Shown: positions 1 to 64,000 of the stretch, piece by piece | Numbering within the stretch: position 1 is the first letter of the stretch | Layout of the letters: the number at the start of each line of letters is the position of its first letter | Source of the DNA: Candidatus Poseidoniales archaeon | GTDB taxonomy: Archaea; Thermoplasmatota; Poseidoniia; MGIII; CG-Epi1 | DNA: 64,000 nt | Direction: 5' to 3' | Assembly: GCA_045567915.1 (NCBI GenBank) | Contig: JBJLCA010000036.1 | Coordinates: 3,410 to 67,409, forward strand | Notes under the pieces: generated by a model | Database searches by the model: none | The model's input: the letters and a program-made list of their open reading frames with translations, nothing else | What the model was told of the DNA's origin: nothing | Translations under genes and position numbers: made by a program

Positions 1-1
1 A

Positions 2-802
2 AAAGAAGAAGTTGTTAACAAAAAAATTCGAGTTGTAATTAATGAAACTCTGGCTGAACATGCACTAATTGCACATGTGGATTTAGATGATTCTAAGACT
101 TCATTCAGTAGTATTACAACGGCTAACAATAGAACAAAGCCAAAACAATTGAATAATATTGATTCTTTTCAGCAAGAATTTGAAGTTGATTTTCATCAAC
201 ATGATGTTCAAGAGACAAATCTGCCTACGATGCGTCCTTTAGCGCTTGTAGAAAATAAATACATAGTTGCCTTAGGTTTAGACGGAGTATTCATTATTGA
301 TTTCCATGCAGCCCACGAAAGAGTAATGTATGAAAGATTAAAAGATCAAATGAGATTTAAGAGGATTGGAAGTCAAAGTTTACTTGCTCCTATTTCTTTA
401 GAACTATCAAAAAGTGAAACGAGTGCATTCGAAAAAATGCTCCCTAAAGTAAATGAAATGGGCTTCGAAGCTGAAAAATTTGGGCCTTCATCATTCATGA
501 TTAGAAGCGTACCTGCACTATTAGCTGGTTCAGAGCCTGATAGAATAAGAGAAGCTATTGATGACGTAGTAGAGAGTGGATCAATGAAATCTGCTGAGGA
601 CAAGCACCAACACATGATGTACACTGTAGCATGTCATTCTGCGCTCCGTGCCGGAGACAAATTAACTATGGCTCAAATGGAATTTGTCATAAGAGAGATG
701 GAATCCATTCCAAATCCTTATGCTTGTGTACATGGAAGACCTACCGTGATGACTATTACTCCTGATGAATTAGATAAGAAATTCAAACGAAGTGGATTCT
801 AA
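2..802 (+). CDS. mutL: DNA mismatch repair protein MutL, C-terminal part (gene starts upstream of the window)
   Basis: The frame of listed ORF 77..802 stays open back to nt 2 (KEEVVNKKIRVVINETLAEHALIAH...), so the GTG at 77 is internal. MutL C-terminal motifs 'FIIDFHAAHERVMYERL', 'ACHSALRAGDKL', 'ACVHGRPT'. Confidence 0.8.
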   Translation, partial: KEEVVNKKIRVVINETLAEHALIAHVDLDDSKTSFSSITTANNRTKPKQLNNIDSFQQEFEVDFHQHDVQETNLPTMRPLALVENKYIVALGLDGVFIIDFHAAHERVMYERLKDQMRFKRIGSQSLLAPISLELSKSETSAFEKMLPKVNEMGFEAEKFGPSSFMIRSVPALLAGSEPDRIREAIDDVVESGSMKSAEDKHQHMMYTVACHSALRAGDKLTMAQMEFVIREMESIPNPYACVHGRPTVMTITPDELDKKFKRSGF

Positions 803-3426
803 TTACTGCTTGACTCTAGATTACCGAACTGATAGAGTAGGGCTGGAAGCATAATTACTGCAGCTACAAAGGACAAAAATATCATAACTGCCATTATTAA
901 TCCAAAAGTCACAAACAAAGGCATAATTGACAAAGCTAAGACCATAAATCCAATGAAATCTGTGAATGCTGACATCGCCACATTATTTCCTGTTTCATCT
1001 AAACTTTCTTCCATCCAATCTTCTTGACTACCTGAAGGATTCTCAAAGCGAGCTTCGCGAACTCTCTGGACCATATGAATTGCATAATCTACACCAAGAC
1101 CTATTGCTAAACTAGATATCTGAACTGTAACCAAGTTTACTGGAGTGTCTGAAAGAACCATACCGCCTCTCAACCACAATGTAATTGCAATAACTGGAAG
1201 AATTGTAATCAAACTTAATCTTACATCTCTAAGAACAATCAATACTATTATGAATGCTAAAATAATTGCAACTACTAAACTTTCTTGAAAACTATCTGTT
1301 ATTTCTAGCATGTAAACATATCTTTCATAGCTTAATCCTGCTACTTGGACTGAAACTCCGTCAATTGCGTTCAAATCTGAGGATGATGCATCTAAATCTA
1401 CTTTCAAATCCATCATGGCACCATAGATATCATCTGGACGTTCAACCTGGAACCAAGACCTAGCCATAGTCATGTTACCGTCTTCAAGAAGATACAATTC
1501 TCTGGCTGTTGATGGTGAAATGAAGAAATTACCGTCCAAATTAACTGTCCCATTATTGTAAACATCGTTCAATACATTGTATATCTCATCTTCAGATGTA
1601 GGAAAACCTGTTGCGGGATCTACTGTTTTAGGAACATATCCTGAATCAGGAACATTGAGTGCCAGAAGTGTTTGAGTACGAACAACATACGGAATACTAC
1701 CGAGCCAAGTTGCTGTAGGACTGTAAGTTCCTACGTCTGTTTCCATATTATCAATCTCTACCAAAATTTCATGTTTTGCTAAATTTTCACCTTCGATAAG
1801 ATAGTATCCTGGTTCACCATTTTCAGTAAATGTAGCTTGACCGAGAGAAACTGTCTGAATAAAACGAGAATCATTATCGGCATAATCTTTAACGTCAAAA
1901 CGTGATTCTGGGTTACCAAGTACAAGAGGCGATAATGCCACACTAATTATCAGAAATACGATTAACATCGGCATTGATTTGTTAACCATAACTGAAGACA
2001 GTTTTTTCACACTAAAAAATTGGCCAATGCTTGAGAATATGCTATTTTCAGATTCAAAACTTGCCTCTGCAGGTGGGAAGTAACTTCTAAAAATAGGAAC
2101 AAAAACGCCCATAATCAGATAAGCCTGAATAATTCCAAGAGGTCCTAAAATACCCCATTCGTAAAGATCGGGAATCTCACTCAGTGTAGCCGTACCAAAT
2201 GCTACAACTGTAGTTAACGTTGCAACTCCTAGTGCAGGGAATAATGACTTGATAGCTCCTAAAGCGCCGAGGAAGCTAGCTTCCCTCGGATGGGTAGAGA
2301 AAAGAGGATTCTCTAATGTAAGCCTACGCCATCTTGTAAGACTGTGAATAACGAAATCTACCCCTAAAGCTAGCATTAGAATTGGAAGCATTGCAGCTAA
2401 TTGCGTTTGGGGAAAACCTAACCAAAAGGAATTCGCAGTCATACAAACCATAACTAATGCCAATCCTAAACCACTTACCAAAACATCTGCTATATTCCTG
2501 AAGTAGAAAGATAAAAGAGCAACCATTAAGAAAAAAGAAAGACCTATCAGAGGTGCTGTCGAATTAATTTGATCTTCAAGTTCCAAACCAAATGCTAAAT
2601 ATGAATAAAAATTAACTTCTTCACTAGATTCTAACTCATCTAAATAATAAGAATCAACCTTCTTTTCCCAATACTCAAAGTGCTCATAGTCTCCTTTTTG
2701 TCTAGGATAGTCGGAGTAAAGTCTTGAAGAATTAGCTTCTCCAACCATTGAAAAACCTTTGGATTTCCATTCTGTATCTGGTAAGGCCACATACTCTGTT
2801 GCATTCCCTTCCAAATCTTTAGGCTTTACACATTCATCATCTTCTATAACGCATAAATCTGGAGATACTATTTGCCTGTATGGAAATGACCCATCATCTG
2901 CTCTAAAATTAAAAAGTTGATTTAATACAAAAGTAAGATCTTCCTGTCCTGCATTATCAAAATCTGAGCCCGTATAACTTATCTGAGCGGTAACTGGAGT
3001 TTCATTGTTCATAACCGAACGAACTGTGTCTGCAATTCCCCAAATTGAAGATAACTCATTTTGTGAAGTTTGCCAGTTAAACTTAGTATCAAAGTATTGA
3101 CTAGTGATATTATCTGCTCTTAATTGATCATTTCGCTTTACAGTCTCTCTAAAAACATCCATTTTTAGAGTATTATGATTTTCAGAATCTACTGAATTGC
3201 CCATTACAATTTGGAAGATTAGCCAATATTCTTCAGGCATATTTTCTTCGGCTCTATCTGAAGCTTTCCAAACTTCACTTTCAGGATATGAAAAGTCTTC
3301 TCTTTGACTCATTTCCCTGCCAAGATCTGGTGAAAAACCTGCAAAGATGAAAACAAAGAAAGCTGCAAACGCAAACATTGTTAACTGCCAGCGCTTTTTT
3401 GAAGAATAACTCCTGTTCATAACCAA
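799..3426 (-). CDS. RND-superfamily exporter (MMPL / COG1033-like membrane protein)
   Basis: 875 aa. N-terminal TM, large extracytoplasmic loop, hydrophobic bundle, second large loop, second bundle with 'SLAIGLGVDYAIHMVQRVRE', typical of MMPL/SSD exporters. 4-nt convergent stop overlap with mutL. Confidence 0.65.
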   Translation of the reverse strand: MVMNRSYSSKKRWQLTMFAFAAFFVFIFAGFSPDLGREMSQREDFSYPESEVWKASDRAEENMPEEYWLIFQIVMGNSVDSENHNTLKMDVFRETVKRNDQLRADNITSQYFDTKFNWQTSQNELSSIWGIADTVRSVMNNETPVTAQISYTGSDFDNAGQEDLTFVLNQLFNFRADDGSFPYRQIVSPDLCVIEDDECVKPKDLEGNATEYVALPDTEWKSKGFSMVGEANSSRLYSDYPRQKGDYEHFEYWEKKVDSYYLDELESSEEVNFYSYLAFGLELEDQINSTAPLIGLSFFLMVALLSFYFRNIADVLVSGLGLALVMVCMTANSFWLGFPQTQLAAMLPILMLALGVDFVIHSLTRWRRLTLENPLFSTHPREASFLGALGAIKSLFPALGVATLTTVVAFGTATLSEIPDLYEWGILGPLGIIQAYLIMGVFVPIFRSYFPPAEASFESENSIFSSIGQFFSVKKLSSVMVNKSMPMLIVFLIISVALSPLVLGNPESRFDVKDYADNDSRFIQTVSLGQATFTENGEPGYYLIEGENLAKHEILVEIDNMETDVGTYSPTATWLGSIPYVVRTQTLLALNVPDSGYVPKTVDPATGFPTSEDEIYNVLNDVYNNGTVNLDGNFFISPSTARELYLLEDGNMTMARSWFQVERPDDIYGAMMDLKVDLDASSSDLNAIDGVSVQVAGLSYERYVYMLEITDSFQESLVVAIILAFIIVLIVLRDVRLSLITILPVIAITLWLRGGMVLSDTPVNLVTVQISSLAIGLGVDYAIHMVQRVREARFENPSGSQEDWMEESLDETGNNVAMSAFTDFIGFMVLALSIMPLFVTFGLIMAVMIFLSFVAAVIMLPALLYQFGNLESSSN

Positions 3427-3457
3427 TTTCTACTGGTCTATTATTAAAAGTATTTAC

Positions 3458-3955
3458 CTAATGCTTAACGTTTGGGACTAATTGAGATGCAAAATGTTCA
3501 TATTCCTCTCCTAAATGAATATAGCACCTAACCCAAGGATAAAATCTGCCATCTTGGGCTTCGATAAACTTCCAAACATGCCCTTCACCTTCTAAATCTT
3601 CTGCAAGTAAAATATCACCTCGACGGATGATAACTTTGTGTTCAGAATCTTCTAAGGCTACTCCACAACTCTTGAATTCTAAACAACCACTTAATGATAA
3701 TACTAATTGCTTTCTAGGCGCCGTGTGAGCTAACTTAGGACCTTCACCCTCTACGTTGTCGGGAACTGGAGTTACAGCAAATTGAGTTTTCACATCGCCT
3801 GTATTATCTTCAAGATTCTTATTCACTAGTAAAGAAGAAAATAATCCCACTGAGCCTAGACCTGTTTTTGGCTCTATTGGAATTTGCATCTTAGCAAATC
3901 TAGTGTGACCACTGCTGTCAGTGTACATTCTGACCACTGGTATACCCTCTGTCAT
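3458..3955 (-). CDS. Hypothetical protein, possibly cupin-fold
   Basis: 165-aa ORF filling the gap between two genes on the same strand. Beta-rich sequence with 'RRGDILLAEDLEGEGHVWKF' reminiscent of a cupin core. No strong signature. Confidence 0.4.
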   Translation of the reverse strand: MTEGIPVVRMYTDSSGHTRFAKMQIPIEPKTGLGSVGLFSSLLVNKNLEDNTGDVKTQFAVTPVPDNVEGEGPKLAHTAPRKQLVLSLSGCLEFKSCGVALEDSEHKVIIRRGDILLAEDLEGEGHVWKFIEAQDGRFYPWVRCYIHLGEEYEHFASQLVPNVKH

Positions 3956-3985
3956 AGCAGAGAGGTACCAACCAGTTATTTACGT

Positions 3986-6766
3986 TTAGTGGACTCTGCG
4001 GCGTAGACCAGCTGCGCCAACCAAAACTAATGAACCGACTACGAAGCCAATACTTGGTACTTCTTCATCTTCTATTGCTTGTTGAATTGGATCATCTGTT
4101 CCATTACCAACTGTAATTTGACCAACCATACCTAGTTGAGCGTGTGGTTCACAAACGTAGTAGTGGACTTTGTCATTTTCTGTGAAAGTGTGCCTGTAAT
4201 CAACGGTCATTGCAGGTTCTCCGCTACTAAATCCAAAGTTAATATTTGTTAGATTCATAGTTGAGTCGTATTCTCCTTCTAACTCAAGAACGTTGTGCGC
4301 CATTGATGCATCTTTCCATTGCCAGCATACTGTTTCACCAGCCTTAATTGCTAACTTGACTGGATCGAAAGCCATACCGTCTGCAGATAATCCAACAACA
4401 TAATCACAATCAGGTTGTGGTTCTGCTTTAGCAAAGGTAATCTTTACTGGACCTGAACCGGTCATAACTCCTTCATCATCTACATCACAGTTATCACAAC
4501 TAATGAATTCATATCCTTCAAGCATTTCAATTTTTAATGTCCAAACTTGTTCATCTTCGAATGGAATGTATGCCTCATGAGTATCCAATGAATTATCTAC
4601 ACCTTCGAAAGAAATCTTGAACTCGAAAGAACAAGACAAAGGATGGTCTTCGTTATCTGAAACACTTCCTAACAAATGAGGATCATCTGCTGAAGGTCTG
4701 CAATTATCTCCTGCATCCTGCGGATCTTGAATTCCAGCAATTCCATCCAGCATTGCTGGATTGTCGTCGCTGTCATTATCATCGTTATCGCCGTGGTCAT
4801 CATGGTCATCGTTATCGTGATTATCGTGATCGCCGTGGTCATCATGGTCGTCGTTATCGTGATGTTCATCAGGCCTTCCGCCTGTTACATAATGATCGTT
4901 ACTTGCTGAATTTTCATAATCTGGACTCTGACCAAAGTCATCTGTACAGAAATACATTGTACTGTTCATGCCATTACCGTGAACTTCACAATAATACCAC
5001 CAGTCGTCAAATCCATTAGCACCGTCATCATTGCTCGTACAATACCATCTCATGTCACCATCTTGCAGTGATGAATCTCCTTCCCACTCACAGTAGTTCC
5101 ATGAAGCCCAATCCCCATCATGGTGGTCATCATGGTGGTCGTCATGGTGGTCGAAGAAGCCTTCGTCAGCCATTGCATATAGTATATCTAATACATTCTC
5201 TGCAGCCGTTGTTGCGTTCATGTCACCGTCTTCATAGGCTGTCATATTTTCCATAAGTGCGAAAACAAGTTCAAATGAGTCCATCATATCATCACAATCT
5301 ATTACGTTGTCATCTTCATCGTAACATTCTGGTTCATAATCTGGATATTCAGGATAAGGCATGTGTATTCTATCATTACCTTCGACTAATGTCTCGGTCC
5401 CATTATCATCATCATTATAGCTAAAGTAAGCATTGCGAACTTTGCCATCCCACTCTGATACAGTTGTACCATCGGAAGTCTGGACCATATTCATGAATAA
5501 GACGTCATGATTTCCATCAAATGCTGTAACTAATGTGTAATTTCCTGGAGTCAATTCAACATCCATAATAGCTCTGTTACAGTCTTCCATGCTATCTGGA
5601 CATTCTGGGTCATTATTGTAGTCTGCTGATGCTGAACCAACTAATCCCGATTCTGTATCTGAAGAATCGAAGTTCTCATACAAGTAAATAGAAGGAGAAG
5701 ATCCATAACAGTAGTCGTATTCTCCGTCTCTATCATAATCATGACAAGCAGTAGAATAAGACACAAATGTTCCTTCGAATCCGTCTTCGCCTACAGTAAA
5801 TGCGTGTTCATCATAAAGTACAAAATTTCCAAGTATGCTGTCATGATTTAGATTCATCACTTCTGAAAAGTCTGCCATTGGATGTCCTGAAGATACATTT
5901 CCAGACATATTCATAGATGTTCCATCTTCCATGTGCATAATATGCATGTAGTTACCCGTTTCACAGTCCATTTCCTCATCATCATATGAGTAGCATTGTC
6001 CTACTGTTACCAAGGTGTAAGTATCTCCTGCTACTAAATTAGCAGGTATGAAATTGTTACATTCGGTATCTGTTTTGTTATCGTCTTTCCAAAAACAATT
6101 ATAGACTTCAGGAGACATGAAACCATCATGGTCTGGAGTTAGTTCGGTTCCAAGAGAATCACCTGTAAATTCACCAGATAATAGGTAAATATTTCCATGC
6201 CAGTAATTAGTATCATTATGGTATTCATCTTCACCGTCATCACAATTCCAATTTCCGTTGTTAACTTGGTTTATCCATACTTTAGTGCCGTCATGACAAT
6301 CAAACCAATTAACTTCTTCACCTACACAATCACTGTCATTCCATTCCTGACAATCATCTGAGGTATCATTTGGTGTATTGCTATCATACCATTGCTCATC
6401 TGCACCATCATCACAGTCACCAGATCCATCATTTACATGGTAGAATGGAATTTCATTTCCATTGCCACAAATGAAATTTGACGAAACAATGTAATCCATT
6501 AGAAAATGTGAAATAATCTTTACATTACCGCCCATTTCTGGCGTAAATGTGTATAAATCATACTTTCCTTGATCCCGATCATTTGATGGGCCTCCATCGG
6601 TTCCATCGTCATTGTCATCATCGTTGAACATGCTTTGAATAGCATTGTTTGACATAAATTCTTCTGCAGTAATATCGCCATCTTCATAAGCAAACATTGC
6701 ATAAAAGAAATTACCGTCATCGTCATGGGGAATCACATGCATTTGGATTATCATTACAGTAATCAT
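3986..6766 (-). CDS. Acidic Cys/His/Asp-rich surface protein (anchor-bearing part): LDLa-like Ca-binding motifs, His-Asp repeats, C-terminal plastocyanin-like cupredoxin, PGF-CTERM-like tail
   Basis: 'NDGSGDCDDGADE' and 'NNGNWNCDDGEDE'. 'FFDHHDDHHDDHHDG' and 'DEHHDNDDHDDHGDHDNHDNDDHDDHGDNDD'. Type-1 Cu set 'MAHNV...YYVCEPHAQLGMVGQITVG'. Tail 'EEVPSIGFVVGSLVLVGAAGLRRRVH'. There is no signal peptide at the listed start, so this is probably the continuation of ORF 6723..7604 (see findings). Confidence 0.7.
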   Translation of the reverse strand: MITVMIIQMHVIPHDDDGNFFYAMFAYEDGDITAEEFMSNNAIQSMFNDDDNDDGTDGGPSNDRDQGKYDLYTFTPEMGGNVKIISHFLMDYIVSSNFICGNGNEIPFYHVNDGSGDCDDGADEQWYDSNTPNDTSDDCQEWNDSDCVGEEVNWFDCHDGTKVWINQVNNGNWNCDDGEDEYHNDTNYWHGNIYLLSGEFTGDSLGTELTPDHDGFMSPEVYNCFWKDDNKTDTECNNFIPANLVAGDTYTLVTVGQCYSYDDEEMDCETGNYMHIMHMEDGTSMNMSGNVSSGHPMADFSEVMNLNHDSILGNFVLYDEHAFTVGEDGFEGTFVSYSTACHDYDRDGEYDYCYGSSPSIYLYENFDSSDTESGLVGSASADYNNDPECPDSMEDCNRAIMDVELTPGNYTLVTAFDGNHDVLFMNMVQTSDGTTVSEWDGKVRNAYFSYNDDDNGTETLVEGNDRIHMPYPEYPDYEPECYDEDDNVIDCDDMMDSFELVFALMENMTAYEDGDMNATTAAENVLDILYAMADEGFFDHHDDHHDDHHDGDWASWNYCEWEGDSSLQDGDMRWYCTSNDDGANGFDDWWYYCEVHGNGMNSTMYFCTDDFGQSPDYENSASNDHYVTGGRPDEHHDNDDHDDHGDHDNHDNDDHDDHGDNDDNDSDDNPAMLDGIAGIQDPQDAGDNCRPSADDPHLLGSVSDNEDHPLSCSFEFKISFEGVDNSLDTHEAYIPFEDEQVWTLKIEMLEGYEFISCDNCDVDDEGVMTGSGPVKITFAKAEPQPDCDYVVGLSADGMAFDPVKLAIKAGETVCWQWKDASMAHNVLELEGEYDSTMNLTNINFGFSSGEPAMTVDYRHTFTENDKVHYYVCEPHAQLGMVGQITVGNGTDDPIQQAIEDEEVPSIGFVVGSLVLVGAAGLRRRVH

Positions 6767-7604
6767 ACATCATTCTCTGACATGACATCCCTGCCATATC
6801 GTTGTCCAAACAATCTTCCATCATATCACATTCGTCATCTGTTAATCCAGGCGGACAATTCCAATCATCGTGGTCGCCATGGCCGCCATGGTCATCGTCG
6901 TCTCCCATCATCAAGAACTGTTCGTAACAATCTTGTGTGATTTCGTCTCCACTACCACCCATCATGTCTGCACAAAATTGTGCTAAATCTTCTCTAAAAT
7001 TGTTAGACTCATCTACAGGATAATCACCTTCTAAAGTTACTAACCAATCCCCTAAACTTTCCATTTTAATGTGTACACGTAAGTTTTCGATATCCCAATT
7101 ATCATCACTGCGGTCATCACCATCATTAGGTCCACTATTTGCTGAAACCCACATTAATCCTGCTTCATTACAAGCTTCTGGAGTAGTTATTGAAAAATCA
7201 ATTTCATGAGTGTCAATGTCGTAACATACCATCATTGAGTCAGGTCCATCATCGGGACTTGTAACCTCTGAAACAAATCTCTGGTACTCATTTTCGTCTA
7301 TGACTCCATCATCGCCGCTGTATTGATCAAAGATACTCCTACATTGATCCTCAGATTGGTCTTCAGGACAAATGGTCATCAATTCGTTAAATTCTATGGT
7401 ACCATTGCCATTTTCATCCAAATCTGAAAATGATGGAAGACCGTGGTCATTGTGATCTCCGTTATCTTCATCATGATCGTTGTCATGTTCTTCGTCATCA
7501 TGATTTTCGTGGTCTGCACTTGCATTGTAAGCTGGGATAGCTACAAATGCACTCAATACCATCATGAAAATTACTGCTAGCGCTGCTAGTCTGCTTAAGT
7601 TCAT
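6723..7604 (-). CDS. Acidic secreted protein (signal-peptide-bearing part) with canonical EF-hand loop and His/Asp-rich stretches
   Basis: Signal peptide 'MNLSRLAALAVIFMMVLSAFVAIPAYNASA'. EF-hand loop 'DENGNGTIEFNE' (nt 7383-7418). 'DDDDHGGHGDHDD'. Cys-rich C-terminus. No anchor. Overlaps the next ORF by 44 nt in another frame. Confidence 0.7.
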   Translation of the reverse strand: MNLSRLAALAVIFMMVLSAFVAIPAYNASADHENHDDEEHDNDHDEDNGDHNDHGLPSFSDLDENGNGTIEFNELMTICPEDQSEDQCRSIFDQYSGDDGVIDENEYQRFVSEVTSPDDGPDSMMVCYDIDTHEIDFSITTPEACNEAGLMWVSANSGPNDGDDRSDDNWDIENLRVHIKMESLGDWLVTLEGDYPVDESNNFREDLAQFCADMMGGSGDEITQDCYEQFLMMGDDDDHGGHGDHDDWNCPPGLTDDECDMMEDCLDNDMAGMSCQRMMYDYCNDNPNACDSP

Positions 7605-7623
7605 GAATATTTCTAGTTGAAGG

Positions 7624-7693
7624 CATATATATAGATTGAGCCTTTAACATATATATGATTGAGCCTTTAACATATATATGATTGAGCCTTTAA
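7624..7693 (-). repeat. Three tandem copies of a 23/24-bp unit (gene strand: TTAAAGGCTCAATC(A)TATATATATG) directly upstream of the ATG at 7604
   Basis: Copies at 7624-7647 (24 nt, one extra base), 7648-7670 and 7671-7693; copies 2 and 3 are identical. Each contains a TATATATA element. The proximal one lies about -20 to -30 from the ATG. Confidence 0.9.
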
Positions 7694-7726
7694 TTAGGCG
7701 TTCCTAAAAGTTGCTCAAACACTGTT

Positions 7727-7746
7727 GGGAGCGGGTGAGCGCTCCC
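7727..7746 (-). terminator. GC-rich hairpin 16 nt downstream of the stop of gene 7762..9678
   Basis: GGGAGCG (7727-7733) pairs with CGCTCCC (7740-7746), with a 6-nt loop. Conspicuously GC-rich in an AT-rich context. A T-run (CTTTTAGG on the gene strand) follows about 17 nt further. Confidence 0.45.
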
Positions 7747-7761
7747 TAGTGTATGTTGTCT

Positions 7762-9678
7762 TTACAGACGACGTGATACCAGTGCTATACCGATAACTGC
7801 CAATACACCTAGTATTAATCCGAAACCAGGTGTTTCTTCTTCCTCAGTAACTGACGTTGATGGCTCTGCAGCCGTATCGCCAACTATTACTTTGCCAACC
7901 ATTTGCATTCCAACATGTGGCTCACAGATGTAATGGAAGGTTGTTGCTTCTGTAAAAGTATGTCTGAAATCCACGGTAGTTCCAGTTGCTCCACTGTATA
8001 CTCCACCTTCTTTCCTCATTTGATCTCCTTCTGAAGAAATTTCGGCAACATTGTGTAGATCAGCTGAATCTGTCCATTGCCAGCATACAGTTTCTCCTAC
8101 CTTGATAGTTAGAGAAGCTGGGCTGTAAGCATATCCTGTAGAGTCAAGGCCTATAACATGATCGCATGTAGGCATTGAATCTTCTTCCTTAGGCTCTTCT
8201 TCCTTAACCGGCATCAATACCTTGTCAATAACATGAATAACTCCATTGCTAACAGGAACATCTGCAATGATTACGGTTGCATTGTTTACTGAGACTGTGT
8301 CACCTATCATGAACGAGAGTTTATCGCCGCTAAGAGCTGTAGCTTCCATTCCATCAGTCAAATTAGATGACATTACCTTTCCGCTAACAACATGCATTAG
8401 TAGAATATCTGCAAGAGCTGATATTTTCTCATCAGTGTCATAATCATCAAGATTAATTCCTGCAGCTGTAAATGCTTCGTCTGTTGGAGCGAATACTGTG
8501 AAAGGACCTTCTCCTTTCAATGTGGTAGTCAAATTAGCTTTCTCTAGAGCTGCAACCAATGATGTGTGAATGGTTGTAGCTGCTGCTGTAGTTGGAATAT
8601 CAACTGAAGGAATCCACATTTCATCGCAAGTTTCTTCTGTTTTTGACAAATCTACAGCGTGTGTATCCATGTCATAGCAGATTTCTCCAACCGGAGGCGT
8701 TACTGTTGTAAGTGAAGGAGGCATCAGAACTTTATCAATAATGTGAATAATTCCGTTAGAAGTTTCAACATTTGCACTAGTAACTGTTGCATCACCGTTT
8801 AGAACTACTGTGTCTTCACCGTAAAAATTAACGGTTATAGGTTCTTGAATTAAGGTATTAACTTCCATTCCATCTGAAAGATCACTTGACATTACACTTC
8901 CCATTGTAACATGGTAAGATAGAATCATAGCTAGGGTTGCATTTTCTTCATCCGTATCAAAGTCGCTTAAATTCAATCCCATTTCCTCGAAAGCTGAATC
9001 TGTAGGTGCAAATACGGTATATGGTCCGTCACCTGAAAGTACGCCTACTAAGTTTGCATGAGCCAATGCTGCAACCAATGAAGTGTGTTCACCAGTAGAA
9101 ACTGCAGTTGCTGGGATGTTAGGTAGTGTAACTGTTTCAGTAAGTGTAAATTCACCTATCATATTTGAGTGAACAGTACAGTAGTAACTCAAAGTATCAT
9201 CAACTGTGAAACCATCTTCAAACGAAATTGTAAAAGTTTCTGAACCAGCTATGCCTGAGTTACTTGACCCGTCTCCAGTCAATGTGATTTTGGCACTAGA
9301 TTCTTGCTCGTAACCAGAGTCACTGATGTAGAATGGGTGACTTGTAGCTCCGTTAAGTCTGTGAAAAGTGTACGTGTTTGTAATGTCTAATTCGCTGATT
9401 TCGGTAGTTCCTTCAGAATCTGCGTAAAATTCAAAGTAAGGTTCAGACATTGAACCTCCGCTAACATAAACATGAGTGACATCGTCACCTTCTTCGGCAC
9501 TAGCTCCGTAGCTAGATTGATCTATACCAACGCTCAAAGCCAACATGATTACGAGAGGCGTAAACATGAAAGGAGCGTAATCTTTCATAATTTTCAAAAC
9601 TGTGAAAACCGTAAAAACAGCCATAGCGGCAACGGCAGGCACAAGTCTAATTATTTGTTCAACAATTGTTGTTTTCAT
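7762..9678 (-). CDS. Surface protein: N-terminal cupredoxin-like domain, two FAS1 (fasciclin) domains, C-terminal plastocyanin-like cupredoxin, PGF-CTERM
   Basis: 'TSHPFYIS...YYCTVHSNMIGEFTL'. FAS1 motifs 'TVFAPTDSAFEEMG...NGIIHIIDKVLMP' and 'TVFAPTDEAFTAAG...NGVIHVIDKVLMP'. 'LHNVAEI...HYICEPHVGMQMVGKVIVG'. Tail 'EEETPGFGLILGVLAVIGIALVSRRL'. Confidence 0.85.
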   Translation of the reverse strand: MKTTIVEQIIRLVPAVAAMAVFTVFTVLKIMKDYAPFMFTPLVIMLALSVGIDQSSYGASAEEGDDVTHVYVSGGSMSEPYFEFYADSEGTTEISELDITNTYTFHRLNGATSHPFYISDSGYEQESSAKITLTGDGSSNSGIAGSETFTISFEDGFTVDDTLSYYCTVHSNMIGEFTLTETVTLPNIPATAVSTGEHTSLVAALAHANLVGVLSGDGPYTVFAPTDSAFEEMGLNLSDFDTDEENATLAMILSYHVTMGSVMSSDLSDGMEVNTLIQEPITVNFYGEDTVVLNGDATVTSANVETSNGIIHIIDKVLMPPSLTTVTPPVGEICYDMDTHAVDLSKTEETCDEMWIPSVDIPTTAAATTIHTSLVAALEKANLTTTLKGEGPFTVFAPTDEAFTAAGINLDDYDTDEKISALADILLMHVVSGKVMSSNLTDGMEATALSGDKLSFMIGDTVSVNNATVIIADVPVSNGVIHVIDKVLMPVKEEEPKEEDSMPTCDHVIGLDSTGYAYSPASLTIKVGETVCWQWTDSADLHNVAEISSEGDQMRKEGGVYSGATGTTVDFRHTFTEATTFHYICEPHVGMQMVGKVIVGDTAAEPSTSVTEEEETPGFGLILGVLAVIGIALVSRRL

Positions 9679-9698
9679 AATCTATTTGCGTCAAGATG

Positions 9699-9708
9699 TT
9701 ATTTAAAA
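9699..9708 (-). promoter_or_regulatory. TATA-like box (TTTTAAATAA on gene strand) centred about -26 from the ATG at 9678; implies a leaderless or near-leaderless mRNA
   Basis: A/T decamer 21-30 nt upstream of the start codon. The same geometry recurs at several first-in-operon genes in this window. Confidence 0.4.
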
Positions 9709-9755
9709 GTTGAAAACTGGTGACTAACTATTCTTTCCTAGTGCCAAATATTGCT

Positions 9756-11186
9756 TTAATTTTGATTTTGTCGACGATAATCTGCGATACTTTTTACGGC
9801 TGATGACATACATTTAGTTACCTTTTTGGCAGTAGGAATATGCAACTTCTCATCCGGACCATGTGCGTTACCTCCAGGCCCTCCTGCGCCAGTTATTATG
9901 AACTTTGAATCTGCATATCTTGCCTGTAACATAGCCATTACTGGAATAGTGCCTCCAATATACAAATCCATGAAAGAATTGCCATAAAATTCATTGCATG
10001 CTTCTTCTAATGCTAAAGAAACTGAGTCTGGTAATTTAGGAGAAAGAAAGCCATCTGCTACCTCTGTCATCTTAGCTGTAACATGGGCACCATTAGGTGG
10101 ATTTTCTTCAAGCAGTTTTTGTACTTTTTCAGCTACAAATGTTGCATCTATACCTGGTGGAGTTCTCAGAGAAATCTTCAGATCTGTATTAGTCCTTAGA
10201 ACGTTACCTGCAGACTCTATTGGTGGAATTCCATCAGCCCCTATAATCGAAAGACTTGGTTTGAGGTTCATGGTTATGAATATATCCAAAGGATCTTCAA
10301 CTTGCTTTTTTACACCATCTAAAAGTGGAAAATCTTTCATTTCATCCCCTTTCATATCAACTATCTTGGAACAAGTTTTCTTCATATCATCACTAATTTC
10401 AAGGTGTAACCATTCAGGTAAAATTTCTCCCGTTTCTTCATCTTCTAATCTAGACAATAATTGTCTTGCCAACCTAAATGACGAAGGCATCACTCCGCTT
10501 CCGTGTCCTGAATGCACACCTACTGAAGAAACATTAACTGATAGAGTACCTGCTACTATTCCTCTAAGACTTTGAGTGACCCACAGCCGATCATAGTCCA
10601 TACCGCCAGTATCAAGAACAATAACCAAATCGGGAATACCTAACTGAGGTTTTAATTCGTCAAGATAAAATTCTAAGTCAGGCGAACCACTTTCTTCTCC
10701 TGTTTCAATTAGAAAACGACAAGTTGGATGTGGAATATCTTGTTCTTGCAAACCTAATACTGATAAAACTCCAGCATAACCTCCGTAACCGTCATCAACA
10801 CTTCCTCTACCAAATAGCCATCCATCCTCTATTACTGGTTTCCAAGGTCCTTTTCCTTCAGACCAACCTGTAGCTTCAGGTTGTTTGTCTAAATGTGAAT
10901 AAAAAAGAATTTCACCATCAGATTCACCATCAATTGTAACTAATAAAACTGGAGAACGATCTTTAAGACGATGAACTGAAACACTTGATTTTTCTAATGG
11001 TAAACTTCGAACCCAAGAAACAAATGTTTCTATTGCTGCATCGAGATAGCCGTTTTCTTCCCATTCTGAATCAAATGAAGGTGATAAAGCTGGAATTTCT
11101 ATGAAATCACAAAGACTTGGCAATGCTGATTCATCCCATTGCTTGTCAATATACTTAGATAATCTGGAATAGTCAATAGATTTCAT
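9756..11186 (-). CDS. M20-family metallopeptidase (dipeptidase / deacylase-like)
   Basis: 'FYSHLDKQP', 'GRGSVDDGYG', 'IETGEESGS', 'GGTIPVM'. Start moved to the Met at 11186 (MKSIDYSRL...), which removes the overlap with the upstream stop at 11191. The listed ORF start is 11219. Confidence 0.75.
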   Translation of the reverse strand: MKSIDYSRLSKYIDKQWDESALPSLCDFIEIPALSPSFDSEWEENGYLDAAIETFVSWVRSLPLEKSSVSVHRLKDRSPVLLVTIDGESDGEILFYSHLDKQPEATGWSEGKGPWKPVIEDGWLFGRGSVDDGYGGYAGVLSVLGLQEQDIPHPTCRFLIETGEESGSPDLEFYLDELKPQLGIPDLVIVLDTGGMDYDRLWVTQSLRGIVAGTLSVNVSSVGVHSGHGSGVMPSSFRLARQLLSRLEDEETGEILPEWLHLEISDDMKKTCSKIVDMKGDEMKDFPLLDGVKKQVEDPLDIFITMNLKPSLSIIGADGIPPIESAGNVLRTNTDLKISLRTPPGIDATFVAEKVQKLLEENPPNGAHVTAKMTEVADGFLSPKLPDSVSLALEEACNEFYGNSFMDLYIGGTIPVMAMLQARYADSKFIITGAGGPGGNAHGPDEKLHIPTAKKVTKCMSSAVKSIADYRRQNQN

Positions 11187-11190
11187 AAGA

Positions 11191-13503
11191 TCAATTTCTT
11201 GGCTTTCTAATAATTGCAATTAGTGCAATCGATAAGGTTGCTAAAACAAAATTAAAACCAGGCAATGATCCATCTTCGTTACTAATTTCATCAAATATCT
11301 GAGATGCTGAACACCCCTCGACATCTACAGCTTCTCCTGCCGGAGTGCCGGGACATACATCACTATCATCATCTATTCCATCATTATCATCATCCATATC
11401 GTTTTCATCTAAAATTCCATCATTGTCATCATCTTCATCAAACTTATCAACTATTCCATCATTATCTACATCCGGATCTCCTTCTTCCTTCAAAATCTCA
11501 TTTCTTTCGTCGTCAGTTAATGGAATTGCTTTGACATAAGTTAAAACATCTGTTTCGTTCTTATCATCCCAAACCCATTGAGGTATAAGTGCCTCATAGT
11601 GATTAGTGCCATTTATTTCATATTCTACAACGATTCCGCGCCAGTCATAATAGCAACGTGCATCATTCAAATACTTATCAAAACCCCAGACTTCTAGACA
11701 ATCTTCAGTACCCGAATCATTTGGTTCTACATAATACTGCTCATCAAACCCACAAAGATTATTTGGATCTTCCTGGCAAGTAGGCCATATACTATGGTTA
11801 AATTCCTCTCCAGTAACCCATTCCCAGCCCCCTGACGGCTCAGAATAATTTGGACTACTTAGATTTTGAAAACCCCCTAGCCAATATGTCTCTCCATCTA
11901 ATAATGAATAAATTAGTTTAGCTTCTTCCTTACTAGATATTGTAGCAAGATGGCCATTTACTCCTTCATAAGTTAAAGTTTTAGCAAAATCTGCAGCCTC
12001 AAACCAATTATGGCTCTCAGAATCACTAAAACCTTGAGTGAAATTTGCTGTAAATGTTCCAACTGTATTATTATCTATTGTATTAAAACTAAACCACTCT
12101 GTAGGTAAATTATCAGAATAATATTCATTACCGCTTACATCAACGCTTGTAAAAACTTCGCCATAACCTAAACTAACATGAAAGTTAGTTTCTTTCCCTT
12201 TAAAATCTTCATTAGGCCATACAAATTCCATTGTGTGATTTCCTACAGTATGAGAACTATTTGGAAAAGACACATGCATCCATTGTCCAATCCATAGCCT
12301 ATTATCAGATTTATCTGAGAAACTACCTAATAGACTTGAAGTAGGGCCAACACTTTCGAATTCCCAATTATCCCATACTGCATTAATACCATTGATTGCA
12401 AGAGTAGGGCCTTCTGAAATTATTTGTTCTGGTTCGTCGTAATGCTCTTCCAACATTTCTCGCTGAATTGATGTTAATTTTTCACCTGAATTGAAATCCT
12501 GACCTGAATCATTATTGGAAAGTGTCTCATTTACGTTAGCTAAACGTTGAGTCATTAACCCTCGTGCTTTTCCATCAATCATCGATTCCATTATGAAATT
12601 GTCACGGACCCAAGTGATCATCTCTAAAGTAATCAAATCGTTTAAAGTCGCATTATCTTTAACAAGTATTTGGGATTTACCATCATATGCTGCAGTTATA
12701 TTTGCAATGTTTTCTAAAACATCATCATTATCTGCAGTTCCATTTGCTGCATCACCAAGTAATTTTACAACTTCTGTTCTATATTGTTGGTCAAGAATAG
12801 AAAGTTGATAACTTTTTACCAAAAGTTTTCGGAAATTTTCGGACTCTGCATTAGAATACTCTCTACGCATGTAAACATAACCACTAAATTCTTCTGCGTC
12901 ACACTGATAAACTAAATCGTCCATTTCTGTTAAACCATAAGAATGAGTTGAGTTAAGTATACCATTGGAATCATATAAGCTAAAACCACCATCTACAATC
13001 GAAGTATGACCTTCATTAAAAATCATAGTATATTCTAGTTTACTAATTCCATTCATAACTGTAGTCTTTTCTGGTTCTGAAAAATTAAGAACTCCTAAAA
13101 ATGTTCTATTATCATAATCAAAGTAGGTCTCAGTAAACTGTTTTTGATTTGGAAAGAACTCACCATTATCCATAATCCAGTCTACACCAAAAAACCCTCC
13201 AAAATTCTCCCAGTTTATGTAGACATTATTTTCATCTTCAAAATGGTAAGAAGCTACGCCAAATGAATTATCTATATTCAAATTAACTGTCGAATTGCGC
13301 TGCAAATACACATTGCCCATGAATGAATCGGGGTTACAATTATTATTTCTCTGATCTAATTCATGCAGATGAAAATCATATTGTAAATATGGTTGATATT
13401 CATAAAATTCTTCATCATATTCTGCGCTATAGTTTGGAGTGAAAAAAAGAACTCCTGAAACAAGTGACGCGACTAAAAACAAAGCTACAAATGCTCTTGA
13501 CAT
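11191..13503 (-). CDS. Secreted surface protein with C-type lectin-like domain, Asp-rich thrombospondin-type-3-like Ca-binding repeats and PGF-CTERM
   Basis: Signal peptide 'MSRAFVALFLVASLVSGVLF'. CTLD-like pattern 'GHLATISSKEEAKLIYSLL..YWLGG...GGWEWVTGEEF...EPNDSGTEDCLEVW...LNDARC...IVVEYE' (nt 11617-12012). 'DPDVDNDGIVDKFDEDDDNDGILDENDMDDDNDGIDDDSD' (11347-11478). Tail 'SLPGFNFVLATLSIALIAIIRKPRN'. Confidence 0.8.
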   Translation of the reverse strand: MSRAFVALFLVASLVSGVLFFTPNYSAEYDEEFYEYQPYLQYDFHLHELDQRNNNCNPDSFMGNVYLQRNSTVNLNIDNSFGVASYHFEDENNVYINWENFGGFFGVDWIMDNGEFFPNQKQFTETYFDYDNRTFLGVLNFSEPEKTTVMNGISKLEYTMIFNEGHTSIVDGGFSLYDSNGILNSTHSYGLTEMDDLVYQCDAEEFSGYVYMRREYSNAESENFRKLLVKSYQLSILDQQYRTEVVKLLGDAANGTADNDDVLENIANITAAYDGKSQILVKDNATLNDLITLEMITWVRDNFIMESMIDGKARGLMTQRLANVNETLSNNDSGQDFNSGEKLTSIQREMLEEHYDEPEQIISEGPTLAINGINAVWDNWEFESVGPTSSLLGSFSDKSDNRLWIGQWMHVSFPNSSHTVGNHTMEFVWPNEDFKGKETNFHVSLGYGEVFTSVDVSGNEYYSDNLPTEWFSFNTIDNNTVGTFTANFTQGFSDSESHNWFEAADFAKTLTYEGVNGHLATISSKEEAKLIYSLLDGETYWLGGFQNLSSPNYSEPSGGWEWVTGEEFNHSIWPTCQEDPNNLCGFDEQYYVEPNDSGTEDCLEVWGFDKYLNDARCYYDWRGIVVEYEINGTNHYEALIPQWVWDDKNETDVLTYVKAIPLTDDERNEILKEEGDPDVDNDGIVDKFDEDDDNDGILDENDMDDDNDGIDDDSDVCPGTPAGEAVDVEGCSASQIFDEISNEDGSLPGFNFVLATLSIALIAIIRKPRN

Positions 13504-13524
13504 AATAATATGTTAGTCTTATGG

Positions 13525-13532
13525 TATTTATA
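13525..13532 (-). promoter_or_regulatory. TATA-like box (TATAAATA on gene strand), -22 to -29 from the ATG at 13503
   Basis: A/T octamer in the 77-nt divergent intergenic region. Confidence 0.35.
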
Positions 13533-13550
13533 GAATGTTGTCAAACAAAC

Positions 13551-13558
13551 TATAATAA
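13551..13558 (+). promoter_or_regulatory. TATA-like box (TATAATAA), -23 to -30 from the ctaA ATG at 13581
   Basis: A/T octamer in the 77-nt divergent intergenic region, with the same spacing as the other promoters here. Confidence 0.35.
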
Positions 13559-13580
13559 CTGGAGTTGACCGTAAAATCGT

Positions 13581-14618
13581 ATGGAGCCTTGGTATCGCTC
13601 ATATATTATTCCTTTCGGATTAGCTTTTATTGCTTTTCTGATTATTACAACGGGAGGTTGGATTCGCATAAATGATGCTGGAGAAAGCTGTCCAGACTGG
13701 CCTACTTGTTTCGGTACTTGGGGGTTCGATGTTTCTGCAGATGATCAAGAAGAATGGTGGGAGGAAAATCCAGATGAAATAGACTCCAGAGGTGGAACTC
13801 ACAGATATACTACTTATCAAATTTTTACTGAATGGGCTCATAGAGCCTTGGTAGGAGTCATAGGCATTCTTGTTGCTTACAGTCACTATACTGCTTGGTC
13901 TCTCAGAGATAAAATCGGGGATAGAGTTTACAAAATACATTTTGTATCAAGTATGTTCCTAATTATGCAAGCTGTTTTAGGTTATGTAACTGTTGATTTA
14001 GATAATGCCCCATGGACTGTATCTTTGCATCTATTTATGGCTCTTATTTTTACTATTTCATTAATTACTGTTGGATTTGTATGGTGGCAAGGGCAAGCTG
14101 GGCTGCCAACAGTTTTTAATGTTGAACAAATAAGTGAAAGATTAAAAAAATATATTTGGTATCTAACTATTATTGTACTCATACAATTAATGATTGGAGC
14201 TTACCTTTCCACTAGTTATCACAGAGCTGCTTGTGATATCGGATTTTACAAGGGATGGCCTCTATGCCAAGGTTCAATTTTACCTGTATTGAAACAATTT
14301 GGACTCATGCTAAATTATGGACATCGAATCTCTGCAATTATCGTCGGAGGATTGCTATTGTATGTTGAAAGAGAATCGAGAAATGAATTCAAGAATTCAA
14401 AATCAATTGTAGACAAAATGCTAAAGATAACTGGCATTTTCTATTTCACAAACATAATTTTAGGTGGTTTGTATGTTGTTACTGCAGTCGATGGAGCTTT
14501 CCTTGGATGGCTTTCACTTATACATTTACTTGTAGGGGCCTGTGTATTCCTAACACTAGCTACAACATATTTACTGATTAATTTAACAACACCTAAGGAG
14601 AAAAATGTCCCAAACTAA
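13581..14618 (+). CDS. ctaA: Heme A synthase (COX15/CtaA)
   Basis: 'CPDWPTCFG' near the N-terminus, 8 predicted TM helices with conserved His, directly upstream of ctaB and cox genes. Confidence 0.85.
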   Translation: MEPWYRSYIIPFGLAFIAFLIITTGGWIRINDAGESCPDWPTCFGTWGFDVSADDQEEWWEENPDEIDSRGGTHRYTTYQIFTEWAHRALVGVIGILVAYSHYTAWSLRDKIGDRVYKIHFVSSMFLIMQAVLGYVTVDLDNAPWTVSLHLFMALIFTISLITVGFVWWQGQAGLPTVFNVEQISERLKKYIWYLTIIVLIQLMIGAYLSTSYHRAACDIGFYKGWPLCQGSILPVLKQFGLMLNYGHRISAIIVGGLLLYVERESRNEFKNSKSIVDKMLKITGIFYFTNIILGGLYVVTAVDGAFLGWLSLIHLLVGACVFLTLATTYLLINLTTPKEKNVPN

Positions 14619-15513
14619 GCCTTCATTACTAAAAATATATTGGATTTTAATGAAGCCTAGAGTTGTTTTCTTGTTACAAGTTACAGCACTATGTGGGATT
14701 TTTACTTATGATTTCAAAGAAGGATACGATTCTGGAAGAACATACGTTGATAGCTTTACAACTTCATTAATTGTTCTAATTGGCGGAACCATGGCAAGTG
14801 GCGGTTCCATGGCTGTAAATATGTGGTATGAAAGAGATATTGATCCGCTTATGGAAAGAACTGAAAATAGGCCAATACAGTCTGGTTTTATTTCTCCAAA
14901 TCATGCCCTACTTTTTGGCATTAGTATTTCATTAATAGGAATTATTTTAGTATCATTGCTCACAAACTTAAATGCCGGAATTATTACTGCATTAAGTGCA
15001 TTATTTTACACCGTAATTTACACAATGGTACTGAAGAGAAGAACGCCCCAGAATATTGTAATAGGTGGATTGGCTGGTTCTACTCCACCAGCAATAGGTT
15101 GGGCTGCAGCTTCAAATGAAATTGATGTGTTATTGCCTTGGCTGATGGTTGCAACTATTTTCCTTTGGACTCCAGCTCATTTTTGGGCTTTAACACTTTC
15201 AAAAAGAAAAGATTATGGAGAAGCTGGCGTCCCTATGTTACCTGTGATAAGAGGTGAAGATGTAACTCGAAACTACATCCTAGGATACTGCTTATGCCTC
15301 ATAGTTAATTCTGTACTGATAATAATTCTTGGAAGTACGGGATTGATATTCATGATTTTAGGAATCTCTCTTTCACTATATTTTGCCTATTTAGCATATA
15401 ATTTAACTAAAACAAAATCTTCAGACGATGCATGGGCATTATTTAAATTTTCAAATGCATACCTTTTTTCACTTTTCATTTTCTTAGTATTTGATACGGC
15501 CTATTTACTATAA
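14605..15513 (+). CDS. ctaB: Protoheme IX farnesyltransferase (heme O synthase)
   Basis: UbiA-family motifs 'NMWYERDIDPLMERTENRP' and 'GGLAGSTPPAIGW', 'LWTPAHFWAL'. 14-nt overlap with ctaA, with GGAG upstream of the ATG. Confidence 0.9.
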   Translation: MSQTKPSLLKIYWILMKPRVVFLLQVTALCGIFTYDFKEGYDSGRTYVDSFTTSLIVLIGGTMASGGSMAVNMWYERDIDPLMERTENRPIQSGFISPNHALLFGISISLIGIILVSLLTNLNAGIITALSALFYTVIYTMVLKRRTPQNIVIGGLAGSTPPAIGWAAASNEIDVLLPWLMVATIFLWTPAHFWALTLSKRKDYGEAGVPMLPVIRGEDVTRNYILGYCLCLIVNSVLIIILGSTGLIFMILGISLSLYFAYLAYNLTKTKSSDDAWALFKFSNAYLFSLFIFLVFDTAYLL

Positions 15514-15579
15514 ATCTATAGCGAACTTTAATAATGGCATTCTATATACAACAGATAGTTTACTTTTAAGTGGATAAAA

Positions 15580-16287
15580 ATGTCGTTAATCAGTGACCTA
15601 ATTTACTTTGAAAATCCAGCTATATGGGATAGCTTCGGAGGCACTAGCTCCGGATTTGGTGGATTAACATGGCAAATGTTTATCTGGTCTGTAGTAGTAG
15701 GTGTTTTGGTTATTGTTTGGCTAATGTACAACTTAATTTACTTTAGACGTAAAGAAGGCGATCCTGAACCTAAAGATGCCTTAAAAGCAGGAGTATTCCC
15801 TCATGAGAGAGGAGATGTTAAGATTGAATTAACATGGACTATTGCCCCTTTGATTCTTGTGTCTTGGCTTACTTTCCTATCATTGGCTCCTTTGGATTAC
15901 ATGTGGGATGTTCCAGACAATGGAGATGCCGATGTCACTGTAGATGTTACTGCAGGATCTTGGTACTGGGGATTTGAATACGCTAATGACTATGTAAAGC
16001 CTGAAGAATTTACAAAGTGTTCTTCTAATATAAATTGTCTAGAAGTACCTGCAAATAGCATTATTCGTTTTAACATTACATCTCAAGACGTTTTACACGC
16101 TTTTTACCTTCCTGATATGGGAATTAAACAAGACGCAGTTCCTGGATTGGATACAGCTACATGGGTTGACACTAGTATGGTAACTGCTAGAGATGAACCT
16201 TACCGAATTTACTGTACTGAATATTGTGGAAATAGCCATTCTCAGATGCTAGCTGAAATTTATGTCACTGAGGTTAATAATGCTTAG
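15580..16287 (+). CDS. coxB: Heme-copper (cytochrome c / quinol-type) oxidase subunit II with CuA site
   Basis: Two N-terminal TM helices. CuA ligands 'HAFYLPDMG...YCTEYCGNSHSQM' (H, C-x-E-x-C-x3-H-x2-M). Confidence 0.9.
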   Translation: MSLISDLIYFENPAIWDSFGGTSSGFGGLTWQMFIWSVVVGVLVIVWLMYNLIYFRRKEGDPEPKDALKAGVFPHERGDVKIELTWTIAPLILVSWLTFLSLAPLDYMWDVPDNGDADVTVDVTAGSWYWGFEYANDYVKPEEFTKCSSNINCLEVPANSIIRFNITSQDVLHAFYLPDMGIKQDAVPGLDTATWVDTSMVTARDEPYRIYCTEYCGNSHSQMLAEIYVTEVNNA

Positions 16288-18580
16288 AAGTAAGGCAATA
16301 GGAATAGGAATATTATTAAGTATTATTTTTGCAGTAACTGCAGTTCCAACTGGAGAAACGAACCCAGGCGGAATTGATCCAAGTATAAGCACATTAGTTG
16401 AAGCAAATGGCTGCAGTTGTCACAACATAGGTGACGGAGATATGAATAATCCAAACTCGGCAGTTATTCTAAATTTAACAATGCCTTCTAATTTTACCGC
16501 AGGTGAAACTTACACTTTAATATTAAATATTTCAGGTGGACCTAATGATATTGCGCCCATGATAGAAGGTCCAAATATGGGTGGATTTATGCTAAAAGCA
16601 TCATCTGGAGTTTTAACTCCTATTGATGATAATGTTTGGAAACCTGCAGATGCAAGTTATCTAACACATACAGAAGATGGAAACAACTTGAGAGAATGGA
16701 GCTTTAACTGGACAGCTCCTGACAGTGATTCGATAGTTACTAGCTTCATGGTTTACGGCAATTCTGTTAATGGAAATGCTAAAGATCCTTCTGATAACGC
16801 AGGAAACTCTGGAGATTACTGGAACTCAGTTACATTTGCATTGGCAGGTAAAAATGCCCAGATTGCAGAAAGCGGGGCTCATGGTGAACTATCTGGCCCT
16901 AAGAAAGTGGTTTATGGATTTGGTATAGTATTCATCACTTTAGCAGTTGTAGTTGTTGGATACCGAATGGTCGATCAAGACGAATCATTTGAAGAAGTAA
17001 TGAAGAGCTACTGGAAATGGATTTACCCTTGGCTTACAACTACAGACCACAAATATATTGGAACCCTTTACATCGTAACCGGTTTTGCTTGGTTCTTCAT
17101 TGGAGGAATTCTGGGTCTACTAATTAGATGGCAATTATATGAGCCTCGAGTTGACGGGGATTTCTTAACTTATCAGGAATATAATTCTACATTTACAATG
17201 CATGGAACGACTATGATTTTCATGGCAGCCATGCCTATTATTTTTGGATTTGCAAATTACTTGATTCCTCTTCAAATTGGTGCAAGAGATTTAGCATTCC
17301 CGAGACTAAATTCATTCGGTTATTGGCTACTTCCTACAGGTGGTATCGTATTGTACATGGGATACTTCACTGGAGGTGCTGGTGACGTAGGTTGGACTGG
17401 ATATGCACCATATTCTTCAGGTGCTTCTGCCACAAGGCCAGGTACTGATTTCTGGGTTGCAGGACAATTAATGTTGGGAGCATCTTCGACACTAACTGCT
17501 GTTAATTTCCTAGTAACAATGCTGAGAATGCGCGCTCCAGGAGTCACTCTAATGAAAATGCCACTATTTGCTTGGTCTATCCTTGTAACTGTATTCTTAC
17601 TTCTGTTATCTATTCCTGTATTCACTGTTGCTTTAATTTTACTAATGGCAGATCGTACTTTTGGAAGCTTATACTTCTCAGGTCCAGATTCTGATCCGAT
17701 TTTGTGGCAGCACTTATTCTGGTACTTTGGACATCCGGAAGTTTACATTGTTATTTTGCCTGCTTTTGGCGTTCTATCTGAAATAATATCTACATTTTCA
17801 AGAAGACCAATTTTTGGATACACTTCTATGGTTTATGCAATGGCTACAATAGGAATAATTTCATTCGTAGTTTACGGTCACCATATGTTTACTACAGGTG
17901 CTGACCCGTTATTCCGTTTCATTGTAATGCTAACAACAATGTTAGTTGCCGTACCTACAGGAATTAAAATTTTCAATTGGCTTGCTACTATGACTGGTGG
18001 ATCTGTAGTTCTAAATACGCCAATGATGTTCTCATTAGGTACTATTATTACTTTCACTATCGGAGGAATTACTGGAATTATTTTAGCTTCGATTCCATTA
18101 GATATCGCTTTCCACGACACTTATTTCGTTGTGGCTCACTTCCACTATGTGTTGATTGGAGGAACTATGTTTTCTTTCATAGCTGGAGTTTACTATTGGT
18201 ATCCTAAAATGACTGGAAAAATGATGAATGAAAGATTAGGAATTATACATTTTGCGACTACTTTCATCACTTTTAACGCTGCATTTTATCCAATGCACAA
18301 CGTAGGAATCTCTGGTATGCCAAGAAGATATGCCACATATGATGCTTCACTAACTGAATTAAATCAATTCATTAGTATTTTCGCAATGCTATTCGGTTTA
18401 GCACAACTAATTTTTGTTTACAACGTATTTTACTCTTATAGAAATGGTAAAGAAGCTGGAGATAATCCGTGGAATGGATGGTCTTTAGAATGGGCTACCT
18501 CATCTCCACCTCCAGAGAACAGTTTCATTGAAATTCCTACATTACTCGATGCCGAAGAGGAGGCTGAAAAGAGTGAGTGA
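16262..18580 (+). CDS. coxA: Heme-copper oxidase subunit I with an extra ~255-aa N-terminal extension (TM + ~185-aa ectodomain + TM)
   Basis: Core begins at 'WLTTTDHKYIGTLY'. 'GHPEVYIVILPAFG', 'HHMFTTG', 'VAHFHYVLIGG'. The start may be the ATG at 16280 (MLRSKAIG...), overlapping the coxB stop by 8 nt. The extension is described in findings. Confidence 0.9.
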   Translation: MSLRLIMLRSKAIGIGILLSIIFAVTAVPTGETNPGGIDPSISTLVEANGCSCHNIGDGDMNNPNSAVILNLTMPSNFTAGETYTLILNISGGPNDIAPMIEGPNMGGFMLKASSGVLTPIDDNVWKPADASYLTHTEDGNNLREWSFNWTAPDSDSIVTSFMVYGNSVNGNAKDPSDNAGNSGDYWNSVTFALAGKNAQIAESGAHGELSGPKKVVYGFGIVFITLAVVVVGYRMVDQDESFEEVMKSYWKWIYPWLTTTDHKYIGTLYIVTGFAWFFIGGILGLLIRWQLYEPRVDGDFLTYQEYNSTFTMHGTTMIFMAAMPIIFGFANYLIPLQIGARDLAFPRLNSFGYWLLPTGGIVLYMGYFTGGAGDVGWTGYAPYSSGASATRPGTDFWVAGQLMLGASSTLTAVNFLVTMLRMRAPGVTLMKMPLFAWSILVTVFLLLLSIPVFTVALILLMADRTFGSLYFSGPDSDPILWQHLFWYFGHPEVYIVILPAFGVLSEIISTFSRRPIFGYTSMVYAMATIGIISFVVYGHHMFTTGADPLFRFIVMLTTMLVAVPTGIKIFNWLATMTGGSVVLNTPMMFSLGTIITFTIGGITGIILASIPLDIAFHDTYFVVAHFHYVLIGGTMFSFIAGVYYWYPKMTGKMMNERLGIIHFATTFITFNAAFYPMHNVGISGMPRRYATYDASLTELNQFISIFAMLFGLAQLIFVYNVFYSYRNGKEAGDNPWNGWSLEWATSSPPPENSFIEIPTLLDAEEEAEKSE

Positions 18581-19517
18581 TGGACACGATGAGCACCATG
18601 CCCACATAGAAACTCCTGCGCCTTTCCTATTCTGCGTTGCCACTGCAATCATGTTTATTGGTTTAGTCATGGCTACTGCCGGTGGTGAAGATAAAACTGG
18701 AGATACCGGTTACTGGTTTGTATTCATCATAGGACTTATTGGAATTTTTACTGCATTTTTCATGTGGGTTCAAGACTATTGGAATCTAGAAGGTGAGGAA
18801 GATGCCCACATAGAAACTTATCATAAATTCTGGGATACCATTTCAACACGGAAATTTGGAATGTGGATTTTCCTGTTGACTGAAGTCATGGTTTTCAGTA
18901 CATTACTAAGTGCATATTTGAGATATAGGGCATCTATGCCAGACTATTCTCCAGACATTGATTGTGGATTATACTTTGAAGATTGCTGGGTACCTGCTGC
19001 TGATGTTATCAGAAGTCACTTGATTTTTGGAGTGATTAATACGTTTGCACTTCTTCTAAGCAGTTTAACTGTCGTTTTGGCATTATACGCTGCTAAAAAC
19101 AACAACCCAAGGGCAGTTACTAGATATCTGACTGTTACTTTTGTCCTAGGGGCTATGTTCTTAGCTCTAAAATTATGGGAATGGAATGAAATGAGACATT
19201 ATAATTTCTGGGATGAGTCTCATAACGGATGTGATGTTTTAGCTGGACAAAGTATCGCTGATCATTGTATTGCTCCAAAATACGCAAATGGTTTTTGGCT
19301 TGATACTAGTATTGAAGGCAGTACTTTTTACATTACTACAGGAATGCACGGTGCCCACGTCTTTATTGGGCTAATTGCATTAGGATATTTGATTGCAAAA
19401 TCTAACAAAGATGGATACAATGAAGAAAACCACGAAACTATTGAACTATTCGGATTATATTGGCACTACGTTGATTTGGTTTGGGTCTTTGTATTCCCAT
19501 TTTTCTATTTATATTGA
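18573..19517 (+). CDS. coxC: Heme-copper oxidase subunit III
   Basis: 'GMHGAHVFIGL' and 'GLYWHYVDLVWVFVFPFFYLY'. Probable GTG start at 18573 (VSDGHDEHH...), overlapping the coxA stop by 8 nt. The listed ORF starts at 18528. Confidence 0.85.
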   Translation: MSDGHDEHHAHIETPAPFLFCVATAIMFIGLVMATAGGEDKTGDTGYWFVFIIGLIGIFTAFFMWVQDYWNLEGEEDAHIETYHKFWDTISTRKFGMWIFLLTEVMVFSTLLSAYLRYRASMPDYSPDIDCGLYFEDCWVPAADVIRSHLIFGVINTFALLLSSLTVVLALYAAKNNNPRAVTRYLTVTFVLGAMFLALKLWEWNEMRHYNFWDESHNGCDVLAGQSIADHCIAPKYANGFWLDTSIEGSTFYITTGMHGAHVFIGLIALGYLIAKSNKDGYNEENHETIELFGLYWHYVDLVWVFVFPFFYLY

Positions 19518-19526
19518 GGTAAAAAA

Positions 19527-19910
19527 ATGAGTGAAGAAACTAAAACTGAAAAAAGCCATGATGAACACCATGACCATTCTTTCCCAAATTGGGTAACTTT
19601 TGGACATACTGATGACCCTGTAGATGGATTCATCAAAATATTTGCGTGGTTAGTTTTTTGGACAATTTTAGAAGTATTGGCGATAGTTCAAGAATTTGAC
19701 TCTTTTGCATTAAATATGCTAATCCTATTCGGTATAGCACTTATCAAATGCTGGTACATTTGCTCATTCTTTATGCACATGACATGGGATCCTCCATTAG
19801 TTTACCAGACCGCTTCTGTACCTTTGTTTTTCTTAGCTGTTTTATTCTTAGCTGTAGGACTAACTACTCCTGGTGCCGTAGATGATTTAGCTACTATTTG
19901 TGGATTCTAA
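19527..19910 (+). CDS. Small oxidase subunit IV-like membrane protein
   Basis: 127 aa, three hydrophobic helices. 'ALIKCWYICSFFMHM' resembles the prokaryotic COX4 family motif. Last gene of the cox operon. Confidence 0.6.
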   Translation: MSEETKTEKSHDEHHDHSFPNWVTFGHTDDPVDGFIKIFAWLVFWTILEVLAIVQEFDSFALNMLILFGIALIKCWYICSFFMHMTWDPPLVYQTASVPLFFLAVLFLAVGLTTPGAVDDLATICGF

Positions 19911-20353
19911 AGCTGAGTATAGACAAATAACCCAAACATAGTTAAGATATAGTAAGGAACCAAAACTGCAGCTCCTTCATAGTCTTTTGATATTCTCTGA
20001 CCTAACATTAGAATAGCTAAAGATGAAGCTGCTAAAATTAAGCCCATTATCCCATAAGAATATTCATTGTAAAATAAGGCCATAATTGAACCAAATATAG
20101 ATAACAACCCTGATAATATTTCAAATATCGTTACTTGTATTAAACCAAATGTCGAAAAATTAGCTAGAGGTGTCTTAGCAAACTTCCCAGTAATGAAATC
20201 TAACTCACCTTCCCAATTGAATATTTTATCAAAACCAGATTGTGCCATAACAATACCAAGAAAAGCAGAAATGCTGGCACCAATTATGCTAATATAGCTA
20301 AATTCAAAATCAAAAAATACTAAATTATCTTCACCAAATCCTAGTAATGTCAT
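19907..20353 (-). CDS. Small polytopic membrane protein (possibly DoxX-like)
   Basis: 148 aa, 4 predicted TM helices. No diagnostic motif. 4-nt convergent stop overlap with the cox operon. Confidence 0.4.
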   Translation of the reverse strand: MTLLGFGEDNLVFFDFEFSYISIIGASISAFLGIVMAQSGFDKIFNWEGELDFITGKFAKTPLANFSTFGLIQVTIFEILSGLLSIFGSIMALFYNEYSYGIMGLILAASSLAILMLGQRISKDYEGAAVLVPYYILTMFGLFVYTQL

Positions 20354-20392
20354 ATTGGATAATATGAACGCGGCTATATGGCCTTAACTTAT

Positions 20393-21868
20393 CTACAGCA
20401 TAAGAAGTTGAACATCGTGATAAACTGAGGCGTAAGTCCATTCTATTCCTCTCCAAACTACCCTAACATTACCTTCAGCATCTATAATGTATAGTTTATT
20501 TGAATGACTAACTCCATAATTTTTCACTTCATTTACAGTTTCAATACCACTTTCATAACCTAATAAGTCCGAAACAATCGATAGCATCTCTGAGTCTGAA
20601 ATATGATCTTGATTCCAGTGGCCGAAATAATCTATAATCTGAACAAGTTGTTCTGAAACATTAATTGGAGATGAACGATTATCTATTCTGTATACTAAAT
20701 CATCATATGATTCTCCACCTATAAATGTGTCAATTACTTGAGGAGGACCAGAGGACAAATTACCTTCTAACAGTACCCAGCTAGGATATCTTGCTTCGAA
20801 GCCAAAAGCTGCCATCATCGTTCCTTCTTCATCATGTAAATAAGGCCAAGAAACATTATGCTCAGACGCAAAGTTTTCTATGGTAGACATATTATCTATA
20901 TTCCCACCCAAAGAATAACCTCCAACTGAAATTATATCTACTTGATTTGAAAAGTTTGAATGAAACTCCTTGAGCGCAGGAATTTGTGAATTGCAGGTCG
21001 GACATCCTGTATGGAAAAATTCGATCAAAGTTAAATTATTATCATAATAATCTCTAGATTTATAGGTGGTATCATTTACTCCTGGTAACGTCCAGCTTGA
21101 AGGAAATTGTTGTGAAATAAAAGCCTCTACTGCCCGAAGTGCAAAATCTTCGCTTATAACTCCTCCAGCCTGATTAAATTCTTCTAATGCTAGAATAATG
21201 TCATATTCTATATCGCCTTGTTCAAAAGAAAAATTTAGATTACTATAATTAGGATCGGTAATACATACGTCTTTACCAAAATAGGTGTCATTTGAATCTT
21301 GCACAAATCCAGGATTACAATGGCATCCATCGTATCCTTCCATATAGTGTCCGTTACCAGAACAAGCTTCCTCATCTATATCGACATACACTCTATAATC
21401 TGCCCAAACTGAAACCATCTCGCCAAATGAATCATTTGATACTGAAGTTAAAAATTTCCAATCTGCATTATTATTTTCTGAAAATGAAGCTAAGCGCTCT
21501 GGAGTATCTCTGACTGGATCTACAGTTATTGAAATAAATTCTACCGATTCTCCATAGTCTTCCCCTAATTCCTCTGATAATTTTCTCAATTGATAAGTTA
21601 ATGCAGGACATATATCTGGACAACTAGTATACAAAAATGAAACTACTACTATCTTACCCTCGTACATCGTTAAGTTAACTTCATTTCCATTTTGGTCTAC
21701 TAATGAAAAATCTGGGGCTTCGCCTGAAGGGCAAATTTCTTCTGAAACATCTTCACAATCCTCTCCCCAAAATTTGCCTGAATTGCTAGAGTTTGTTAAC
21801 GCGTCAAGGCAACCTGTTGTAAGTAAAAACAAGCAAAGTGCGAATACGAAAGGAACTCTTGGATTCAT
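20393..21868 (-). CDS. Sco1/SenC-type copper chaperone lipoprotein with an inserted Cys-rich segment and TlpA-like thioredoxin domain
   Basis: Lipobox 'LLTTGC'. Sco 'VVVSFLYTSCPDICP...FISITVDPVRDTPERL' and distal 'VSHSNKLYIIDAEGNVRVV' at the extreme C-terminus. In between lie 'ACSGNGHYMEGYDGCHCNPGF' and a Trx fold, 'LTLIEFFHTGCPTCNSQIPAL'. Confidence 0.8.
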   Translation of the reverse strand: MNPRVPFVFALCLFLLTTGCLDALTNSSNSGKFWGEDCEDVSEEICPSGEAPDFSLVDQNGNEVNLTMYEGKIVVVSFLYTSCPDICPALTYQLRKLSEELGEDYGESVEFISITVDPVRDTPERLASFSENNNADWKFLTSVSNDSFGEMVSVWADYRVYVDIDEEACSGNGHYMEGYDGCHCNPGFVQDSNDTYFGKDVCITDPNYSNLNFSFEQGDIEYDIILALEEFNQAGGVISEDFALRAVEAFISQQFPSSWTLPGVNDTTYKSRDYYDNNLTLIEFFHTGCPTCNSQIPALKEFHSNFSNQVDIISVGGYSLGGNIDNMSTIENFASEHNVSWPYLHDEEGTMMAAFGFEARYPSWVLLEGNLSSGPPQVIDTFIGGESYDDLVYRIDNRSSPINVSEQLVQIIDYFGHWNQDHISDSEMLSIVSDLLGYESGIETVNEVKNYGVSHSNKLYIIDAEGNVRVVWRGIEWTYASVYHDVQLLML

Positions 21869-21906
21869 TATTATTACGTCATGCTGAAACTTATATAAAA
21901 TTTACA

Positions 21907-22506
21907 CTAAATATATTTTTCAATTTGTGCTGATAATTGACTTTCTGATAATATGCCTGAGTGGCTGTAAACAATTTCTCCATTTTTGATAAAAGCTAAG
22001 GAAGGATACGATGAAAAACCATAATCTCGCATCAAATCTCCAGAGGGGTCATATAAATGAGGAAATTGCATATTATATTCTATTTTAAAGTTGGCAATAC
22101 TTGAAGCTGAATCTTGACCACTTCCCAACTTGTAGCCACCTATTGCAAACATATCTACTTGTGACGAATAATTTGCATGGACATCGTTCAAAATTGGTGC
22201 TTGAGTTTGGCAAGCTCCACATTTAGAGTTGAAAAATTCAACAATTGTTAAACGATTATTGTAATAGTCTTTAGAAGAATAAATTTCACCTGACTGAGGA
22301 TCTTCAAGCTCCCACTCTTCTGCACGAGGATCGCCCATTTCATAGAAAAAAGCAAAATATACTCCTAATCCTACCACTAAAATAACTGCCAAAGGAAGAC
22401 CGTAGGTCCACAAGGCATTATTTGCTGAAGCTCTTCTAGCTTGCATTTTTTCTTCAAAATCTCTAGATGATTTTTGTGCTAATTTACGTTTTCTTTTGGA
22501 TGCCAT
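21907..22506 (-). CDS. Membrane-anchored TlpA/ResA-like thiol:disulfide oxidoreductase
   Basis: Basic N-terminus, one TM, then 'LTIVEFFNSKCGACQTQAPIL'. Clear paralogue of the domain inserted in the neighbouring Sco protein. Confidence 0.8.
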   Translation of the reverse strand: MASKRKRKLAQKSSRDFEEKMQARRASANNALWTYGLPLAVILVVGLGVYFAFFYEMGDPRAEEWELEDPQSGEIYSSKDYYNNRLTIVEFFNSKCGACQTQAPILNDVHANYSSQVDMFAIGGYKLGSGQDSASSIANFKIEYNMQFPHLYDPSGDLMRDYGFSSYPSLAFIKNGEIVYSHSGILSESQLSAQIEKYI

Positions 22507-22984
22507 TGTTGCTAATTAACTCCTTTATTTCACTACCATATTCAGTTATGCAGAAAAAAGTTGCTGCGATTGTCAAAACAAAAGCTACTACGCAAAAAGG
22601 ACACCATTCATGAATTATGAATGCCTCTGCATAAGTTAGATATGAACCGAAAATAACGCCAATGACGCCAGTAATTGGTAAAAGAATTTTGTTGTAGTAT
22701 GTACGCTCTAAATCCATATTCAAATATCGGTCTAAGGACAACACTATTAACATTAGAAATCCGACAACTCCCAGCCAAGCAACTGGAATGCCAATTAACT
22801 TTGCCTGATCACTAGCCAGAACTAGACCACAATCGAGACCTGGAAGATTCTCTGTCGGACAACCTGCACCCTGAGAAATTAAATGATGTAAATAAGACAA
22901 ATATATCGCATCGATAAGGCCAATTAAAGAAATAAAAATTATAATTTTTAATGATCTATCTTCAGATTCCATACTCATTACCAA
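22484..22984 (-). CDS. Vitamin K epoxide reductase (VKOR) family protein
   Basis: Loop cysteines 'GAGCPTENLPGLDCGLV' and membrane CxxC 'EWCPFCVV'. 4 TM helices. 23-nt overlap with the downstream TlpA-like gene. Confidence 0.8.
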   Translation of the reverse strand: MVMSMESEDRSLKIIIFISLIGLIDAIYLSYLHHLISQGAGCPTENLPGLDCGLVLASDQAKLIGIPVAWLGVVGFLMLIVLSLDRYLNMDLERTYYNKILLPITGVIGVIFGSYLTYAEAFIIHEWCPFCVVAFVLTIAATFFCITEYGSEIKELISNNGIQKKT

Positions 22985-23088
22985 TCATTATCATAACATA
23001 TAAATAAGTAACATTTAAAATATTTGAATTCAACCAAAATAAACAAAGACATTTATTAGAGGCTTCATATGAGTACTAGTGATATATT

Positions 23089-24024
23089 ATGCATGGACCA
23101 TCTGAAGGAATAAGTGAAGAAACTGACGAAGCAAATTCTGCTGTGAAAATTGTTGGTGGAAACGTTTTTGTAGAATTAGATCCCGATCACCCCGGATTCA
23201 AAGATGAAGGTTACAGATCAAGAAGAAATGAAATTGCAAAAATTGCTCTTGAATGGAATGAAATGTCTATGGAGGAACGAAGGGCGAAAAAAATCCCACA
23301 TGCACCCTATTCTGAAGATGAAGATGCTGTTTGGGCTGCCATTATGGAAAGAATTACTCCTGTACATGAAAAATATGCATGTAAGCAATACCGTGAAAAC
23401 GCAAGAAAATTGGGCTTGCCAAACGATAGAATACCTCAATTACAAGAAGTTAGTGAAACATTAGAAGAAATGACTGGTTTTAGACAAGAACCTGTTGGAG
23501 GTTTAGTGCATCCAAAAACATTTCACACTGCTCTTGCAAACCGGGTTTTCCTTTCAACACAATATATTAGACATTCGTCAAGACCATTTTACACTCCAGA
23601 ACCTGATGTAGTACATGAACTTGTTGGACATACTGCAATGCTAGGCGTTCCTGAGTGGGCCGAACTAAATGTGCTCTTTGGAGAAGCTGATATGAGAACT
23701 GAAAGTGAAGCTGCAATTATTCGCCTAGGGTCTGTTTATTGGTATGTACTTGAATTTGGAGCTTGCCGAGAAGATGGAAATGTAAAATCTGTAGGGCCTG
23801 GTTTGTTATCTTCATTTGGAGAAATGGAACATGCATGTGCATCTGGCGAAGTTGAGTATCGAAAACCTAATTTTGAAGAAATGGAAACGCTCCCATACGA
23901 TGTTACAAAATATCAACCAATCTTATACATTTGGGATTCTTTTGAAGAAATGTATGAAAAAACTAAAGAGTTTGTAACTAATTGGGGAACTGACAAAGAC
24001 CCAAGAAAAGATTTACACAAATAA
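23089..24024 (+). CDS. phhA: Phenylalanine-4-hydroxylase (pterin-dependent aromatic amino acid hydroxylase)
   Basis: 'PEPDVVHELVGHTAMLG' (Fe-binding His pair), 'YWYVLEFG', 'GLLSSFGE'. Confidence 0.85.
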   Translation: MHGPSEGISEETDEANSAVKIVGGNVFVELDPDHPGFKDEGYRSRRNEIAKIALEWNEMSMEERRAKKIPHAPYSEDEDAVWAAIMERITPVHEKYACKQYRENARKLGLPNDRIPQLQEVSETLEEMTGFRQEPVGGLVHPKTFHTALANRVFLSTQYIRHSSRPFYTPEPDVVHELVGHTAMLGVPEWAELNVLFGEADMRTESEAAIIRLGSVYWYVLEFGACREDGNVKSVGPGLLSSFGEMEHACASGEVEYRKPNFEEMETLPYDVTKYQPILYIWDSFEEMYEKTKEFVTNWGTDKDPRKDLHK

Positions 24025-24025
24025 A

Positions 24026-24391
24026 TTAATCTTCTTTGTAAGCATATTCTTTTAACTTTTCTAAAGAAACCATATCTAAAGCTGATTCATGTGTAGCTTC
24101 GAGAATTACATAAGGTGCCATATCTGAATCACATGCTTCTACCCATCTTGATAAGCAAAGACACCACCTGTCACCTTCTTTTAGTCCTGAAAAACCTGGA
24201 ACTGGAGTACTAAGATCATTACCAGCACCTTTGGAAAAAGCTAAGAAAGTCTCAGTCATTACTACACAGATAACATGCCTTCCAAAATCACTATTGTCGG
24301 TATTACAACAGCCATCTCTGAACCAACCAGTCATAGGGTCTGTAGAGCAAGATTGCAGCTTACCTCCTAAGACATTTATTGATTCTTCCAT
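24026..24391 (-). CDS. DUF2237-family protein
   Basis: 'NVLGGKLQSCSTDPMTGWFRDGCCNT...HVICVVMTETFLAFSKGAGNDLSTP...GDRWCLCLSRW', as remembered for DUF2237. Start placed at the Met at 24391, which abuts the stop of the upstream ORF. The listed start is 24424. Confidence 0.6.
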   Translation of the reverse strand: MEESINVLGGKLQSCSTDPMTGWFRDGCCNTDNSDFGRHVICVVMTETFLAFSKGAGNDLSTPVPGFSGLKEGDRWCLCLSRWVEACDSDMAPYVILEATHESALDMVSLEKLKEYAYKED

Positions 24392-24392
24392 A

Positions 24393-24611
24393 TTACTTAT
24401 CTCTATATTCTCTAAGATTATCAATTATTGTAAATGCAAGTGCAGCTCTTTCATTTCGAGTGAAATCAGATTCTAGAGTTTCCATTATCGATTTTATTTT
24501 AATTGAAGATTCAGGATCTTCTTCTGCAAGTTTTTTTGCATGCTCCATTTGAGCTTCATTAATACAATAAACTGAATCTCCTCCAAGGATTGATACTGGG
24601 CTAAGAACCAT
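24393..24611 (-). CDS. Hypothetical 72-aa protein
   Basis: Exactly fills the space between the iscA-like stop (24614) and the DUF2237 start (24391). Helical, acidic. No recognisable family. Confidence 0.45.
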   Translation of the reverse strand: MVLSPVSILGGDSVYCINEAQMEHAKKLAEEDPESSIKIKSIMETLESDFTRNERAALAFTIIDNLREYRDK

Positions 24612-24613
24612 GA

Positions 24614-24973
24614 TTAAACTGTAAAACTCACATCGACATTTGGAGCTGGATCTCCTGTGCTAAAACTCGAACCACAGCCGCATGAACCTTTCGCATTTGA
24701 GTTTGTTAATCTAAAGCCAGGTTCTATTAGATCGTTTGAAAAATCTATTGAAAGACCATCTAGAAATACTGAACTTACTTTATCTGAAACTACGCGAAGT
24801 TTGTCATCAGTGTAGTATATTTCATCAACATCTGCCATATTATCATCTAACACTGCGTCGTAAGTATTTCCTGAGCATCCACCGGACTTAACTCCGATTC
24901 TCAAGAAAGTACCTTCCGAGACTCCCATCTCATAAAGTTTCGCCTTTGCAGCCTCTGTTACCTTAATGTCCAT
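24614..24973 (-). CDS. HesB/IscA/ErpA-family iron-sulfur cluster insertion protein
   Basis: 'LRIGVKSGGCSGNTYD' and C-terminal 'GSCGCGSSF' (three-Cys signature). Confidence 0.85.
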   Translation of the reverse strand: MDIKVTEAAKAKLYEMGVSEGTFLRIGVKSGGCSGNTYDAVLDDNMADVDEIYYTDDKLRVVSDKVSSVFLDGLSIDFSNDLIEPGFRLTNSNAKGSCGCGSSFSTGDPAPNVDVSFTV

Positions 24974-25049
24974 AACATTCTTAATTTCAAGGAGATTTAA
25001 TAGTTACTGTATACTAAAATCGTATAAACTGCCCAAATATAGACCCAAT

Positions 25050-25808
25050 GTGAGAACATTAGCTGTCTTAGTTGCATTGATGCTTTTTGTACCTGGAAGT
25101 GACGCTGAATCTAGCCCTATGGAGCAATCATACGAAGGGAATCCTATTGTCATAATTAATTTGACATATGAAGCAGGAATCGGTGGTGGAAGTGACATTG
25201 AAGGTGAGATTGTAATTGAATTGTTTCTAAACTGGGCGCCTATTACTGTAACCAACTTTGTAAACTTAGTAGACCAGTCGTTTTATGATGGAATTTTCTT
25301 TCATAGAGTTATTGATGATTTTGTCATTCAAACGGGAGATGATACTTGTACTACAATTGGAATTTATCCTGCAAGTGACCCTTCATGTGGAAGTAATGGA
25401 TCCGACGAAAATATTCCTTTTGAGGCGAATGCTAATCTTACTCACATAAACGGAGCCGTAGGAATGGCAAGAGGTGTAGACCCCGATTCGGCATCAAGCC
25501 AATTTTATATCTGTGATGAATCACAGCATGGGCTCGATAATGGAAATCGTTCACAAGATGATGACCCTGGATATGCAGTATTTGGCGTTGTGAGAGAAGG
25601 TATGGACATAGTGCAAGCTACTGCTCAAGTTCCAACATCAAACGATCCTGCAAACCGTCCACTTTACGAGGTCCACATAAACTCTATAACTTTAGAAGGA
25701 TTTGTCACCAACTCCAATCAAGAAAAAGAAGAAAAAAATATTCCAAACATTAGTTTTAGTCTTTCGATATTATCAATAGGACTATTAACACTATTACGTA
25801 GAAATTAA
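25050..25808 (+). CDS. Secreted cyclophilin-type peptidyl-prolyl isomerase with C-terminal sorting signal
   Basis: 'TVTNFVNLVDQSFYDGIFFHRVIDDFVIQTGD', 'SQFYI'. Probable GTG start at 25050 giving signal peptide 'VRTLAVLVALMLFVPGSDA'. The listed start 24966 would overlap the divergent iscA-like gene. Tail 'IPNISFSLSILSIGLLTLLRRN'. Confidence 0.8.
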   Translation: MRTLAVLVALMLFVPGSDAESSPMEQSYEGNPIVIINLTYEAGIGGGSDIEGEIVIELFLNWAPITVTNFVNLVDQSFYDGIFFHRVIDDFVIQTGDDTCTTIGIYPASDPSCGSNGSDENIPFEANANLTHINGAVGMARGVDPDSASSQFYICDESQHGLDNGNRSQDDDPGYAVFGVVREGMDIVQATAQVPTSNDPANRPLYEVHINSITLEGFVTNSNQEKEEKNIPNISFSLSILSIGLLTLLRRN

Positions 25809-25810
25809 AT

Positions 25811-26524
25811 ATGGACTCTATAATATTTCAGGGAAATGTAATCGGTATGCTGGCATACATAGTCTCTGCAATGCTCCTTTTTTCTTGGATAATTAGAGAT
25901 ATTGAAGAAAATTTAGTAGAAAGAAAATTGTACATTGCTTGTGGGTTAGGTGTTGTTCTTGGTACATTCGCAGATATTATTATGATATTAGGAGGAATAA
26001 ACGGTTACAATGAAGATATTGGTTATGCCTCTAAGATATTAGTTTCACCAATAATAATTCTAATTTTTCTATTTATCGGTGTCAATAGGAAAACTTTCAA
26101 AGAAGAAACTGGGGCGCCCTACTATTCTGCAGGATTTGGATTATTTTATGGAGGTTCGATTGAGTTTTGGAAGTTACTAGTAACTGAAGAAGTTCATGAT
26201 TTATCTATGTTTGATTTTTTAATTATAGCTGCATTTGGTTTCTCTACGGTAGTATTCCTTGGAGGTGCTGCAATGTGGGTTTCTTACGGAATTCAGAGAA
26301 ACGAAGGTGCTAGAGTGGCCAGTAGATTCGCCATTCTTTACTTGGTTCTTTCATTTCTTAACACTCTTGCACTTGAAGAAATACACTATGGCATCTATGA
26401 TACAATTATTGTTCCAATTATCTCTCTTTTGGGCTTTTTTGTAATTTCTTTTGCCGTTTTCCATCAAGCAAAATTAAAACTGCCACTAATTGGAAAGAAA
26501 AAAAAGAAATCACTAAAAACCTAG
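25811..26524 (+). CDS. Polytopic membrane protein, unknown function
   Basis: 237 aa, about 7 hydrophobic segments, Lys-rich C-terminus. Lies 2 nt after the PPIase gene. Confidence 0.5.
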   Translation: MDSIIFQGNVIGMLAYIVSAMLLFSWIIRDIEENLVERKLYIACGLGVVLGTFADIIMILGGINGYNEDIGYASKILVSPIIILIFLFIGVNRKTFKEETGAPYYSAGFGLFYGGSIEFWKLLVTEEVHDLSMFDFLIIAAFGFSTVVFLGGAAMWVSYGIQRNEGARVASRFAILYLVLSFLNTLALEEIHYGIYDTIIVPIISLLGFFVISFAVFHQAKLKLPLIGKKKKKSLKT

Positions 26525-26542
26525 TCTTAACTTGTAGAAAAC

Positions 26543-28321
26543 ATGGAACAACGAATTTTTGCCGGAATTACTGTAGGAATCCTACTTTTGTCATCACTAT
26601 TGTTATACATTAATAATGATGAGGAACAAAATGATGAATACTACATGGGCGACAATGGCCTTGTTCCTGTTTGGGAAAGAGTAAATCAAAACTTCAATAC
26701 AACTGGATCTTACAGTTATACTCTTGTACCTGGTCAATACAATATTAACGGGCCTGAAAGTGTATTTATTGATGTAGATTTACCTAGTTCTGAGCTAGGG
26801 TGTACTATAACTGATGACTGCGAAGTTCATCTCGGACTCTGGTTACCCGATGTTCCTAATGGAACTAAGATTCCAGTAATTGCAGATGTTGGACCCTATT
26901 ATGACGATGGAGACGTGGATGCCCTAACTCCTGCAAATCGTCTCGGTAAATTCTTAATTGAAAATATGGTTCCATATGGATATGCTGTTGCTCAAGTTTC
27001 AGTATTTGGAACGGGAATGTCTAACCATTGCATGGATTTTATGGGATTAAGTGAGCAGATGGGGATTGATGCAGCTGTTACTTGGTTAGGTACTCAAGAA
27101 TGGAGCAACGGGAACGTAGGTATTGTTGGAAAATCTTACGACGGAACAACTCCTTGGCAGGCTGCTATGTTCGGTAACTCTCATTTAAAAACTATAATTC
27201 CTATTTCAGGATTAATTGGAGTTCATGACCTAATGTGGAAAAATGGATCTATGGAGGCCAGAGGATTGGCTATGCATAATGGAGTCTATGGCTCATTTGG
27301 ATGGGATGGTGATAGTGAAGATTGGCAAACTGTCTGTAGAGGATATGCTGAAGGATATGCAAACGGCCCTGCCGCTTATTTGGCTGGTGACGAAGTGAAC
27401 TACGCAGGGAATACATATTGGACTGATCGTCATTTTTTAGAAAGAACAATACAAAACTATAATGGTTCGATATACTTTATTCACGGAATGCAAGATTGGA
27501 ATGTAGACCCGCATATGGCATTCCCAGCATACAAACAATTGCAAAATGCCGGATTCGAAATTAAAGGATTATTTGGGCAATGGGGTCATCACTATCCAGA
27601 TAGACCTGGTGATCACAATGGAATGTCGGAAGGTAGAGGGGCTGAAGCTTATCCTCAGTCTGTAAGATACGATTGGGCTCAGGACTTACTTGAATGGTTC
27701 AATTACTACCTGTATGATGGAAATATGAAACCTGCACTCCATGTTGAAATGCAAGATAATATGGGTGGATGGAGAGTTGAACAAACTTGGCCTGTCGATG
27801 ACAGAGAGCTTTTGCAATTACCAATAAGTGAAGGATTGAACGTAGTATCTGGTAGTGGATTGGTTGGGCCCACAAACACTCTAACACTTGAAACTGATAT
27901 TTTTGAAAACGAAACTCGCATATCTGGAATGCCTACATTTCACGTGGATGTTACTATACCTCCAGGACAAACCTCAGGCCATCTTTACATTGAATTATCT
28001 ATTGCAGGAGGAATACATCTCGGACATGGAGTTATGGATCTAAGATATCACGAAGGGGGAAGAGAATGTGGCCAACCTTGTGCAGTTACTGGAACTGTAA
28101 ATGCAAAGATGGAAATGTTCGCACTAGACGTAGTAATTCCTGCTGGAAATGCATTAGAACTAGTCATTAGTCAAACAAATGATGATTATATTCCATCTCC
28201 CGTCAGCAGTGGCTATGTTACAATTGGAACAAACCAAAATAGTGTTTTAACATTGCCAATTATTGATAGAAGTCCCGAAGATTTGTTTATGCCACCTATT
28301 TGGTATGATGAAGAAATATAA
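26543..28321 (+). CDS. S15-family (X-Pro dipeptidyl-peptidase / CocE-NonD) serine hydrolase, membrane-anchored
   Basis: N-terminal TM. Nucleophile elbow 'GIVGKSYDGTTPW'. 'IHGMQDWNV'. C-terminal beta-sandwich-like region. Confidence 0.7.
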   Translation: MEQRIFAGITVGILLLSSLLLYINNDEEQNDEYYMGDNGLVPVWERVNQNFNTTGSYSYTLVPGQYNINGPESVFIDVDLPSSELGCTITDDCEVHLGLWLPDVPNGTKIPVIADVGPYYDDGDVDALTPANRLGKFLIENMVPYGYAVAQVSVFGTGMSNHCMDFMGLSEQMGIDAAVTWLGTQEWSNGNVGIVGKSYDGTTPWQAAMFGNSHLKTIIPISGLIGVHDLMWKNGSMEARGLAMHNGVYGSFGWDGDSEDWQTVCRGYAEGYANGPAAYLAGDEVNYAGNTYWTDRHFLERTIQNYNGSIYFIHGMQDWNVDPHMAFPAYKQLQNAGFEIKGLFGQWGHHYPDRPGDHNGMSEGRGAEAYPQSVRYDWAQDLLEWFNYYLYDGNMKPALHVEMQDNMGGWRVEQTWPVDDRELLQLPISEGLNVVSGSGLVGPTNTLTLETDIFENETRISGMPTFHVDVTIPPGQTSGHLYIELSIAGGIHLGHGVMDLRYHEGGRECGQPCAVTGTVNAKMEMFALDVVIPAGNALELVISQTNDDYIPSPVSSGYVTIGTNQNSVLTLPIIDRSPEDLFMPPIWYDEEI

Positions 28322-28322
28322 A

Positions 28323-30008
28323 TTAATCTGAATTGCGTGATTCAATTTCTTTGATTAATCTTTGAGCTTCGTCTAATTCTGCATTTTCTTCTTTAGCCAT
28401 AGGCTCTTCTTCTTTAGCTACACGCTCTTCTTCTAAATTTTGATTACTCTTTAAAATATTAATTTCTTTTTTTAAAGATTCTAGTTGTTTATTTTCATTA
28501 TCCTTGAACTGCTCTGCCATTTCTGATATCTGATTTTTAAGAGAATTCATTTCTTCGTTTTCAGATAATTGATTATTATCATTGATAGTATTCATTTCTT
28601 GCCTAAGAAGCTTGAGCTCATCCATAAGTGCATTAACTGCAATATTTTCTCCCTCTTTGGAATTATCAAATTCAACTTCTTCATCTATAATATCAGGTAA
28701 ATCCTCAACTAAATTTGATACTTCATTTGGCTCTTTAGATATTCTAGTTTTAGTAATAGTGTCATCAGTTTCTTCAATAATTGTATTAACTTTTTTTTCT
28801 TCAAATGAAGAGGACGAGTCCCCTTGGTGAAATAAGTGAACATCTCTTTGTGGGAAAGCAATAACAATATTTTTTTCCCTCAACTTTTCAAATACCTGAT
28901 GATGCAAATCTGAGTTTATTTGCCTTATTTTAATTACATTTTTTATCCATGCAACTAATGCAAAATTCAAAGTAGAATCTCCAAAATTTTGAAACCTAAC
29001 TAAAGGTTTTCTTGTAGGATCATCTTGCTCAATGTTTGAATTCTTCTTTGCTACCTCTAACAAAGCTGCTTCAACGTCATCGGGATTTGAATCATAAGAA
29101 ACTCCAACTTCAATCCTTAAACGATAATACCTATCTGGCTTGGTTAAATTTAATATATTTTGATTGGCGAGGGAATTATTTGGAATTATAATTATTACGT
29201 GATTTATGATATCATATATCTTTGTTGAGCGAAGGCCGATTTCTCTAATTAAACAATAAGTATCATTGAAATAAATCATATCTCCTGTCTTGAAACCCTG
29301 ATCAAGCAATAGGAGAATTCCGGAGAAAAAATTACTAAGTGTATCTTGTGCAGCCAATGCAATAACTAGACCAACAACACCTACTCCTGCAACAAGAACT
29401 CCAAATTCTACATTGAATGTTGATAAGAAATTTGTAATACCGAAAACTATAATCAAAATTGAACCAAGAATGTCTAGCAAGGGACCATATTGCGTATCTG
29501 ACTTACCTACAGTTATCCAATCTGCCATTAATGGAACCAGATAATTACTATAACCTCGTAAAACAAAAATAGTAATAAACACAACAAAAGAACCGTCTGC
29601 AATTTTTGTTAGAACTAAAACGTAAGCTTCAATTGATGAATTTGTTTCTGCTATTTCTGTAAAGAAATAAGACAAACTCCATGTTATTATTAACCAAAAT
29701 ACTACTGTAGTAGGATCCCATTCCCATTTACTCAAACCTCTAAAATAAAGAACAATAGGTATAATGAAAGTAAGGGTAAGAAAAATAACAAAGAACATTA
29801 AAATTAACATCCAAATAGCCTCATCTGTAAAAATAACGTAATCTTCTCCTGTTTGCCGATTCGTTATTGAATAGTAAGGACTAGGAACAATTTTATCAAT
29901 TGTAGAACGCATTACTACCATTGTAAAAACCGAAAGAAAAAGTCCAAAAACTCTGACAAAAGGAAAATCTTGTCTAAGTCCAAAAACCTTCGTTGAAGAA
30001 GTACTCAC
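28323..30008 (-). CDS. MscS-family mechanosensitive channel with ~170-aa acidic coiled-coil C-terminal extension
   Basis: TM region followed by 'NFFSGILLLLDQGFKTGDMIYFNDTYCLIREIGLRSTKI'. The tail is rich in E/N/K heptad-like sequence. Confidence 0.75.
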   Translation of the reverse strand: MSTSSTKVFGLRQDFPFVRVFGLFLSVFTMVVMRSTIDKIVPSPYYSITNRQTGEDYVIFTDEAIWMLILMFFVIFLTLTFIIPIVLYFRGLSKWEWDPTTVVFWLIITWSLSYFFTEIAETNSSIEAYVLVLTKIADGSFVVFITIFVLRGYSNYLVPLMADWITVGKSDTQYGPLLDILGSILIIVFGITNFLSTFNVEFGVLVAGVGVVGLVIALAAQDTLSNFFSGILLLLDQGFKTGDMIYFNDTYCLIREIGLRSTKIYDIINHVIIIIPNNSLANQNILNLTKPDRYYRLRIEVGVSYDSNPDDVEAALLEVAKKNSNIEQDDPTRKPLVRFQNFGDSTLNFALVAWIKNVIKIRQINSDLHHQVFEKLREKNIVIAFPQRDVHLFHQGDSSSSFEEKKVNTIIEETDDTITKTRISKEPNEVSNLVEDLPDIIDEEVEFDNSKEGENIAVNALMDELKLLRQEMNTINDNNQLSENEEMNSLKNQISEMAEQFKDNENKQLESLKKEINILKSNQNLEEERVAKEEEPMAKEENAELDEAQRLIKEIESRNSD

Positions 30009-30082
30009 AAATATACACTTAAAAATACATTTATAAATTAATTAGGTGAAACAGTATATAGCTACCTATTGTTGGATATAAA

Positions 30083-30376
30083 ATGAGTTCTGTTTTGAAA
30101 GATAACGACATTGCAAAGGCCATAAAAGGCATGGATGGATGGAGTTACGACGATGTTTACAGGTGCATAAGGAAAGAATTTAATTTTGATAGTTTTGAGT
30201 CTGCAGCTACATTTGTACAACATGTTGCAAGTATAGCTAGTGAAATTAGCCACTATCCTGAAATTTTAATTTACAAAAAAGGATCAGTAAGAATAACTGC
30301 AACAACACCTGATGAAGGTGGAGTGACTGAAAATGATGTCTCCCTTATAGAGAGCGTAGAAATACTAGTTAGCTAA
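30083..30376 (+). CDS. phhB: Pterin-4-alpha-carbinolamine dehydratase (PCD/DCoH)
   Basis: 97 aa. 'FNFDSFESAATFVQHVASIASEISHYPEILIYKKGSVRITATT', a typical PCD core (H-x-P motif). Confidence 0.8.
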   Translation: MSSVLKDNDIAKAIKGMDGWSYDDVYRCIRKEFNFDSFESAATFVQHVASIASEISHYPEILIYKKGSVRITATTPDEGGVTENDVSLIESVEILVS

Positions 30377-30601
30377 ATAATTTGTAATAAAAAAATTAAG
30401 AAATTGTTAATTCTTTAACAAGATACTCATCCGAATGTTTATCAATGTATTCAATTAAATCTGAGACGTGTGGAGATTCTAGCAAAATTTCATTTGACTC
30501 ATGGTCTATAATTCGAAATGGCATTCAATACACACTGCACTAAATTATATATAATTTTCTAAAAGAAATAAGCCTTTATTGGGCCACTTTAATGGGAGTA
30601 A

Positions 30602-31474
30602 GTGAAACAATACATTGACTTAGTTAATGAAGTCTTAAAACGTGGAACTAGAAAAGAAAATAGAACTGGTATCGACACAATATCTGCATTTAATATTAAC
30701 TATTCAATCGACTTAAACGAAGGATTTCCACTACTAACTACAAAAGAAATTTCATGGAAGAATATTGTAATAGAAAATTTATGGTTTTTGTCTGGAGATT
30801 TGCATATCGGGCTATTAAAAAAGCATGGTTGTAAATTTTGGGATCACTGGGCTGATGAAGATGGTTTTGTACCTAGTGCTTATGGTAATTTTTGGAGAAA
30901 GTTTCCAATACATGGAAATGATGAATACAATGATCAAGTTAAGTATGTTTTAGAAACTTTAAAGAAAAATCCGAACAGCAGAAGAATGGTAGTTAGTGCT
31001 TGGGCTCCCGGAAATGCTCAAACTAGTGGTTTACCTCCTTGCCATCTTTTGTTCATTTTCAATGTCCAGTATGATAAAAGTGGAGAACCACGATTATGTG
31101 TACACTTAACTCAAAGAAGTTGTGATGTAGCATTAGGAGTTCCTTACAATATAGCAGGATATTCATTCTTGTTACACCTTTTTGCACATTTATCAAGTAT
31201 GAAAGTAGGTACTTTCGGACATACTCTTGTTGACGCTCACATTTACACAAAAAAAGCAGATGGAAGTATGGAAGAATATGATCATATTCCTGGCCTAGTA
31301 GAGCAAACGAAAAGAGAAATAAAACCTTTACCTAAACTTAAGATTGATTCAGAAATAAAAACTTTAGATGATGTAATGGACTTATTAGACAAAGACACTG
31401 AAACAATAATGTCTAAATTTAAATTAGAAAATTATAATCCTGAACCATTTATTCCTTTTAGAGTTGCTGTATGA
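30602..31474 (+). CDS. thyA: Thymidylate synthase (ThyA type), GTG start
   Basis: 'VKQYIDLVNEVLKRGTRKENRTG', 'RRMVVSAWAP', 'LPPCHLLFIFNV', 'QRSCDVALGVPYNIA'. GGGAG lies 4 nt upstream of the GTG. Confidence 0.9.
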   Translation: MKQYIDLVNEVLKRGTRKENRTGIDTISAFNINYSIDLNEGFPLLTTKEISWKNIVIENLWFLSGDLHIGLLKKHGCKFWDHWADEDGFVPSAYGNFWRKFPIHGNDEYNDQVKYVLETLKKNPNSRRMVVSAWAPGNAQTSGLPPCHLLFIFNVQYDKSGEPRLCVHLTQRSCDVALGVPYNIAGYSFLLHLFAHLSSMKVGTFGHTLVDAHIYTKKADGSMEEYDHIPGLVEQTKREIKPLPKLKIDSEIKTLDDVMDLLDKDTETIMSKFKLENYNPEPFIPFRVAV

Positions 31475-31935
31475 AAGGCATATTAGTAGCTACCTCACCT
31501 GAAGGCATTATTGGGAAGAATAATACTATTCCTTGGCATTATCCTGAAGATCTCAAAAGGTTCAAAAAACTTACCATTGGAAAAACAATAATAATGGGAA
31601 GAAATACTTGGGAATCACTGCCGATAAAACCTTTACCTGAAAGAAGAAATATAGTTATTACAAGTAGCACGATAGAAAATATTGAATGCTTCAAAAGTAT
31701 TACTGAAGCTGTAGATACATGTAAGGGCGATATATGGTTTATTGGAGGTGCTGGAATCTACGAGGAATCTATGAATTTAGCTGATTTTATTGACATGACA
31801 TTAGTACCAGATAGTGTAACTGGAAATAATTGTATTTACTTTCCTAAAATTGGAAATGAATGGAAAGAAAGTGAAACTAAACCTCTAGAAAATAGCTCAA
31901 AATTATTGCATAAAATTTACACCCGTAGGGTGTAA
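31471..31935 (+). CDS. folA: Dihydrofolate reductase
   Basis: 'IGKNNTIPWHYPEDLKRFKKLTIGKTIIMGRNTWESLP', 'IGGAGIYEE'. ATGA overlap with thyA. Confidence 0.85.
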   Translation: MKGILVATSPEGIIGKNNTIPWHYPEDLKRFKKLTIGKTIIMGRNTWESLPIKPLPERRNIVITSSTIENIECFKSITEAVDTCKGDIWFIGGAGIYEESMNLADFIDMTLVPDSVTGNNCIYFPKIGNEWKESETKPLENSSKLLHKIYTRRV

Positions 31936-31941
31936 GACACC

Positions 31942-31948
31942 TTTATAT
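31942..31948 (+). promoter_or_regulatory. TATA-like element (TTTATAT) -30 to -36 from the ATG at 31978, with GGAG 5 nt before the ATG
   Basis: The only A/T box in the 42-nt gap between folA and the giant gene. Confidence 0.3.
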
Positions 31949-31977
31949 CTGTACGGCCTAGGTAACTACGGAGAAAA

Positions 31978-34900
31978 ATGTCTCGTAAAATAACTGCTTT
32001 ATTGCTAGCCATGCTGATGTTACCCTTTTCAGCAATGAACACATTAGCTGATGAAAATGATCCCGATTTATCAATAAATGGTATAAGTTTTAGCGAAGAT
32101 TCGCCTACTGGTGGAGATGATATTACTATTACTGCTGAAATTGCTAATGATGGTGGAACAAGTGGACTAATTAGTGTGACTACAAACGTTAGTTTTTATT
32201 CTGATTCTGACTTTATTGGTAAACAAACGATAACTATTCCTGGTGGAAATACTGCTGATGCTGAAATGGACTGGACGGCTGTCGGAGGCACTCATACCAT
32301 TAAAGTAATCGTAGACGAAGAAGAGCAAATTACAGAATCTGATGAGGACAATAATCAAGATACTGAAAGTATTACTGTTTCTTACCCTCCTATCTTACTT
32401 TTAGATGATGATAATAGTGGAAACAATGGAGGTTCTAGAACTGAAACTGACCAATATTACGCCAACGCACTAGACAATTTGACTAATCCTATTGCTTATG
32501 ATATTATTAGAGTAAATAGTAGTGCAGATGGCCCTGGAATTGATGTCTTATCTGAATATCAAATGATTATTTGGGTATGTGGAACTGATTACCAAAGTGG
32601 AGATACAGATGTGACTTTTACGGACAATGACAAAACAAATGTTGCCGAATATTTAGAAGGTGGAGGTGCTATGTGGGTAATAGGCATGGATATTCTGTAT
32701 GATTTTGATACTTCAGACGGAGATCGTAGTAGTGGGGATTTTGAATATGATTACCTGGGCGTAAGTTATGCTGATAATGATAGGGCGACTCCTGCCGTAG
32801 TTTATGGAGTAGATGATGACCCTATTTCTGATGGTATAGAATACAATGCTGATGCAATAAGTTCAGATTTTGCTGATGACGTAAACCCTAGAAGCGGATT
32901 TGAAAAAGTACTGAGCTCAAATGGAGACTATAACATTTCAACCATAAGGACTGAGGATGAATTCAAATTAGTATTCATGACTATCGATTTTAGTTCAATT
33001 ACAAGTAGTGATGATAGAGACGAATTTATGGAAAATGTCGTTGAATATTTAGTTGAGCAATTAGAAAATGATGTAAGTTTAAGTAGATTTAATAATCCAA
33101 AGGATGAGGAAACTGTTGAACCTAATGTAGAAAATATAGTAAATGTTACAGTAAGGAATCGTGGAACTGAAGATCAAGATAGTATCCAAGTCTCGTTAGA
33201 AATTACTTGCCTTAATAACTCATACACATTTACAGACTCTGAGACTATATCATTAGATGCAGGTACTGGAACATATGTCGAATTTGAATGGGACACTCCT
33301 GATGATGAAGACTATGTTTACGAACTAAAAAGTAAAGCTATAATATCTGATGATGAAAAAGAAGAGAATAATGAAAAAATAATCAAAGTCAATACATATG
33401 TCACATATGATTTAGAAGTGAAAGATGCGCGTGCTACTCCAATGATTGCTGAAAAGGAAGAAGAAAGAGAAATGAGTGTAATTGTCACTAATAGTGGGGA
33501 TGTTACTATGAACTCAGAAATAAGCGGTAAAATTTATGACGGCGCTGGTAATGTAATTGATAATTTAGGCAATCAAGATGTTGAAGAACTTGCTCCAGAT
33601 GAAAGTTTGACTCTTACATGGGAGTGGGAAACTGATGACTACGGAACTTTTTGGTTTGAAGCTAAAGTTATTGACGAGGATGATGAAGTCCCTGAAAATG
33701 ACATAATTGATGCAATGATGAGAAGTGTAGATGTGGAATTTACTGATGATATGGAAGATGGAGTCAATGGTTGGACTAATTACAAATCATTGAGCAACCC
33801 CTGGCATCTAATTGATACTGATGAAGATAGTAATCGTGAAGCATCTAGTCCAACTCACGCCATGTGGGTTGGAGATGGGTCGAAAGGTGATGGTGAATAT
33901 GACAATAACTGGGATTTTTCAGTTTACACAAGCGAAGAAATTGAATTAGGTCAAACAAATCCGCAAATGTCAGTAGATGTTTGGTATAGTACTGAATTTA
34001 GTTGGGACGGTGGAAATGTACAAATCACTACTGATGATGGAGAAACTTGGGAAGTAATCAATCCAGACGGTGGATATCCTGACGATGCCGTTGTTGGGCT
34101 AGATAATGAACCTGGCTATACTGGAACCTCTGGTGAGGGTGAAAGTGCAGACTGGGAAACTGCAACGTTTAGTCTTGCCAATTATACTAATGATAATGTG
34201 AGATTTAAATTTAGATTTGGAACTGACTCAAGTGTAGAAGCCTATGAAGGCTGGTATATTGATAACATCGAAGTTAGCAGTGGAACTGAAACTCACTTTG
34301 AAGACGATTTTGAAGACGGAGATGGTGAATGGATGGCTGATATTGTTGAAAGTGAATGGAATTATTACAGTAATAAATCATATTCAGGCGATTATTCCTG
34401 GTACTTAGGTAATCCAAGTACTGAAACATATAGTGCATCACTAAATGATTCTTTAGAATCTCCTACTTTTGACATAGGAGAAGGATCTGAAAAGTATGTA
34501 TCTGCAATGGTTTGGTTTGCTATTGATGGTCCAAGTGATTTAGTTAATTTGGAAATCAATCAATCTGGAGAATGGGAGACATTGGAAATCTTCCCTGAAA
34601 ATGATGGAGACTATTCAAGTGAATATGATGGTGCCGATGAAAATGGATGGTTATACTTTGAAAGTGATGTAAGTGAATATGAGGGTGATGTTTCATTTAG
34701 ACTTAGATTTGAATCTAACACATTTACCCAACTTGAAGGGTTGTATGTAGACAATTTTGCAGTTTATAGTCTTCCGCCTATACCAAATGACGTCGGTACT
34801 AAGGAGCTAGATTCACCTGCTACTGCTAAACCTGGAAGAGCCGTAACATTTACTTCTGAAATTTACAATTTTGGAACAAATGATCAAGAAGACTTTGATA

Positions 34901-37900
34901 TTAGAGGTACCGTGACAAGAGATGACGGAACTGAAGTCTATAATGAAACTCAGACTATTGACTCATTAGAATCAAAAACTAATTCCACATTAGAATGGAC
35001 TTGGGAAGGAGGCCCTGAGGGAACTTATACGATAAGAGTTGAGACGCTTTTATCTGGAGATGAACGTGCTGGTAACAATCCAAAAGAAGAAAATATAGAT
35101 ATTGCTGAAAGTGGATATAATGTCGCACTAGCTGTACAAGAACAGGCAAAAGATGTATTATCTGGTGAATCTGTAGCTTACAATTTTACAGCTACAAATA
35201 CTGGAGAAAATAGTGGTTACTATGACGTAACTGTGGACTCTGAACAAGAGGACGATTGGAAAATTATTTCACATGTAAGCTCTATTTACCTAACTGCAGG
35301 ATCAAGTCAGAATTTTACAGTAATAGTTATTGCACCTACTCTAGAGCCAAGCGGCAATGAACATGCATTTACTGTAACTGTAACAAGTAGAGATGATCCT
35401 GAAACTGAAGATAGCAGTGATATTTCTGCAACTCCATTTTATCATTCTCAAGAAGGTGGCGATAAAGTACTCTTAATTGATGCTAATTTTGGTAAAAATA
35501 ATGGATATAATAATTATTACAATGTAGATAAGATAGATAATCGTTTAAAACTTGCATTACAACAATATTTCACAGACGGTGAAAGTCGTGGCTACGATGT
35601 TTACACTATGCCTTACGATAGCGAACTTGGAAATTTTGGTGAATTAGGGCCTTATCCTACTTTAGACCTAATGAGTGGTTATGATGTCGTAATATGGACT
35701 CAAGGAGACCATAATCAAAGAAATATTACTAGTTGGGAAGAATGTATTAGTGATTATCTAGATGGGGGAGGTAGTCTTTGGATAATGGGTCAGCAATTTT
35801 TGAGTGCCTTAAATGGAAGTGACGGGCCTAGAGAGTCTGGCGATTTTGAATACGACTATTTCATGATAGAATACGTAAGAAATAGTGCTGGAACTCCAGA
35901 TCCACTAATAGGTGTAGATGATGATGAAATATTTGGCGATGCTGAATATGACATGGGTGACACTAGCATATATTATTCAGATTATGCTGACTGGATAAAG
36001 CCTAGAGATGAAGCAATAGGTGCTTTCTACACTGATCGAAGTAATTGGTGGCATATAGTAGACACAGTTAGTGATCCAAATAGAAAAGCAAACAGCCCAA
36101 CCCACTCAATGTGGATAGGTGATGAATCTAAAGGCGATGGCGAATATAGTAGTGGATGGGATTATTCGATATACACTTCTGAAGCTTATACACTAGGCAA
36201 TGGCGCACAACTGTCATTCCAACACTACTACGATACTGAGAGTGAAAGCTATGCCTATGATGGAGGTAATGTCCAACTTTCTACTGATGATGGGGAAACC
36301 TGGGAAGTAATCGAACCTAACGGAGGATACCCTGGGCAATCTGTCAGTGGATTAGATGGTGAACCCGGATACTATGGACAATCTGGCGGATGGGTGCAGG
36401 CTACTTTCGATCTTTCCAACTTTTCCGGCGAGGAAATTAAACTAAAATGGAGATTTGGTGCTGATGGAGTCATTGACGCATACGAAGGTTGGTATTTTGA
36501 TGACGTTGAACTAACCTCCAATGGGGGAACTACAAGCCATCTTTCTGATGATATGGAAAGTGGAATGGATAACTGGAATGATGCTGCTCAAGTTTTCAAT
36601 ATGTCATTACACTATGAAGGCGACTACAGACTAATTGTATCTCCTTTCACTTTTGGGAAAGTTAATACATCCAACGATCGTGAAGATATGGTAGGAAGAG
36701 CTCTCGATTGGTTAAGGGCGTCCGCAGCTGCTGATGATGTTGGAGTAAAAGTACTCAAATTAGAAAGTGACACAAAAGAAAACTCAACTATTCTCTTTTC
36801 AAGCATAATTAAGAATTATGGATCTGATACTCAAGCTGCGATAGATGTCAAGGCTACTATTTTGAATTCTGAAGGAAATGAAATATGGACCGATAATCAA
36901 CAGATATCAGGACCATTAGAATCTGGGGAAGAAGAAACATTAGACTGGGAATGGGAAAGTAATAATCCTGGCGAATACACTATCGTTGTAGAAACTACAA
37001 AAGAAGATGAAAATCATAGAAATAATGATAAGGATATTAATTTAGATATTGAAATGATACATATACCTGAGATTTCAACTTTTAATGAAGATAAAGAAGG
37101 GGAACCTGGAGCAAAATTAGAATTTAATATTGTTCTCAAAAATAAAGCTTCTGGAACAGACACATTCTATCTCGACATGACTGGAACTGCAGAAGAATGG
37201 GGTTCCATGACAAATCAAATGGAAATGAAGAGTAATGAAAGTAAGGATGTTGAACTTCAAATTACAATCCCTGATGATGCTGAATATGATTTATATGATT
37301 TAACTATTATTCTTAGTGCAGGTGATGTTACTGAAACTTTAGAATTAACTATAGATGTAACTGATGATCCAACGAACTATGAAGTAGAAATATCAGTAAG
37401 TCCGACAAATGCTGATTCTGTAGCAGGTCAAGAAGTAGAATTTAGTGTAACTATATTTAACAAAGGTGATGAATCTGACACATTTGACTTAGAAGTATTA
37501 GGCGATGAAAAATCATGGGTTGATTTTGAAGAAAATGGAATTTCTATTGGATCTGATGGAGAAGCTACTGTTAATGGAATAATAAATATCCCTGATGATC
37601 AGGACGATGGAAATGTATACATTGAGATAGTAGCTACATCAAGAGGAGATGAGACTGCACAAGACGATAAAACTATTAGGGTCTCTGTCGAAGAACTAGA
37701 AGCTGGTCTAACTCTAAGAAGAGAAGGATCTGGATTAAGAACTATAGCGCCTGGTGAAAATGACATTATTGAATTTATTGCATTAAGTGATGGTAATGGA
37801 AAACAAACCATAGAAGTAATGGCTGAAAGTGAAGCTGGAAATTGGGTCATTTTGAATCCTTCTACATTTGATTTAGATATTGAAGAATCTAAGACTTTCA

Positions 37901-38580
37901 CTGCAACTGTAAATGTTCCATTAGGTACTTCCGATGCAACCTATCGTCTAGAGATTCTGGTTTTTGATGATAATGGTAATGAGTTAGCAAAATCTATATC
38001 TAATATTGTCGTACAAACTCCAATTGAAGAAATACAAGATGTTTCACTTTGCTTTGCAGATTTAAGTAATCTATGCATAGGTTCAGCTAACTTTGAAATA
38101 ACTATTGAATCTGCAAAAATACAAACTGCTTCTGCTGGATTTATTATAGAGAATAAAGGAACCGTGGATGTAGATATCGCTCTCGAATTAATAATGCCTG
38201 ACGGATCTAAAGATACTGATCTATACTTTGATGAAAATAGTAAAGAGTGGAGAGTCGCTATTTCTCCATCAGATACTAAATTATATCCTCTAAAAGTTAA
38301 TGCTGGAGAAACGCTAGATTGGGGTGCCTTAGCTGTTATTGCAAGGGAAGTTTTACCTGGAACATATACTTATACTTTGAATATTTTGTCTGCAACTGAA
38401 GCATCAAGTGGAGAATATGTATTTGATGTATTAGACCAAATTACGCTAACCGTTACTGTGGAAGGTGAAGTCGTTTCTGAGGAAAATAATTCTGAAGCCG
38501 AAGACTCTTTACTTCCTGGTCCTTCATTTATGTCAATTGTTGCATTATTAGCATTAATAGTTTACAGAAGAAAACACTAA
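31978..38580 (+). CDS. Giant (2,200 aa) acidic surface protein: many CARDB-like Ig domains, duplicated alpha/beta-like module, three jelly-roll modules (two with Asp-box), PGF-CTERM-like tail
   Basis: Signal peptide 'MSRKITALLLAMLMLPFSAMNTLA'. CARDB pattern 'DLSINGISFSEDSPTGGDDITITAEIANDGG...HTIKVIVDEEEQITESDEDNN'. Asp-boxes 'TTDDGETW' and 'STDDGETW'. Tail 'SLLPGPSFMSIVALLALIVYRRKH'. Confidence 0.85.
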   Translation: MSRKITALLLAMLMLPFSAMNTLADENDPDLSINGISFSEDSPTGGDDITITAEIANDGGTSGLISVTTNVSFYSDSDFIGKQTITIPGGNTADAEMDWTAVGGTHTIKVIVDEEEQITESDEDNNQDTESITVSYPPILLLDDDNSGNNGGSRTETDQYYANALDNLTNPIAYDIIRVNSSADGPGIDVLSEYQMIIWVCGTDYQSGDTDVTFTDNDKTNVAEYLEGGGAMWVIGMDILYDFDTSDGDRSSGDFEYDYLGVSYADNDRATPAVVYGVDDDPISDGIEYNADAISSDFADDVNPRSGFEKVLSSNGDYNISTIRTEDEFKLVFMTIDFSSITSSDDRDEFMENVVEYLVEQLENDVSLSRFNNPKDEETVEPNVENIVNVTVRNRGTEDQDSIQVSLEITCLNNSYTFTDSETISLDAGTGTYVEFEWDTPDDEDYVYELKSKAIISDDEKEENNEKIIKVNTYVTYDLEVKDARATPMIAEKEEEREMSVIVTNSGDVTMNSEISGKIYDGAGNVIDNLGNQDVEELAPDESLTLTWEWETDDYGTFWFEAKVIDEDDEVPENDIIDAMMRSVDVEFTDDMEDGVNGWTNYKSLSNPWHLIDTDEDSNREASSPTHAMWVGDGSKGDGEYDNNWDFSVYTSEEIELGQTNPQMSVDVWYSTEFSWDGGNVQITTDDGETWEVINPDGGYPDDAVVGLDNEPGYTGTSGEGESADWETATFSLANYTNDNVRFKFRFGTDSSVEAYEGWYIDNIEVSSGTETHFEDDFEDGDGEWMADIVESEWNYYSNKSYSGDYSWYLGNPSTETYSASLNDSLESPTFDIGEGSEKYVSAMVWFAIDGPSDLVNLEINQSGEWETLEIFPENDGDYSSEYDGADENGWLYFESDVSEYEGDVSFRLRFESNTFTQLEGLYVDNFAVYSLPPIPNDVGTKELDSPATAKPGRAVTFTSEIYNFGTNDQEDFDIRGTVTRDDGTEVYNETQTIDSLESKTNSTLEWTWEGGPEGTYTIRVETLLSGDERAGNNPKEENIDIAESGYNVALAVQEQAKDVLSGESVAYNFTATNTGENSGYYDVTVDSEQEDDWKIISHVSSIYLTAGSSQNFTVIVIAPTLEPSGNEHAFTVTVTSRDDPETEDSSDISATPFYHSQEGGDKVLLIDANFGKNNGYNNYYNVDKIDNRLKLALQQYFTDGESRGYDVYTMPYDSELGNFGELGPYPTLDLMSGYDVVIWTQGDHNQRNITSWEECISDYLDGGGSLWIMGQQFLSALNGSDGPRESGDFEYDYFMIEYVRNSAGTPDPLIGVDDDEIFGDAEYDMGDTSIYYSDYADWIKPRDEAIGAFYTDRSNWWHIVDTVSDPNRKANSPTHSMWIGDESKGDGEYSSGWDYSIYTSEAYTLGNGAQLSFQHYYDTESESYAYDGGNVQLSTDDGETWEVIEPNGGYPGQSVSGLDGEPGYYGQSGGWVQATFDLSNFSGEEIKLKWRFGADGVIDAYEGWYFDDVELTSNGGTTSHLSDDMESGMDNWNDAAQVFNMSLHYEGDYRLIVSPFTFGKVNTSNDREDMVGRALDWLRASAAADDVGVKVLKLESDTKENSTILFSSIIKNYGSDTQAAIDVKATILNSEGNEIWTDNQQISGPLESGEEETLDWEWESNNPGEYTIVVETTKEDENHRNNDKDINLDIEMIHIPEISTFNEDKEGEPGAKLEFNIVLKNKASGTDTFYLDMTGTAEEWGSMTNQMEMKSNESKDVELQITIPDDAEYDLYDLTIILSAGDVTETLELTIDVTDDPTNYEVEISVSPTNADSVAGQEVEFSVTIFNKGDESDTFDLEVLGDEKSWVDFEENGISIGSDGEATVNGIINIPDDQDDGNVYIEIVATSRGDETAQDDKTIRVSVEELEAGLTLRREGSGLRTIAPGENDIIEFIALSDGNGKQTIEVMAESEAGNWVILNPSTFDLDIEESKTFTATVNVPLGTSDATYRLEILVFDDNGNELAKSISNIVVQTPIEEIQDVSLCFADLSNLCIGSANFEITIESAKIQTASAGFIIENKGTVDVDIALELIMPDGSKDTDLYFDENSKEWRVAISPSDTKLYPLKVNAGETLDWGALAVIAREVLPGTYTYTLNILSATEASSGEYVFDVLDQITLTVTVEGEVVSEENNSEAEDSLLPGPSFMSIVALLALIVYRRKH

Positions 38581-39368
38581 TCAAAATAATTATTTGAGAT
38601 TAAAAAAGGTAAAAGCAAAAAATAAACTAGATATAAAATAAAAGCAAAAGGCCACAGTGCTTCCCATATTGCTTGTTCCAAATATCTAAGCACTATTGTT
38701 AATATTAAAATAATCAATCCGAATAGAATAGGATATTTGAATTGCTTTCTAGCTTTAGCATAGGGTATCGTTGATGCCGTCAATAACGATACTAAACCTA
38801 TAGACAATGGAATCAATAAATTACTATAATCATTAATTTGTGAATACTTAATTGAAATTACTACTATGAACATAGTGAGGCCAGGAGAAGGTAAACCAGA
38901 AAAGTATTCATTATTGCCTTGATCGCCTATTGTAAAATTAGCTAATCGGATAATGCTTAAAATTGCAATTAGTAATGCTGAAGAAATTGCAACAATATTA
39001 TCTACATTGTACCTGAAATCTAACTCAAAATTATCATCAAAAATGTCTATTGCTGGACCTTTATCTAAATTATAATACAATGAATAAACCAAAATTGATG
39101 GAGCAATTCCGAAACATATTGAATCTGAAATTGAATCAAGATATTTTCCGTAGTGATGTTTGGTGCCAAACTTTCTAGCTAAAGCGCCATCCATTCCATC
39201 AATAATTGCACAAAACGGCAATATCAACATAGCTACGATGTAACTTTTCTCATTACCATCAATCATGTATGTTATTGCTAAAAAACCTAAACAAGCACTC
39301 AGTAAAGTTGCCATATCTGCATAAGAAATCAAGGTTAATGGCCTAAACATTTGTTTTAAATTAATCAT
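38577..39368 (-). CDS. pssA: CDP-alcohol phosphatidyltransferase, PssA-type (archaetidylserine synthase-like)
   Basis: 'DGMDGALARKFGTKHHYGKYLDSISDSICFG' = D-G-x2-A-R-x8-G-x3-D-x3-D. Polytopic. Starts 3 nt after the upstream fusion gene. 4-nt convergent stop overlap with the giant gene. Head-group specificity is inferred from context only. Confidence 0.7.
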   Translation of the reverse strand: MINLKQMFRPLTLISYADMATLLSACLGFLAITYMIDGNEKSYIVAMLILPFCAIIDGMDGALARKFGTKHHYGKYLDSISDSICFGIAPSILVYSLYYNLDKGPAIDIFDDNFELDFRYNVDNIVAISSALLIAILSIIRLANFTIGDQGNNEYFSGLPSPGLTMFIVVISIKYSQINDYSNLLIPLSIGLVSLLTASTIPYAKARKQFKYPILFGLIILILTIVLRYLEQAIWEALWPFAFILYLVYFLLLPFLISNNYFD

Positions 39369-39371
39369 AAT

Positions 39372-41030
39372 TCACTCATCACTTTGTGTAGCTTGTAACT
39401 TTGACAATAGACGCTTAGGTGCCTCAAAAAGTTTTTCAGTCACAGATAATGAGGACATTGGAGTATACTCTGCTAATTGTTGTCCTGCTAATACCTTATC
39501 ACCTTTCTTAATTAAAAGATTAATGCCTGCAGACTCAAAGGATAAATCTACACGTGAACCAAAATGTATTAATCCTATTCTTTCACCCTTGGTAACTTCT
39601 ATACCTGGTTTAACGTAACTAACAATTCGCCTAACTAAAACTCCTGCTATCTGAATTACTTTCATTACACCAATTGAGGTTTCTATCTTAGTCATCAGAC
39701 GCTCGTTCTTGTCTGAATCCTTGTAAAAAGCTGGAAGGTAACCTCCAGATTTATGTTTAATAGACAAAACTTTCCCATCAAAAGGAGACCTGTTTACATG
39801 AACATTATGGACATTCATAAATATGGATAAGCGGACCATTCCACTCTTTATTTCTGCCCTTTGTACAAGACCATCAGCAGGACTAACAATTCCAGATTCA
39901 ATCTTTCTTTCAGGATCTCGGTAAAAATACAACAAAAAGAAAGAAACTAATAACAAGATTATTGATAAGGAATACATGCTTTCAAGAGGAAGATTTGAAT
40001 CAAAACCTTGCTCTTTAACTGAGGTTGAAAAGAAACCAAATGGAAATAGAACTAAACCAGCAACTAATAGATATGCCACTTGAGAAGGCATACCTTTAGC
40101 AAAAGGAAGTCCTCGTAAACCATCAGGAGCTTTTCTGAGAGGTAAATCAATTACTCCCAATATGGAATCTTGCATTTCTGGTAAAAAATGAAATACTGCA
40201 ATTGCTAAAAATACTAAAGCAATTAAACTTCCAACCTTCCCTAAAACTCCATGAGCGTAAAAGAAAGTCTCCTCTCCCCAAACGTGCTCATATGTTAACC
40301 AAATTACAACTGCATTTCTAATTAAATTTAAGAGATAAATTGCAGGGACTGTAGCAAGAAATGCATAAAATCTTCTATCTGCCGGAGCCTTAGTACAAAC
40401 GACTCCGCCTACAAATATTATCATACTTTGCAAGGCCGTACATGCTAGTACAATCGTTAGGGATATAGAATCGGGATTACGCCATTCATCACCTTCAATA
40501 GCAATTTGAACTTCTTCATGCTCTGAAGCTGGCCTGTAATATTTTGAGCCGTCACCATAGTCTAAATTACCTAAAGACGTTGGAATATCAAATGAATTCA
40601 AAATCCATATTGATTGTTCTGCAACTATTTGAATCAACCAACCTGAAAGAAGAGGAACCCTTTCTACAAAAAAGTAGATTCCGCCTGCAACAACAGTCAT
40701 TGCAGCTAACCATCGAAGAGGTTCATACTTGGCATTCCAGCGTATGCTAAGATATTCATGAATTGCTAAATAACCAAAAAATGGCATTGCTAACGCGCAA
40801 AAAAGACCATTTGCAGGATCATTAATTAAAATATAATGTTCTACTTGTATCCACCAAAAAAAACCAAGAAGTAACCAACCTATTATGTTTAGGTTATGGC
40901 CTATCTTAACTGGAAATTTCTTGCCGAAAAATATATGGGCTTTACTTGAGAAGAAATAACCTAATGATAAAATAATTAAAGAACTGATGACGAGAATTTC
41001 TGCAAGTATTGATAAATCACTAGACATCAA
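39372..41030 (-). CDS. Fusion protein: archaeosortase (ArtA)-like polytopic domain + archaeal-type phosphatidylserine decarboxylase proenzyme
   Basis: Uninterrupted 552 codons. N-terminal ~300 aa with about 8 TM and Cys197 'TIVLACTALQSM', Arg238 'LLNLIRNAVV', His260 'FFYAHGVLGKVG' (exosortase/archaeosortase-type spacing). Residues ~370-500 read 'RDPER...SPADGLV...NVHNVHVNRSPFDGKV...IAGVLVRRIV...GERIGLIHFGSRVDL' (Asd/PSD-related, Gly-Ser self-cleavage site). Confidence 0.75.
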   Translation of the reverse strand: MMSSDLSILAEILVISSLIILSLGYFFSSKAHIFFGKKFPVKIGHNLNIIGWLLLGFFWWIQVEHYILINDPANGLFCALAMPFFGYLAIHEYLSIRWNAKYEPLRWLAAMTVVAGGIYFFVERVPLLSGWLIQIVAEQSIWILNSFDIPTSLGNLDYGDGSKYYRPASEHEEVQIAIEGDEWRNPDSISLTIVLACTALQSMIIFVGGVVCTKAPADRRFYAFLATVPAIYLLNLIRNAVVIWLTYEHVWGEETFFYAHGVLGKVGSLIALVFLAIAVFHFLPEMQDSILGVIDLPLRKAPDGLRGLPFAKGMPSQVAYLLVAGLVLFPFGFFSTSVKEQGFDSNLPLESMYSLSIILLLVSFFLLYFYRDPERKIESGIVSPADGLVQRAEIKSGMVRLSIFMNVHNVHVNRSPFDGKVLSIKHKSGGYLPAFYKDSDKNERLMTKIETSIGVMKVIQIAGVLVRRIVSYVKPGIEVTKGERIGLIHFGSRVDLSFESAGINLLIKKGDKVLAGQQLAEYTPMSSLSVTEKLFEAPKRLLSKLQATQSDE

Positions 41031-41058
41031 TTAGCATCAAAACCGTTCTAGAAAAAAC

Positions 41059-41793
41059 CTAAGGTCTTCTCTCTAACCATTTCTGGGCCTCTGAATATGA
41101 GTCTAAACTACCAATATCATACCAATTTCCTTTAAACGATACTGAATCAACTGAGTTACGTTTAACATTCCAAGCCAAAAAATTACCCATAGCGTCTCTG
41201 TCTCCACCTTCACTAATGTATGAGAAAAAATTAGCAATACCTGATTCAGATAACAACCAATAAGCTGTTGCTGCTAATGTGGAGGGAGGAGTGGAAGGTT
41301 TTTCGACGAAATCAATAATTTTATTATCTTCTAAGTCAGCTATACCATATAATTTTGCTAATTCTACATTTTCAACATCAAACAGGCCAATAACATCTGA
41401 TTTAGATTCACTATAAACTGTAACCATTTTTGTTAAATCAAAATCCGACAAATTATCTCCACCTGCAATAAAAACTGGACCTTTTAAATTCTTATTTTTG
41501 AATAAAAGATTTAAAGCACCTAATGCTCCTAATTTTTGATCTTCACTATCGCTCTCTTCAACAAATAATTCTACATTTTTAAAGCCTGTATTAGAATCTA
41601 AATAATCTTGAAATTGTGGTGCAAAAAAACTATTAACTGAAACTATAATTCTATCTAAATCTAAATTAATTAAAGAGTCTATAACATAATCAAGCATAGG
41701 CCTCCCTGCCAGATTAAGTAATTGTTTAGGCTTATTCTTAGTTAATGGCCACATTCTTTTGGCAAAGCCGCCTGCCAGAATTATTCCGTCCAT
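41059..41793 (-). CDS. Sugar-phosphate nucleotidyltransferase (NTP_transferase family)
   Basis: 'MDGIILAGGFAKRMWPLTKNKPKQLLNLAGRPMLDYVI' (G-x-G-x-R-L signature region), 'FIAGGDNL'. The start overlaps the upstream stop by 1 nt (TAATG). Confidence 0.75.
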   Translation of the reverse strand: MDGIILAGGFAKRMWPLTKNKPKQLLNLAGRPMLDYVIDSLINLDLDRIIVSVNSFFAPQFQDYLDSNTGFKNVELFVEESDSEDQKLGALGALNLLFKNKNLKGPVFIAGGDNLSDFDLTKMVTVYSESKSDVIGLFDVENVELAKLYGIADLEDNKIIDFVEKPSTPPSTLAATAYWLLSESGIANFFSYISEGGDRDAMGNFLAWNVKRNSVDSVSFKGNWYDIGSLDSYSEAQKWLERRP

Positions 41794-42683
41794 TAAAGAT
41801 CTATTTTGCCGCCAGACATTAACTGCTGTAATGCATCATCTGCAGCTGAATCTAATTTCTTTGGATTGTATAGCTCATCCTTTATGTTTTTTCTGTGATC
41901 TTTGACAACTTGCCACCTTGCTTGTCTCTCTTCAGTAGCTGTTTTCCTGTGTAATTTCAAAGCTTCAAGCATTTCCATGGCTTTAGAGTGTTGATTATCT
42001 GCTTTCTTACGAACGTTAACGAATTCTTTATGCTTCTTATCTGCTTCTGTAGACAAATGCGAAGCTTCCTTCATCAAATTGCTTACTTTTTTATAAATTT
42101 TTTTGTTAAGCTTAGCCAATACTATGACCTCACTATGTTGCTCATTAGCCTTAGAAAACTCAGAATCAATTTCAGTATCTAACTCAGAAACTTCAAGATT
42201 TAAATGTTCTTGAGTTGCAAGGTCACTTTCTTGATCGCTCAAACTCCGCCTTAGTATTCCTAACTTTTCCATTACTTCCCTTTCTTTTGAGATTGGCATC
42301 TCTGTTGTTTCTCTTCTTCTTTCCAAATTCAAAATTTCAGAATTGAGGGCCTGAACTGTATCTGTGAGAGACTTTCCACCTTTCTTATTTCCTCTCTTTT
42401 GCTGTTTAATTGAAATCAATTGTTTAGCTTTTTCCTGTGCTGTATTTCTTACCTTTTGATGTGCTGCTTTAGCTGAAGTATTAGACTTCATTTCATCTCT
42501 ATGCTTCATAATTTCTTCCATAATTTTACCTCTTTGATCATGGAGAGCATTTCGCTCATCACGAATACTTCTAGCTTCATCATTAAAATTATTACGTTTG
42601 ACTACACAACTTTGGAACCGTTCCTCTGCCAATTTAATCTCGGATTTTGGCTTTTTTTGTTGTCTAGATTTCTTTTGACTCAT
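41793..42683 (-). CDS. Lys/Glu-rich coiled-coil protein (archaeal COG1340-like)
   Basis: About 296 aa of continuous heptad-like K/E/R/Q sequence, with no TM. Start placed at 'MSQKKSRQQKK' (42683). The listed ORF starts at 42722. Confidence 0.5.
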   Translation of the reverse strand: MSQKKSRQQKKPKSEIKLAEERFQSCVVKRNNFNDEARSIRDERNALHDQRGKIMEEIMKHRDEMKSNTSAKAAHQKVRNTAQEKAKQLISIKQQKRGNKKGGKSLTDTVQALNSEILNLERRRETTEMPISKEREVMEKLGILRRSLSDQESDLATQEHLNLEVSELDTEIDSEFSKANEQHSEVIVLAKLNKKIYKKVSNLMKEASHLSTEADKKHKEFVNVRKKADNQHSKAMEMLEALKLHRKTATEERQARWQVVKDHRKNIKDELYNPKKLDSAADDALQQLMSGGKIDL

Positions 42684-42746
42684 AACTAAATACGCCTCTA
42701 GGAAGTTGTAAACCTCGAGCATATAATATAAAGCTGACTATTCAAA

Positions 42747-43709
42747 CTAAAATGCAAATGGATTGAGTATTGAATATATTGATTTATCTACTGGACCAAC
42801 ATCTAATTGCATAGGTTCTCCTGTAAACTTTTCAACAACTTCCATGTATCTTGCCGATGCCTCAACTCTAAGATCATCAGTTAGCTTAGGCGGTTTTCCT
42901 TTTCCAGTAAAGCCCTTTTCTGAAAGCCAAGTTCTGACATATTCTTTATCTAGCTTACGAGGCTCTTCTCCTTTCTCAAAACGTGCTTCATAGTCGTCCT
43001 TCATCCAATATCTGCTAGAATCTGGAGTATTAACTTCATCCATCAACATTATTTTACCATTAGAAATACCAAACTCATATTTTGTATCTACAAAAATCAT
43101 CCCGTGGTCTGCAGCTCTGGCAACTCCTCTTTCATATAATCTCATTGAAATTCGTGCTAATTCTTTGTACAAACCCGGTTCAACTGCACCTCTTTTGTAT
43201 AACTCAGATGGAGCTACAGATTCATCATGTTCACCTTGTGCAGCTTTAGTTGATGGTGTGATTATCGGCTCTGGAAATGCTTCGTTTTTACGCATTCCAT
43301 CGGGCAATTCATTACCACAAAAATTTCTATCTCCTTTTTGGTATGCAGTCCATGCTGATGTCGATGTTACGCCAGTTAGATAACCTCTAACTACCATTTC
43401 AACCTGTATCGGTTCACATCTTTTAACTTTCCAGACATTAGGGTGTGGACGTCTGATTATATGATTTGCCACTATATCTGCAGTTTCACCAAACCACCAA
43501 TCTGCTAGTTCTACAAGAGATTGGCCTTTGAAAGGTACAGTTCCTAGAACTTTATCAAATGCAGAAATTCGGTCTGTAGTGACCATAGTAATAGTATCTT
43601 CATTGATATAATTATCTCGAACTTTACCCTTGTATAACTCTCCTTGGTCATCAAAGTTCGTTCCTTCTAGCGCGTATTCTAATTGTTGTTTTATCAGGTC
43701 TCGGTCCAT
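42747..43709 (-). CDS. purC: Phosphoribosylaminoimidazole-succinocarboxamide (SAICAR) synthase
   Basis: 'LYKGKVRDNY', 'MVTTDRISAFD', 'IFVDTKYEFG', 'LMDEVNTPDSSRYW'. Confidence 0.9.
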   Translation of the reverse strand: MDRDLIKQQLEYALEGTNFDDQGELYKGKVRDNYINEDTITMVTTDRISAFDKVLGTVPFKGQSLVELADWWFGETADIVANHIIRRPHPNVWKVKRCEPIQVEMVVRGYLTGVTSTSAWTAYQKGDRNFCGNELPDGMRKNEAFPEPIITPSTKAAQGEHDESVAPSELYKRGAVEPGLYKELARISMRLYERGVARAADHGMIFVDTKYEFGISNGKIMLMDEVNTPDSSRYWMKDDYEARFEKGEEPRKLDKEYVRTWLSEKGFTGKGKPPKLTDDLRVEASARYMEVVEKFTGEPMQLDVGPVDKSIYSILNPFAF

Positions 43710-43768
43710 AAGCTATCTGCTCATTGGACAAGGGACTAAAAGAGCCTCTCCCATGTGATTTTACTTCC

Positions 43769-44398
43769 ATGCTTAGTAAAACTTTGAAAAATGCTGCTGG
43801 AAAGCTGTTTGATCCTCTTGCCAAAGTACTTGGCAAAATAGGGATTAAGCCAAATCACATCACGATTGCCGGTGTTGTTTTGACTATTTATGCAGCATGG
43901 TTGCTGTATGGTCAGAATATTTATTATGCATTTATAGTAGGAATGATTGCTTCGCTATTTGATGGGGCCGATGGTTTAGTAGCAAGAGCAACAAAGACAA
44001 CTTCGATAAGGGGAGGTTACCTTGATGCAACGTTAGATAGATATGCTGACTGTATTGCTTTTAGTGCATTGATACTTTGCGATTGGATAAACCCCTTGCC
44101 TATTGAATCTTTAGATTTAATTTCTGGACAAATGTGGGCAATGGCTGCCATGATTGGGGCTTTCCAAACATCTTACTGTCGCGCTGCTGCTGAAAGATTG
44201 GGAGTATCTCAAGAAGGAATTGGCTTAATTGAAAGGCCTGAAAGATGGTTTATTTTAGGAATGGGATTGTTAATTGGACAGCTCATGAATGACGTAGAAA
44301 CTATCATTACCATTGTCGTTGCTGCTTTAGCCGTTTTGGGAAATTTGACTGCTTTTCAAAGAATAAATCACTTTTGGAATGAGGCTAAAGATGAATAA
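43769..44398 (+). CDS. CDP-alcohol phosphatidyltransferase (second copy; archaetidylglycerophosphate/inositol-phosphate synthase-like)
   Basis: 'DGADGLVARATKTTSIRGGYLDATLDRYADCIAF' = D-G-x2-A-R...G-x3-D-x3-D. Start placed at Met 43769 (MLSKTLKN...), because the listed start 43724 leaves only 14 nt to divergent purC. Confidence 0.75.
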   Translation: MLSKTLKNAAGKLFDPLAKVLGKIGIKPNHITIAGVVLTIYAAWLLYGQNIYYAFIVGMIASLFDGADGLVARATKTTSIRGGYLDATLDRYADCIAFSALILCDWINPLPIESLDLISGQMWAMAAMIGAFQTSYCRAAAERLGVSQEGIGLIERPERWFILGMGLLIGQLMNDVETIITIVVAALAVLGNLTAFQRINHFWNEAKDE

Positions 44399-44873
44399 TG
44401 GCTTTCTAAAAGAAGCATATCTTTCTTTTTTCTTTCTAGGAAAAGCTCCTATTGCGCCTGGAACCTTTGGAACATTAGGAGGCGTAGGGGTAGCATTCTT
44501 TGCAGTTAGTTTCTTTGGAAATAATGCAGGATATCTATTGCTGGCTCTAATACCTGTTATGTATTATTTTGGACTAATTCTAGCACCCTGGGCTGAGAAG
44601 AAATATGGAAATGACCCTGGAATATATGTACTGGATGAAGTTATTGGATATTTGGTAATTATTGCTTCTTTGAGTTTACTACAATTTCCAATGGATGAGC
44701 ATAATTGGATATTATCTTTTACTTTATTTCGTATTTTTGATGTGTTAAAATTATGGCCTGCTAAAAACTTGGAGAGGCTTCATGGAGGTCATGGCATTTT
44801 ACTAGACGATATAGCTGCAGGATTCCAAACCTTGATTGTGATTCTTTTTATGGAAGTCTATGGAGCCGTTTAA
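44379..44873 (+). CDS. pgpA: Phosphatidylglycerophosphatase A family protein
   Basis: 'FFLGKAPIAPGTFGTLGGV', 'VLDEVIGY', 'FRIFDVLKLWPA', 'LLDDIAAG'. Overlaps the upstream transferase (alternative ATG at 44391). Confidence 0.8.
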   Translation: MRLKMNNGFLKEAYLSFFFLGKAPIAPGTFGTLGGVGVAFFAVSFFGNNAGYLLLALIPVMYYFGLILAPWAEKKYGNDPGIYVLDEVIGYLVIIASLSLLQFPMDEHNWILSFTLFRIFDVLKLWPAKNLERLHGGHGILLDDIAAGFQTLIVILFMEVYGAV

Positions 44874-44890
44874 TTTTTATTCCGCTTTTA
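44874..44890 (+). terminator. T-rich tract (TTTTTATTCCGCTTTTA) immediately after the pgpA stop
   Basis: An oligo-T run right after the stop codon. A closely similar TTTTATTCCG motif follows purL and, on the other strand, the 2,377-aa gene. Confidence 0.3.
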
Positions 44891-44910
44891 ATCTGCAATA
44901 TTAGACTTTT

Positions 44911-45156
44911 ATGACTACTGAAATCGAAATACAAGTTGGACTAAAATCAGGCATGGCTGATCCCGAAGGTGCTAATGTAAAAAAAGCCCTAGATTTATTG
45001 GGATTTGGCAACGTTAAAAAGGTAGATTCTGTTAAATGTTATAGAATTATTATTGATAAAAATGAATCTGACGCAATGAAAGAAGCTGATGAAATCTGTA
45101 AAAAGCTTTTAGCAAATCCAGTGGTTCATGAATATTCTATTTCGGTGGCAAAATAA
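44911..45156 (+). CDS. purS: Phosphoribosylformylglycinamidine synthase subunit PurS
   Basis: 81 aa. 'GLKSGMADPEGANVKKALDLLGF'. Immediately precedes purL. Confidence 0.85.
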   Translation: MTTEIEIQVGLKSGMADPEGANVKKALDLLGFGNVKKVDSVKCYRIIIDKNESDAMKEADEICKKLLANPVVHEYSISVAK

Positions 45157-47451
45157 ATGCTAGAGCCTGTTAAAAATTTAAAAAAAGTGTTTTATGTTGA
45201 CCTAGAAAATTCTAACTTAGATGAAATTGTCAAAGCATTAGGCCTTGGATTACTAACTGATGAAATGGAAAATGTAAAAAAATATTTCCGTAAAGAAGGA
45301 AGGAAGCCTACTGATGTTGAACTGCAGGCCATTGACCAAGCATGGTCAGAACATTGTTGCTATAAATCATCAAAACCAGTTCTAGAAGAAACTGTTTTTG
45401 GCCTGAAATCATCAAAAGAAGTTGTGGCTCGTGAAGATGCCGGGATTATGGAGTTTGATGATGAGCATTACTATGCTGTTGGATTAGAATCTCATAATCA
45501 TCCTTCTGCTTTAGATCCATACGGAGGTTCTGCAACTGGAATCGGAGGAATATTAAGAGATGTTGTATGTATGGGAGCCCAACCAATTGCTCTTGTAGAT
45601 CCTCTATTTTTTGGAGATCTAGATTTACCTCGCAATAAATTACCAGAAGGAATTAAGCATCCGCAATATCTAATGAGTGGTGTTGTAGCTGGAATTAGAG
45701 ATTATGGAAATAGAGTTGGAATTCCTACTGTTGCTGGACAAGTAGCTTTCCATCCCAAATATACTGGAAATCCATTAGTTAATGTAGGTTGCATAGGAAT
45801 AGTAAAAAAAGAATTGATGATTCACAGTCGAGCTGGAGACGTTGGCGACATTTACATTTTAGCTGGTGGAAAGACAGGTAGGGATGGAATTCATGGAGTT
45901 ACTTTTGCATCTAGAGACTTAGATGCTGGATCTGAAGATGATATTGGTGCAGTCCAATTAGGAGACCCAATTACAAAAGAACCATTGATGCATTTGTGCT
46001 TAGAATTGAATGAATTAGGATTGCTAACTGGAATGAAAGATTTAGGCGGTGGCGGTCTTTCTTGTGTTGTAGGTGAGCTTGCCCTCGATGCAGGATTTGG
46101 TGCAAGTGTAGATTTAGAAAAAGTTCATTTAAAACTGAAAAATATGGCACCTTGGGAAATTTGGGTTTCAGAATCGCAGGAAAGAATGATGTTTACTGTT
46201 AAACCTGATAAGGTGCAAACTGTTCTGGACAGATGTGATGCATGGGACGTCGAAGCTGTTGCAATTGGAGAAGTAATTGAAGAAAAACGGAATATTGTAA
46301 GATTTAAGGGTACTGAAATTTTAAACTTAGATTTAGAATTTACAACTGGAGGCCCAGTATACAATCGACCTTACACTCTACCTGAAATAAATAATTTGAA
46401 ACCTGTGGAATTACCTCCTTTACCTACAAATTTATCTCAAACAGTAAAAGATATCATTAGTAATCCTGAAGTTGCTTCAAAAAACTGGGTGATACGACAA
46501 TATGATCACGAAGTTAGAGGCGCTACTGCAATTAAACCGATTCAAGGTAAAATTGGACAAGAGGTCCATGGTGATTCATCTGTCCTAAAACCTGTAGAAA
46601 AATCTTGGAAAGGACTGGCATTGACTGCCGATGTTAACCCTCATTTAATGGAAGCAAATCCATACCATGGCACTATGAGTGCAGTAGAAGAAATATGCCG
46701 TAATTTGGCATCAGTAGGTGCTAGAATTGACTCATTGGCAGATTGCTTATGTTTTGGAAATCCACAGAGGCCGGAAATTATGGGTCAATTCAAATCTAGC
46801 TGCGATGCGCTCAGAGATGCCGCAACTTTTGTTGACGTCCCATATGTTTCAGGTAACGTTAGCCTATACAATGAAACTGCAGAAGGTGCGATACCTCCAA
46901 CACCTGTTCTGATGGGAATTGGTATTGTAAGTGACATTAGAAAATGTGTTACAAGTGATTTGAAAAATAATGGAGATATATGGTTAGTTGGAGATAATAA
47001 GGAACAGATGGGAGCAAGTTTGTATTACCGTACATTAGGCCTCGACTGTCCTAACGTTCCAACTACTGAATTTACTTCATTCATTCCTAGAATGGAACAG
47101 TTAATTGAGGCTATTGAATCTGGAGAAGTAACTGCCTGTCATGATATTTCTACTGGTGGAATAGCGCTCGCAATAATTGAAATGTGCATGAGTGGAGTTG
47201 GAGCAACAATAAACTTAGCTGGAAATATGAGAAAAGATTTAGAATTATTTAATGAATCAAATGGAAGATGGTTAGTTCAAGTTAAACCAGATTGTGAGGA
47301 AAGTTTTTCTAAGAGATTTGATTTTGCGGCAAAAATAGGACATGTAGATAAAGAAATAAAATTTGTATTGAATAACGAAGAAAAGCTTACTTTTTCTATT
47401 GAAGAATTAAGAAAATTGTGGACTGAACCTCTATGGAATAGGTTGGCTTAA
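45157..47451 (+). CDS. purL: Phosphoribosylformylglycinamidine synthase subunit PurL (FGAM synthase II)
   Basis: 'QAWSEHCCYKS', 'ESHNHPSALDPYGGSATGIGGILRD', 'GGGLSCVV', 'ESQERMM'. Confidence 0.9.
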   Translation: MLEPVKNLKKVFYVDLENSNLDEIVKALGLGLLTDEMENVKKYFRKEGRKPTDVELQAIDQAWSEHCCYKSSKPVLEETVFGLKSSKEVVAREDAGIMEFDDEHYYAVGLESHNHPSALDPYGGSATGIGGILRDVVCMGAQPIALVDPLFFGDLDLPRNKLPEGIKHPQYLMSGVVAGIRDYGNRVGIPTVAGQVAFHPKYTGNPLVNVGCIGIVKKELMIHSRAGDVGDIYILAGGKTGRDGIHGVTFASRDLDAGSEDDIGAVQLGDPITKEPLMHLCLELNELGLLTGMKDLGGGGLSCVVGELALDAGFGASVDLEKVHLKLKNMAPWEIWVSESQERMMFTVKPDKVQTVLDRCDAWDVEAVAIGEVIEEKRNIVRFKGTEILNLDLEFTTGGPVYNRPYTLPEINNLKPVELPPLPTNLSQTVKDIISNPEVASKNWVIRQYDHEVRGATAIKPIQGKIGQEVHGDSSVLKPVEKSWKGLALTADVNPHLMEANPYHGTMSAVEEICRNLASVGARIDSLADCLCFGNPQRPEIMGQFKSSCDALRDAATFVDVPYVSGNVSLYNETAEGAIPPTPVLMGIGIVSDIRKCVTSDLKNNGDIWLVGDNKEQMGASLYYRTLGLDCPNVPTTEFTSFIPRMEQLIEAIESGEVTACHDISTGGIALAIIEMCMSGVGATINLAGNMRKDLELFNESNGRWLVQVKPDCEESFSKRFDFAAKIGHVDKEIKFVLNNEEKLTFSIEELRKLWTEPLWNRLA

Positions 47452-47481
47452 GCTTTTATTCCGGCTCTAAGTATTTTAATT

Positions 47482-48930
47482 ATGTCGACCAATGCAACAT
47501 CTGACTATATAGCAGATACTGGCTCAATAGAAGCAATACTTATCTTACTAGTTTTTTTGGTAGCTTTCGCCTTAATTTTAGGTGAAATTGTAGATCGCGT
47601 TTTAGCAGCTTGGGGTGGTGCTGTTGGTATGCTGTTAGTTGGAACTTACTATAATTCTCTTACTTGGTGTACAGGAGGTGGACATGGGGAAGCTGGTGCT
47701 GTATGTCAAAATAATCTATTTGAGGCTATAGATTTCAATGTAATTGGCCTACTATTAGGAATGATGATTTTTGCTGGAATGCTAGAGATAAGTGGTTTCT
47801 TTGAATTTGTGGCAATAAAAGCTACAAAATTATCTGGAGGAGACCCTTGGAAATTGGTATTCTATCTAGGTACTTTTACCACCGTAATTTCCGTCTTTAT
47901 TGATAATGTTACAGCTTTAATTCTAATAGCGCCTGTAACACTAAAAATTTGCTCTAAGATTGAAATTAGTCCTATCCCACCACTAATTGCCCTGGCAATC
48001 TTTTCAAACACTGGAGGTGTAGCAACATTAGTAGGAGATCCTCCAAACGTATTAATTGCATCTTACGCAAGCGCACGAGATTTAGGATTCGGCTTTATGA
48101 GTTTTATTTACCATCTAACTCCTTTAGCTATAATTGCATGGGGGGCCACACTCTGGTACATGCACCGTCACTTCAAGAACTGGAGGGAAATTAAACCTCA
48201 AAATGTAGAAGAAGTAACTAATGAAAATGAATGGGAGGCTGTGAAAAATGAGGTTTTAATGTACCGAACTTTAGGAGCATTGGCTGTAACTGTTGTAATG
48301 TTTGCTGCAGTTGAACTTTTGCATTTAGATTTAGAAATTTCTGCCGTGTCTCTAGGAGGGGCAGGTATCGCTATGGCTATCAGTATGTTAGGAATTCCAG
48401 AAGAAAAACGTATGGATATTCATGAAGTCATTCACAAAGTCGAATGGGGTGCACTATTATTTTTCGCCGGATTATTTGTTATGGTTGGAGGGTTGGAAGC
48501 TATGGGATATCTAGAGGCTATTGCTACTATGATATTTGAGAATTTTGGTCCTGATGGGAATATACACAACGATCCAGTAGTATTGGTAATTGTACTCATT
48601 TGGATTTCAGCAATTGCATCTGCTATTGTTGACAATATTCCTTTTTGTGCAGCTATGTTACCTGTGATTGAAAGAATAGGAAGTTTGAGTGATGGTGCCG
48701 TTGAAATTATTCCTCTATATTGGGCTTTAGCAATTGGCTGCGGCTTTGGAGGAAATGCTACACCTATTGGATCTAGTGCAAACGTTATGACTATTGCAAT
48801 TAGTGAGAGAGGCGGGCACAAGATTTCAACTAAAGAATGGCTAGCCGTTGGTGTTCCAGTAATGATTATAACTTGTACAATTGGGTCAATAGTTGTTGCT
48901 CTATTCTATGACCACTTCTTAACTGCCTAG
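47482..48930 (+). CDS. ArsB/NhaD-superfamily (CitMHS-like) anion/ion permease
   Basis: 482 aa, 11-13 TM. 'IDNVTALILIAPVT', 'GGVATLVGDPPNVLIA', 'VDNIPFCAAMLPV', 'GGNATPIGSSANV'. Two-fold internal symmetry typical of this superfamily. Confidence 0.6.
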   Translation: MSTNATSDYIADTGSIEAILILLVFLVAFALILGEIVDRVLAAWGGAVGMLLVGTYYNSLTWCTGGGHGEAGAVCQNNLFEAIDFNVIGLLLGMMIFAGMLEISGFFEFVAIKATKLSGGDPWKLVFYLGTFTTVISVFIDNVTALILIAPVTLKICSKIEISPIPPLIALAIFSNTGGVATLVGDPPNVLIASYASARDLGFGFMSFIYHLTPLAIIAWGATLWYMHRHFKNWREIKPQNVEEVTNENEWEAVKNEVLMYRTLGALAVTVVMFAAVELLHLDLEISAVSLGGAGIAMAISMLGIPEEKRMDIHEVIHKVEWGALLFFAGLFVMVGGLEAMGYLEAIATMIFENFGPDGNIHNDPVVLVIVLIWISAIASAIVDNIPFCAAMLPVIERIGSLSDGAVEIIPLYWALAIGCGFGGNATPIGSSANVMTIAISERGGHKISTKEWLAVGVPVMIITCTIGSIVVALFYDHFLTA

Positions 48931-49824
48931 CTAATTAGTATTACAATCTGAGCAAACGCCCTTAGAATCCAAATTGTTACTGCATTCTAAGCAAGTTTGC
49001 TTCTCAAAGAATGTGCCTAACCAAGCCGATTGTAATTCCGGTTCATCTGCACTTTTAAGCATTTCAAGTTCATAATCGCCTTTCTTGCTATTTTCATATA
49101 ATTTAGTAATATAATCCATATCAAAATTAATAGATTCTTTTTCAACGATACTTTTCTTAGGAAACAAAGGGGAAAGAAAAACTCCTGCTATGAATGAAGC
49201 CATATGTGTTCCGTGACCTATACCGTCCTGTGTATTCATTCCAACATACAATGTTTCCATTGCCACAAATACAATTGTAGCTAAAATAACTGGGACCCTA
49301 TGAAGAAAAATTGGACCTAGTAGCATAGGTATCTCATCTCTAGGGTATAGAAGAGCAAAACCACCCATTATCCCAAAAACTGCACCCGAGGCACCTATGT
49401 TTAGCGTGTTTAGTCCCTCACTATTAAAAACTGAAACTGATCCTGTAATTAGAGAGCCCAAGATTCCTGAAATAAAGTAAATTAAGAAGAATGAACGTGA
49501 ACCTATTCTTTCCTCAAATGGTACACCCAATAAAATTAGAACCAACATATTCATCAAAATATGCATTGATCCACCGTGCATAAACATGGCCGATACTATC
49601 GAAACAAGTCTAAATTGGGGTTCTGCAAGATATTGTGATTTGAAGCCTAGATCAATAATGGCTTCGATTGCATATTTAGGATACAGCAAGTAGATTATCC
49701 ACCAACTCGCAAATATAGAAAAGTTAATGAATACTAGTGATTGCGAAACCATAAATTGATTTCGTAAACAGTAGTAAGATACCAACAATCCTACTATTAG
49801 CAAGAAAAATGTACCCACTGCCAT
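48931..49824 (-). CDS. Rhomboid-family intramembrane serine protease with C-terminal Cys4 zinc-ribbon-like tail
   Basis: 'MHGGSMHILMNM', catalytic 'GASGAVFGIMGG', 'HGTHMASFIAG'. Tail 'CLECSNNLDSKGVCSDCN'. Confidence 0.8.
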   Translation of the reverse strand: MAVGTFFLLIVGLLVSYYCLRNQFMVSQSLVFINFSIFASWWIIYLLYPKYAIEAIIDLGFKSQYLAEPQFRLVSIVSAMFMHGGSMHILMNMLVLILLGVPFEERIGSRSFFLIYFISGILGSLITGSVSVFNSEGLNTLNIGASGAVFGIMGGFALLYPRDEIPMLLGPIFLHRVPVILATIVFVAMETLYVGMNTQDGIGHGTHMASFIAGVFLSPLFPKKSIVEKESINFDMDYITKLYENSKKGDYELEMLKSADEPELQSAWLGTFFEKQTCLECSNNLDSKGVCSDCNTN

Positions 49825-49884
49825 ATTTCCGATTTAAAACCGGCCAGCATTAAAGCTGACGCTAGGATTTAAAGCGGAAAATAG

Positions 49885-49902
49885 GGGGAAGTAAACTTCC
49901 CC
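49885..49902 (-). terminator. Hairpin plus T-tract 19 nt downstream of the stop of the 2,377-aa gene
   Basis: GGGGAAG (49885-49891) pairs with CTTCCCC (49896-49902), with a 4-nt loop. On the gene strand it is followed by CTATTTTCCGC. Confidence 0.5.
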
Positions 49903-49920
49903 TTTTCCTCATTGACTTAC

Positions 49921-52900
49921 TTATTCTTCTTCTCTTCTAAGAGAAGCACCGGCTGCTGCAATTAATGCTGCTACAGACATTCCAACTATTCCAAGTGCGA
50001 AAGATGGAGTAGATGATTTATCTTTAACAACTGCAATCTGTCCAAATGCATCATTGTCGTCTTTTTGGTTCAAGTATTCATCTTGCTTCTTGTGGCCATT
50101 ATCGACATCAATTTGCTCTGGTTCTGGGTTGATCATTGCATACAGTTCAACATTCGTGAAATCTTGATTTGTTTCACCTGGTATGAATGCTTCTTCCCAA
50201 ACTGCGGTTATTGGATACCATGTCTGATATATTCCTTGAGATTCAAGAACTGGTTTTGGTGCCATAACTGGTTCTGTAGTTGATGCTATTCTAGTCATAC
50301 GCTTGACTCCGTCTGGCGTATTGTATGCATCTCCTGTAGAATCAATTGCGTAGACCACCATTAAGACATCTGAAGCGTAGTTTCCTTCGTTCCATGCCTC
50401 CACAGTTATTGCTAATGAATCTCCTTCAAGAACTCCTGCTCTATCGTAGGACATTTCACCTAGTACAAATTGTGATGGTTTAATGAATAAGGTTGCCGAG
50501 GTTGGCTCTCTCATATCTTCATCACTACCTGTGTCCACTGGGTTCATTTTCACATCAAACTTGCGGTTTCCTGCAGGTTCTGCTTTCTCTGCATCATAGT
50601 TTGGAGCTAAGAATCTTACTGTAATAGTAGCTTCATCATCTGGAGACATTTCTATTCCATATGTGTAAGTTCCATTACCGTCAGATACTGAAGTTAAATC
50701 GTTGTATTCTACTCCATTCACTAAAACTTCTACAGTTATTGTGAATGCAGCTCCCATGTACTCTTTACCTTGTGCGACCAAAGTAGGTGTGAACTGGAAT
50801 TCATTATCTTCTGTACCTATATTCTTAGCGAAATAATCCATTTCTACTGCTAAACTTGGGAATATCTCATAAGTTAGCTTGTTTGGATTATCCTTAGCAA
50901 AGAAGAAACCAGTATCCTGCGTTCTTACAACTTGGACGTTACCAATTTCAGCTGTACCTTCAACACCACGTGCTCTGAAGACAAATGCATAAGAATTATC
51001 TTCTTCCGGACTGTATGCTAAACTGTTGTAACCCAATTTATTAGAATCTAAGTAGATGTAATATGGGTTCCAGTCGCTATTTCCAGTTAAAGAATCTCCG
51101 ACTTCTGAATGATCTGAACCATCCATTATCTTGAATCCATTAGCACCCCAAAGAGCTAGTGTTCCTGCATCATCTATGTCTGAACCTTTCTTTTGTGCAT
51201 AAACTGATATTGCACTATCGTCAGAAATATCGTACTTAGCCCAGAAGAATAAGTATGATTCTGCTGACCAGACATTGATGTAGTTTGTTCTTGCTTGTTC
51301 ATCTGCGCTGTTGTCAGATGTTACTGTAATAGTACCTTCCATCATTGGATGATATTTACAGTTGTAAGTGAACACACCTATCTCATTGAAAGTTTGCTGA
51401 TAAGATGCACCTGGTGCGATATCAAATGAATCGAACTGTGATGCTTTATCTGTTACTGTGTGAGTCATATCGTCTGAATTAGTCCATGTAACTGTTGTTC
51501 CTAGTTGAACTGTAGGCGATTCTGGCACAAATCCTGTACCTTGACCTGCAATATCTATTGCTAATGTTCCTGTTGCGACGCCTGTTTCATCCCAAGCGAC
51601 TCCAAGTGCACCAGTACCAACATCTGTTGGAACTCCTGTGGCTGCACCCCAATTAGCACCGCCAGCTAGCAATGGTGATCCCATGTCTGCACCAAGACCT
51701 ACTAACAGCATATGATTTGCATCATTATTTGCTGAGAATAAATCAGATAACATATCTCCATTAGAATCTGCAACCATTACACCTGCTGTGTACATACCTG
51801 CTGAAGACATACCTGGGAAATCGAAGCTTATTGTTGGAGTTGATTCTCCTGCAAATGTATCTCCATTCTCATCATAGTATGCCATATTCAAGGTACCTAG
51901 TGAACTGGACTTAGACCATAGCTCATTGCCACTCATATCGTTAACATATGCGTATGCAAAAGCTTCTGTCATAGCTCCACCTGCACCAAGATTACCTTTA
52001 CCTTGATTTACAAAGGAAGTAGTGATCGTACTTGACTCACCCACTTCTAATGTGTAAGGTACCGATGAGCTGGTTTGCTTTAAATCAAAACCAAGACCGT
52101 AGATACCTACGTTGTCAATACTCCAAGTACTTCCCCAGTTAGGGAAAGCTCCACCGTATCTGAATCTTAGTCTTACATTATCGAAACCTTCACCTGTGTA
52201 ATCATTCAAACTACATTGTGACTCTACCATAGAGTTACCTGCTGAAGAAGATGCAACGAATGCTTGCTGACCTCTCAACGGATTACCGTAGTATGCATAG
52301 TTGTAAACTGCTCCGCCATATCCTTGACCAGATGTAACTGGTAGTGATGACCAAGTGCTTCCACCGTTTGTACTGATTTCTACTCTACCACCATCATAGT
52401 AATAGTTGTAATTACCGATACTTGCATAGAACGAGAATACGTGATCAAACACTAATTTCGCTGAAGTAGCTTGTGAAAGATCTATTACTGGTGACATTAG
52501 GCTTACATCATCACCATTGTATGATGTACCATATGCATCAGGCCCAACCCACCAAACTGGTGAATCTGGGGAATTTGATGTTGCATCTGTTCTCCATTGG
52601 TGTCCATCCTTAGGACCGCCATCTTTAGCTGATGTCCAATCATCTTCATAATACATTCTATTCAAATCATCATTCTTGTTAGAAGTTGCTTCTGCATCTG
52701 CGGTCGTTCCAGCTACGGTAAACATAGTTTCACGTGTTGCTGCTGCAGTATTATCTCCTGCGAAATCATCTCCGGCTGACGGATCTGATCCTATCCATGC
52801 AGTGAATTCAATTTTGTATTCACCAGGAACTTGGAAGTGATAATCTTTTGAATATTCAAACTTTTCACCACTTACAAATGGTCCTGCTGCTCCAGAAATT

Positions 52901-55900
52901 GCTACAATTTCTTCAAAGGCCACAGATTCCATACCCGTTCCTGTAAATGTTAATGAATCTACATACCAGTGTTCTCCATCACCTGGATACTGATATCGAT
53001 ACATTCCTACCTGGAACTTGAGTTTTACTTCTGATTCGCCAACATAATCTGCCATGTCGAATACAGTTTCAATGTACTTATCTTGGTTGTCTGAAGCTGT
53101 TCCGCTTACACCAGTACAGTCACCACAGTGTACGAATCCTGCTTGGTTGTACAATGGATTTGCATAGAATGCATAATTGTACATTGTTCCTGGATATCCA
53201 CCTTCAGGTGTAAACAACTCCCAGTTGTCTCCATCATCTGTGGAAATCAAGACTTGTCCACCATTATATGCTGTTCCCATGCCAGAGTAGTAATCGAAAT
53301 TATACCTGTGTTTCAAAGTTAACTTCAAGTCACTTTCTGTTTCGGAAAGATCCAAAGTTGGTGTAACTGTTTCTGTAGAACCACCGCTGTAATACATCTC
53401 AAACTCTCCATCCTCTGGACCGAATGAGGTTGTATCTCCATCAGCGACTATAGCCATACCTGCTGGACTTCCCCAAGAGGTACAAGTGCCATATGTAGTG
53501 TTACATACTTTGTCAGTTCCACTCCATCCTGCTGTCTGAGCGTCTGATGTTGTAGTGTAACCTTCTAAGTCATCACTAACATCGTAAGTTGCAAGACCCA
53601 TAGGCCCTAATTGCAATCTTACTTTAGCCGCTCCAGCTGTTTGATTGTTAATTCCTGCATTAATTACTGTAGTAGACAATGCAATAGTTTCATCAATTCC
53701 AATTGGATCTGGAAGCTCTAGAGTGCTTACTCCTACATTATCATTGTATACAAGACCAGTTACTGCAAAGTCATCAAATCTCAAGAATGAATTATAGAAT
53801 CCATATCCTGTTGGTATAGATGACCAGCCTGCAACCCATCTGAACATAATATCATCTTGTCCAGTATATGCGTCAAGGTTGAATTTCACATCAATATATT
53901 TATTTGAATCTGGAGAACTGGTGAATCCAGTACTAGATCCGTAGTAAGTATATGCTGGTTGACCACGTAGTGGATTTCCATAATATGCGTAATTATAGAT
54001 GTTATTCGGATAACCACCAATAGGTGTTATCATAGTCCAAGTACTACCGCCATCTTCTGACACTTGTGCTTGGTATCCATCATATGTATAATATCCATAA
54101 TATGCTATTTTCATTTGAAGTTCAGCTTCAACAGGTAGACCTAGATCTAATGCTGGCGTGGAAACATAGGTGTCTGAAGGAACTGGATTACTGTTTCTGT
54201 AACCACTGTCCATCGAACTTGCACCACTTGATGCCGATATTGAACGGACATCCCAATCGCTAGTTCCGTATTGAACTTTACCACTAGTCCAACCTTGATC
54301 TTCACCTTCGAAATCATCTGAGAAGATAACATATTTTACTTCTCTGAAAACGACTACGCGTTGATTTGTTTTATCTTCATCATTAGCATTACCTGGAACA
54401 TTAATAGATATTCCTACAGTATCGCCAACTTTCAATCCTTCTGCGCTAGGCTTGAACTTGTTTTCTGTAAAGAAACTTACTGACTCTGAGCCTTTGAAAT
54501 CAATGGAAGCTATAGTTTCAGTTTCTGTAGCAAAAGTTTCATCAGCTTCTAAAACTGTAGTAGTTATGTCATCCACTCTGAAGAATGCATTGTAGTAAGA
54601 CATTGAATATGTATTATATCCAACAACGAAACGAACACGCACATCCTCATAGCCCGTGTATTCATCTAAAGTTGCTGTGGCTTGTTGCCAATCTTCTGTA
54701 TTAGAGTAAGATGAATATCTGCCACCTGTGTCATAATAAGTCCATGCATCTCTTGATGTATCTAACGGATTACCCCATGTTGTGTAAGTAGTTCCATAAT
54801 ATTTCTTACCAGATAGTTTATCGTTATCTACATAATCCCAATTATTTCCACCATCGGTTGAAACTTCCATGTACGCTCCTTCATATCTGAAGTAGAAATT
54901 GTAAGATATCTTGAAAGACATTTTCATTCCTACTGCCTCACTAAGATCCATTGCTGGTGAGCTTAATGCTGCAAGATAAGTAGGTGCAGGACCAATTGTT
55001 TGTGTAGCTGTACCTGAACTACTTCCAGAAGTGAAGTAGTAAACTGCATCTTGATAATTAAGGAATGAATAATAATTAGCTGCATAATTACTAGACACAA
55101 AAATGTCTTCTGAATCAGTTACTGCAAGTGAACCTTTGTATGTTCCTTGTGTAAAGGAACCCCAAAGGGTAGTTATGCTAGTTAATGAACTTGTAGGCAT
55201 TTTCTTTACACCACCATAATATGATGAGTAATAATATCCCATAGTGTATACGTAATCATTGTGAGCTTCTATACCAATTCCATATCTTGCTCCAGTATAA
55301 ACTTGAGTGTAACATGTGGTACTTGCACAGTAGTCACCAGAAGTATCTCTATCATATCCTCTTATTCGGCCATAGTAATCTCTATAGACGACATAAAGAT
55401 CTCCTGTGTTTTCATCTATGTCAAGATCTTGTGAATAGGTGTATGCTGAAACTCCATTTCCGTAACTTAGTGATTTACCATTTGATGCCAATCCATCATT
55501 AGTTGAAAAACCTACAATCTTACGGTATGATGCAGAATTGGTTGTTTGAAGAACAAACAATTCATCAGCATCTTCATAGATAGATATAGCAGTACCATAT
55601 CTTGCTGCAGTGGTACAACTTCCTGTCAAGGCCAAAGTAGTTCTATCCCATTTACATACTTTAGTTACGTATGAATAAGTACTAGATGATCTTGCCAAGG
55701 TGTAATAGTAATCTGCATCTGATGTTATATCAAGAACATTTCGTAGATTAGTCAAGTCAGGCCCAATAATAGTGCTGACTGAATTAGAGTCTGAAGTGTC
55801 TATTTTCTTAATAGAGTTTGATCCTTTATCAGCTACGAGTATGTCTTCACCATCGTAGTGAACTCTTTGCTGATCACTGAATAATCCGCTGAAAGTTGTT

Positions 55901-57054
55901 GATTTACGGCCTGAAGACCATGAACCGTCAGCTGTTCCCTCTGATCCATAATTGTAGTTTCCTACACCATCATTCAAATCTTGGGTCCACTTACTTGTAG
56001 CCCCATTTATGCCTGAATGAGTCCAACCTTGGGCGTCTGCCCTATCGTTGAAATCGTATTCTGAAACTGTTTCTTTAACTGAGAAAATACTAGCTGTAAC
56101 ATCTACATCTGTTTCTGGAACAGGAGTACAAGAACCTGCTGTGTCACAGTTAACTCCGTTGTTAGTTACAGTTGCACCTAGAATGTTATCTTCTGCCAAA
56201 GACATTGGCTCTGGAATTGTGGTTGCTGACAATTTCAAATCATTTCTCTTTGGTGGTGGTGCTGTGAATAAAACTGCAGTTTCATCAGCTATAGTTGAAG
56301 AAGGCGACGATCTGTATTTGTATTGCAGACCATATTGTGTGCCATCTACAACGCCTTGAATACCTGAAGTCAAGTATTCGTTATCATAATATGAACCTCC
56401 GGTTGCGTCTTTATATTGTAATAATATAGTGTTAGAACCTTCGCTCAAAATAATTTGCCAAGTAATGGTGTTGGTTGCCCAAACACTACCACTGTTACAG
56501 TATGAAGTACCATCTCTAGCACTCCAATATACTTGGTCTTGCATTTGTATAATTAATTGTCTAGACCCTTCGTCCCCTACAGTTTCATAATAAACTCCAG
56601 AGTTAGGATTTCTAGACGTACAGAAACCACCGTCGAACCATCCTGCAACTACTGCGTTTTGACCCAGTTGAGCTGCTGGAAGTGCATAAGGCGTCCATGC
56701 ATTCGAAATAGCTCCGCCGAATGTAATGTAACCATTATCTCCTCCATTGTAGAATTTATCATACGAAGTTTCATAAAATTCAAAATCGAATCCGATGTTA
56801 AATGGACCTTGAGCCCCATCTGTGGTACTGCCTAGCAATTTGGTTCCACTACTAACAATATCTGTCCAAGCATAAGTTGGACCATCTGATTCTGCTGAAT
56901 CTTTAAAACTATAACCGTAGCTATCGCTACCGGTTCTTGCCGATGCCTCTGGCGCAAACAGTACGAACGTACTGGTGACCATCGTCACGACGACTACAAT
57001 TGCCATTAGCTTTGCAGCCCAATCTCTCTTTTCTATTTTATAGGTTTCTTGCAT
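49921..57054 (-). CDS. Giant (2,377 aa) surface protein: NIDO-like N-domain, beta-propeller-like region, four tandem Asp-box jelly-roll modules, CARDB-like domains, embedded cupredoxin domain, C-terminal sorting signal
   Basis: Signal anchor 'AAKLMAIVVVVTMVTSTFVLFAPEASA'. Asp-boxes 'STDGGNNW', 'SEDGGSTW', 'STDDGDNW', 'STNGGSTW', each followed by 'YYGNPL'-type motifs. Type-1 Cu 'MTHTV...YNCKYHPMMEGTITV' (~51317-51575). Tail 'STPSFALGIVGMSVAALIAAAGASLRREEE'. Confidence 0.85.
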   Translation of the reverse strand: MQETYKIEKRDWAAKLMAIVVVVTMVTSTFVLFAPEASARTGSDSYGYSFKDSAESDGPTYAWTDIVSSGTKLLGSTTDGAQGPFNIGFDFEFYETSYDKFYNGGDNGYITFGGAISNAWTPYALPAAQLGQNAVVAGWFDGGFCTSRNPNSGVYYETVGDEGSRQLIIQMQDQVYWSARDGTSYCNSGSVWATNTITWQIILSEGSNTILLQYKDATGGSYYDNEYLTSGIQGVVDGTQYGLQYKYRSSPSSTIADETAVLFTAPPPKRNDLKLSATTIPEPMSLAEDNILGATVTNNGVNCDTAGSCTPVPETDVDVTASIFSVKETVSEYDFNDRADAQGWTHSGINGATSKWTQDLNDGVGNYNYGSEGTADGSWSSGRKSTTFSGLFSDQQRVHYDGEDILVADKGSNSIKKIDTSDSNSVSTIIGPDLTNLRNVLDITSDADYYYTLARSSSTYSYVTKVCKWDRTTLALTGSCTTAARYGTAISIYEDADELFVLQTTNSASYRKIVGFSTNDGLASNGKSLSYGNGVSAYTYSQDLDIDENTGDLYVVYRDYYGRIRGYDRDTSGDYCASTTCYTQVYTGARYGIGIEAHNDYVYTMGYYYSSYYGGVKKMPTSSLTSITTLWGSFTQGTYKGSLAVTDSEDIFVSSNYAANYYSFLNYQDAVYYFTSGSSSGTATQTIGPAPTYLAALSSPAMDLSEAVGMKMSFKISYNFYFRYEGAYMEVSTDGGNNWDYVDNDKLSGKKYYGTTYTTWGNPLDTSRDAWTYYDTGGRYSSYSNTEDWQQATATLDEYTGYEDVRVRFVVGYNTYSMSYYNAFFRVDDITTTVLEADETFATETETIASIDFKGSESVSFFTENKFKPSAEGLKVGDTVGISINVPGNANDEDKTNQRVVVFREVKYVIFSDDFEGEDQGWTSGKVQYGTSDWDVRSISASSGASSMDSGYRNSNPVPSDTYVSTPALDLGLPVEAELQMKIAYYGYYTYDGYQAQVSEDGGSTWTMITPIGGYPNNIYNYAYYGNPLRGQPAYTYYGSSTGFTSSPDSNKYIDVKFNLDAYTGQDDIMFRWVAGWSSIPTGYGFYNSFLRFDDFAVTGLVYNDNVGVSTLELPDPIGIDETIALSTTVINAGINNQTAGAAKVRLQLGPMGLATYDVSDDLEGYTTTSDAQTAGWSGTDKVCNTTYGTCTSWGSPAGMAIVADGDTTSFGPEDGEFEMYYSGGSTETVTPTLDLSETESDLKLTLKHRYNFDYYSGMGTAYNGGQVLISTDDGDNWELFTPEGGYPGTMYNYAFYANPLYNQAGFVHCGDCTGVSGTASDNQDKYIETVFDMADYVGESEVKLKFQVGMYRYQYPGDGEHWYVDSLTFTGTGMESVAFEEIVAISGAAGPFVSGEKFEYSKDYHFQVPGEYKIEFTAWIGSDPSAGDDFAGDNTAAATRETMFTVAGTTADAEATSNKNDDLNRMYYEDDWTSAKDGGPKDGHQWRTDATSNSPDSPVWWVGPDAYGTSYNGDDVSLMSPVIDLSQATSAKLVFDHVFSFYASIGNYNYYYDGGRVEISTNGGSTWSSLPVTSGQGYGGAVYNYAYYGNPLRGQQAFVASSSAGNSMVESQCSLNDYTGEGFDNVRLRFRYGGAFPNWGSTWSIDNVGIYGLGFDLKQTSSSVPYTLEVGESSTITTSFVNQGKGNLGAGGAMTEAFAYAYVNDMSGNELWSKSSSLGTLNMAYYDENGDTFAGESTPTISFDFPGMSSAGMYTAGVMVADSNGDMLSDLFSANNDANHMLLVGLGADMGSPLLAGGANWGAATGVPTDVGTGALGVAWDETGVATGTLAIDIAGQGTGFVPESPTVQLGTTVTWTNSDDMTHTVTDKASQFDSFDIAPGASYQQTFNEIGVFTYNCKYHPMMEGTITVTSDNSADEQARTNYINVWSAESYLFFWAKYDISDDSAISVYAQKKGSDIDDAGTLALWGANGFKIMDGSDHSEVGDSLTGNSDWNPYYIYLDSNKLGYNSLAYSPEEDNSYAFVFRARGVEGTAEIGNVQVVRTQDTGFFFAKDNPNKLTYEIFPSLAVEMDYFAKNIGTEDNEFQFTPTLVAQGKEYMGAAFTITVEVLVNGVEYNDLTSVSDGNGTYTYGIEMSPDDEATITVRFLAPNYDAEKAEPAGNRKFDVKMNPVDTGSDEDMREPTSATLFIKPSQFVLGEMSYDRAGVLEGDSLAITVEAWNEGNYASDVLMVVYAIDSTGDAYNTPDGVKRMTRIASTTEPVMAPKPVLESQGIYQTWYPITAVWEEAFIPGETNQDFTNVELYAMINPEPEQIDVDNGHKKQDEYLNQKDDNDAFGQIAVVKDKSSTPSFALGIVGMSVAALIAAAGASLRREEE

Positions 57055-57077
57055 ATGTACACACCTTGGTTGAGTCC

Positions 57078-57083
57078 TTTTAT
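57078..57083 (-). promoter_or_regulatory. TATA-like element (GATAAAAG on gene strand), -24 to -29 from the ATG at 57054
   Basis: Same spacing as the other putative leaderless promoters in the window. Confidence 0.35.
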
Positions 57084-57175
57084 CAACAGGGTTTAGCCCG
57101 TTGAAGGATTACATACATGACGCCAATATATTATAAAGGTTGGCATTTATTTTTTTAAAGTAAAAAGTAAAAAGC

Positions 57176-57183
57176 TATTTTAA
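57176..57183 (+). promoter_or_regulatory. TATA-like box (TATTTTAA), -22 to -29 from the pdxT ATG at 57205
   Basis: A/T octamer in the 150-nt divergent intergenic region. Confidence 0.35.
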
Positions 57184-57204
57184 GGGTAAAATTCTATGTG
57201 ATTT

Positions 57205-57741
57205 ATGCTTATCGGCGTGTTGGCTCTTCAAGGTGCAGTTTCCGAACATTGTAGTGCGTTGACTTCACTAGAAATCAATAATAAAGAAATAAAAAGCTTA
57301 GATGAAATCAAAGAAGTCGATGGATTAATTATGCCAGGAGGCGAATCAACTACTTTGCGTAAATTGCTTGTAAGTACTGGCCTTTGGAAATATATTATGA
57401 ACAGTAATATTCCCATAATGGGCACCTGTGCAGGAGCCATACTTTTAGGTAAAAGTGAAAATGAAACTTTCCGGAAAATGAATTTCACTATTAATCGTAA
57501 CCATTATGGAAGACAGATTGACTCGTTTGAAGAAACATTAGAAATAAAAGATCATCCAAATTTCAAAGGTGTATTCATCAGAGCTCCAGCCATCACCAAT
57601 ATTGGGAAAGCAAAACCAATTGCATTTTGCAAAAACGAGATTGTAGGTTGTATTGAAGGTAAAAACATGGCATTGACATTTCATCCTGAATTGACTAATG
57701 ATAGTTATTTTCATAATATGTGGATAAGGAATTTGCAATGA
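57205..57741 (+). CDS. pdxT: Pyridoxal 5'-phosphate synthase glutaminase subunit PdxT
   Basis: 'IGVLALQGAVSEH', 'LIMPGGESTT', 'PIMGTCAGAILL', 'NHYGRQIDSFE', 'FHPEL'. Confidence 0.9.
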   Translation: MLIGVLALQGAVSEHCSALTSLEINNKEIKSLDEIKEVDGLIMPGGESTTLRKLLVSTGLWKYIMNSNIPIMGTCAGAILLGKSENETFRKMNFTINRNHYGRQIDSFEETLEIKDHPNFKGVFIRAPAITNIGKAKPIAFCKNEIVGCIEGKNMALTFHPELTNDSYFHNMWIRNLQ

Positions 57742-58076
57742 AAGATCCAAAGGGTAGAAAAGTCATTGGATTTGATAAACATGTCTTTGTTTGTGAAAAT
57801 GAACGCGTAAAAGGACATCCGAGAGAATGTTGTTCTAAAAAAACTAAATTCAATCTAAAATCATTATTCAAAAAAGAATTGGAAAAAAACACTCACAAAA
57901 ATATACGAATAAACTCTGCTGGTTGTTTAGATTTTTGTGAACAAGGTCCAACTGTAGTAATTTATCCTGAAAGTGTTTGGTATTCCATTAAAAATCCTGA
58001 AAAAGACATTCCTGAAATAGTGAAAGAACACTTAATTAATGGAAATATTGTCAAAAGGTGTCTTATTGAGCTATAA
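57720..58076 (+). CDS. Thioredoxin-like [2Fe-2S] ferredoxin domain protein
   Basis: 'HVFVCENER...CC', 'SAGCLDFCEQGPTVVIYPESVWY' (four-Cys pattern). 22-nt overlap with pdxT. Confidence 0.7.
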   Translation: MDKEFAMKDPKGRKVIGFDKHVFVCENERVKGHPRECCSKKTKFNLKSLFKKELEKNTHKNIRINSAGCLDFCEQGPTVVIYPESVWYSIKNPEKDIPEIVKEHLINGNIVKRCLIEL

Positions 58077-58163
58077 TGGTGCGGGGGGAGGGATTCGAAC
58101 CCACGTACCACTAAGGATCGGATTTTGAGCCCGACGCAATTGGCCAGACTATGCGACCCCCGC
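58077..58163 (-). tRNA. tRNA-Leu (anticodon CAA), class II with long variable arm, genomically encoded CCA
   Basis: Hand-folded. Acceptor GCGGGGG/CCCCCGC. Anticodon stem TCGGG/TCCGA with loop CTCAAAA. 13-nt variable arm. T-arm GTGGG-TTCGAAT-CCCTC (one U-U mismatch). Discriminator A plus CCA. Confidence 0.85.
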
Positions 58164-58186
58164 ACATATTTTCCACCGACATAGCT

Positions 58187-58194
58187 CTATTTTA
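58187..58194 (-). promoter_or_regulatory. TATA box (TAAAATAG on gene strand), -24 to -31 from the tRNA-Leu 5' end
   Basis: Canonical archaeal TATA distance from the mature 5' end at 58163. Confidence 0.45.
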
Positions 58195-58215
58195 GGTACG
58201 CGGTATTCAAACAAA

Positions 58216-58827
58216 ATGACTATGCTTGTGCACTGGGATAAAGCAATCGAACAACTTAATAAAAAAGATAAAATAATCTCAAAAATAATAAGTCAATATC
58301 CTAACGAAAGAATGGTCATGAAAAATAACTCATTACATACTTTGGTGAGGTCTATTGTAGGGCAACAGATATCTGTAAAAGCTGCAGACGCAATATGGAA
58401 TAGATTAGAAAAAGCATGTAACTATAAAGTTACTGAAAAAAATATTTTGAAATTTGATAAAAGTGAATTAAGAGAAATTGGGTTATCGAATACAAAGGCT
58501 GACTACATTTTTAATGTTGTAAATGCAGATATAACAAAAAATGACTGGGAGGGGATGGATGATGATGAAATTATCAGTAAATTATGCGAAATAAAGGGAA
58601 TCGGTCCTTGGACTGCCGAAATGTTTTTAATTTTTCGTTTAGGAAGAGAAAACATATTACCATTAGGAGATATTGGATTGGTGAATGCGATTAATTTACA
58701 TTATAATAATAAAGAAAAATTTTCTAAGAGCGAATTAATCAAGTTTAAAGAAAAATGGAGCCCATGGTGCTCAATTGCCACATGGTATATGTGGAGAAGT
58801 CTTGATCCTATTCCAGTAGAATACTAA
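58216..58827 (+). CDS. HhH-GPD superfamily DNA glycosylase (3-methyladenine DNA glycosylase II / AlkA-like)
   Basis: 'LVRSIVGQQISVKAADAIWNRL', helix-hairpin-helix 'IKGIGPWTAEMFLIF', catalytic Asp context 'LPLGDIGL'. Confidence 0.75.
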   Translation: MTMLVHWDKAIEQLNKKDKIISKIISQYPNERMVMKNNSLHTLVRSIVGQQISVKAADAIWNRLEKACNYKVTEKNILKFDKSELREIGLSNTKADYIFNVVNADITKNDWEGMDDDEIISKLCEIKGIGPWTAEMFLIFRLGRENILPLGDIGLVNAINLHYNNKEKFSKSELIKFKEKWSPWCSIATWYMWRSLDPIPVEY

Positions 58828-58830
58828 AAT

Positions 58831-59691
58831 TTACTTGAATCTTTCTTGTGATTGCCATACTGCACCTACTAAATGGCGAATTAATCTTGCAGCTAGTGCT
58901 GAAGTATTTCCATTATCATGAGGTGGGCATACTTCTACGCAATCAAAACCAACTATTCTATCTGCAAAAAAATTGATAGTCTGTATTATTTCGTAAGGAG
59001 TCATGCCTAGAGGTTCTGGAGTGCCCACTCCTGGTGCAAATGCAGGATCAATCGCATCCATATCTAAACTCAAATAGATTGGCCCCTCTAAATCTTCAAT
59101 CACATCTGACAAATATTCTCTTAATTCAGTCCATCCTGACTCTAAGAAATTTAATCCAACCGATCTTGCTTCCGAAATTTCAGATTGGGAAACTGAGCGA
59201 ATCCCGACTGGACGAACTTTATCAATACCTACTATTTCACTAACTCTTCTTGTAACTGTTGCGTGAGAAAGAGGATTACCTTCATATTCCTTTCTAAAAT
59301 CTAAATGCGCGTCTAAGATCACGACTGCTAATGTAGGATATTTTTCATGTAATGCCTTAATTGCTGGAGGAGTTAAGGAATGCTCACCACCTAAACCTAT
59401 TGGAAATTTATTCTCATTAACTATTTTAGAAACTAAATCTTCAACTGCAGCTTCATTTTTTTCTTGATTTGAAGTAACTTCTATGTTTCCCCAATCATTC
59501 ATTGAAACGTCAGATATATCCACCCCTAATTCTAGCAAATATGTTTCAAAATTATAACTGTGTTTACGAATTTCATCTGGAGCTAATGAGGTACCTTTTC
59601 GAAAACATGCAGTACCGTCATAAGGATAACCATAATATACAAATTTTGAATTATCAAATGAAGATTCTGCGTCTGCAAAGAATTCTGTCAC
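58831..59691 (-). CDS. speB: Agmatinase (ureohydrolase family)
   Basis: 'IGLGGEHSLT', 'VVILDAHLDF', 'YLSLDMDAIDPAFAPGVGTPEP'. Starts 1 nt after the aIF5A stop. Confidence 0.85.
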   Translation of the reverse strand: MTEFFADAESSFDNSKFVYYGYPYDGTACFRKGTSLAPDEIRKHSYNFETYLLELGVDISDVSMNDWGNIEVTSNQEKNEAAVEDLVSKIVNENKFPIGLGGEHSLTPPAIKALHEKYPTLAVVILDAHLDFRKEYEGNPLSHATVTRRVSEIVGIDKVRPVGIRSVSQSEISEARSVGLNFLESGWTELREYLSDVIEDLEGPIYLSLDMDAIDPAFAPGVGTPEPLGMTPYEIIQTINFFADRIVGFDCVEVCPPHDNGNTSALAARLIRHLVGAVWQSQERFK

Positions 59692-59692
59692 G

Positions 59693-60088
59693 TTAGTCTG
59701 TTACCAAAACTCTGCCCATAGCAGAAAGGTAAACTATCTCATTTCCAGGTTCCATATTGCTATGAAATTTCTCAGGAATATCTGCCAATGGCACATTAAA
59801 TGTGTTATAATCCTCTAAATCCATCATTTGAATTTCAGAACCTAAATTAGCCAAAATCTGAGCTTTACGACGATCTACTTGAGGTACGTGAACCTTGTGC
59901 TTCACAGGATGCACCAATGATCTTTTTTGACCATCAAAAAGGCCAATAGCAACCATACGTGCTTTAGCTTCACCGTGTTTTCCTGGCTTGGATGTAACAT
60001 ATTCAACTAATTTGCATGGTTCACCATCTATGACGATGTATCTACCAACTTTCAAAGTTCTTATTTCTTGTATTGATGTTTGACTCAT
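59693..60088 (-). CDS. Translation initiation factor 5A (aIF5A)
   Basis: 'GRYIVIDGEPCKLVEYVTSKPGKHGEAKARMVAIGLFDG', containing the hypusine-site Lys context. Confidence 0.9.
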   Translation of the reverse strand: MSQTSIQEIRTLKVGRYIVIDGEPCKLVEYVTSKPGKHGEAKARMVAIGLFDGQKRSLVHPVKHKVHVPQVDRRKAQILANLGSEIQMMDLEDYNTFNVPLADIPEKFHSNMEPGNEIVYLSAMGRVLVTD

Positions 60089-60092
60089 TCTT

Positions 60093-60266
60093 TCACCACT
60101 CTAAATCGCGCCACATGTCATCCGAGAGATACCCATAAAGAGTATTGCGTCCCGAAATATTACGTCTTAAACGATTAAAAAGATCTATTGATACTTCTAA
60201 GGCTTGGTCGTTATTTTCTTCATGTATAGCTTCTAATCGTTGAATCAATTGCTCTATACTAATCAT
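60093..60266 (-). CDS. Unlisted 57-aa ORF (MISIEQLIQRLEAIHEENNDQALEVSIDLFNRLRRNISGRNTLYGYLSDDMWRDLEW)
   Basis: Hand-translated, below the 60-aa cut-off of the ORF track. The ATG lies 4 nt after the tbp stop (60271) and the TGA lies 4 nt before the aIF5A start (60088), so it exactly fills the only gap in this operon. Confidence 0.45.
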   Translation of the reverse strand: MISIEQLIQRLEAIHEENNDQALEVSIDLFNRLRRNISGRNTLYGYLSDDMWRDLEW

Positions 60267-60270
60267 TGAC

Positions 60271-60822
60271 TTATGTCCTCATTAAACCTGCAGTAGATAA
60301 TTCTTCTTTGATGTTTCGAACAGCATCTTTGATGTTGTTAACTTCTCTAGCTCCAACACACACCATTTTTCCGCTTCCGAATAATAGAAGAACCACTTTT
60401 GGATCATCCATTCGATATACTAATCCTGGGAAAGCTTCTGGTTCATACTCAACATTTTCAAAACCTAGTGACATTGCAATCTGAATCAGATTAAGTGTTG
60501 ATTCAAGATTAGTTGTTGCTACTATATTTTGTATCACAATATCTGGTTCATCTTTAACTGGCATATCTAAAACTCTTAGTTCATCAACTACTTTATTTAT
60601 TGCTACATGAACATCTGGAATTGATCTTGCACCAGTACAAACTACTTTACCACTTCTGAAGATTAATACTGCCGTTTTAGGTTCTGCTAGTTTGTAAATC
60701 AAACCTGGGAATCTATCCTGATCATATTCTGCACCTTCTAACTGAAAAGCTATATCTTGAAGCATCAATTCTTTACCTATTGATGCGCTGGCTACCACGT
60801 TTACTACTATAATTTCTGCCAT
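60271..60822 (-). CDS. tbp: TATA-box binding protein
   Basis: Two direct repeats: 'NVVASASIGKELMLQDIA...FPGLIYKLAEPKTAVLIFRSGKVVCTGA' and 'NIVATTNLESTLNL...FPGLVYRMDDPKVVLLLFGSGKMVCVGA'. Confidence 0.95.
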   Translation of the reverse strand: MAEIIVVNVVASASIGKELMLQDIAFQLEGAEYDQDRFPGLIYKLAEPKTAVLIFRSGKVVCTGARSIPDVHVAINKVVDELRVLDMPVKDEPDIVIQNIVATTNLESTLNLIQIAMSLGFENVEYEPEAFPGLVYRMDDPKVVLLLFGSGKMVCVGAREVNNIKDAVRNIKEELSTAGLMRT

Positions 60823-60845
60823 AGTTCCTCCTCGGAGAACTGTGT

Positions 60846-60853
60846 ATATAAAG
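60846..60853 (-). promoter_or_regulatory. TATA box (TTTATATA on gene strand), -24 to -31 from the tbp ATG
   Basis: Consensus-like archaeal TATA at the spacing expected for a leaderless transcript. Confidence 0.45.
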
Positions 60854-60970
60854 GGCCTATTTAAAGGTTTAAATACCCTTTTTGAAAAAAGGAACTGTAA
60901 TATTTAGTCTCAAATGAGGTGAAAAATAGATATTAACCTTTTTTACAAGCCATCCAATATAAACAATATA

Positions 60971-61927
60971 ATGGCCAAATATGCCGCATCAATGGATGAT
61001 GTAATTGCTGCATCAAAAAGAATTGAAGGGCATGGCCATCGAACTGCCATTCTAACCAACCAAACTATAGATGATTTAACCGGTAAAAAAGTATTTTTTA
61101 AATGCGAGAATTTTCAGAAAATTGGAGCATTCAAATTCAGAGGCGGATGGAATGCTATCTCCTCATTAAGCGAAAATGACGCTGTAAAAGGTGTTTGTAC
61201 ACACAGTAGTGGAAATCACGCTCAGGCTGTAGCATATGCTGCAAAAAAAAGAAACATTCCAGCATACATAGTTATGCCAAAAAATGCTCCGAAAGTTAAA
61301 ATTCAAGCTGTTAAAGGATATAATGCCGAAATTACCTTGTGTAAACCTACCCTAAAGGCAAGAAGAGAAACATTAGAAAAAATTGCTAAAGAAACTGGAG
61401 CATATGTTGTTCATCCATTTAATGATCCAAAAGTTATAGCAGGACAGGGGACTGCTGCCTTAGAATTAATAGAAGACGTGAAAGAATTAGATGCAATATG
61501 TGCACCTATTGGAGGTGGTGGACTAATGTCAGGCACGTGCATTACAGCTAGAAGTATGCTACCTAATGTTAAACTTTTTGGGGCTGAACCAAAAGGAGCT
61601 GATGATGCATATCGATCTTTAAAGATAGGAAAACTTCTTCCCCAAGAAAACCCAAATACAATTTGCGATGGACTCTTGACTAGTATGGGAGAAAATACTT
61701 GGAATATTTTGAAAGATCATTTAGAAAATATTATTACTGTTGATGATGATGAAGTCATCTCTGCTATGAAATTAATTTGGGAAAGGATGAAAATTATTAT
61801 TGAACCAAGTTGTGCAACGCCTCTTGCAGCCATTCTAACTCCTGAATTTAGAAAATTAGATAATATAGAAACTGTTGGAATAATTTTGACTGGTGGAAAC
61901 GTAGATTTGTCAAATTTACCTTTCTAA
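60971..61927 (+). CDS. PLP-dependent serine/threonine dehydratase (serine racemase-like family)
   Basis: PLP-lysine motif 'KCENFQKIGAFKFRGGWNA', 'HSSGNHAQAVAYAA', 'PIGGGGLMSG'. Confidence 0.8.
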   Translation: MAKYAASMDDVIAASKRIEGHGHRTAILTNQTIDDLTGKKVFFKCENFQKIGAFKFRGGWNAISSLSENDAVKGVCTHSSGNHAQAVAYAAKKRNIPAYIVMPKNAPKVKIQAVKGYNAEITLCKPTLKARRETLEKIAKETGAYVVHPFNDPKVIAGQGTAALELIEDVKELDAICAPIGGGGLMSGTCITARSMLPNVKLFGAEPKGADDAYRSLKIGKLLPQENPNTICDGLLTSMGENTWNILKDHLENIITVDDDEVISAMKLIWERMKIIIEPSCATPLAAILTPEFRKLDNIETVGIILTGGNVDLSNLPF

Positions 61928-61933
61928 AATACG

Positions 61934-62010
61934 TGGCGGGCCTGCAGGGATTCGAACCCTGGATCTTCTGGTTAGAAGCCAGACGCCCTTCCAGGCTAGG
62001 CTACAGGCCC
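61934..62010 (-). tRNA. tRNA-Arg (anticodon TCT), genomically encoded CCA
   Basis: Hand-folded, 77 nt. Acceptor GGGCCTG/CAGGCCC. D-arm GCCT-AGCCTGGAA-GGGC. Anticodon arm TCTGG-CTTCTAA-CCAGA. T-arm CAGGG-TTCGAAT-CCCTG. Discriminator G plus CCA. Confidence 0.9.
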
Positions 62011-62013
62011 TAA

Positions 62014-63264
62014 TCACGTTTGAGAAGAGGTTGCATTTATTGTTTTGTCAGGAATTGGTATGTTTAAATGTTTAATAACTCTTTCAGCTGAAAATAAAGC
62101 TCCTTGAACTGAAGGGTGTGTCGTATAATCACCAGCAAGTAAAATTCCCTTCTCAGTGATTGGCTCTCTGATTCTCCCAATATGTTCTGTATCTATCAAA
62201 GGTAATGCATTATCTACTTTAGTTACGGTTACAAACTCCCATTCTCTGACTTGCTTACCAAACCAGGTTTCGAACTCTGATAAAATTTCGTCCTGATTAT
62301 CTTTTAACGAATCTGCGTCTTCACCAATAACTGTAGCGATTATTAATTGAGGATGAAAAGGATGCAAATGGGCATGGAGAATTTTGTTCCCATTTAAACC
62401 ATATTTCTCATTAATTAATAATCTATGTCTAGATAATGGATTTTTAAGTGAATTAAACACAATTGTTGCAGTTTTCTTTACCTTTTTCAACGGCTTGCGA
62501 TTTAGGAGATGAAAGCTAACGTTTTGTGGAGTAGCTAAGACTACTTTATCGAATTTCTCAGTTTTCTTATTACAAGTAATAGTTGTTGATGATACGGCGT
62601 CAACTTTAGAATTAAAGCGCACTTGCGTACTAATTAACTTGTTCGCCAATTGGTTAGGTACTGCTTGAATGCCACCCTTTAGCATAATCATTGATCCCAA
62701 ACTCATTGCAGCCCAAGTAAATGAAGCAAAACTCATACGCTCTTCTAAATCGGGGTCAAGAGTAATCCCTGCAAATAATGGACGAAGAATTTTCTGAACA
62801 ATATTATTTGAGAAACCTCTCTCTGTAAACCCATCCATAATTTTTTTAGATTTAAAATCAAGAGGTAATTCGATATCTTTTCTATTTGAGGCTAACCTCC
62901 ATTTCAAAAGTCTAAGGCCATCCCGTAAACCTGTTGCTCTCAATGTTGGGAAAAGCTTGAGAGGCATACTTATTGCATCTGCAAGTAATTTTCTTCTCCC
63001 AGTATCAGGATCAATACTTTCAGTGCATTTTTCCATTTCTTTAAATTCAAGTTTGCTAAAGTCAATCCATCGATGCAATGATGGATAGGCTGTGTGTAAA
63101 ACATGAAACCCAACATCGATTATGTAAGGGCCGAAACGTATAGAAGACATTCTACCACCAAGATCACTCTCAGATTCAAAAATAACTACTTCATGTCCTG
63201 CTTTTTCTGCAGCTAATGAAATAGCTAAGCCTGAAATTCCTGCTCCGACTATCCCTATTTTCAT
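62014..63264 (-). CDS. FAD/NAD(P)-binding oxidoreductase (amine-oxidase / desaturase-like fold)
   Basis: N-terminal dinucleotide fold 'MKIGIVGAGISGLAISLAAEKAGHEVVIFESESDLGGR'. C-terminal 'ILLAGDYT'. Substrate unknown. Confidence 0.6.
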   Translation of the reverse strand: MKIGIVGAGISGLAISLAAEKAGHEVVIFESESDLGGRMSSIRFGPYIIDVGFHVLHTAYPSLHRWIDFSKLEFKEMEKCTESIDPDTGRRKLLADAISMPLKLFPTLRATGLRDGLRLLKWRLASNRKDIELPLDFKSKKIMDGFTERGFSNNIVQKILRPLFAGITLDPDLEERMSFASFTWAAMSLGSMIMLKGGIQAVPNQLANKLISTQVRFNSKVDAVSSTTITCNKKTEKFDKVVLATPQNVSFHLLNRKPLKKVKKTATIVFNSLKNPLSRHRLLINEKYGLNGNKILHAHLHPFHPQLIIATVIGEDADSLKDNQDEILSEFETWFGKQVREWEFVTVTKVDNALPLIDTEHIGRIREPITEKGILLAGDYTTHPSVQGALFSAERVIKHLNIPIPDKTINATSSQT

Positions 63265-63273
63265 TTAAAAAAA

Positions 63274-64000
63274 TTAATGGACTTCGCTGCCGTCTTCTAT
63301 CTCTTTATCTGGTTCTAGTAAGCTAACTATTCCTTCCCCTTCTGCAGCAAGTAACATACCATTTGATTGCTCTCCCCTGAATTTTGCGGGAGCTAAATTA
63401 ACCAAAACTGCTATCTTTTTACCTAATAAATCGTCATTCTCGTAAATTCCTCTAAGGCCAGTTACAATTCTTTTGACCGGCCCTCCAAAATTAACATCGA
63501 GAAGCCATAATTTATCTGCGTTAGGATGTTCTTCAACCTTCTCTATTGTTCCGATTCGTATGTCTAATTTCTTAAAGTCATCAAAAGTGACTTCAGGTTT
63601 GACATTTGCTAGCTCATTTGTTTCTTCTGGTGGCATTTCTTTCTCCAATATTTCTTCCATATTTAATTTTGTAAACAACGGAAGAGGCTGTTTTAATTCA
63701 AAACTATCTTGATGATCAAGTGCTGAATTCCAACCTAAATCTTCAATTTTAGAATCTTTACCTAGATAATCCCAAGCTTTTTGGGAAGATTCAGGTAAAA
63801 ATGGTGACATTAATACAGATAAACTACTACAAAAATTTAAAAATTGAACAAGTGTAGTTTCACAAGCTTCTCTATCTGCCTTGACTTGTTTCCATGGGGC
63901 TGCATCATTCAAGGCAATATTTCCTGCTTGAGATAGTTCCATTATTGCCTGTAAAGCTTTCTTAAATTTACAAGCTTCTAGCGCTTTAGATACTTTATCA
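63274..64000 (-). CDS. metG: Methionyl-tRNA synthetase, C-terminal part (anticodon-binding helices + Trbp111/EMAP-like tRNA-binding domain); the gene continues beyond the window
   Basis: The frame stays open from 63942 to nt 64000. 'NDAAPWKQVK'. OB-fold tail 'LDIRIGTIEKVEEHPNADKLWLLDVNFGG...LAPAKFRGEQSNGMLLAAE'. Confidence 0.8.
   Translation of the reverse strand, partial: DKVSKALEACKFKKALQAIMELSQAGNIALNDAAPWKQVKADREACETTLVQFLNFCSSLSVLMSPFLPESSQKAWDYLGKDSKIEDLGWNSALDHQDSFELKQPLPLFTKLNMEEILEKEMPPEETNELANVKPEVTFDDFKKLDIRIGTIEKVEEHPNADKLWLLDVNFGGPVKRIVTGLRGIYENDDLLGKKIAVLVNLAPAKFRGEQSNGMLLAAEGEGIVSLLEPDKEIEDGSEVH

Follow-up and report, generated by a model that had tools for sequence, protein, structure and literature searches.

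One gene in the 64,000-nt stretch of Candidatus Poseidoniales DNA analysed here (the window) encodes an archaeosortase A (ArtA) joined in frame to a phosphatidyl/archaetidylserine decarboxylase (PssD), and a pssA-like gene follows it. We think it probable that the product is a bifunctional membrane protein in which a complete ArtA and a complete PssD/Asd are connected by a short cytoplasmic linker, that it came from an artA-pssD-pssA operon by loss of a stop codon, and that it acts in the proposed lipid-anchoring pathway. The fusion gene, its parts and its neighbours on the same strand are as follows.

39372..41027, reverse strand: artA::pssD fusion gene, 551 codons plus stop, with a TTG at 41030 one codon 5' (open frame, 551-aa homologues, both family models above cutoff).
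40128..41027, reverse strand: archaeosortase A domain, residues 1-300, polytopic (TIGR04125 and TIGR04178 above cutoffs).
40440-40442, reverse strand: Cys196 of the archaeosortase domain (codon checked).
40317-40319, reverse strand: Arg237 of the archaeosortase domain (codon checked).
40251-40253, reverse strand: His259 of the archaeosortase domain (codon checked).
40089..40127, reverse strand: fusion seam, residues ~301-313, a basic linker predicted to be cytoplasmic (comparison with the termini of unfused artA and pssD, loop charges).
39375..40088, reverse strand: phosphatidyl/archaetidylserine decarboxylase part, residues 314-551 (PF02666, NF003685, Foldseek, secondary structure from the AF2 model).
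39555..39560, reverse strand: predicted self-cleavage site Gly490-Ser491, motif FGSR, yielding a pyruvoyl group (conservation; codons checked).
38577..39368, reverse strand: pssA-like CDP-alcohol phosphatidyltransferase, 263 aa, beginning 3 nt past the fusion stop (PF01066, motif).
41059..41793, reverse strand: sugar-phosphate nucleotidyltransferase-family gene directly upstream of the fusion, 28-nt gap (PF00483, 131.9 bits); given as context, with at most a putative role in the cassette.

An earlier, sequence-only reading of this DNA had reported an uninterrupted ORF of 552 codons, and the frame at 39372..41030 on the reverse strand was indeed open throughout that length. Its first codon is TTG and its second ATG; because of this second codon, and because homologues are 551 aa long, the gene likely starts at the ATG at 41027 and the likely product is 551 aa. 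The motifs LACTALQS, NLIRN and YAHGVLG were all found in the protein. Their Cys, Arg and His had been given as 197, 238 and 260, which is right when 552 codons are counted and corresponds to 196, 237 and 259 in the 551-aa protein, but the accompanying G490-S491 fits only the shorter count, so that two numberings differing by one had been mixed. The AF2 model of the fusion had a pLDDT of 87.5 and a pTM of 0.82.

The proposal that the N-terminal half is an archaeosortase passed the profile check. It scored 142.3 bits against a cutoff of 75 on TIGR04125 (archaeosortase A, MEROPS C106; residues 45-294, profile positions 23-260 of 271), and 64.7 bits against a cutoff of 23 on TIGR04178, the exosortase/archaeosortase signature. 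C196, R237 and H259 were without variation in fused homologues and could be aligned in stand-alone ArtAs. Cys196 and Arg237 matched the corresponding Cys and Arg when ArtAs from haloarchaea, methanogens and MGII were aligned, and their spacing of 41 residues is that of Cys173 and Arg214 in Haloferax volcanii ArtA (HvArtA). All three members of the proposed Cys/Arg/His triad are thus conserved, but the residues found critical by mutagenesis in Haloferax ArtA are Cys173, Arg214 and Arg253. In a Salinarchaeum ArtA, the position 40 residues past the Arg aligned with His259 of the fusion.

The C-terminal half, previously read as a PS decarboxylase with a Gly-Ser site, matched PF02666 (133.3 bits, cutoff 22) and the PS decarboxylase equivalog NF003685 (193.5 bits, cutoff 183, residues 352-519). 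On NF038088 (anchor_synt_D, the 'protein sorting system' archaetidylserine decarboxylase) it reached 172.2 bits, under the cutoff of 240; by these scores it is related to that subfamily, yet outside it by the NCBI threshold. In the AF2 secondary structure, a two-helix membrane hairpin (315-368) precedes a beta-rich catalytic domain (370-521), and a C-terminal helix (529-548) is lineage-specific. Foldseek matched residues ~370-520 to the E. coli PSD structures 7cny, 7cnx and 6l06 (E ~1e-4, probability 1.0). The E. coli enzyme shares this fold, the Gly-Ser self-cleavage motif and a conserved Asp and His, but it is stand-alone and peripheral, whereas the decarboxylase of the window has its membrane hairpin and a seven-helix sortase joined to it. 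G490-S491 (FGSR), D385 (SPADG) and H410 (VHVNR), matched to the E. coli triad by motif, were unchanged in 7/7 aligned fusions and at least 90% conserved in a 50-sequence alignment. Catalytic-type residues were invariant among fusions as low as 38% identity.

The pssA-like gene, described before as a CDP-alcohol transferase 3 nt downstream, carries the motif D-G-x2-A-R-x8-G-x3-D-x3-D exactly (residues 60-82) and matched PF01066 at 51.3 bits (cutoff 22). Its equivalog scores were all under cutoff (NF038087, 94.5 v 240; TIGR00473, 87.8 v 107; NF038086, 75.1 v 200), and its best NCBIfam matches, all below cutoff, were by a wide margin the serine-type models. Its serine specificity is therefore read from these best matches and from the adjacent decarboxylase, which make it a probable archaetidylserine synthase. 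Nearly every MGIII-like locus had it as the next gene after the fusion. The window's second CDP-alcohol transferase, at 43724..44398, is of the inositol-phosphate type. The nucleotidyltransferase gene upstream of the fusion was AglF-like at 85 bits, far under the cutoff of 400, and its synteny with the fusion was kept where fusion identity was 68%.

Possible substrates lie in the same window.

31978..38580, forward strand: 2,200-aa surface protein in which Pfam found CARDB and MAM-like domains, convergent with pssA; the 3' ends overlap by 4 nt (tail conservation, synteny).
7762..9678, reverse strand: candidate substrate, 638 aa, fasciclin/cupredoxin; tail ...TPGF-hydrophobic-SRRL (PGF_CTERM 21.2 bits, cutoff 24.5).
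11191..13503, reverse strand: candidate substrate, 770 aa, lectin-domain; tail ...LPGF-hydrophobic-RKPRN (sole model match a weak Heimdall-CTERM).
49921..57054, reverse strand: candidate substrate, 2,377 aa, cupredoxin domain; tail ...TPSF-hydrophobic-SLRREEE (no sorting-domain model match).
3986..6766, reverse strand: weaker candidate substrate, 926 aa, cupredoxin; tail ...VPSIGF-hydrophobic-LRRRVH (no model match).
24966..25808, forward strand: weaker candidate substrate, 280 aa, cyclophilin-type isomerase; tail ...IPNISF-hydrophobic-LLRRN (no model match).

The 4-nt overlap of the 2,200-aa protein with the 3' end of the cassette agrees with the sequence-only reading. The tail of this protein (38503-38577) runs from DSLLPGPSF through a hydrophobic stretch to YRRKH and is likely its sorting signal; it was near-invariant across about 30 species-level relatives, in contrast to the variable sequence before it. 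A tripartite tail of this kind was seen in six large ORFs of the window; literal PGF was present in only two of the six tails (7762..9678 and 11191..13503) and none reached the PGF-CTERM cutoff of 24.5 (best, 21.2).

The fusion extends well beyond one assembly. The same single ORF was found in more than 100 full-length protein clusters from independent ENA, JGI, NCBI, Logan and Tara assemblies, and the fusion with pssA in about 35 GTDB species representatives of Marine Group III relatives, at 53-96% identity (96% being the CG-Epi1 lineage). Genomes with the MGIII-like fusion span a GC content of 34-66%, and carriers include contigs titled as single isolates, not MAGs (L016, L018). Both the length (551-556 aa) and the linker were conserved among these fused homologues. 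A survey of Poseidoniales and Thermoplasmatota had been suggested as the place to look, a target that proved partly wrong: the fusion was present in the Marine Group III relatives and in a few other Thermoplasmatota, but all 11 Marine Group II loci recovered had a stand-alone artA.

The fusion descends from an operon. Separate artA, pssD and pssA ORFs occurred in the same order in 11 loci (ten Thermoplasmatota and one Methanotrichaceae MAG), including the sister lineage L045. In the window lineage, artA no longer has its stop codon, and the tail of ArtA has been shortened to ~10 residues ahead of the PssD N-terminus. Compared with the separate ORFs in L041, L045, L046, L048, L050 and L052, the seam spans the conserved ArtA C-terminal 'DLPxR' to the PssD N-terminal 'LRG...', and Met313 within it is possibly a vestigial pssD start. 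Fused proteins of 444-447 aa, 418 aa and 533 aa were present in three more divergent lineages, so the genes of an operon were probably joined on more than one occasion. With artA and pssD separate in 11 loci but fused in about 35 MGIII-like representatives and three other lineages, the pair shows the Rosetta-stone pattern. In one fused lineage (P0278) the decarboxylase membrane hairpin is deleted, and on this evidence its decarboxylase now depends on ArtA for membrane anchoring.

In H. volcanii, ArtA-dependent cleavage and lipidation need HvPssA and HvPssD, and all three co-localise (Abdul-Halim et al. 2020, mBio, PMC7157517). The functional link between these enzymes given in the sequence-only reading is correct, but both the link and the idea of archaetidylethanolamine as acceptor were already published in 2020, in a model in which its amine resolves the thioester on the ArtA Cys (PMC7157517). 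For each of the two lipid enzymes, NCBIfam already has a 'protein sorting system' model. The window contains the same three enzyme families as H. volcanii. There the three proteins are separate products of unlinked genes, whereas here ArtA and PssD are one polypeptide and pssA is adjacent. The sorting motif of the window is mostly a PGF variant (LLPGPSF, PSF), unlike that of Haloferax, and its decarboxylase half scored 172 against the cutoff of 240 on NF038088, which is built around the Haloferax-type group. In Methanosarcina, the artA-pssD-pssA genes are juxtaposed (Haft et al. 2012, as cited in PMC7157517); clusters of that type are separate ORFs, unlike the window lineage with its missing artA stop. 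The rhombosortase/GlyGly-CTERM system is bacterial and its protease, a rhomboid-fold serine protease, is non-homologous (Gadwal et al., via bioRxiv 10.1101/2023.06.07.544157, and PMC7157517); these two sources, which discuss the system, make no mention of a fusion of rhombosortase to a lipid-synthesis enzyme. As previously supposed, we found no description of the artA::pssD architecture in the searchable literature; the fusion is apparently undescribed, and the underlying ArtA/PssA/PssD system is already known. In Sortase A with lipid II and in GPI transamidase, a Cys acyl-enzyme is resolved by the amine of a lipid-linked acceptor, and in the GPI case this amine is an ethanolamine phosphate; their folds are unrelated to archaeosortase and their acceptors come from separate enzymes.

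The analysis establishes what the two domains are, which residues are conserved, that the fusion is kept and recurs, and that it goes back to an operon. The pathway that we infer for the fusion, including its topology, the identity of the lipid, the nucleophile and every enzymatic activity, would run as follows. On the cytoplasmic face, PssA would make a serine lipid from a CDP-activated lipid, and the PssD domain, self-cleaved at Gly490-Ser491, would decarboxylate it there to the ethanolamine lipid. Self-cleavage would leave ArtA still covalently attached to the PSD beta chain, with the 61-residue alpha chain held non-covalently. Once the ethanolamine lipid had arrived in the outer leaflet, Cys196 of the ArtA domain would cut secreted proteins at a PGF-like signal (LLPGPSF, PGF or PSF) that precedes a membrane helix and a basic tail, and the lipid amine would resolve the acyl-enzyme, leaving the protein amide-linked to lipid. 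The fusion would fix a 1:1 stoichiometry and co-localise lipid supply with the sortase.

The earlier reading had gone further, taking the fusion as evidence that the sortase uses the decarboxylase product directly as acceptor, with synthesis on the spot and transfer to the sortase site. Such a transfer conflicts with the predicted topology. Loop charges put the sortase Cys outside and the decarboxylase inside, and the predicted membrane helices lying between the Cys end and the decarboxylase domain are odd in number (five, or three in one lineage). A direct hand-off would therefore need the lipid to flip, and with active sites predicted on opposite membrane faces the fusion alone cannot deliver product to the sortase. 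The fusion argues that the two enzymes are coupled, functionally or physically, but it is no demonstration that the product is the direct acceptor.

We judge it unlikely that the fusion reflects only neutral operon compaction, in which a stop was lost between adjacent membrane-protein genes, the benefit is confined to co-expression, and the decarboxylase serves mainly bulk ethanolamine lipid; the fusion would then tell no more about mechanism than the operon did. Gene packing in the window is tight, with 3-nt gaps and 1-4-nt overlaps, and the join is topologically neutral, as separate ArtAs end and separate PssDs begin in charged cytoplasmic tails. Unlinked genes suffice in haloarchaea (PMC7157517) and in the recovered Marine Group II loci, and the opposed placement of the active sites also fits compaction. 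However, at least four sequence-divergent fused lineages are interspersed with unfused ones, and the P0278 decarboxylase, its own hairpin lost, relies on ArtA for anchoring. The frame was also intact in essentially all of the about 35 species representatives over deep divergence, which implies that the fusion is selected for or, at a minimum, not selected against.

It is more doubtful still that the ArtA helix bundle and the decarboxylase hairpin form an intramolecular path along which newly made ethanolamine lipid leaves the cytoplasmic leaflet and reaches the sortase active site in the outer one. If they did, a single protein would synthesise, flip and attach the lipid by itself, and ArtA and PssD made as separate proteins would assemble non-covalently into the same complex. 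We give little credence to the decarboxylase domain being mainly a structural or regulatory partner that activates ArtA by protein-protein contact and does not supply the acceptor lipid. The Haloferax study did not decide between a need for PssA and PssD in making lipid and a need for their contact with ArtA (PMC7157517, Fig. 5 legend), and the pTM of our model suggests a defined arrangement of both domains. However, Asp385, His410, Gly490-Ser491, RDPxR and SPADG were invariant in all fused lineages, as expected only if catalysis is retained, and pssA co-occurs downstream. The sole point in favour of an assembly chimera, or of a sequencing error erasing a stop or frameshift between two genes, is the probable metagenomic origin of the window; both are refuted by the identical architecture, with its conserved length and linker, in more than 100 clusters and in dozens of independent assemblies and genomes.

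Read as a bifunctional ArtA-PssD protein, the artA::pssD fusion is a corroboration of the published model, not a new system. If it is the genome's only decarboxylase, it may additionally supply bulk membrane lipid.

The artA::pssD fusion occupies a reverse-strand frame (39372..41030) of 552 codons without interruption, opening with TTG followed by ATG. Because codon 2 is ATG and every close homologue is 551 aa long, the ATG at 41027 is the most likely start codon, and in this 551-residue numbering the key positions are Cys196, Arg237, His259 and Gly490-Ser491. All motifs quoted in the sequence-only reading were found in the fusion, but its residue positions mixed two numberings and were off by one residue, which is immaterial. 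The proposed identities of both halves were borne out. The N-terminal half matched archaeosortase A (TIGR04125, residues 45-294, 142.3 bits, cutoff 75; NCBIfam) and the exosortase/archaeosortase signature (NCBIfam, residues 192-285, 64.7 bits, cutoff 23). The C-terminal half matched the phosphatidylserine decarboxylase (PSD) equivalog NF003685 (residues 352-519, 193.5 bits, cutoff 183) and Pfam PF02666 (133 bits), and was below cutoff for the 'protein sorting system archaetidylserine decarboxylase' model (172 vs 240). The surrounding genes are as follows.

31978..38580 (+), giant neighbour, a 2,200-aa surface protein
38577..39368 (-), pssA, a CDP-alcohol phosphatidyltransferase gene
41059..41793 (-), sugar-phosphate nucleotidyltransferase, weakly AglF-like, directly upstream of the fusion and co-oriented with it
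41793..42722 (-), DUF7121 coiled-coil protein, next gene upstream, also co-oriented with the fusion
43724..44398 (+), second CDP-alcohol transferase, best match archaetidylinositol-phosphate synthase (146.9 bits vs cutoff 180)
44379..44873 (+), PgpA-like phosphatase, overlapped by the second CDP-alcohol transferase
48931..49824 (-), rhomboid-family protease, directly downstream of a 2,377-aa candidate surface protein

An AlphaFold2 model of the fusion, built from a 50-sequence alignment, was confident (pLDDT 87.5, pTM 0.82). Its C-terminal beta domain resembled E. coli PSD crystal structures in Foldseek, which returned matches to the PSD half only and none to the archaeosortase half; no solved archaeosortase or exosortase structure was found in the PDB copies searched, by sequence or by fold. 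Past the PSD alpha chain, residues 521-551 (39375..39467, -) form a C-terminal extension with a predicted helix at 529-548, which the low-GC Marine Group III clade has and which P0121 and the compact fusions described below lack.

As the sequence-only reading described, pssA begins 3 nt past the fusion stop codon, carries an exact D-G-x2-A-R-x8-G-x3-D-x3-D motif and shares its last 4 nt with the end of the convergent giant-neighbour ORF; the convergent pairing of these two genes is conserved. PssA matches PF01066 and its top NCBIfam matches are serine-type synthases. As these scores fall short of every serine-type equivalog cutoff (94.5 vs 240, 87.8 vs 107 and 75.1 vs 200), we only infer its serine specificity. 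Weak NF041135 matches raised the alternative that PssA is of the inositol type and pairs with the nucleotidyltransferase encoded upstream (IPCT/DIPPS-like), which we rejected because the serine-type models score 94.5 vs ~23 bits and because the inositol-phosphate-type enzyme is a separate gene, 43724..44398. That gene and the PgpA-like phosphatase lie 3 kb from the cassette and are kept as a pair in relatives at 68% identity; they form a putative small neighbourhood for head-group biosynthesis. Synteny of the nucleotidyltransferase and DUF7121 genes upstream of the fusion is also conserved, and a link of this pair to surface-protein glycosylation is possible.

A search of 5.8 billion proteins gave 199 clusters, of which more than 100 were full-length (551-556 aa) with both Pfam domains. 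These were drawn from ENA, JGI, NCBI, Logan and Tara assemblies, and the source databases label them 'archaeosortase A' or 'phosphatidylserine decarboxylase'. A genome scan, with one genome per GTDB species, recovered 65 loci, in which every open frame was translated and then classed by HMMs made from the two halves of the fusion. Approximately 35 loci, at 53-96% identity to the query (96% between the window and Marine Group III CG-Epi1), had both domains in a single frame with pssA directly downstream. The exceptions were truncations at contig ends and one probable frameshift (L034). The GC content of the fused loci ranged from 34 to 66%, and some of their contigs were titled as single isolates, not MAGs. 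Locus taxonomy follows the submitters' record titles, which give two of the fused loci as Thalassarchaeaceae and place two archaeal contigs in bacterial bins. The latter two, the artA contigs L006 and L059, sit in bins labelled Neomarinimicrobiota and Salinimicrobium, probably through mis-binning. The occurrence of the same frame in many independent assemblies and genomes rules out an assembly chimera or frameshift, and the sequence-only reading's concern that the fusion might be unique to this assembly fails at this number of clusters and species-level loci.

Separate artA, pssD and pssA ORFs in unchanged order were found in 11 other loci (10 Thermoplasmatota and one Methanotrichaceae MAG), the same order as in the synteny described for Methanosarcina by Abdul-Halim et al. 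2020 (PMC7157517). In a further 11 loci, labelled Poseidoniales or Poseidoniaceae (Marine Group II), artA stood alone and neither pssD nor pssA lay inside 6 kb. In the unfused relatives, ArtA closes with a conserved DLPxR and then a charged tail, and PssD opens with a 'LARG'-like motif and then two membrane helices. The fusion keeps about ten residues of ArtA tail, which continue directly as 'LRGLPFAKGMP' and place the seam near residues 301-313.

Three more fused lineages were found besides the Marine Group III clade, of 444-447 aa (compact), 418 aa (pssA adjacent) and 533 aa. The compact fusion is placed after EF-1alpha and ribosomal protein S10, with no pssA near; in L069 (7689..9344) and L070 (1393..3048) the gap is zero, and a clostripain-family (C11) peptidase lies 1.3 kb downstream. 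The 418-aa protein (P0278; L071, 1583..2839) lacks the two N-terminal membrane helices of the decarboxylase, so that the ArtA C-terminus abuts 'FFRDPER'; the loss of this hairpin implies that ArtA provides the membrane attachment of its PSD domain. Neighbour-joining trees were built for the ArtA and the PSD domain, and the Marine Group III fused clade had 100% bootstrap in both. The unfused locus L045 was its sister: the ArtA tree supported this at 100%, and the PSD tree supported the wider grouping at 74%. The compact clade was monophyletic on its own (100%), and the 533-aa fusion paired with a stand-alone ArtA (100%). Support was thus strong for the fused clades and weak at the deep nodes, and at least three independent fusions are likely on these trees.

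Two other fusion architectures were met among the homologues. P0308 (393 aa, from a Logan assembly) joins Lgt (PF01790, residues 5-231) to a PS decarboxylase (residues 227-384) and, judged by these domains, is a second, unrelated lipid-anchoring enzyme joined to PSD. In the representative library, P0145 (592 aa) and P0219 (604 aa) consist of archaeosortase A with an N-terminal extension of ~300 aa bearing pentapeptide repeats, a predicted further ArtA fusion architecture.

We derived membrane topology from the AlphaFold2 helix boundaries and loop charges, not from model geometry, and these suggest a single self-consistent arrangement. Basic loops (27-40, 97-101, 212-219, 282-314 and 369-375) are predicted to be cytoplasmic and acidic loops (61-79, 146-193, 248-253 and 333-347) external. 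Cys196 would lie at the outer end of its own helix and Arg237 and His259 within the outer halves of the two helices that follow, which agrees with the listing of the Haloferax ArtA active site as extracellular. Five predicted helices separate Cys196 from the decarboxylase domain, which would place that domain in the cytoplasm. Helix parity is kept in the independent lineages, with five in the compact and 533-aa forms and three in the 418-aa form, where the decarboxylase's own hairpin is deleted. The lipid would then be synthesised on the cytoplasmic side of the membrane and consumed on the outer side. The sequence-only reading had the lipid handed to the sortase active site, which does not sit with these predicted opposite faces, as direct delivery by the fusion would need a lipid flip.

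The window holds six large secreted-type proteins, with CARDB/MAM-like, cupredoxin, fasciclin, lectin and cyclophilin domains among them, previously proposed as clients. All six end in the tripartite tail of short motif, hydrophobic helix and basic tail, but literal PGF occurs in only two and none of the six reaches the cutoff of the PGF-CTERM model, so they stay candidates. The giant-neighbour tail, [DE]SLLPGPSF-hydrophobic-YRR[KR], is near-invariant in ~30 species representatives while the residues before it vary, and its motif is LPAPSL in the high-GC clade; such a pattern would be expected of a recognised sorting signal. The rhomboid-family protease at 48931..49824 matches rhombosortase weakly, at 29 bits against a cutoff of 84.

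In Haloferax, PssA and PssD are needed for ArtA-dependent cleavage and lipidation, and all three proteins co-localise (Abdul-Halim et al. 2020, PMC7157517). The same authors explicitly proposed that the ArtA thioester is resolved by the amine of archaetidylethanolamine, and did not decide between a dependence via the lipid and one via protein-protein contact. According to a 2022 review (PMC9385802), it was not known whether ArtA, synthase and decarboxylase form a functional complex. Lipid attachment by an archaeosortase is still a model, and ArtA may be a one-step transpeptidase using archaetidylethanolamine. Compared with this known system, the fused architecture is new: we found no description of a natural ArtA-PssD fusion in the searchable literature, which did not include Haft et al. 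2012 or Abdul Halim et al. 2018. The observation made from sequence alone thus holds, and its interpretation is supported in part. The sequence-only reading took the fusion as evidence that the decarboxylase product is the direct acceptor; the fusion strengthens the case that ArtA and PssD are physically coupled, but it leaves the acceptor unnamed.

The fusion has been kept over deep divergence and has probably arisen more than once. Coming from a different archaeal phylum, it provides independent comparative evidence for ArtA and PssD working side by side, and its chief value is as support for an ArtA-PssD complex. As a single polypeptide with a confident predicted structure, it offers a target for cryo-EM and in vitro reconstitution in a sortase family for which the PDB copies searched yielded no solved structure. 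The predicted opposite-face topology sharpens the question of how the acceptor lipid gets to the sortase. For the uncultured archaea of Marine Group III, the fusion points to probable lipid anchoring of their giant surface proteins via the ArtA/PssD route.
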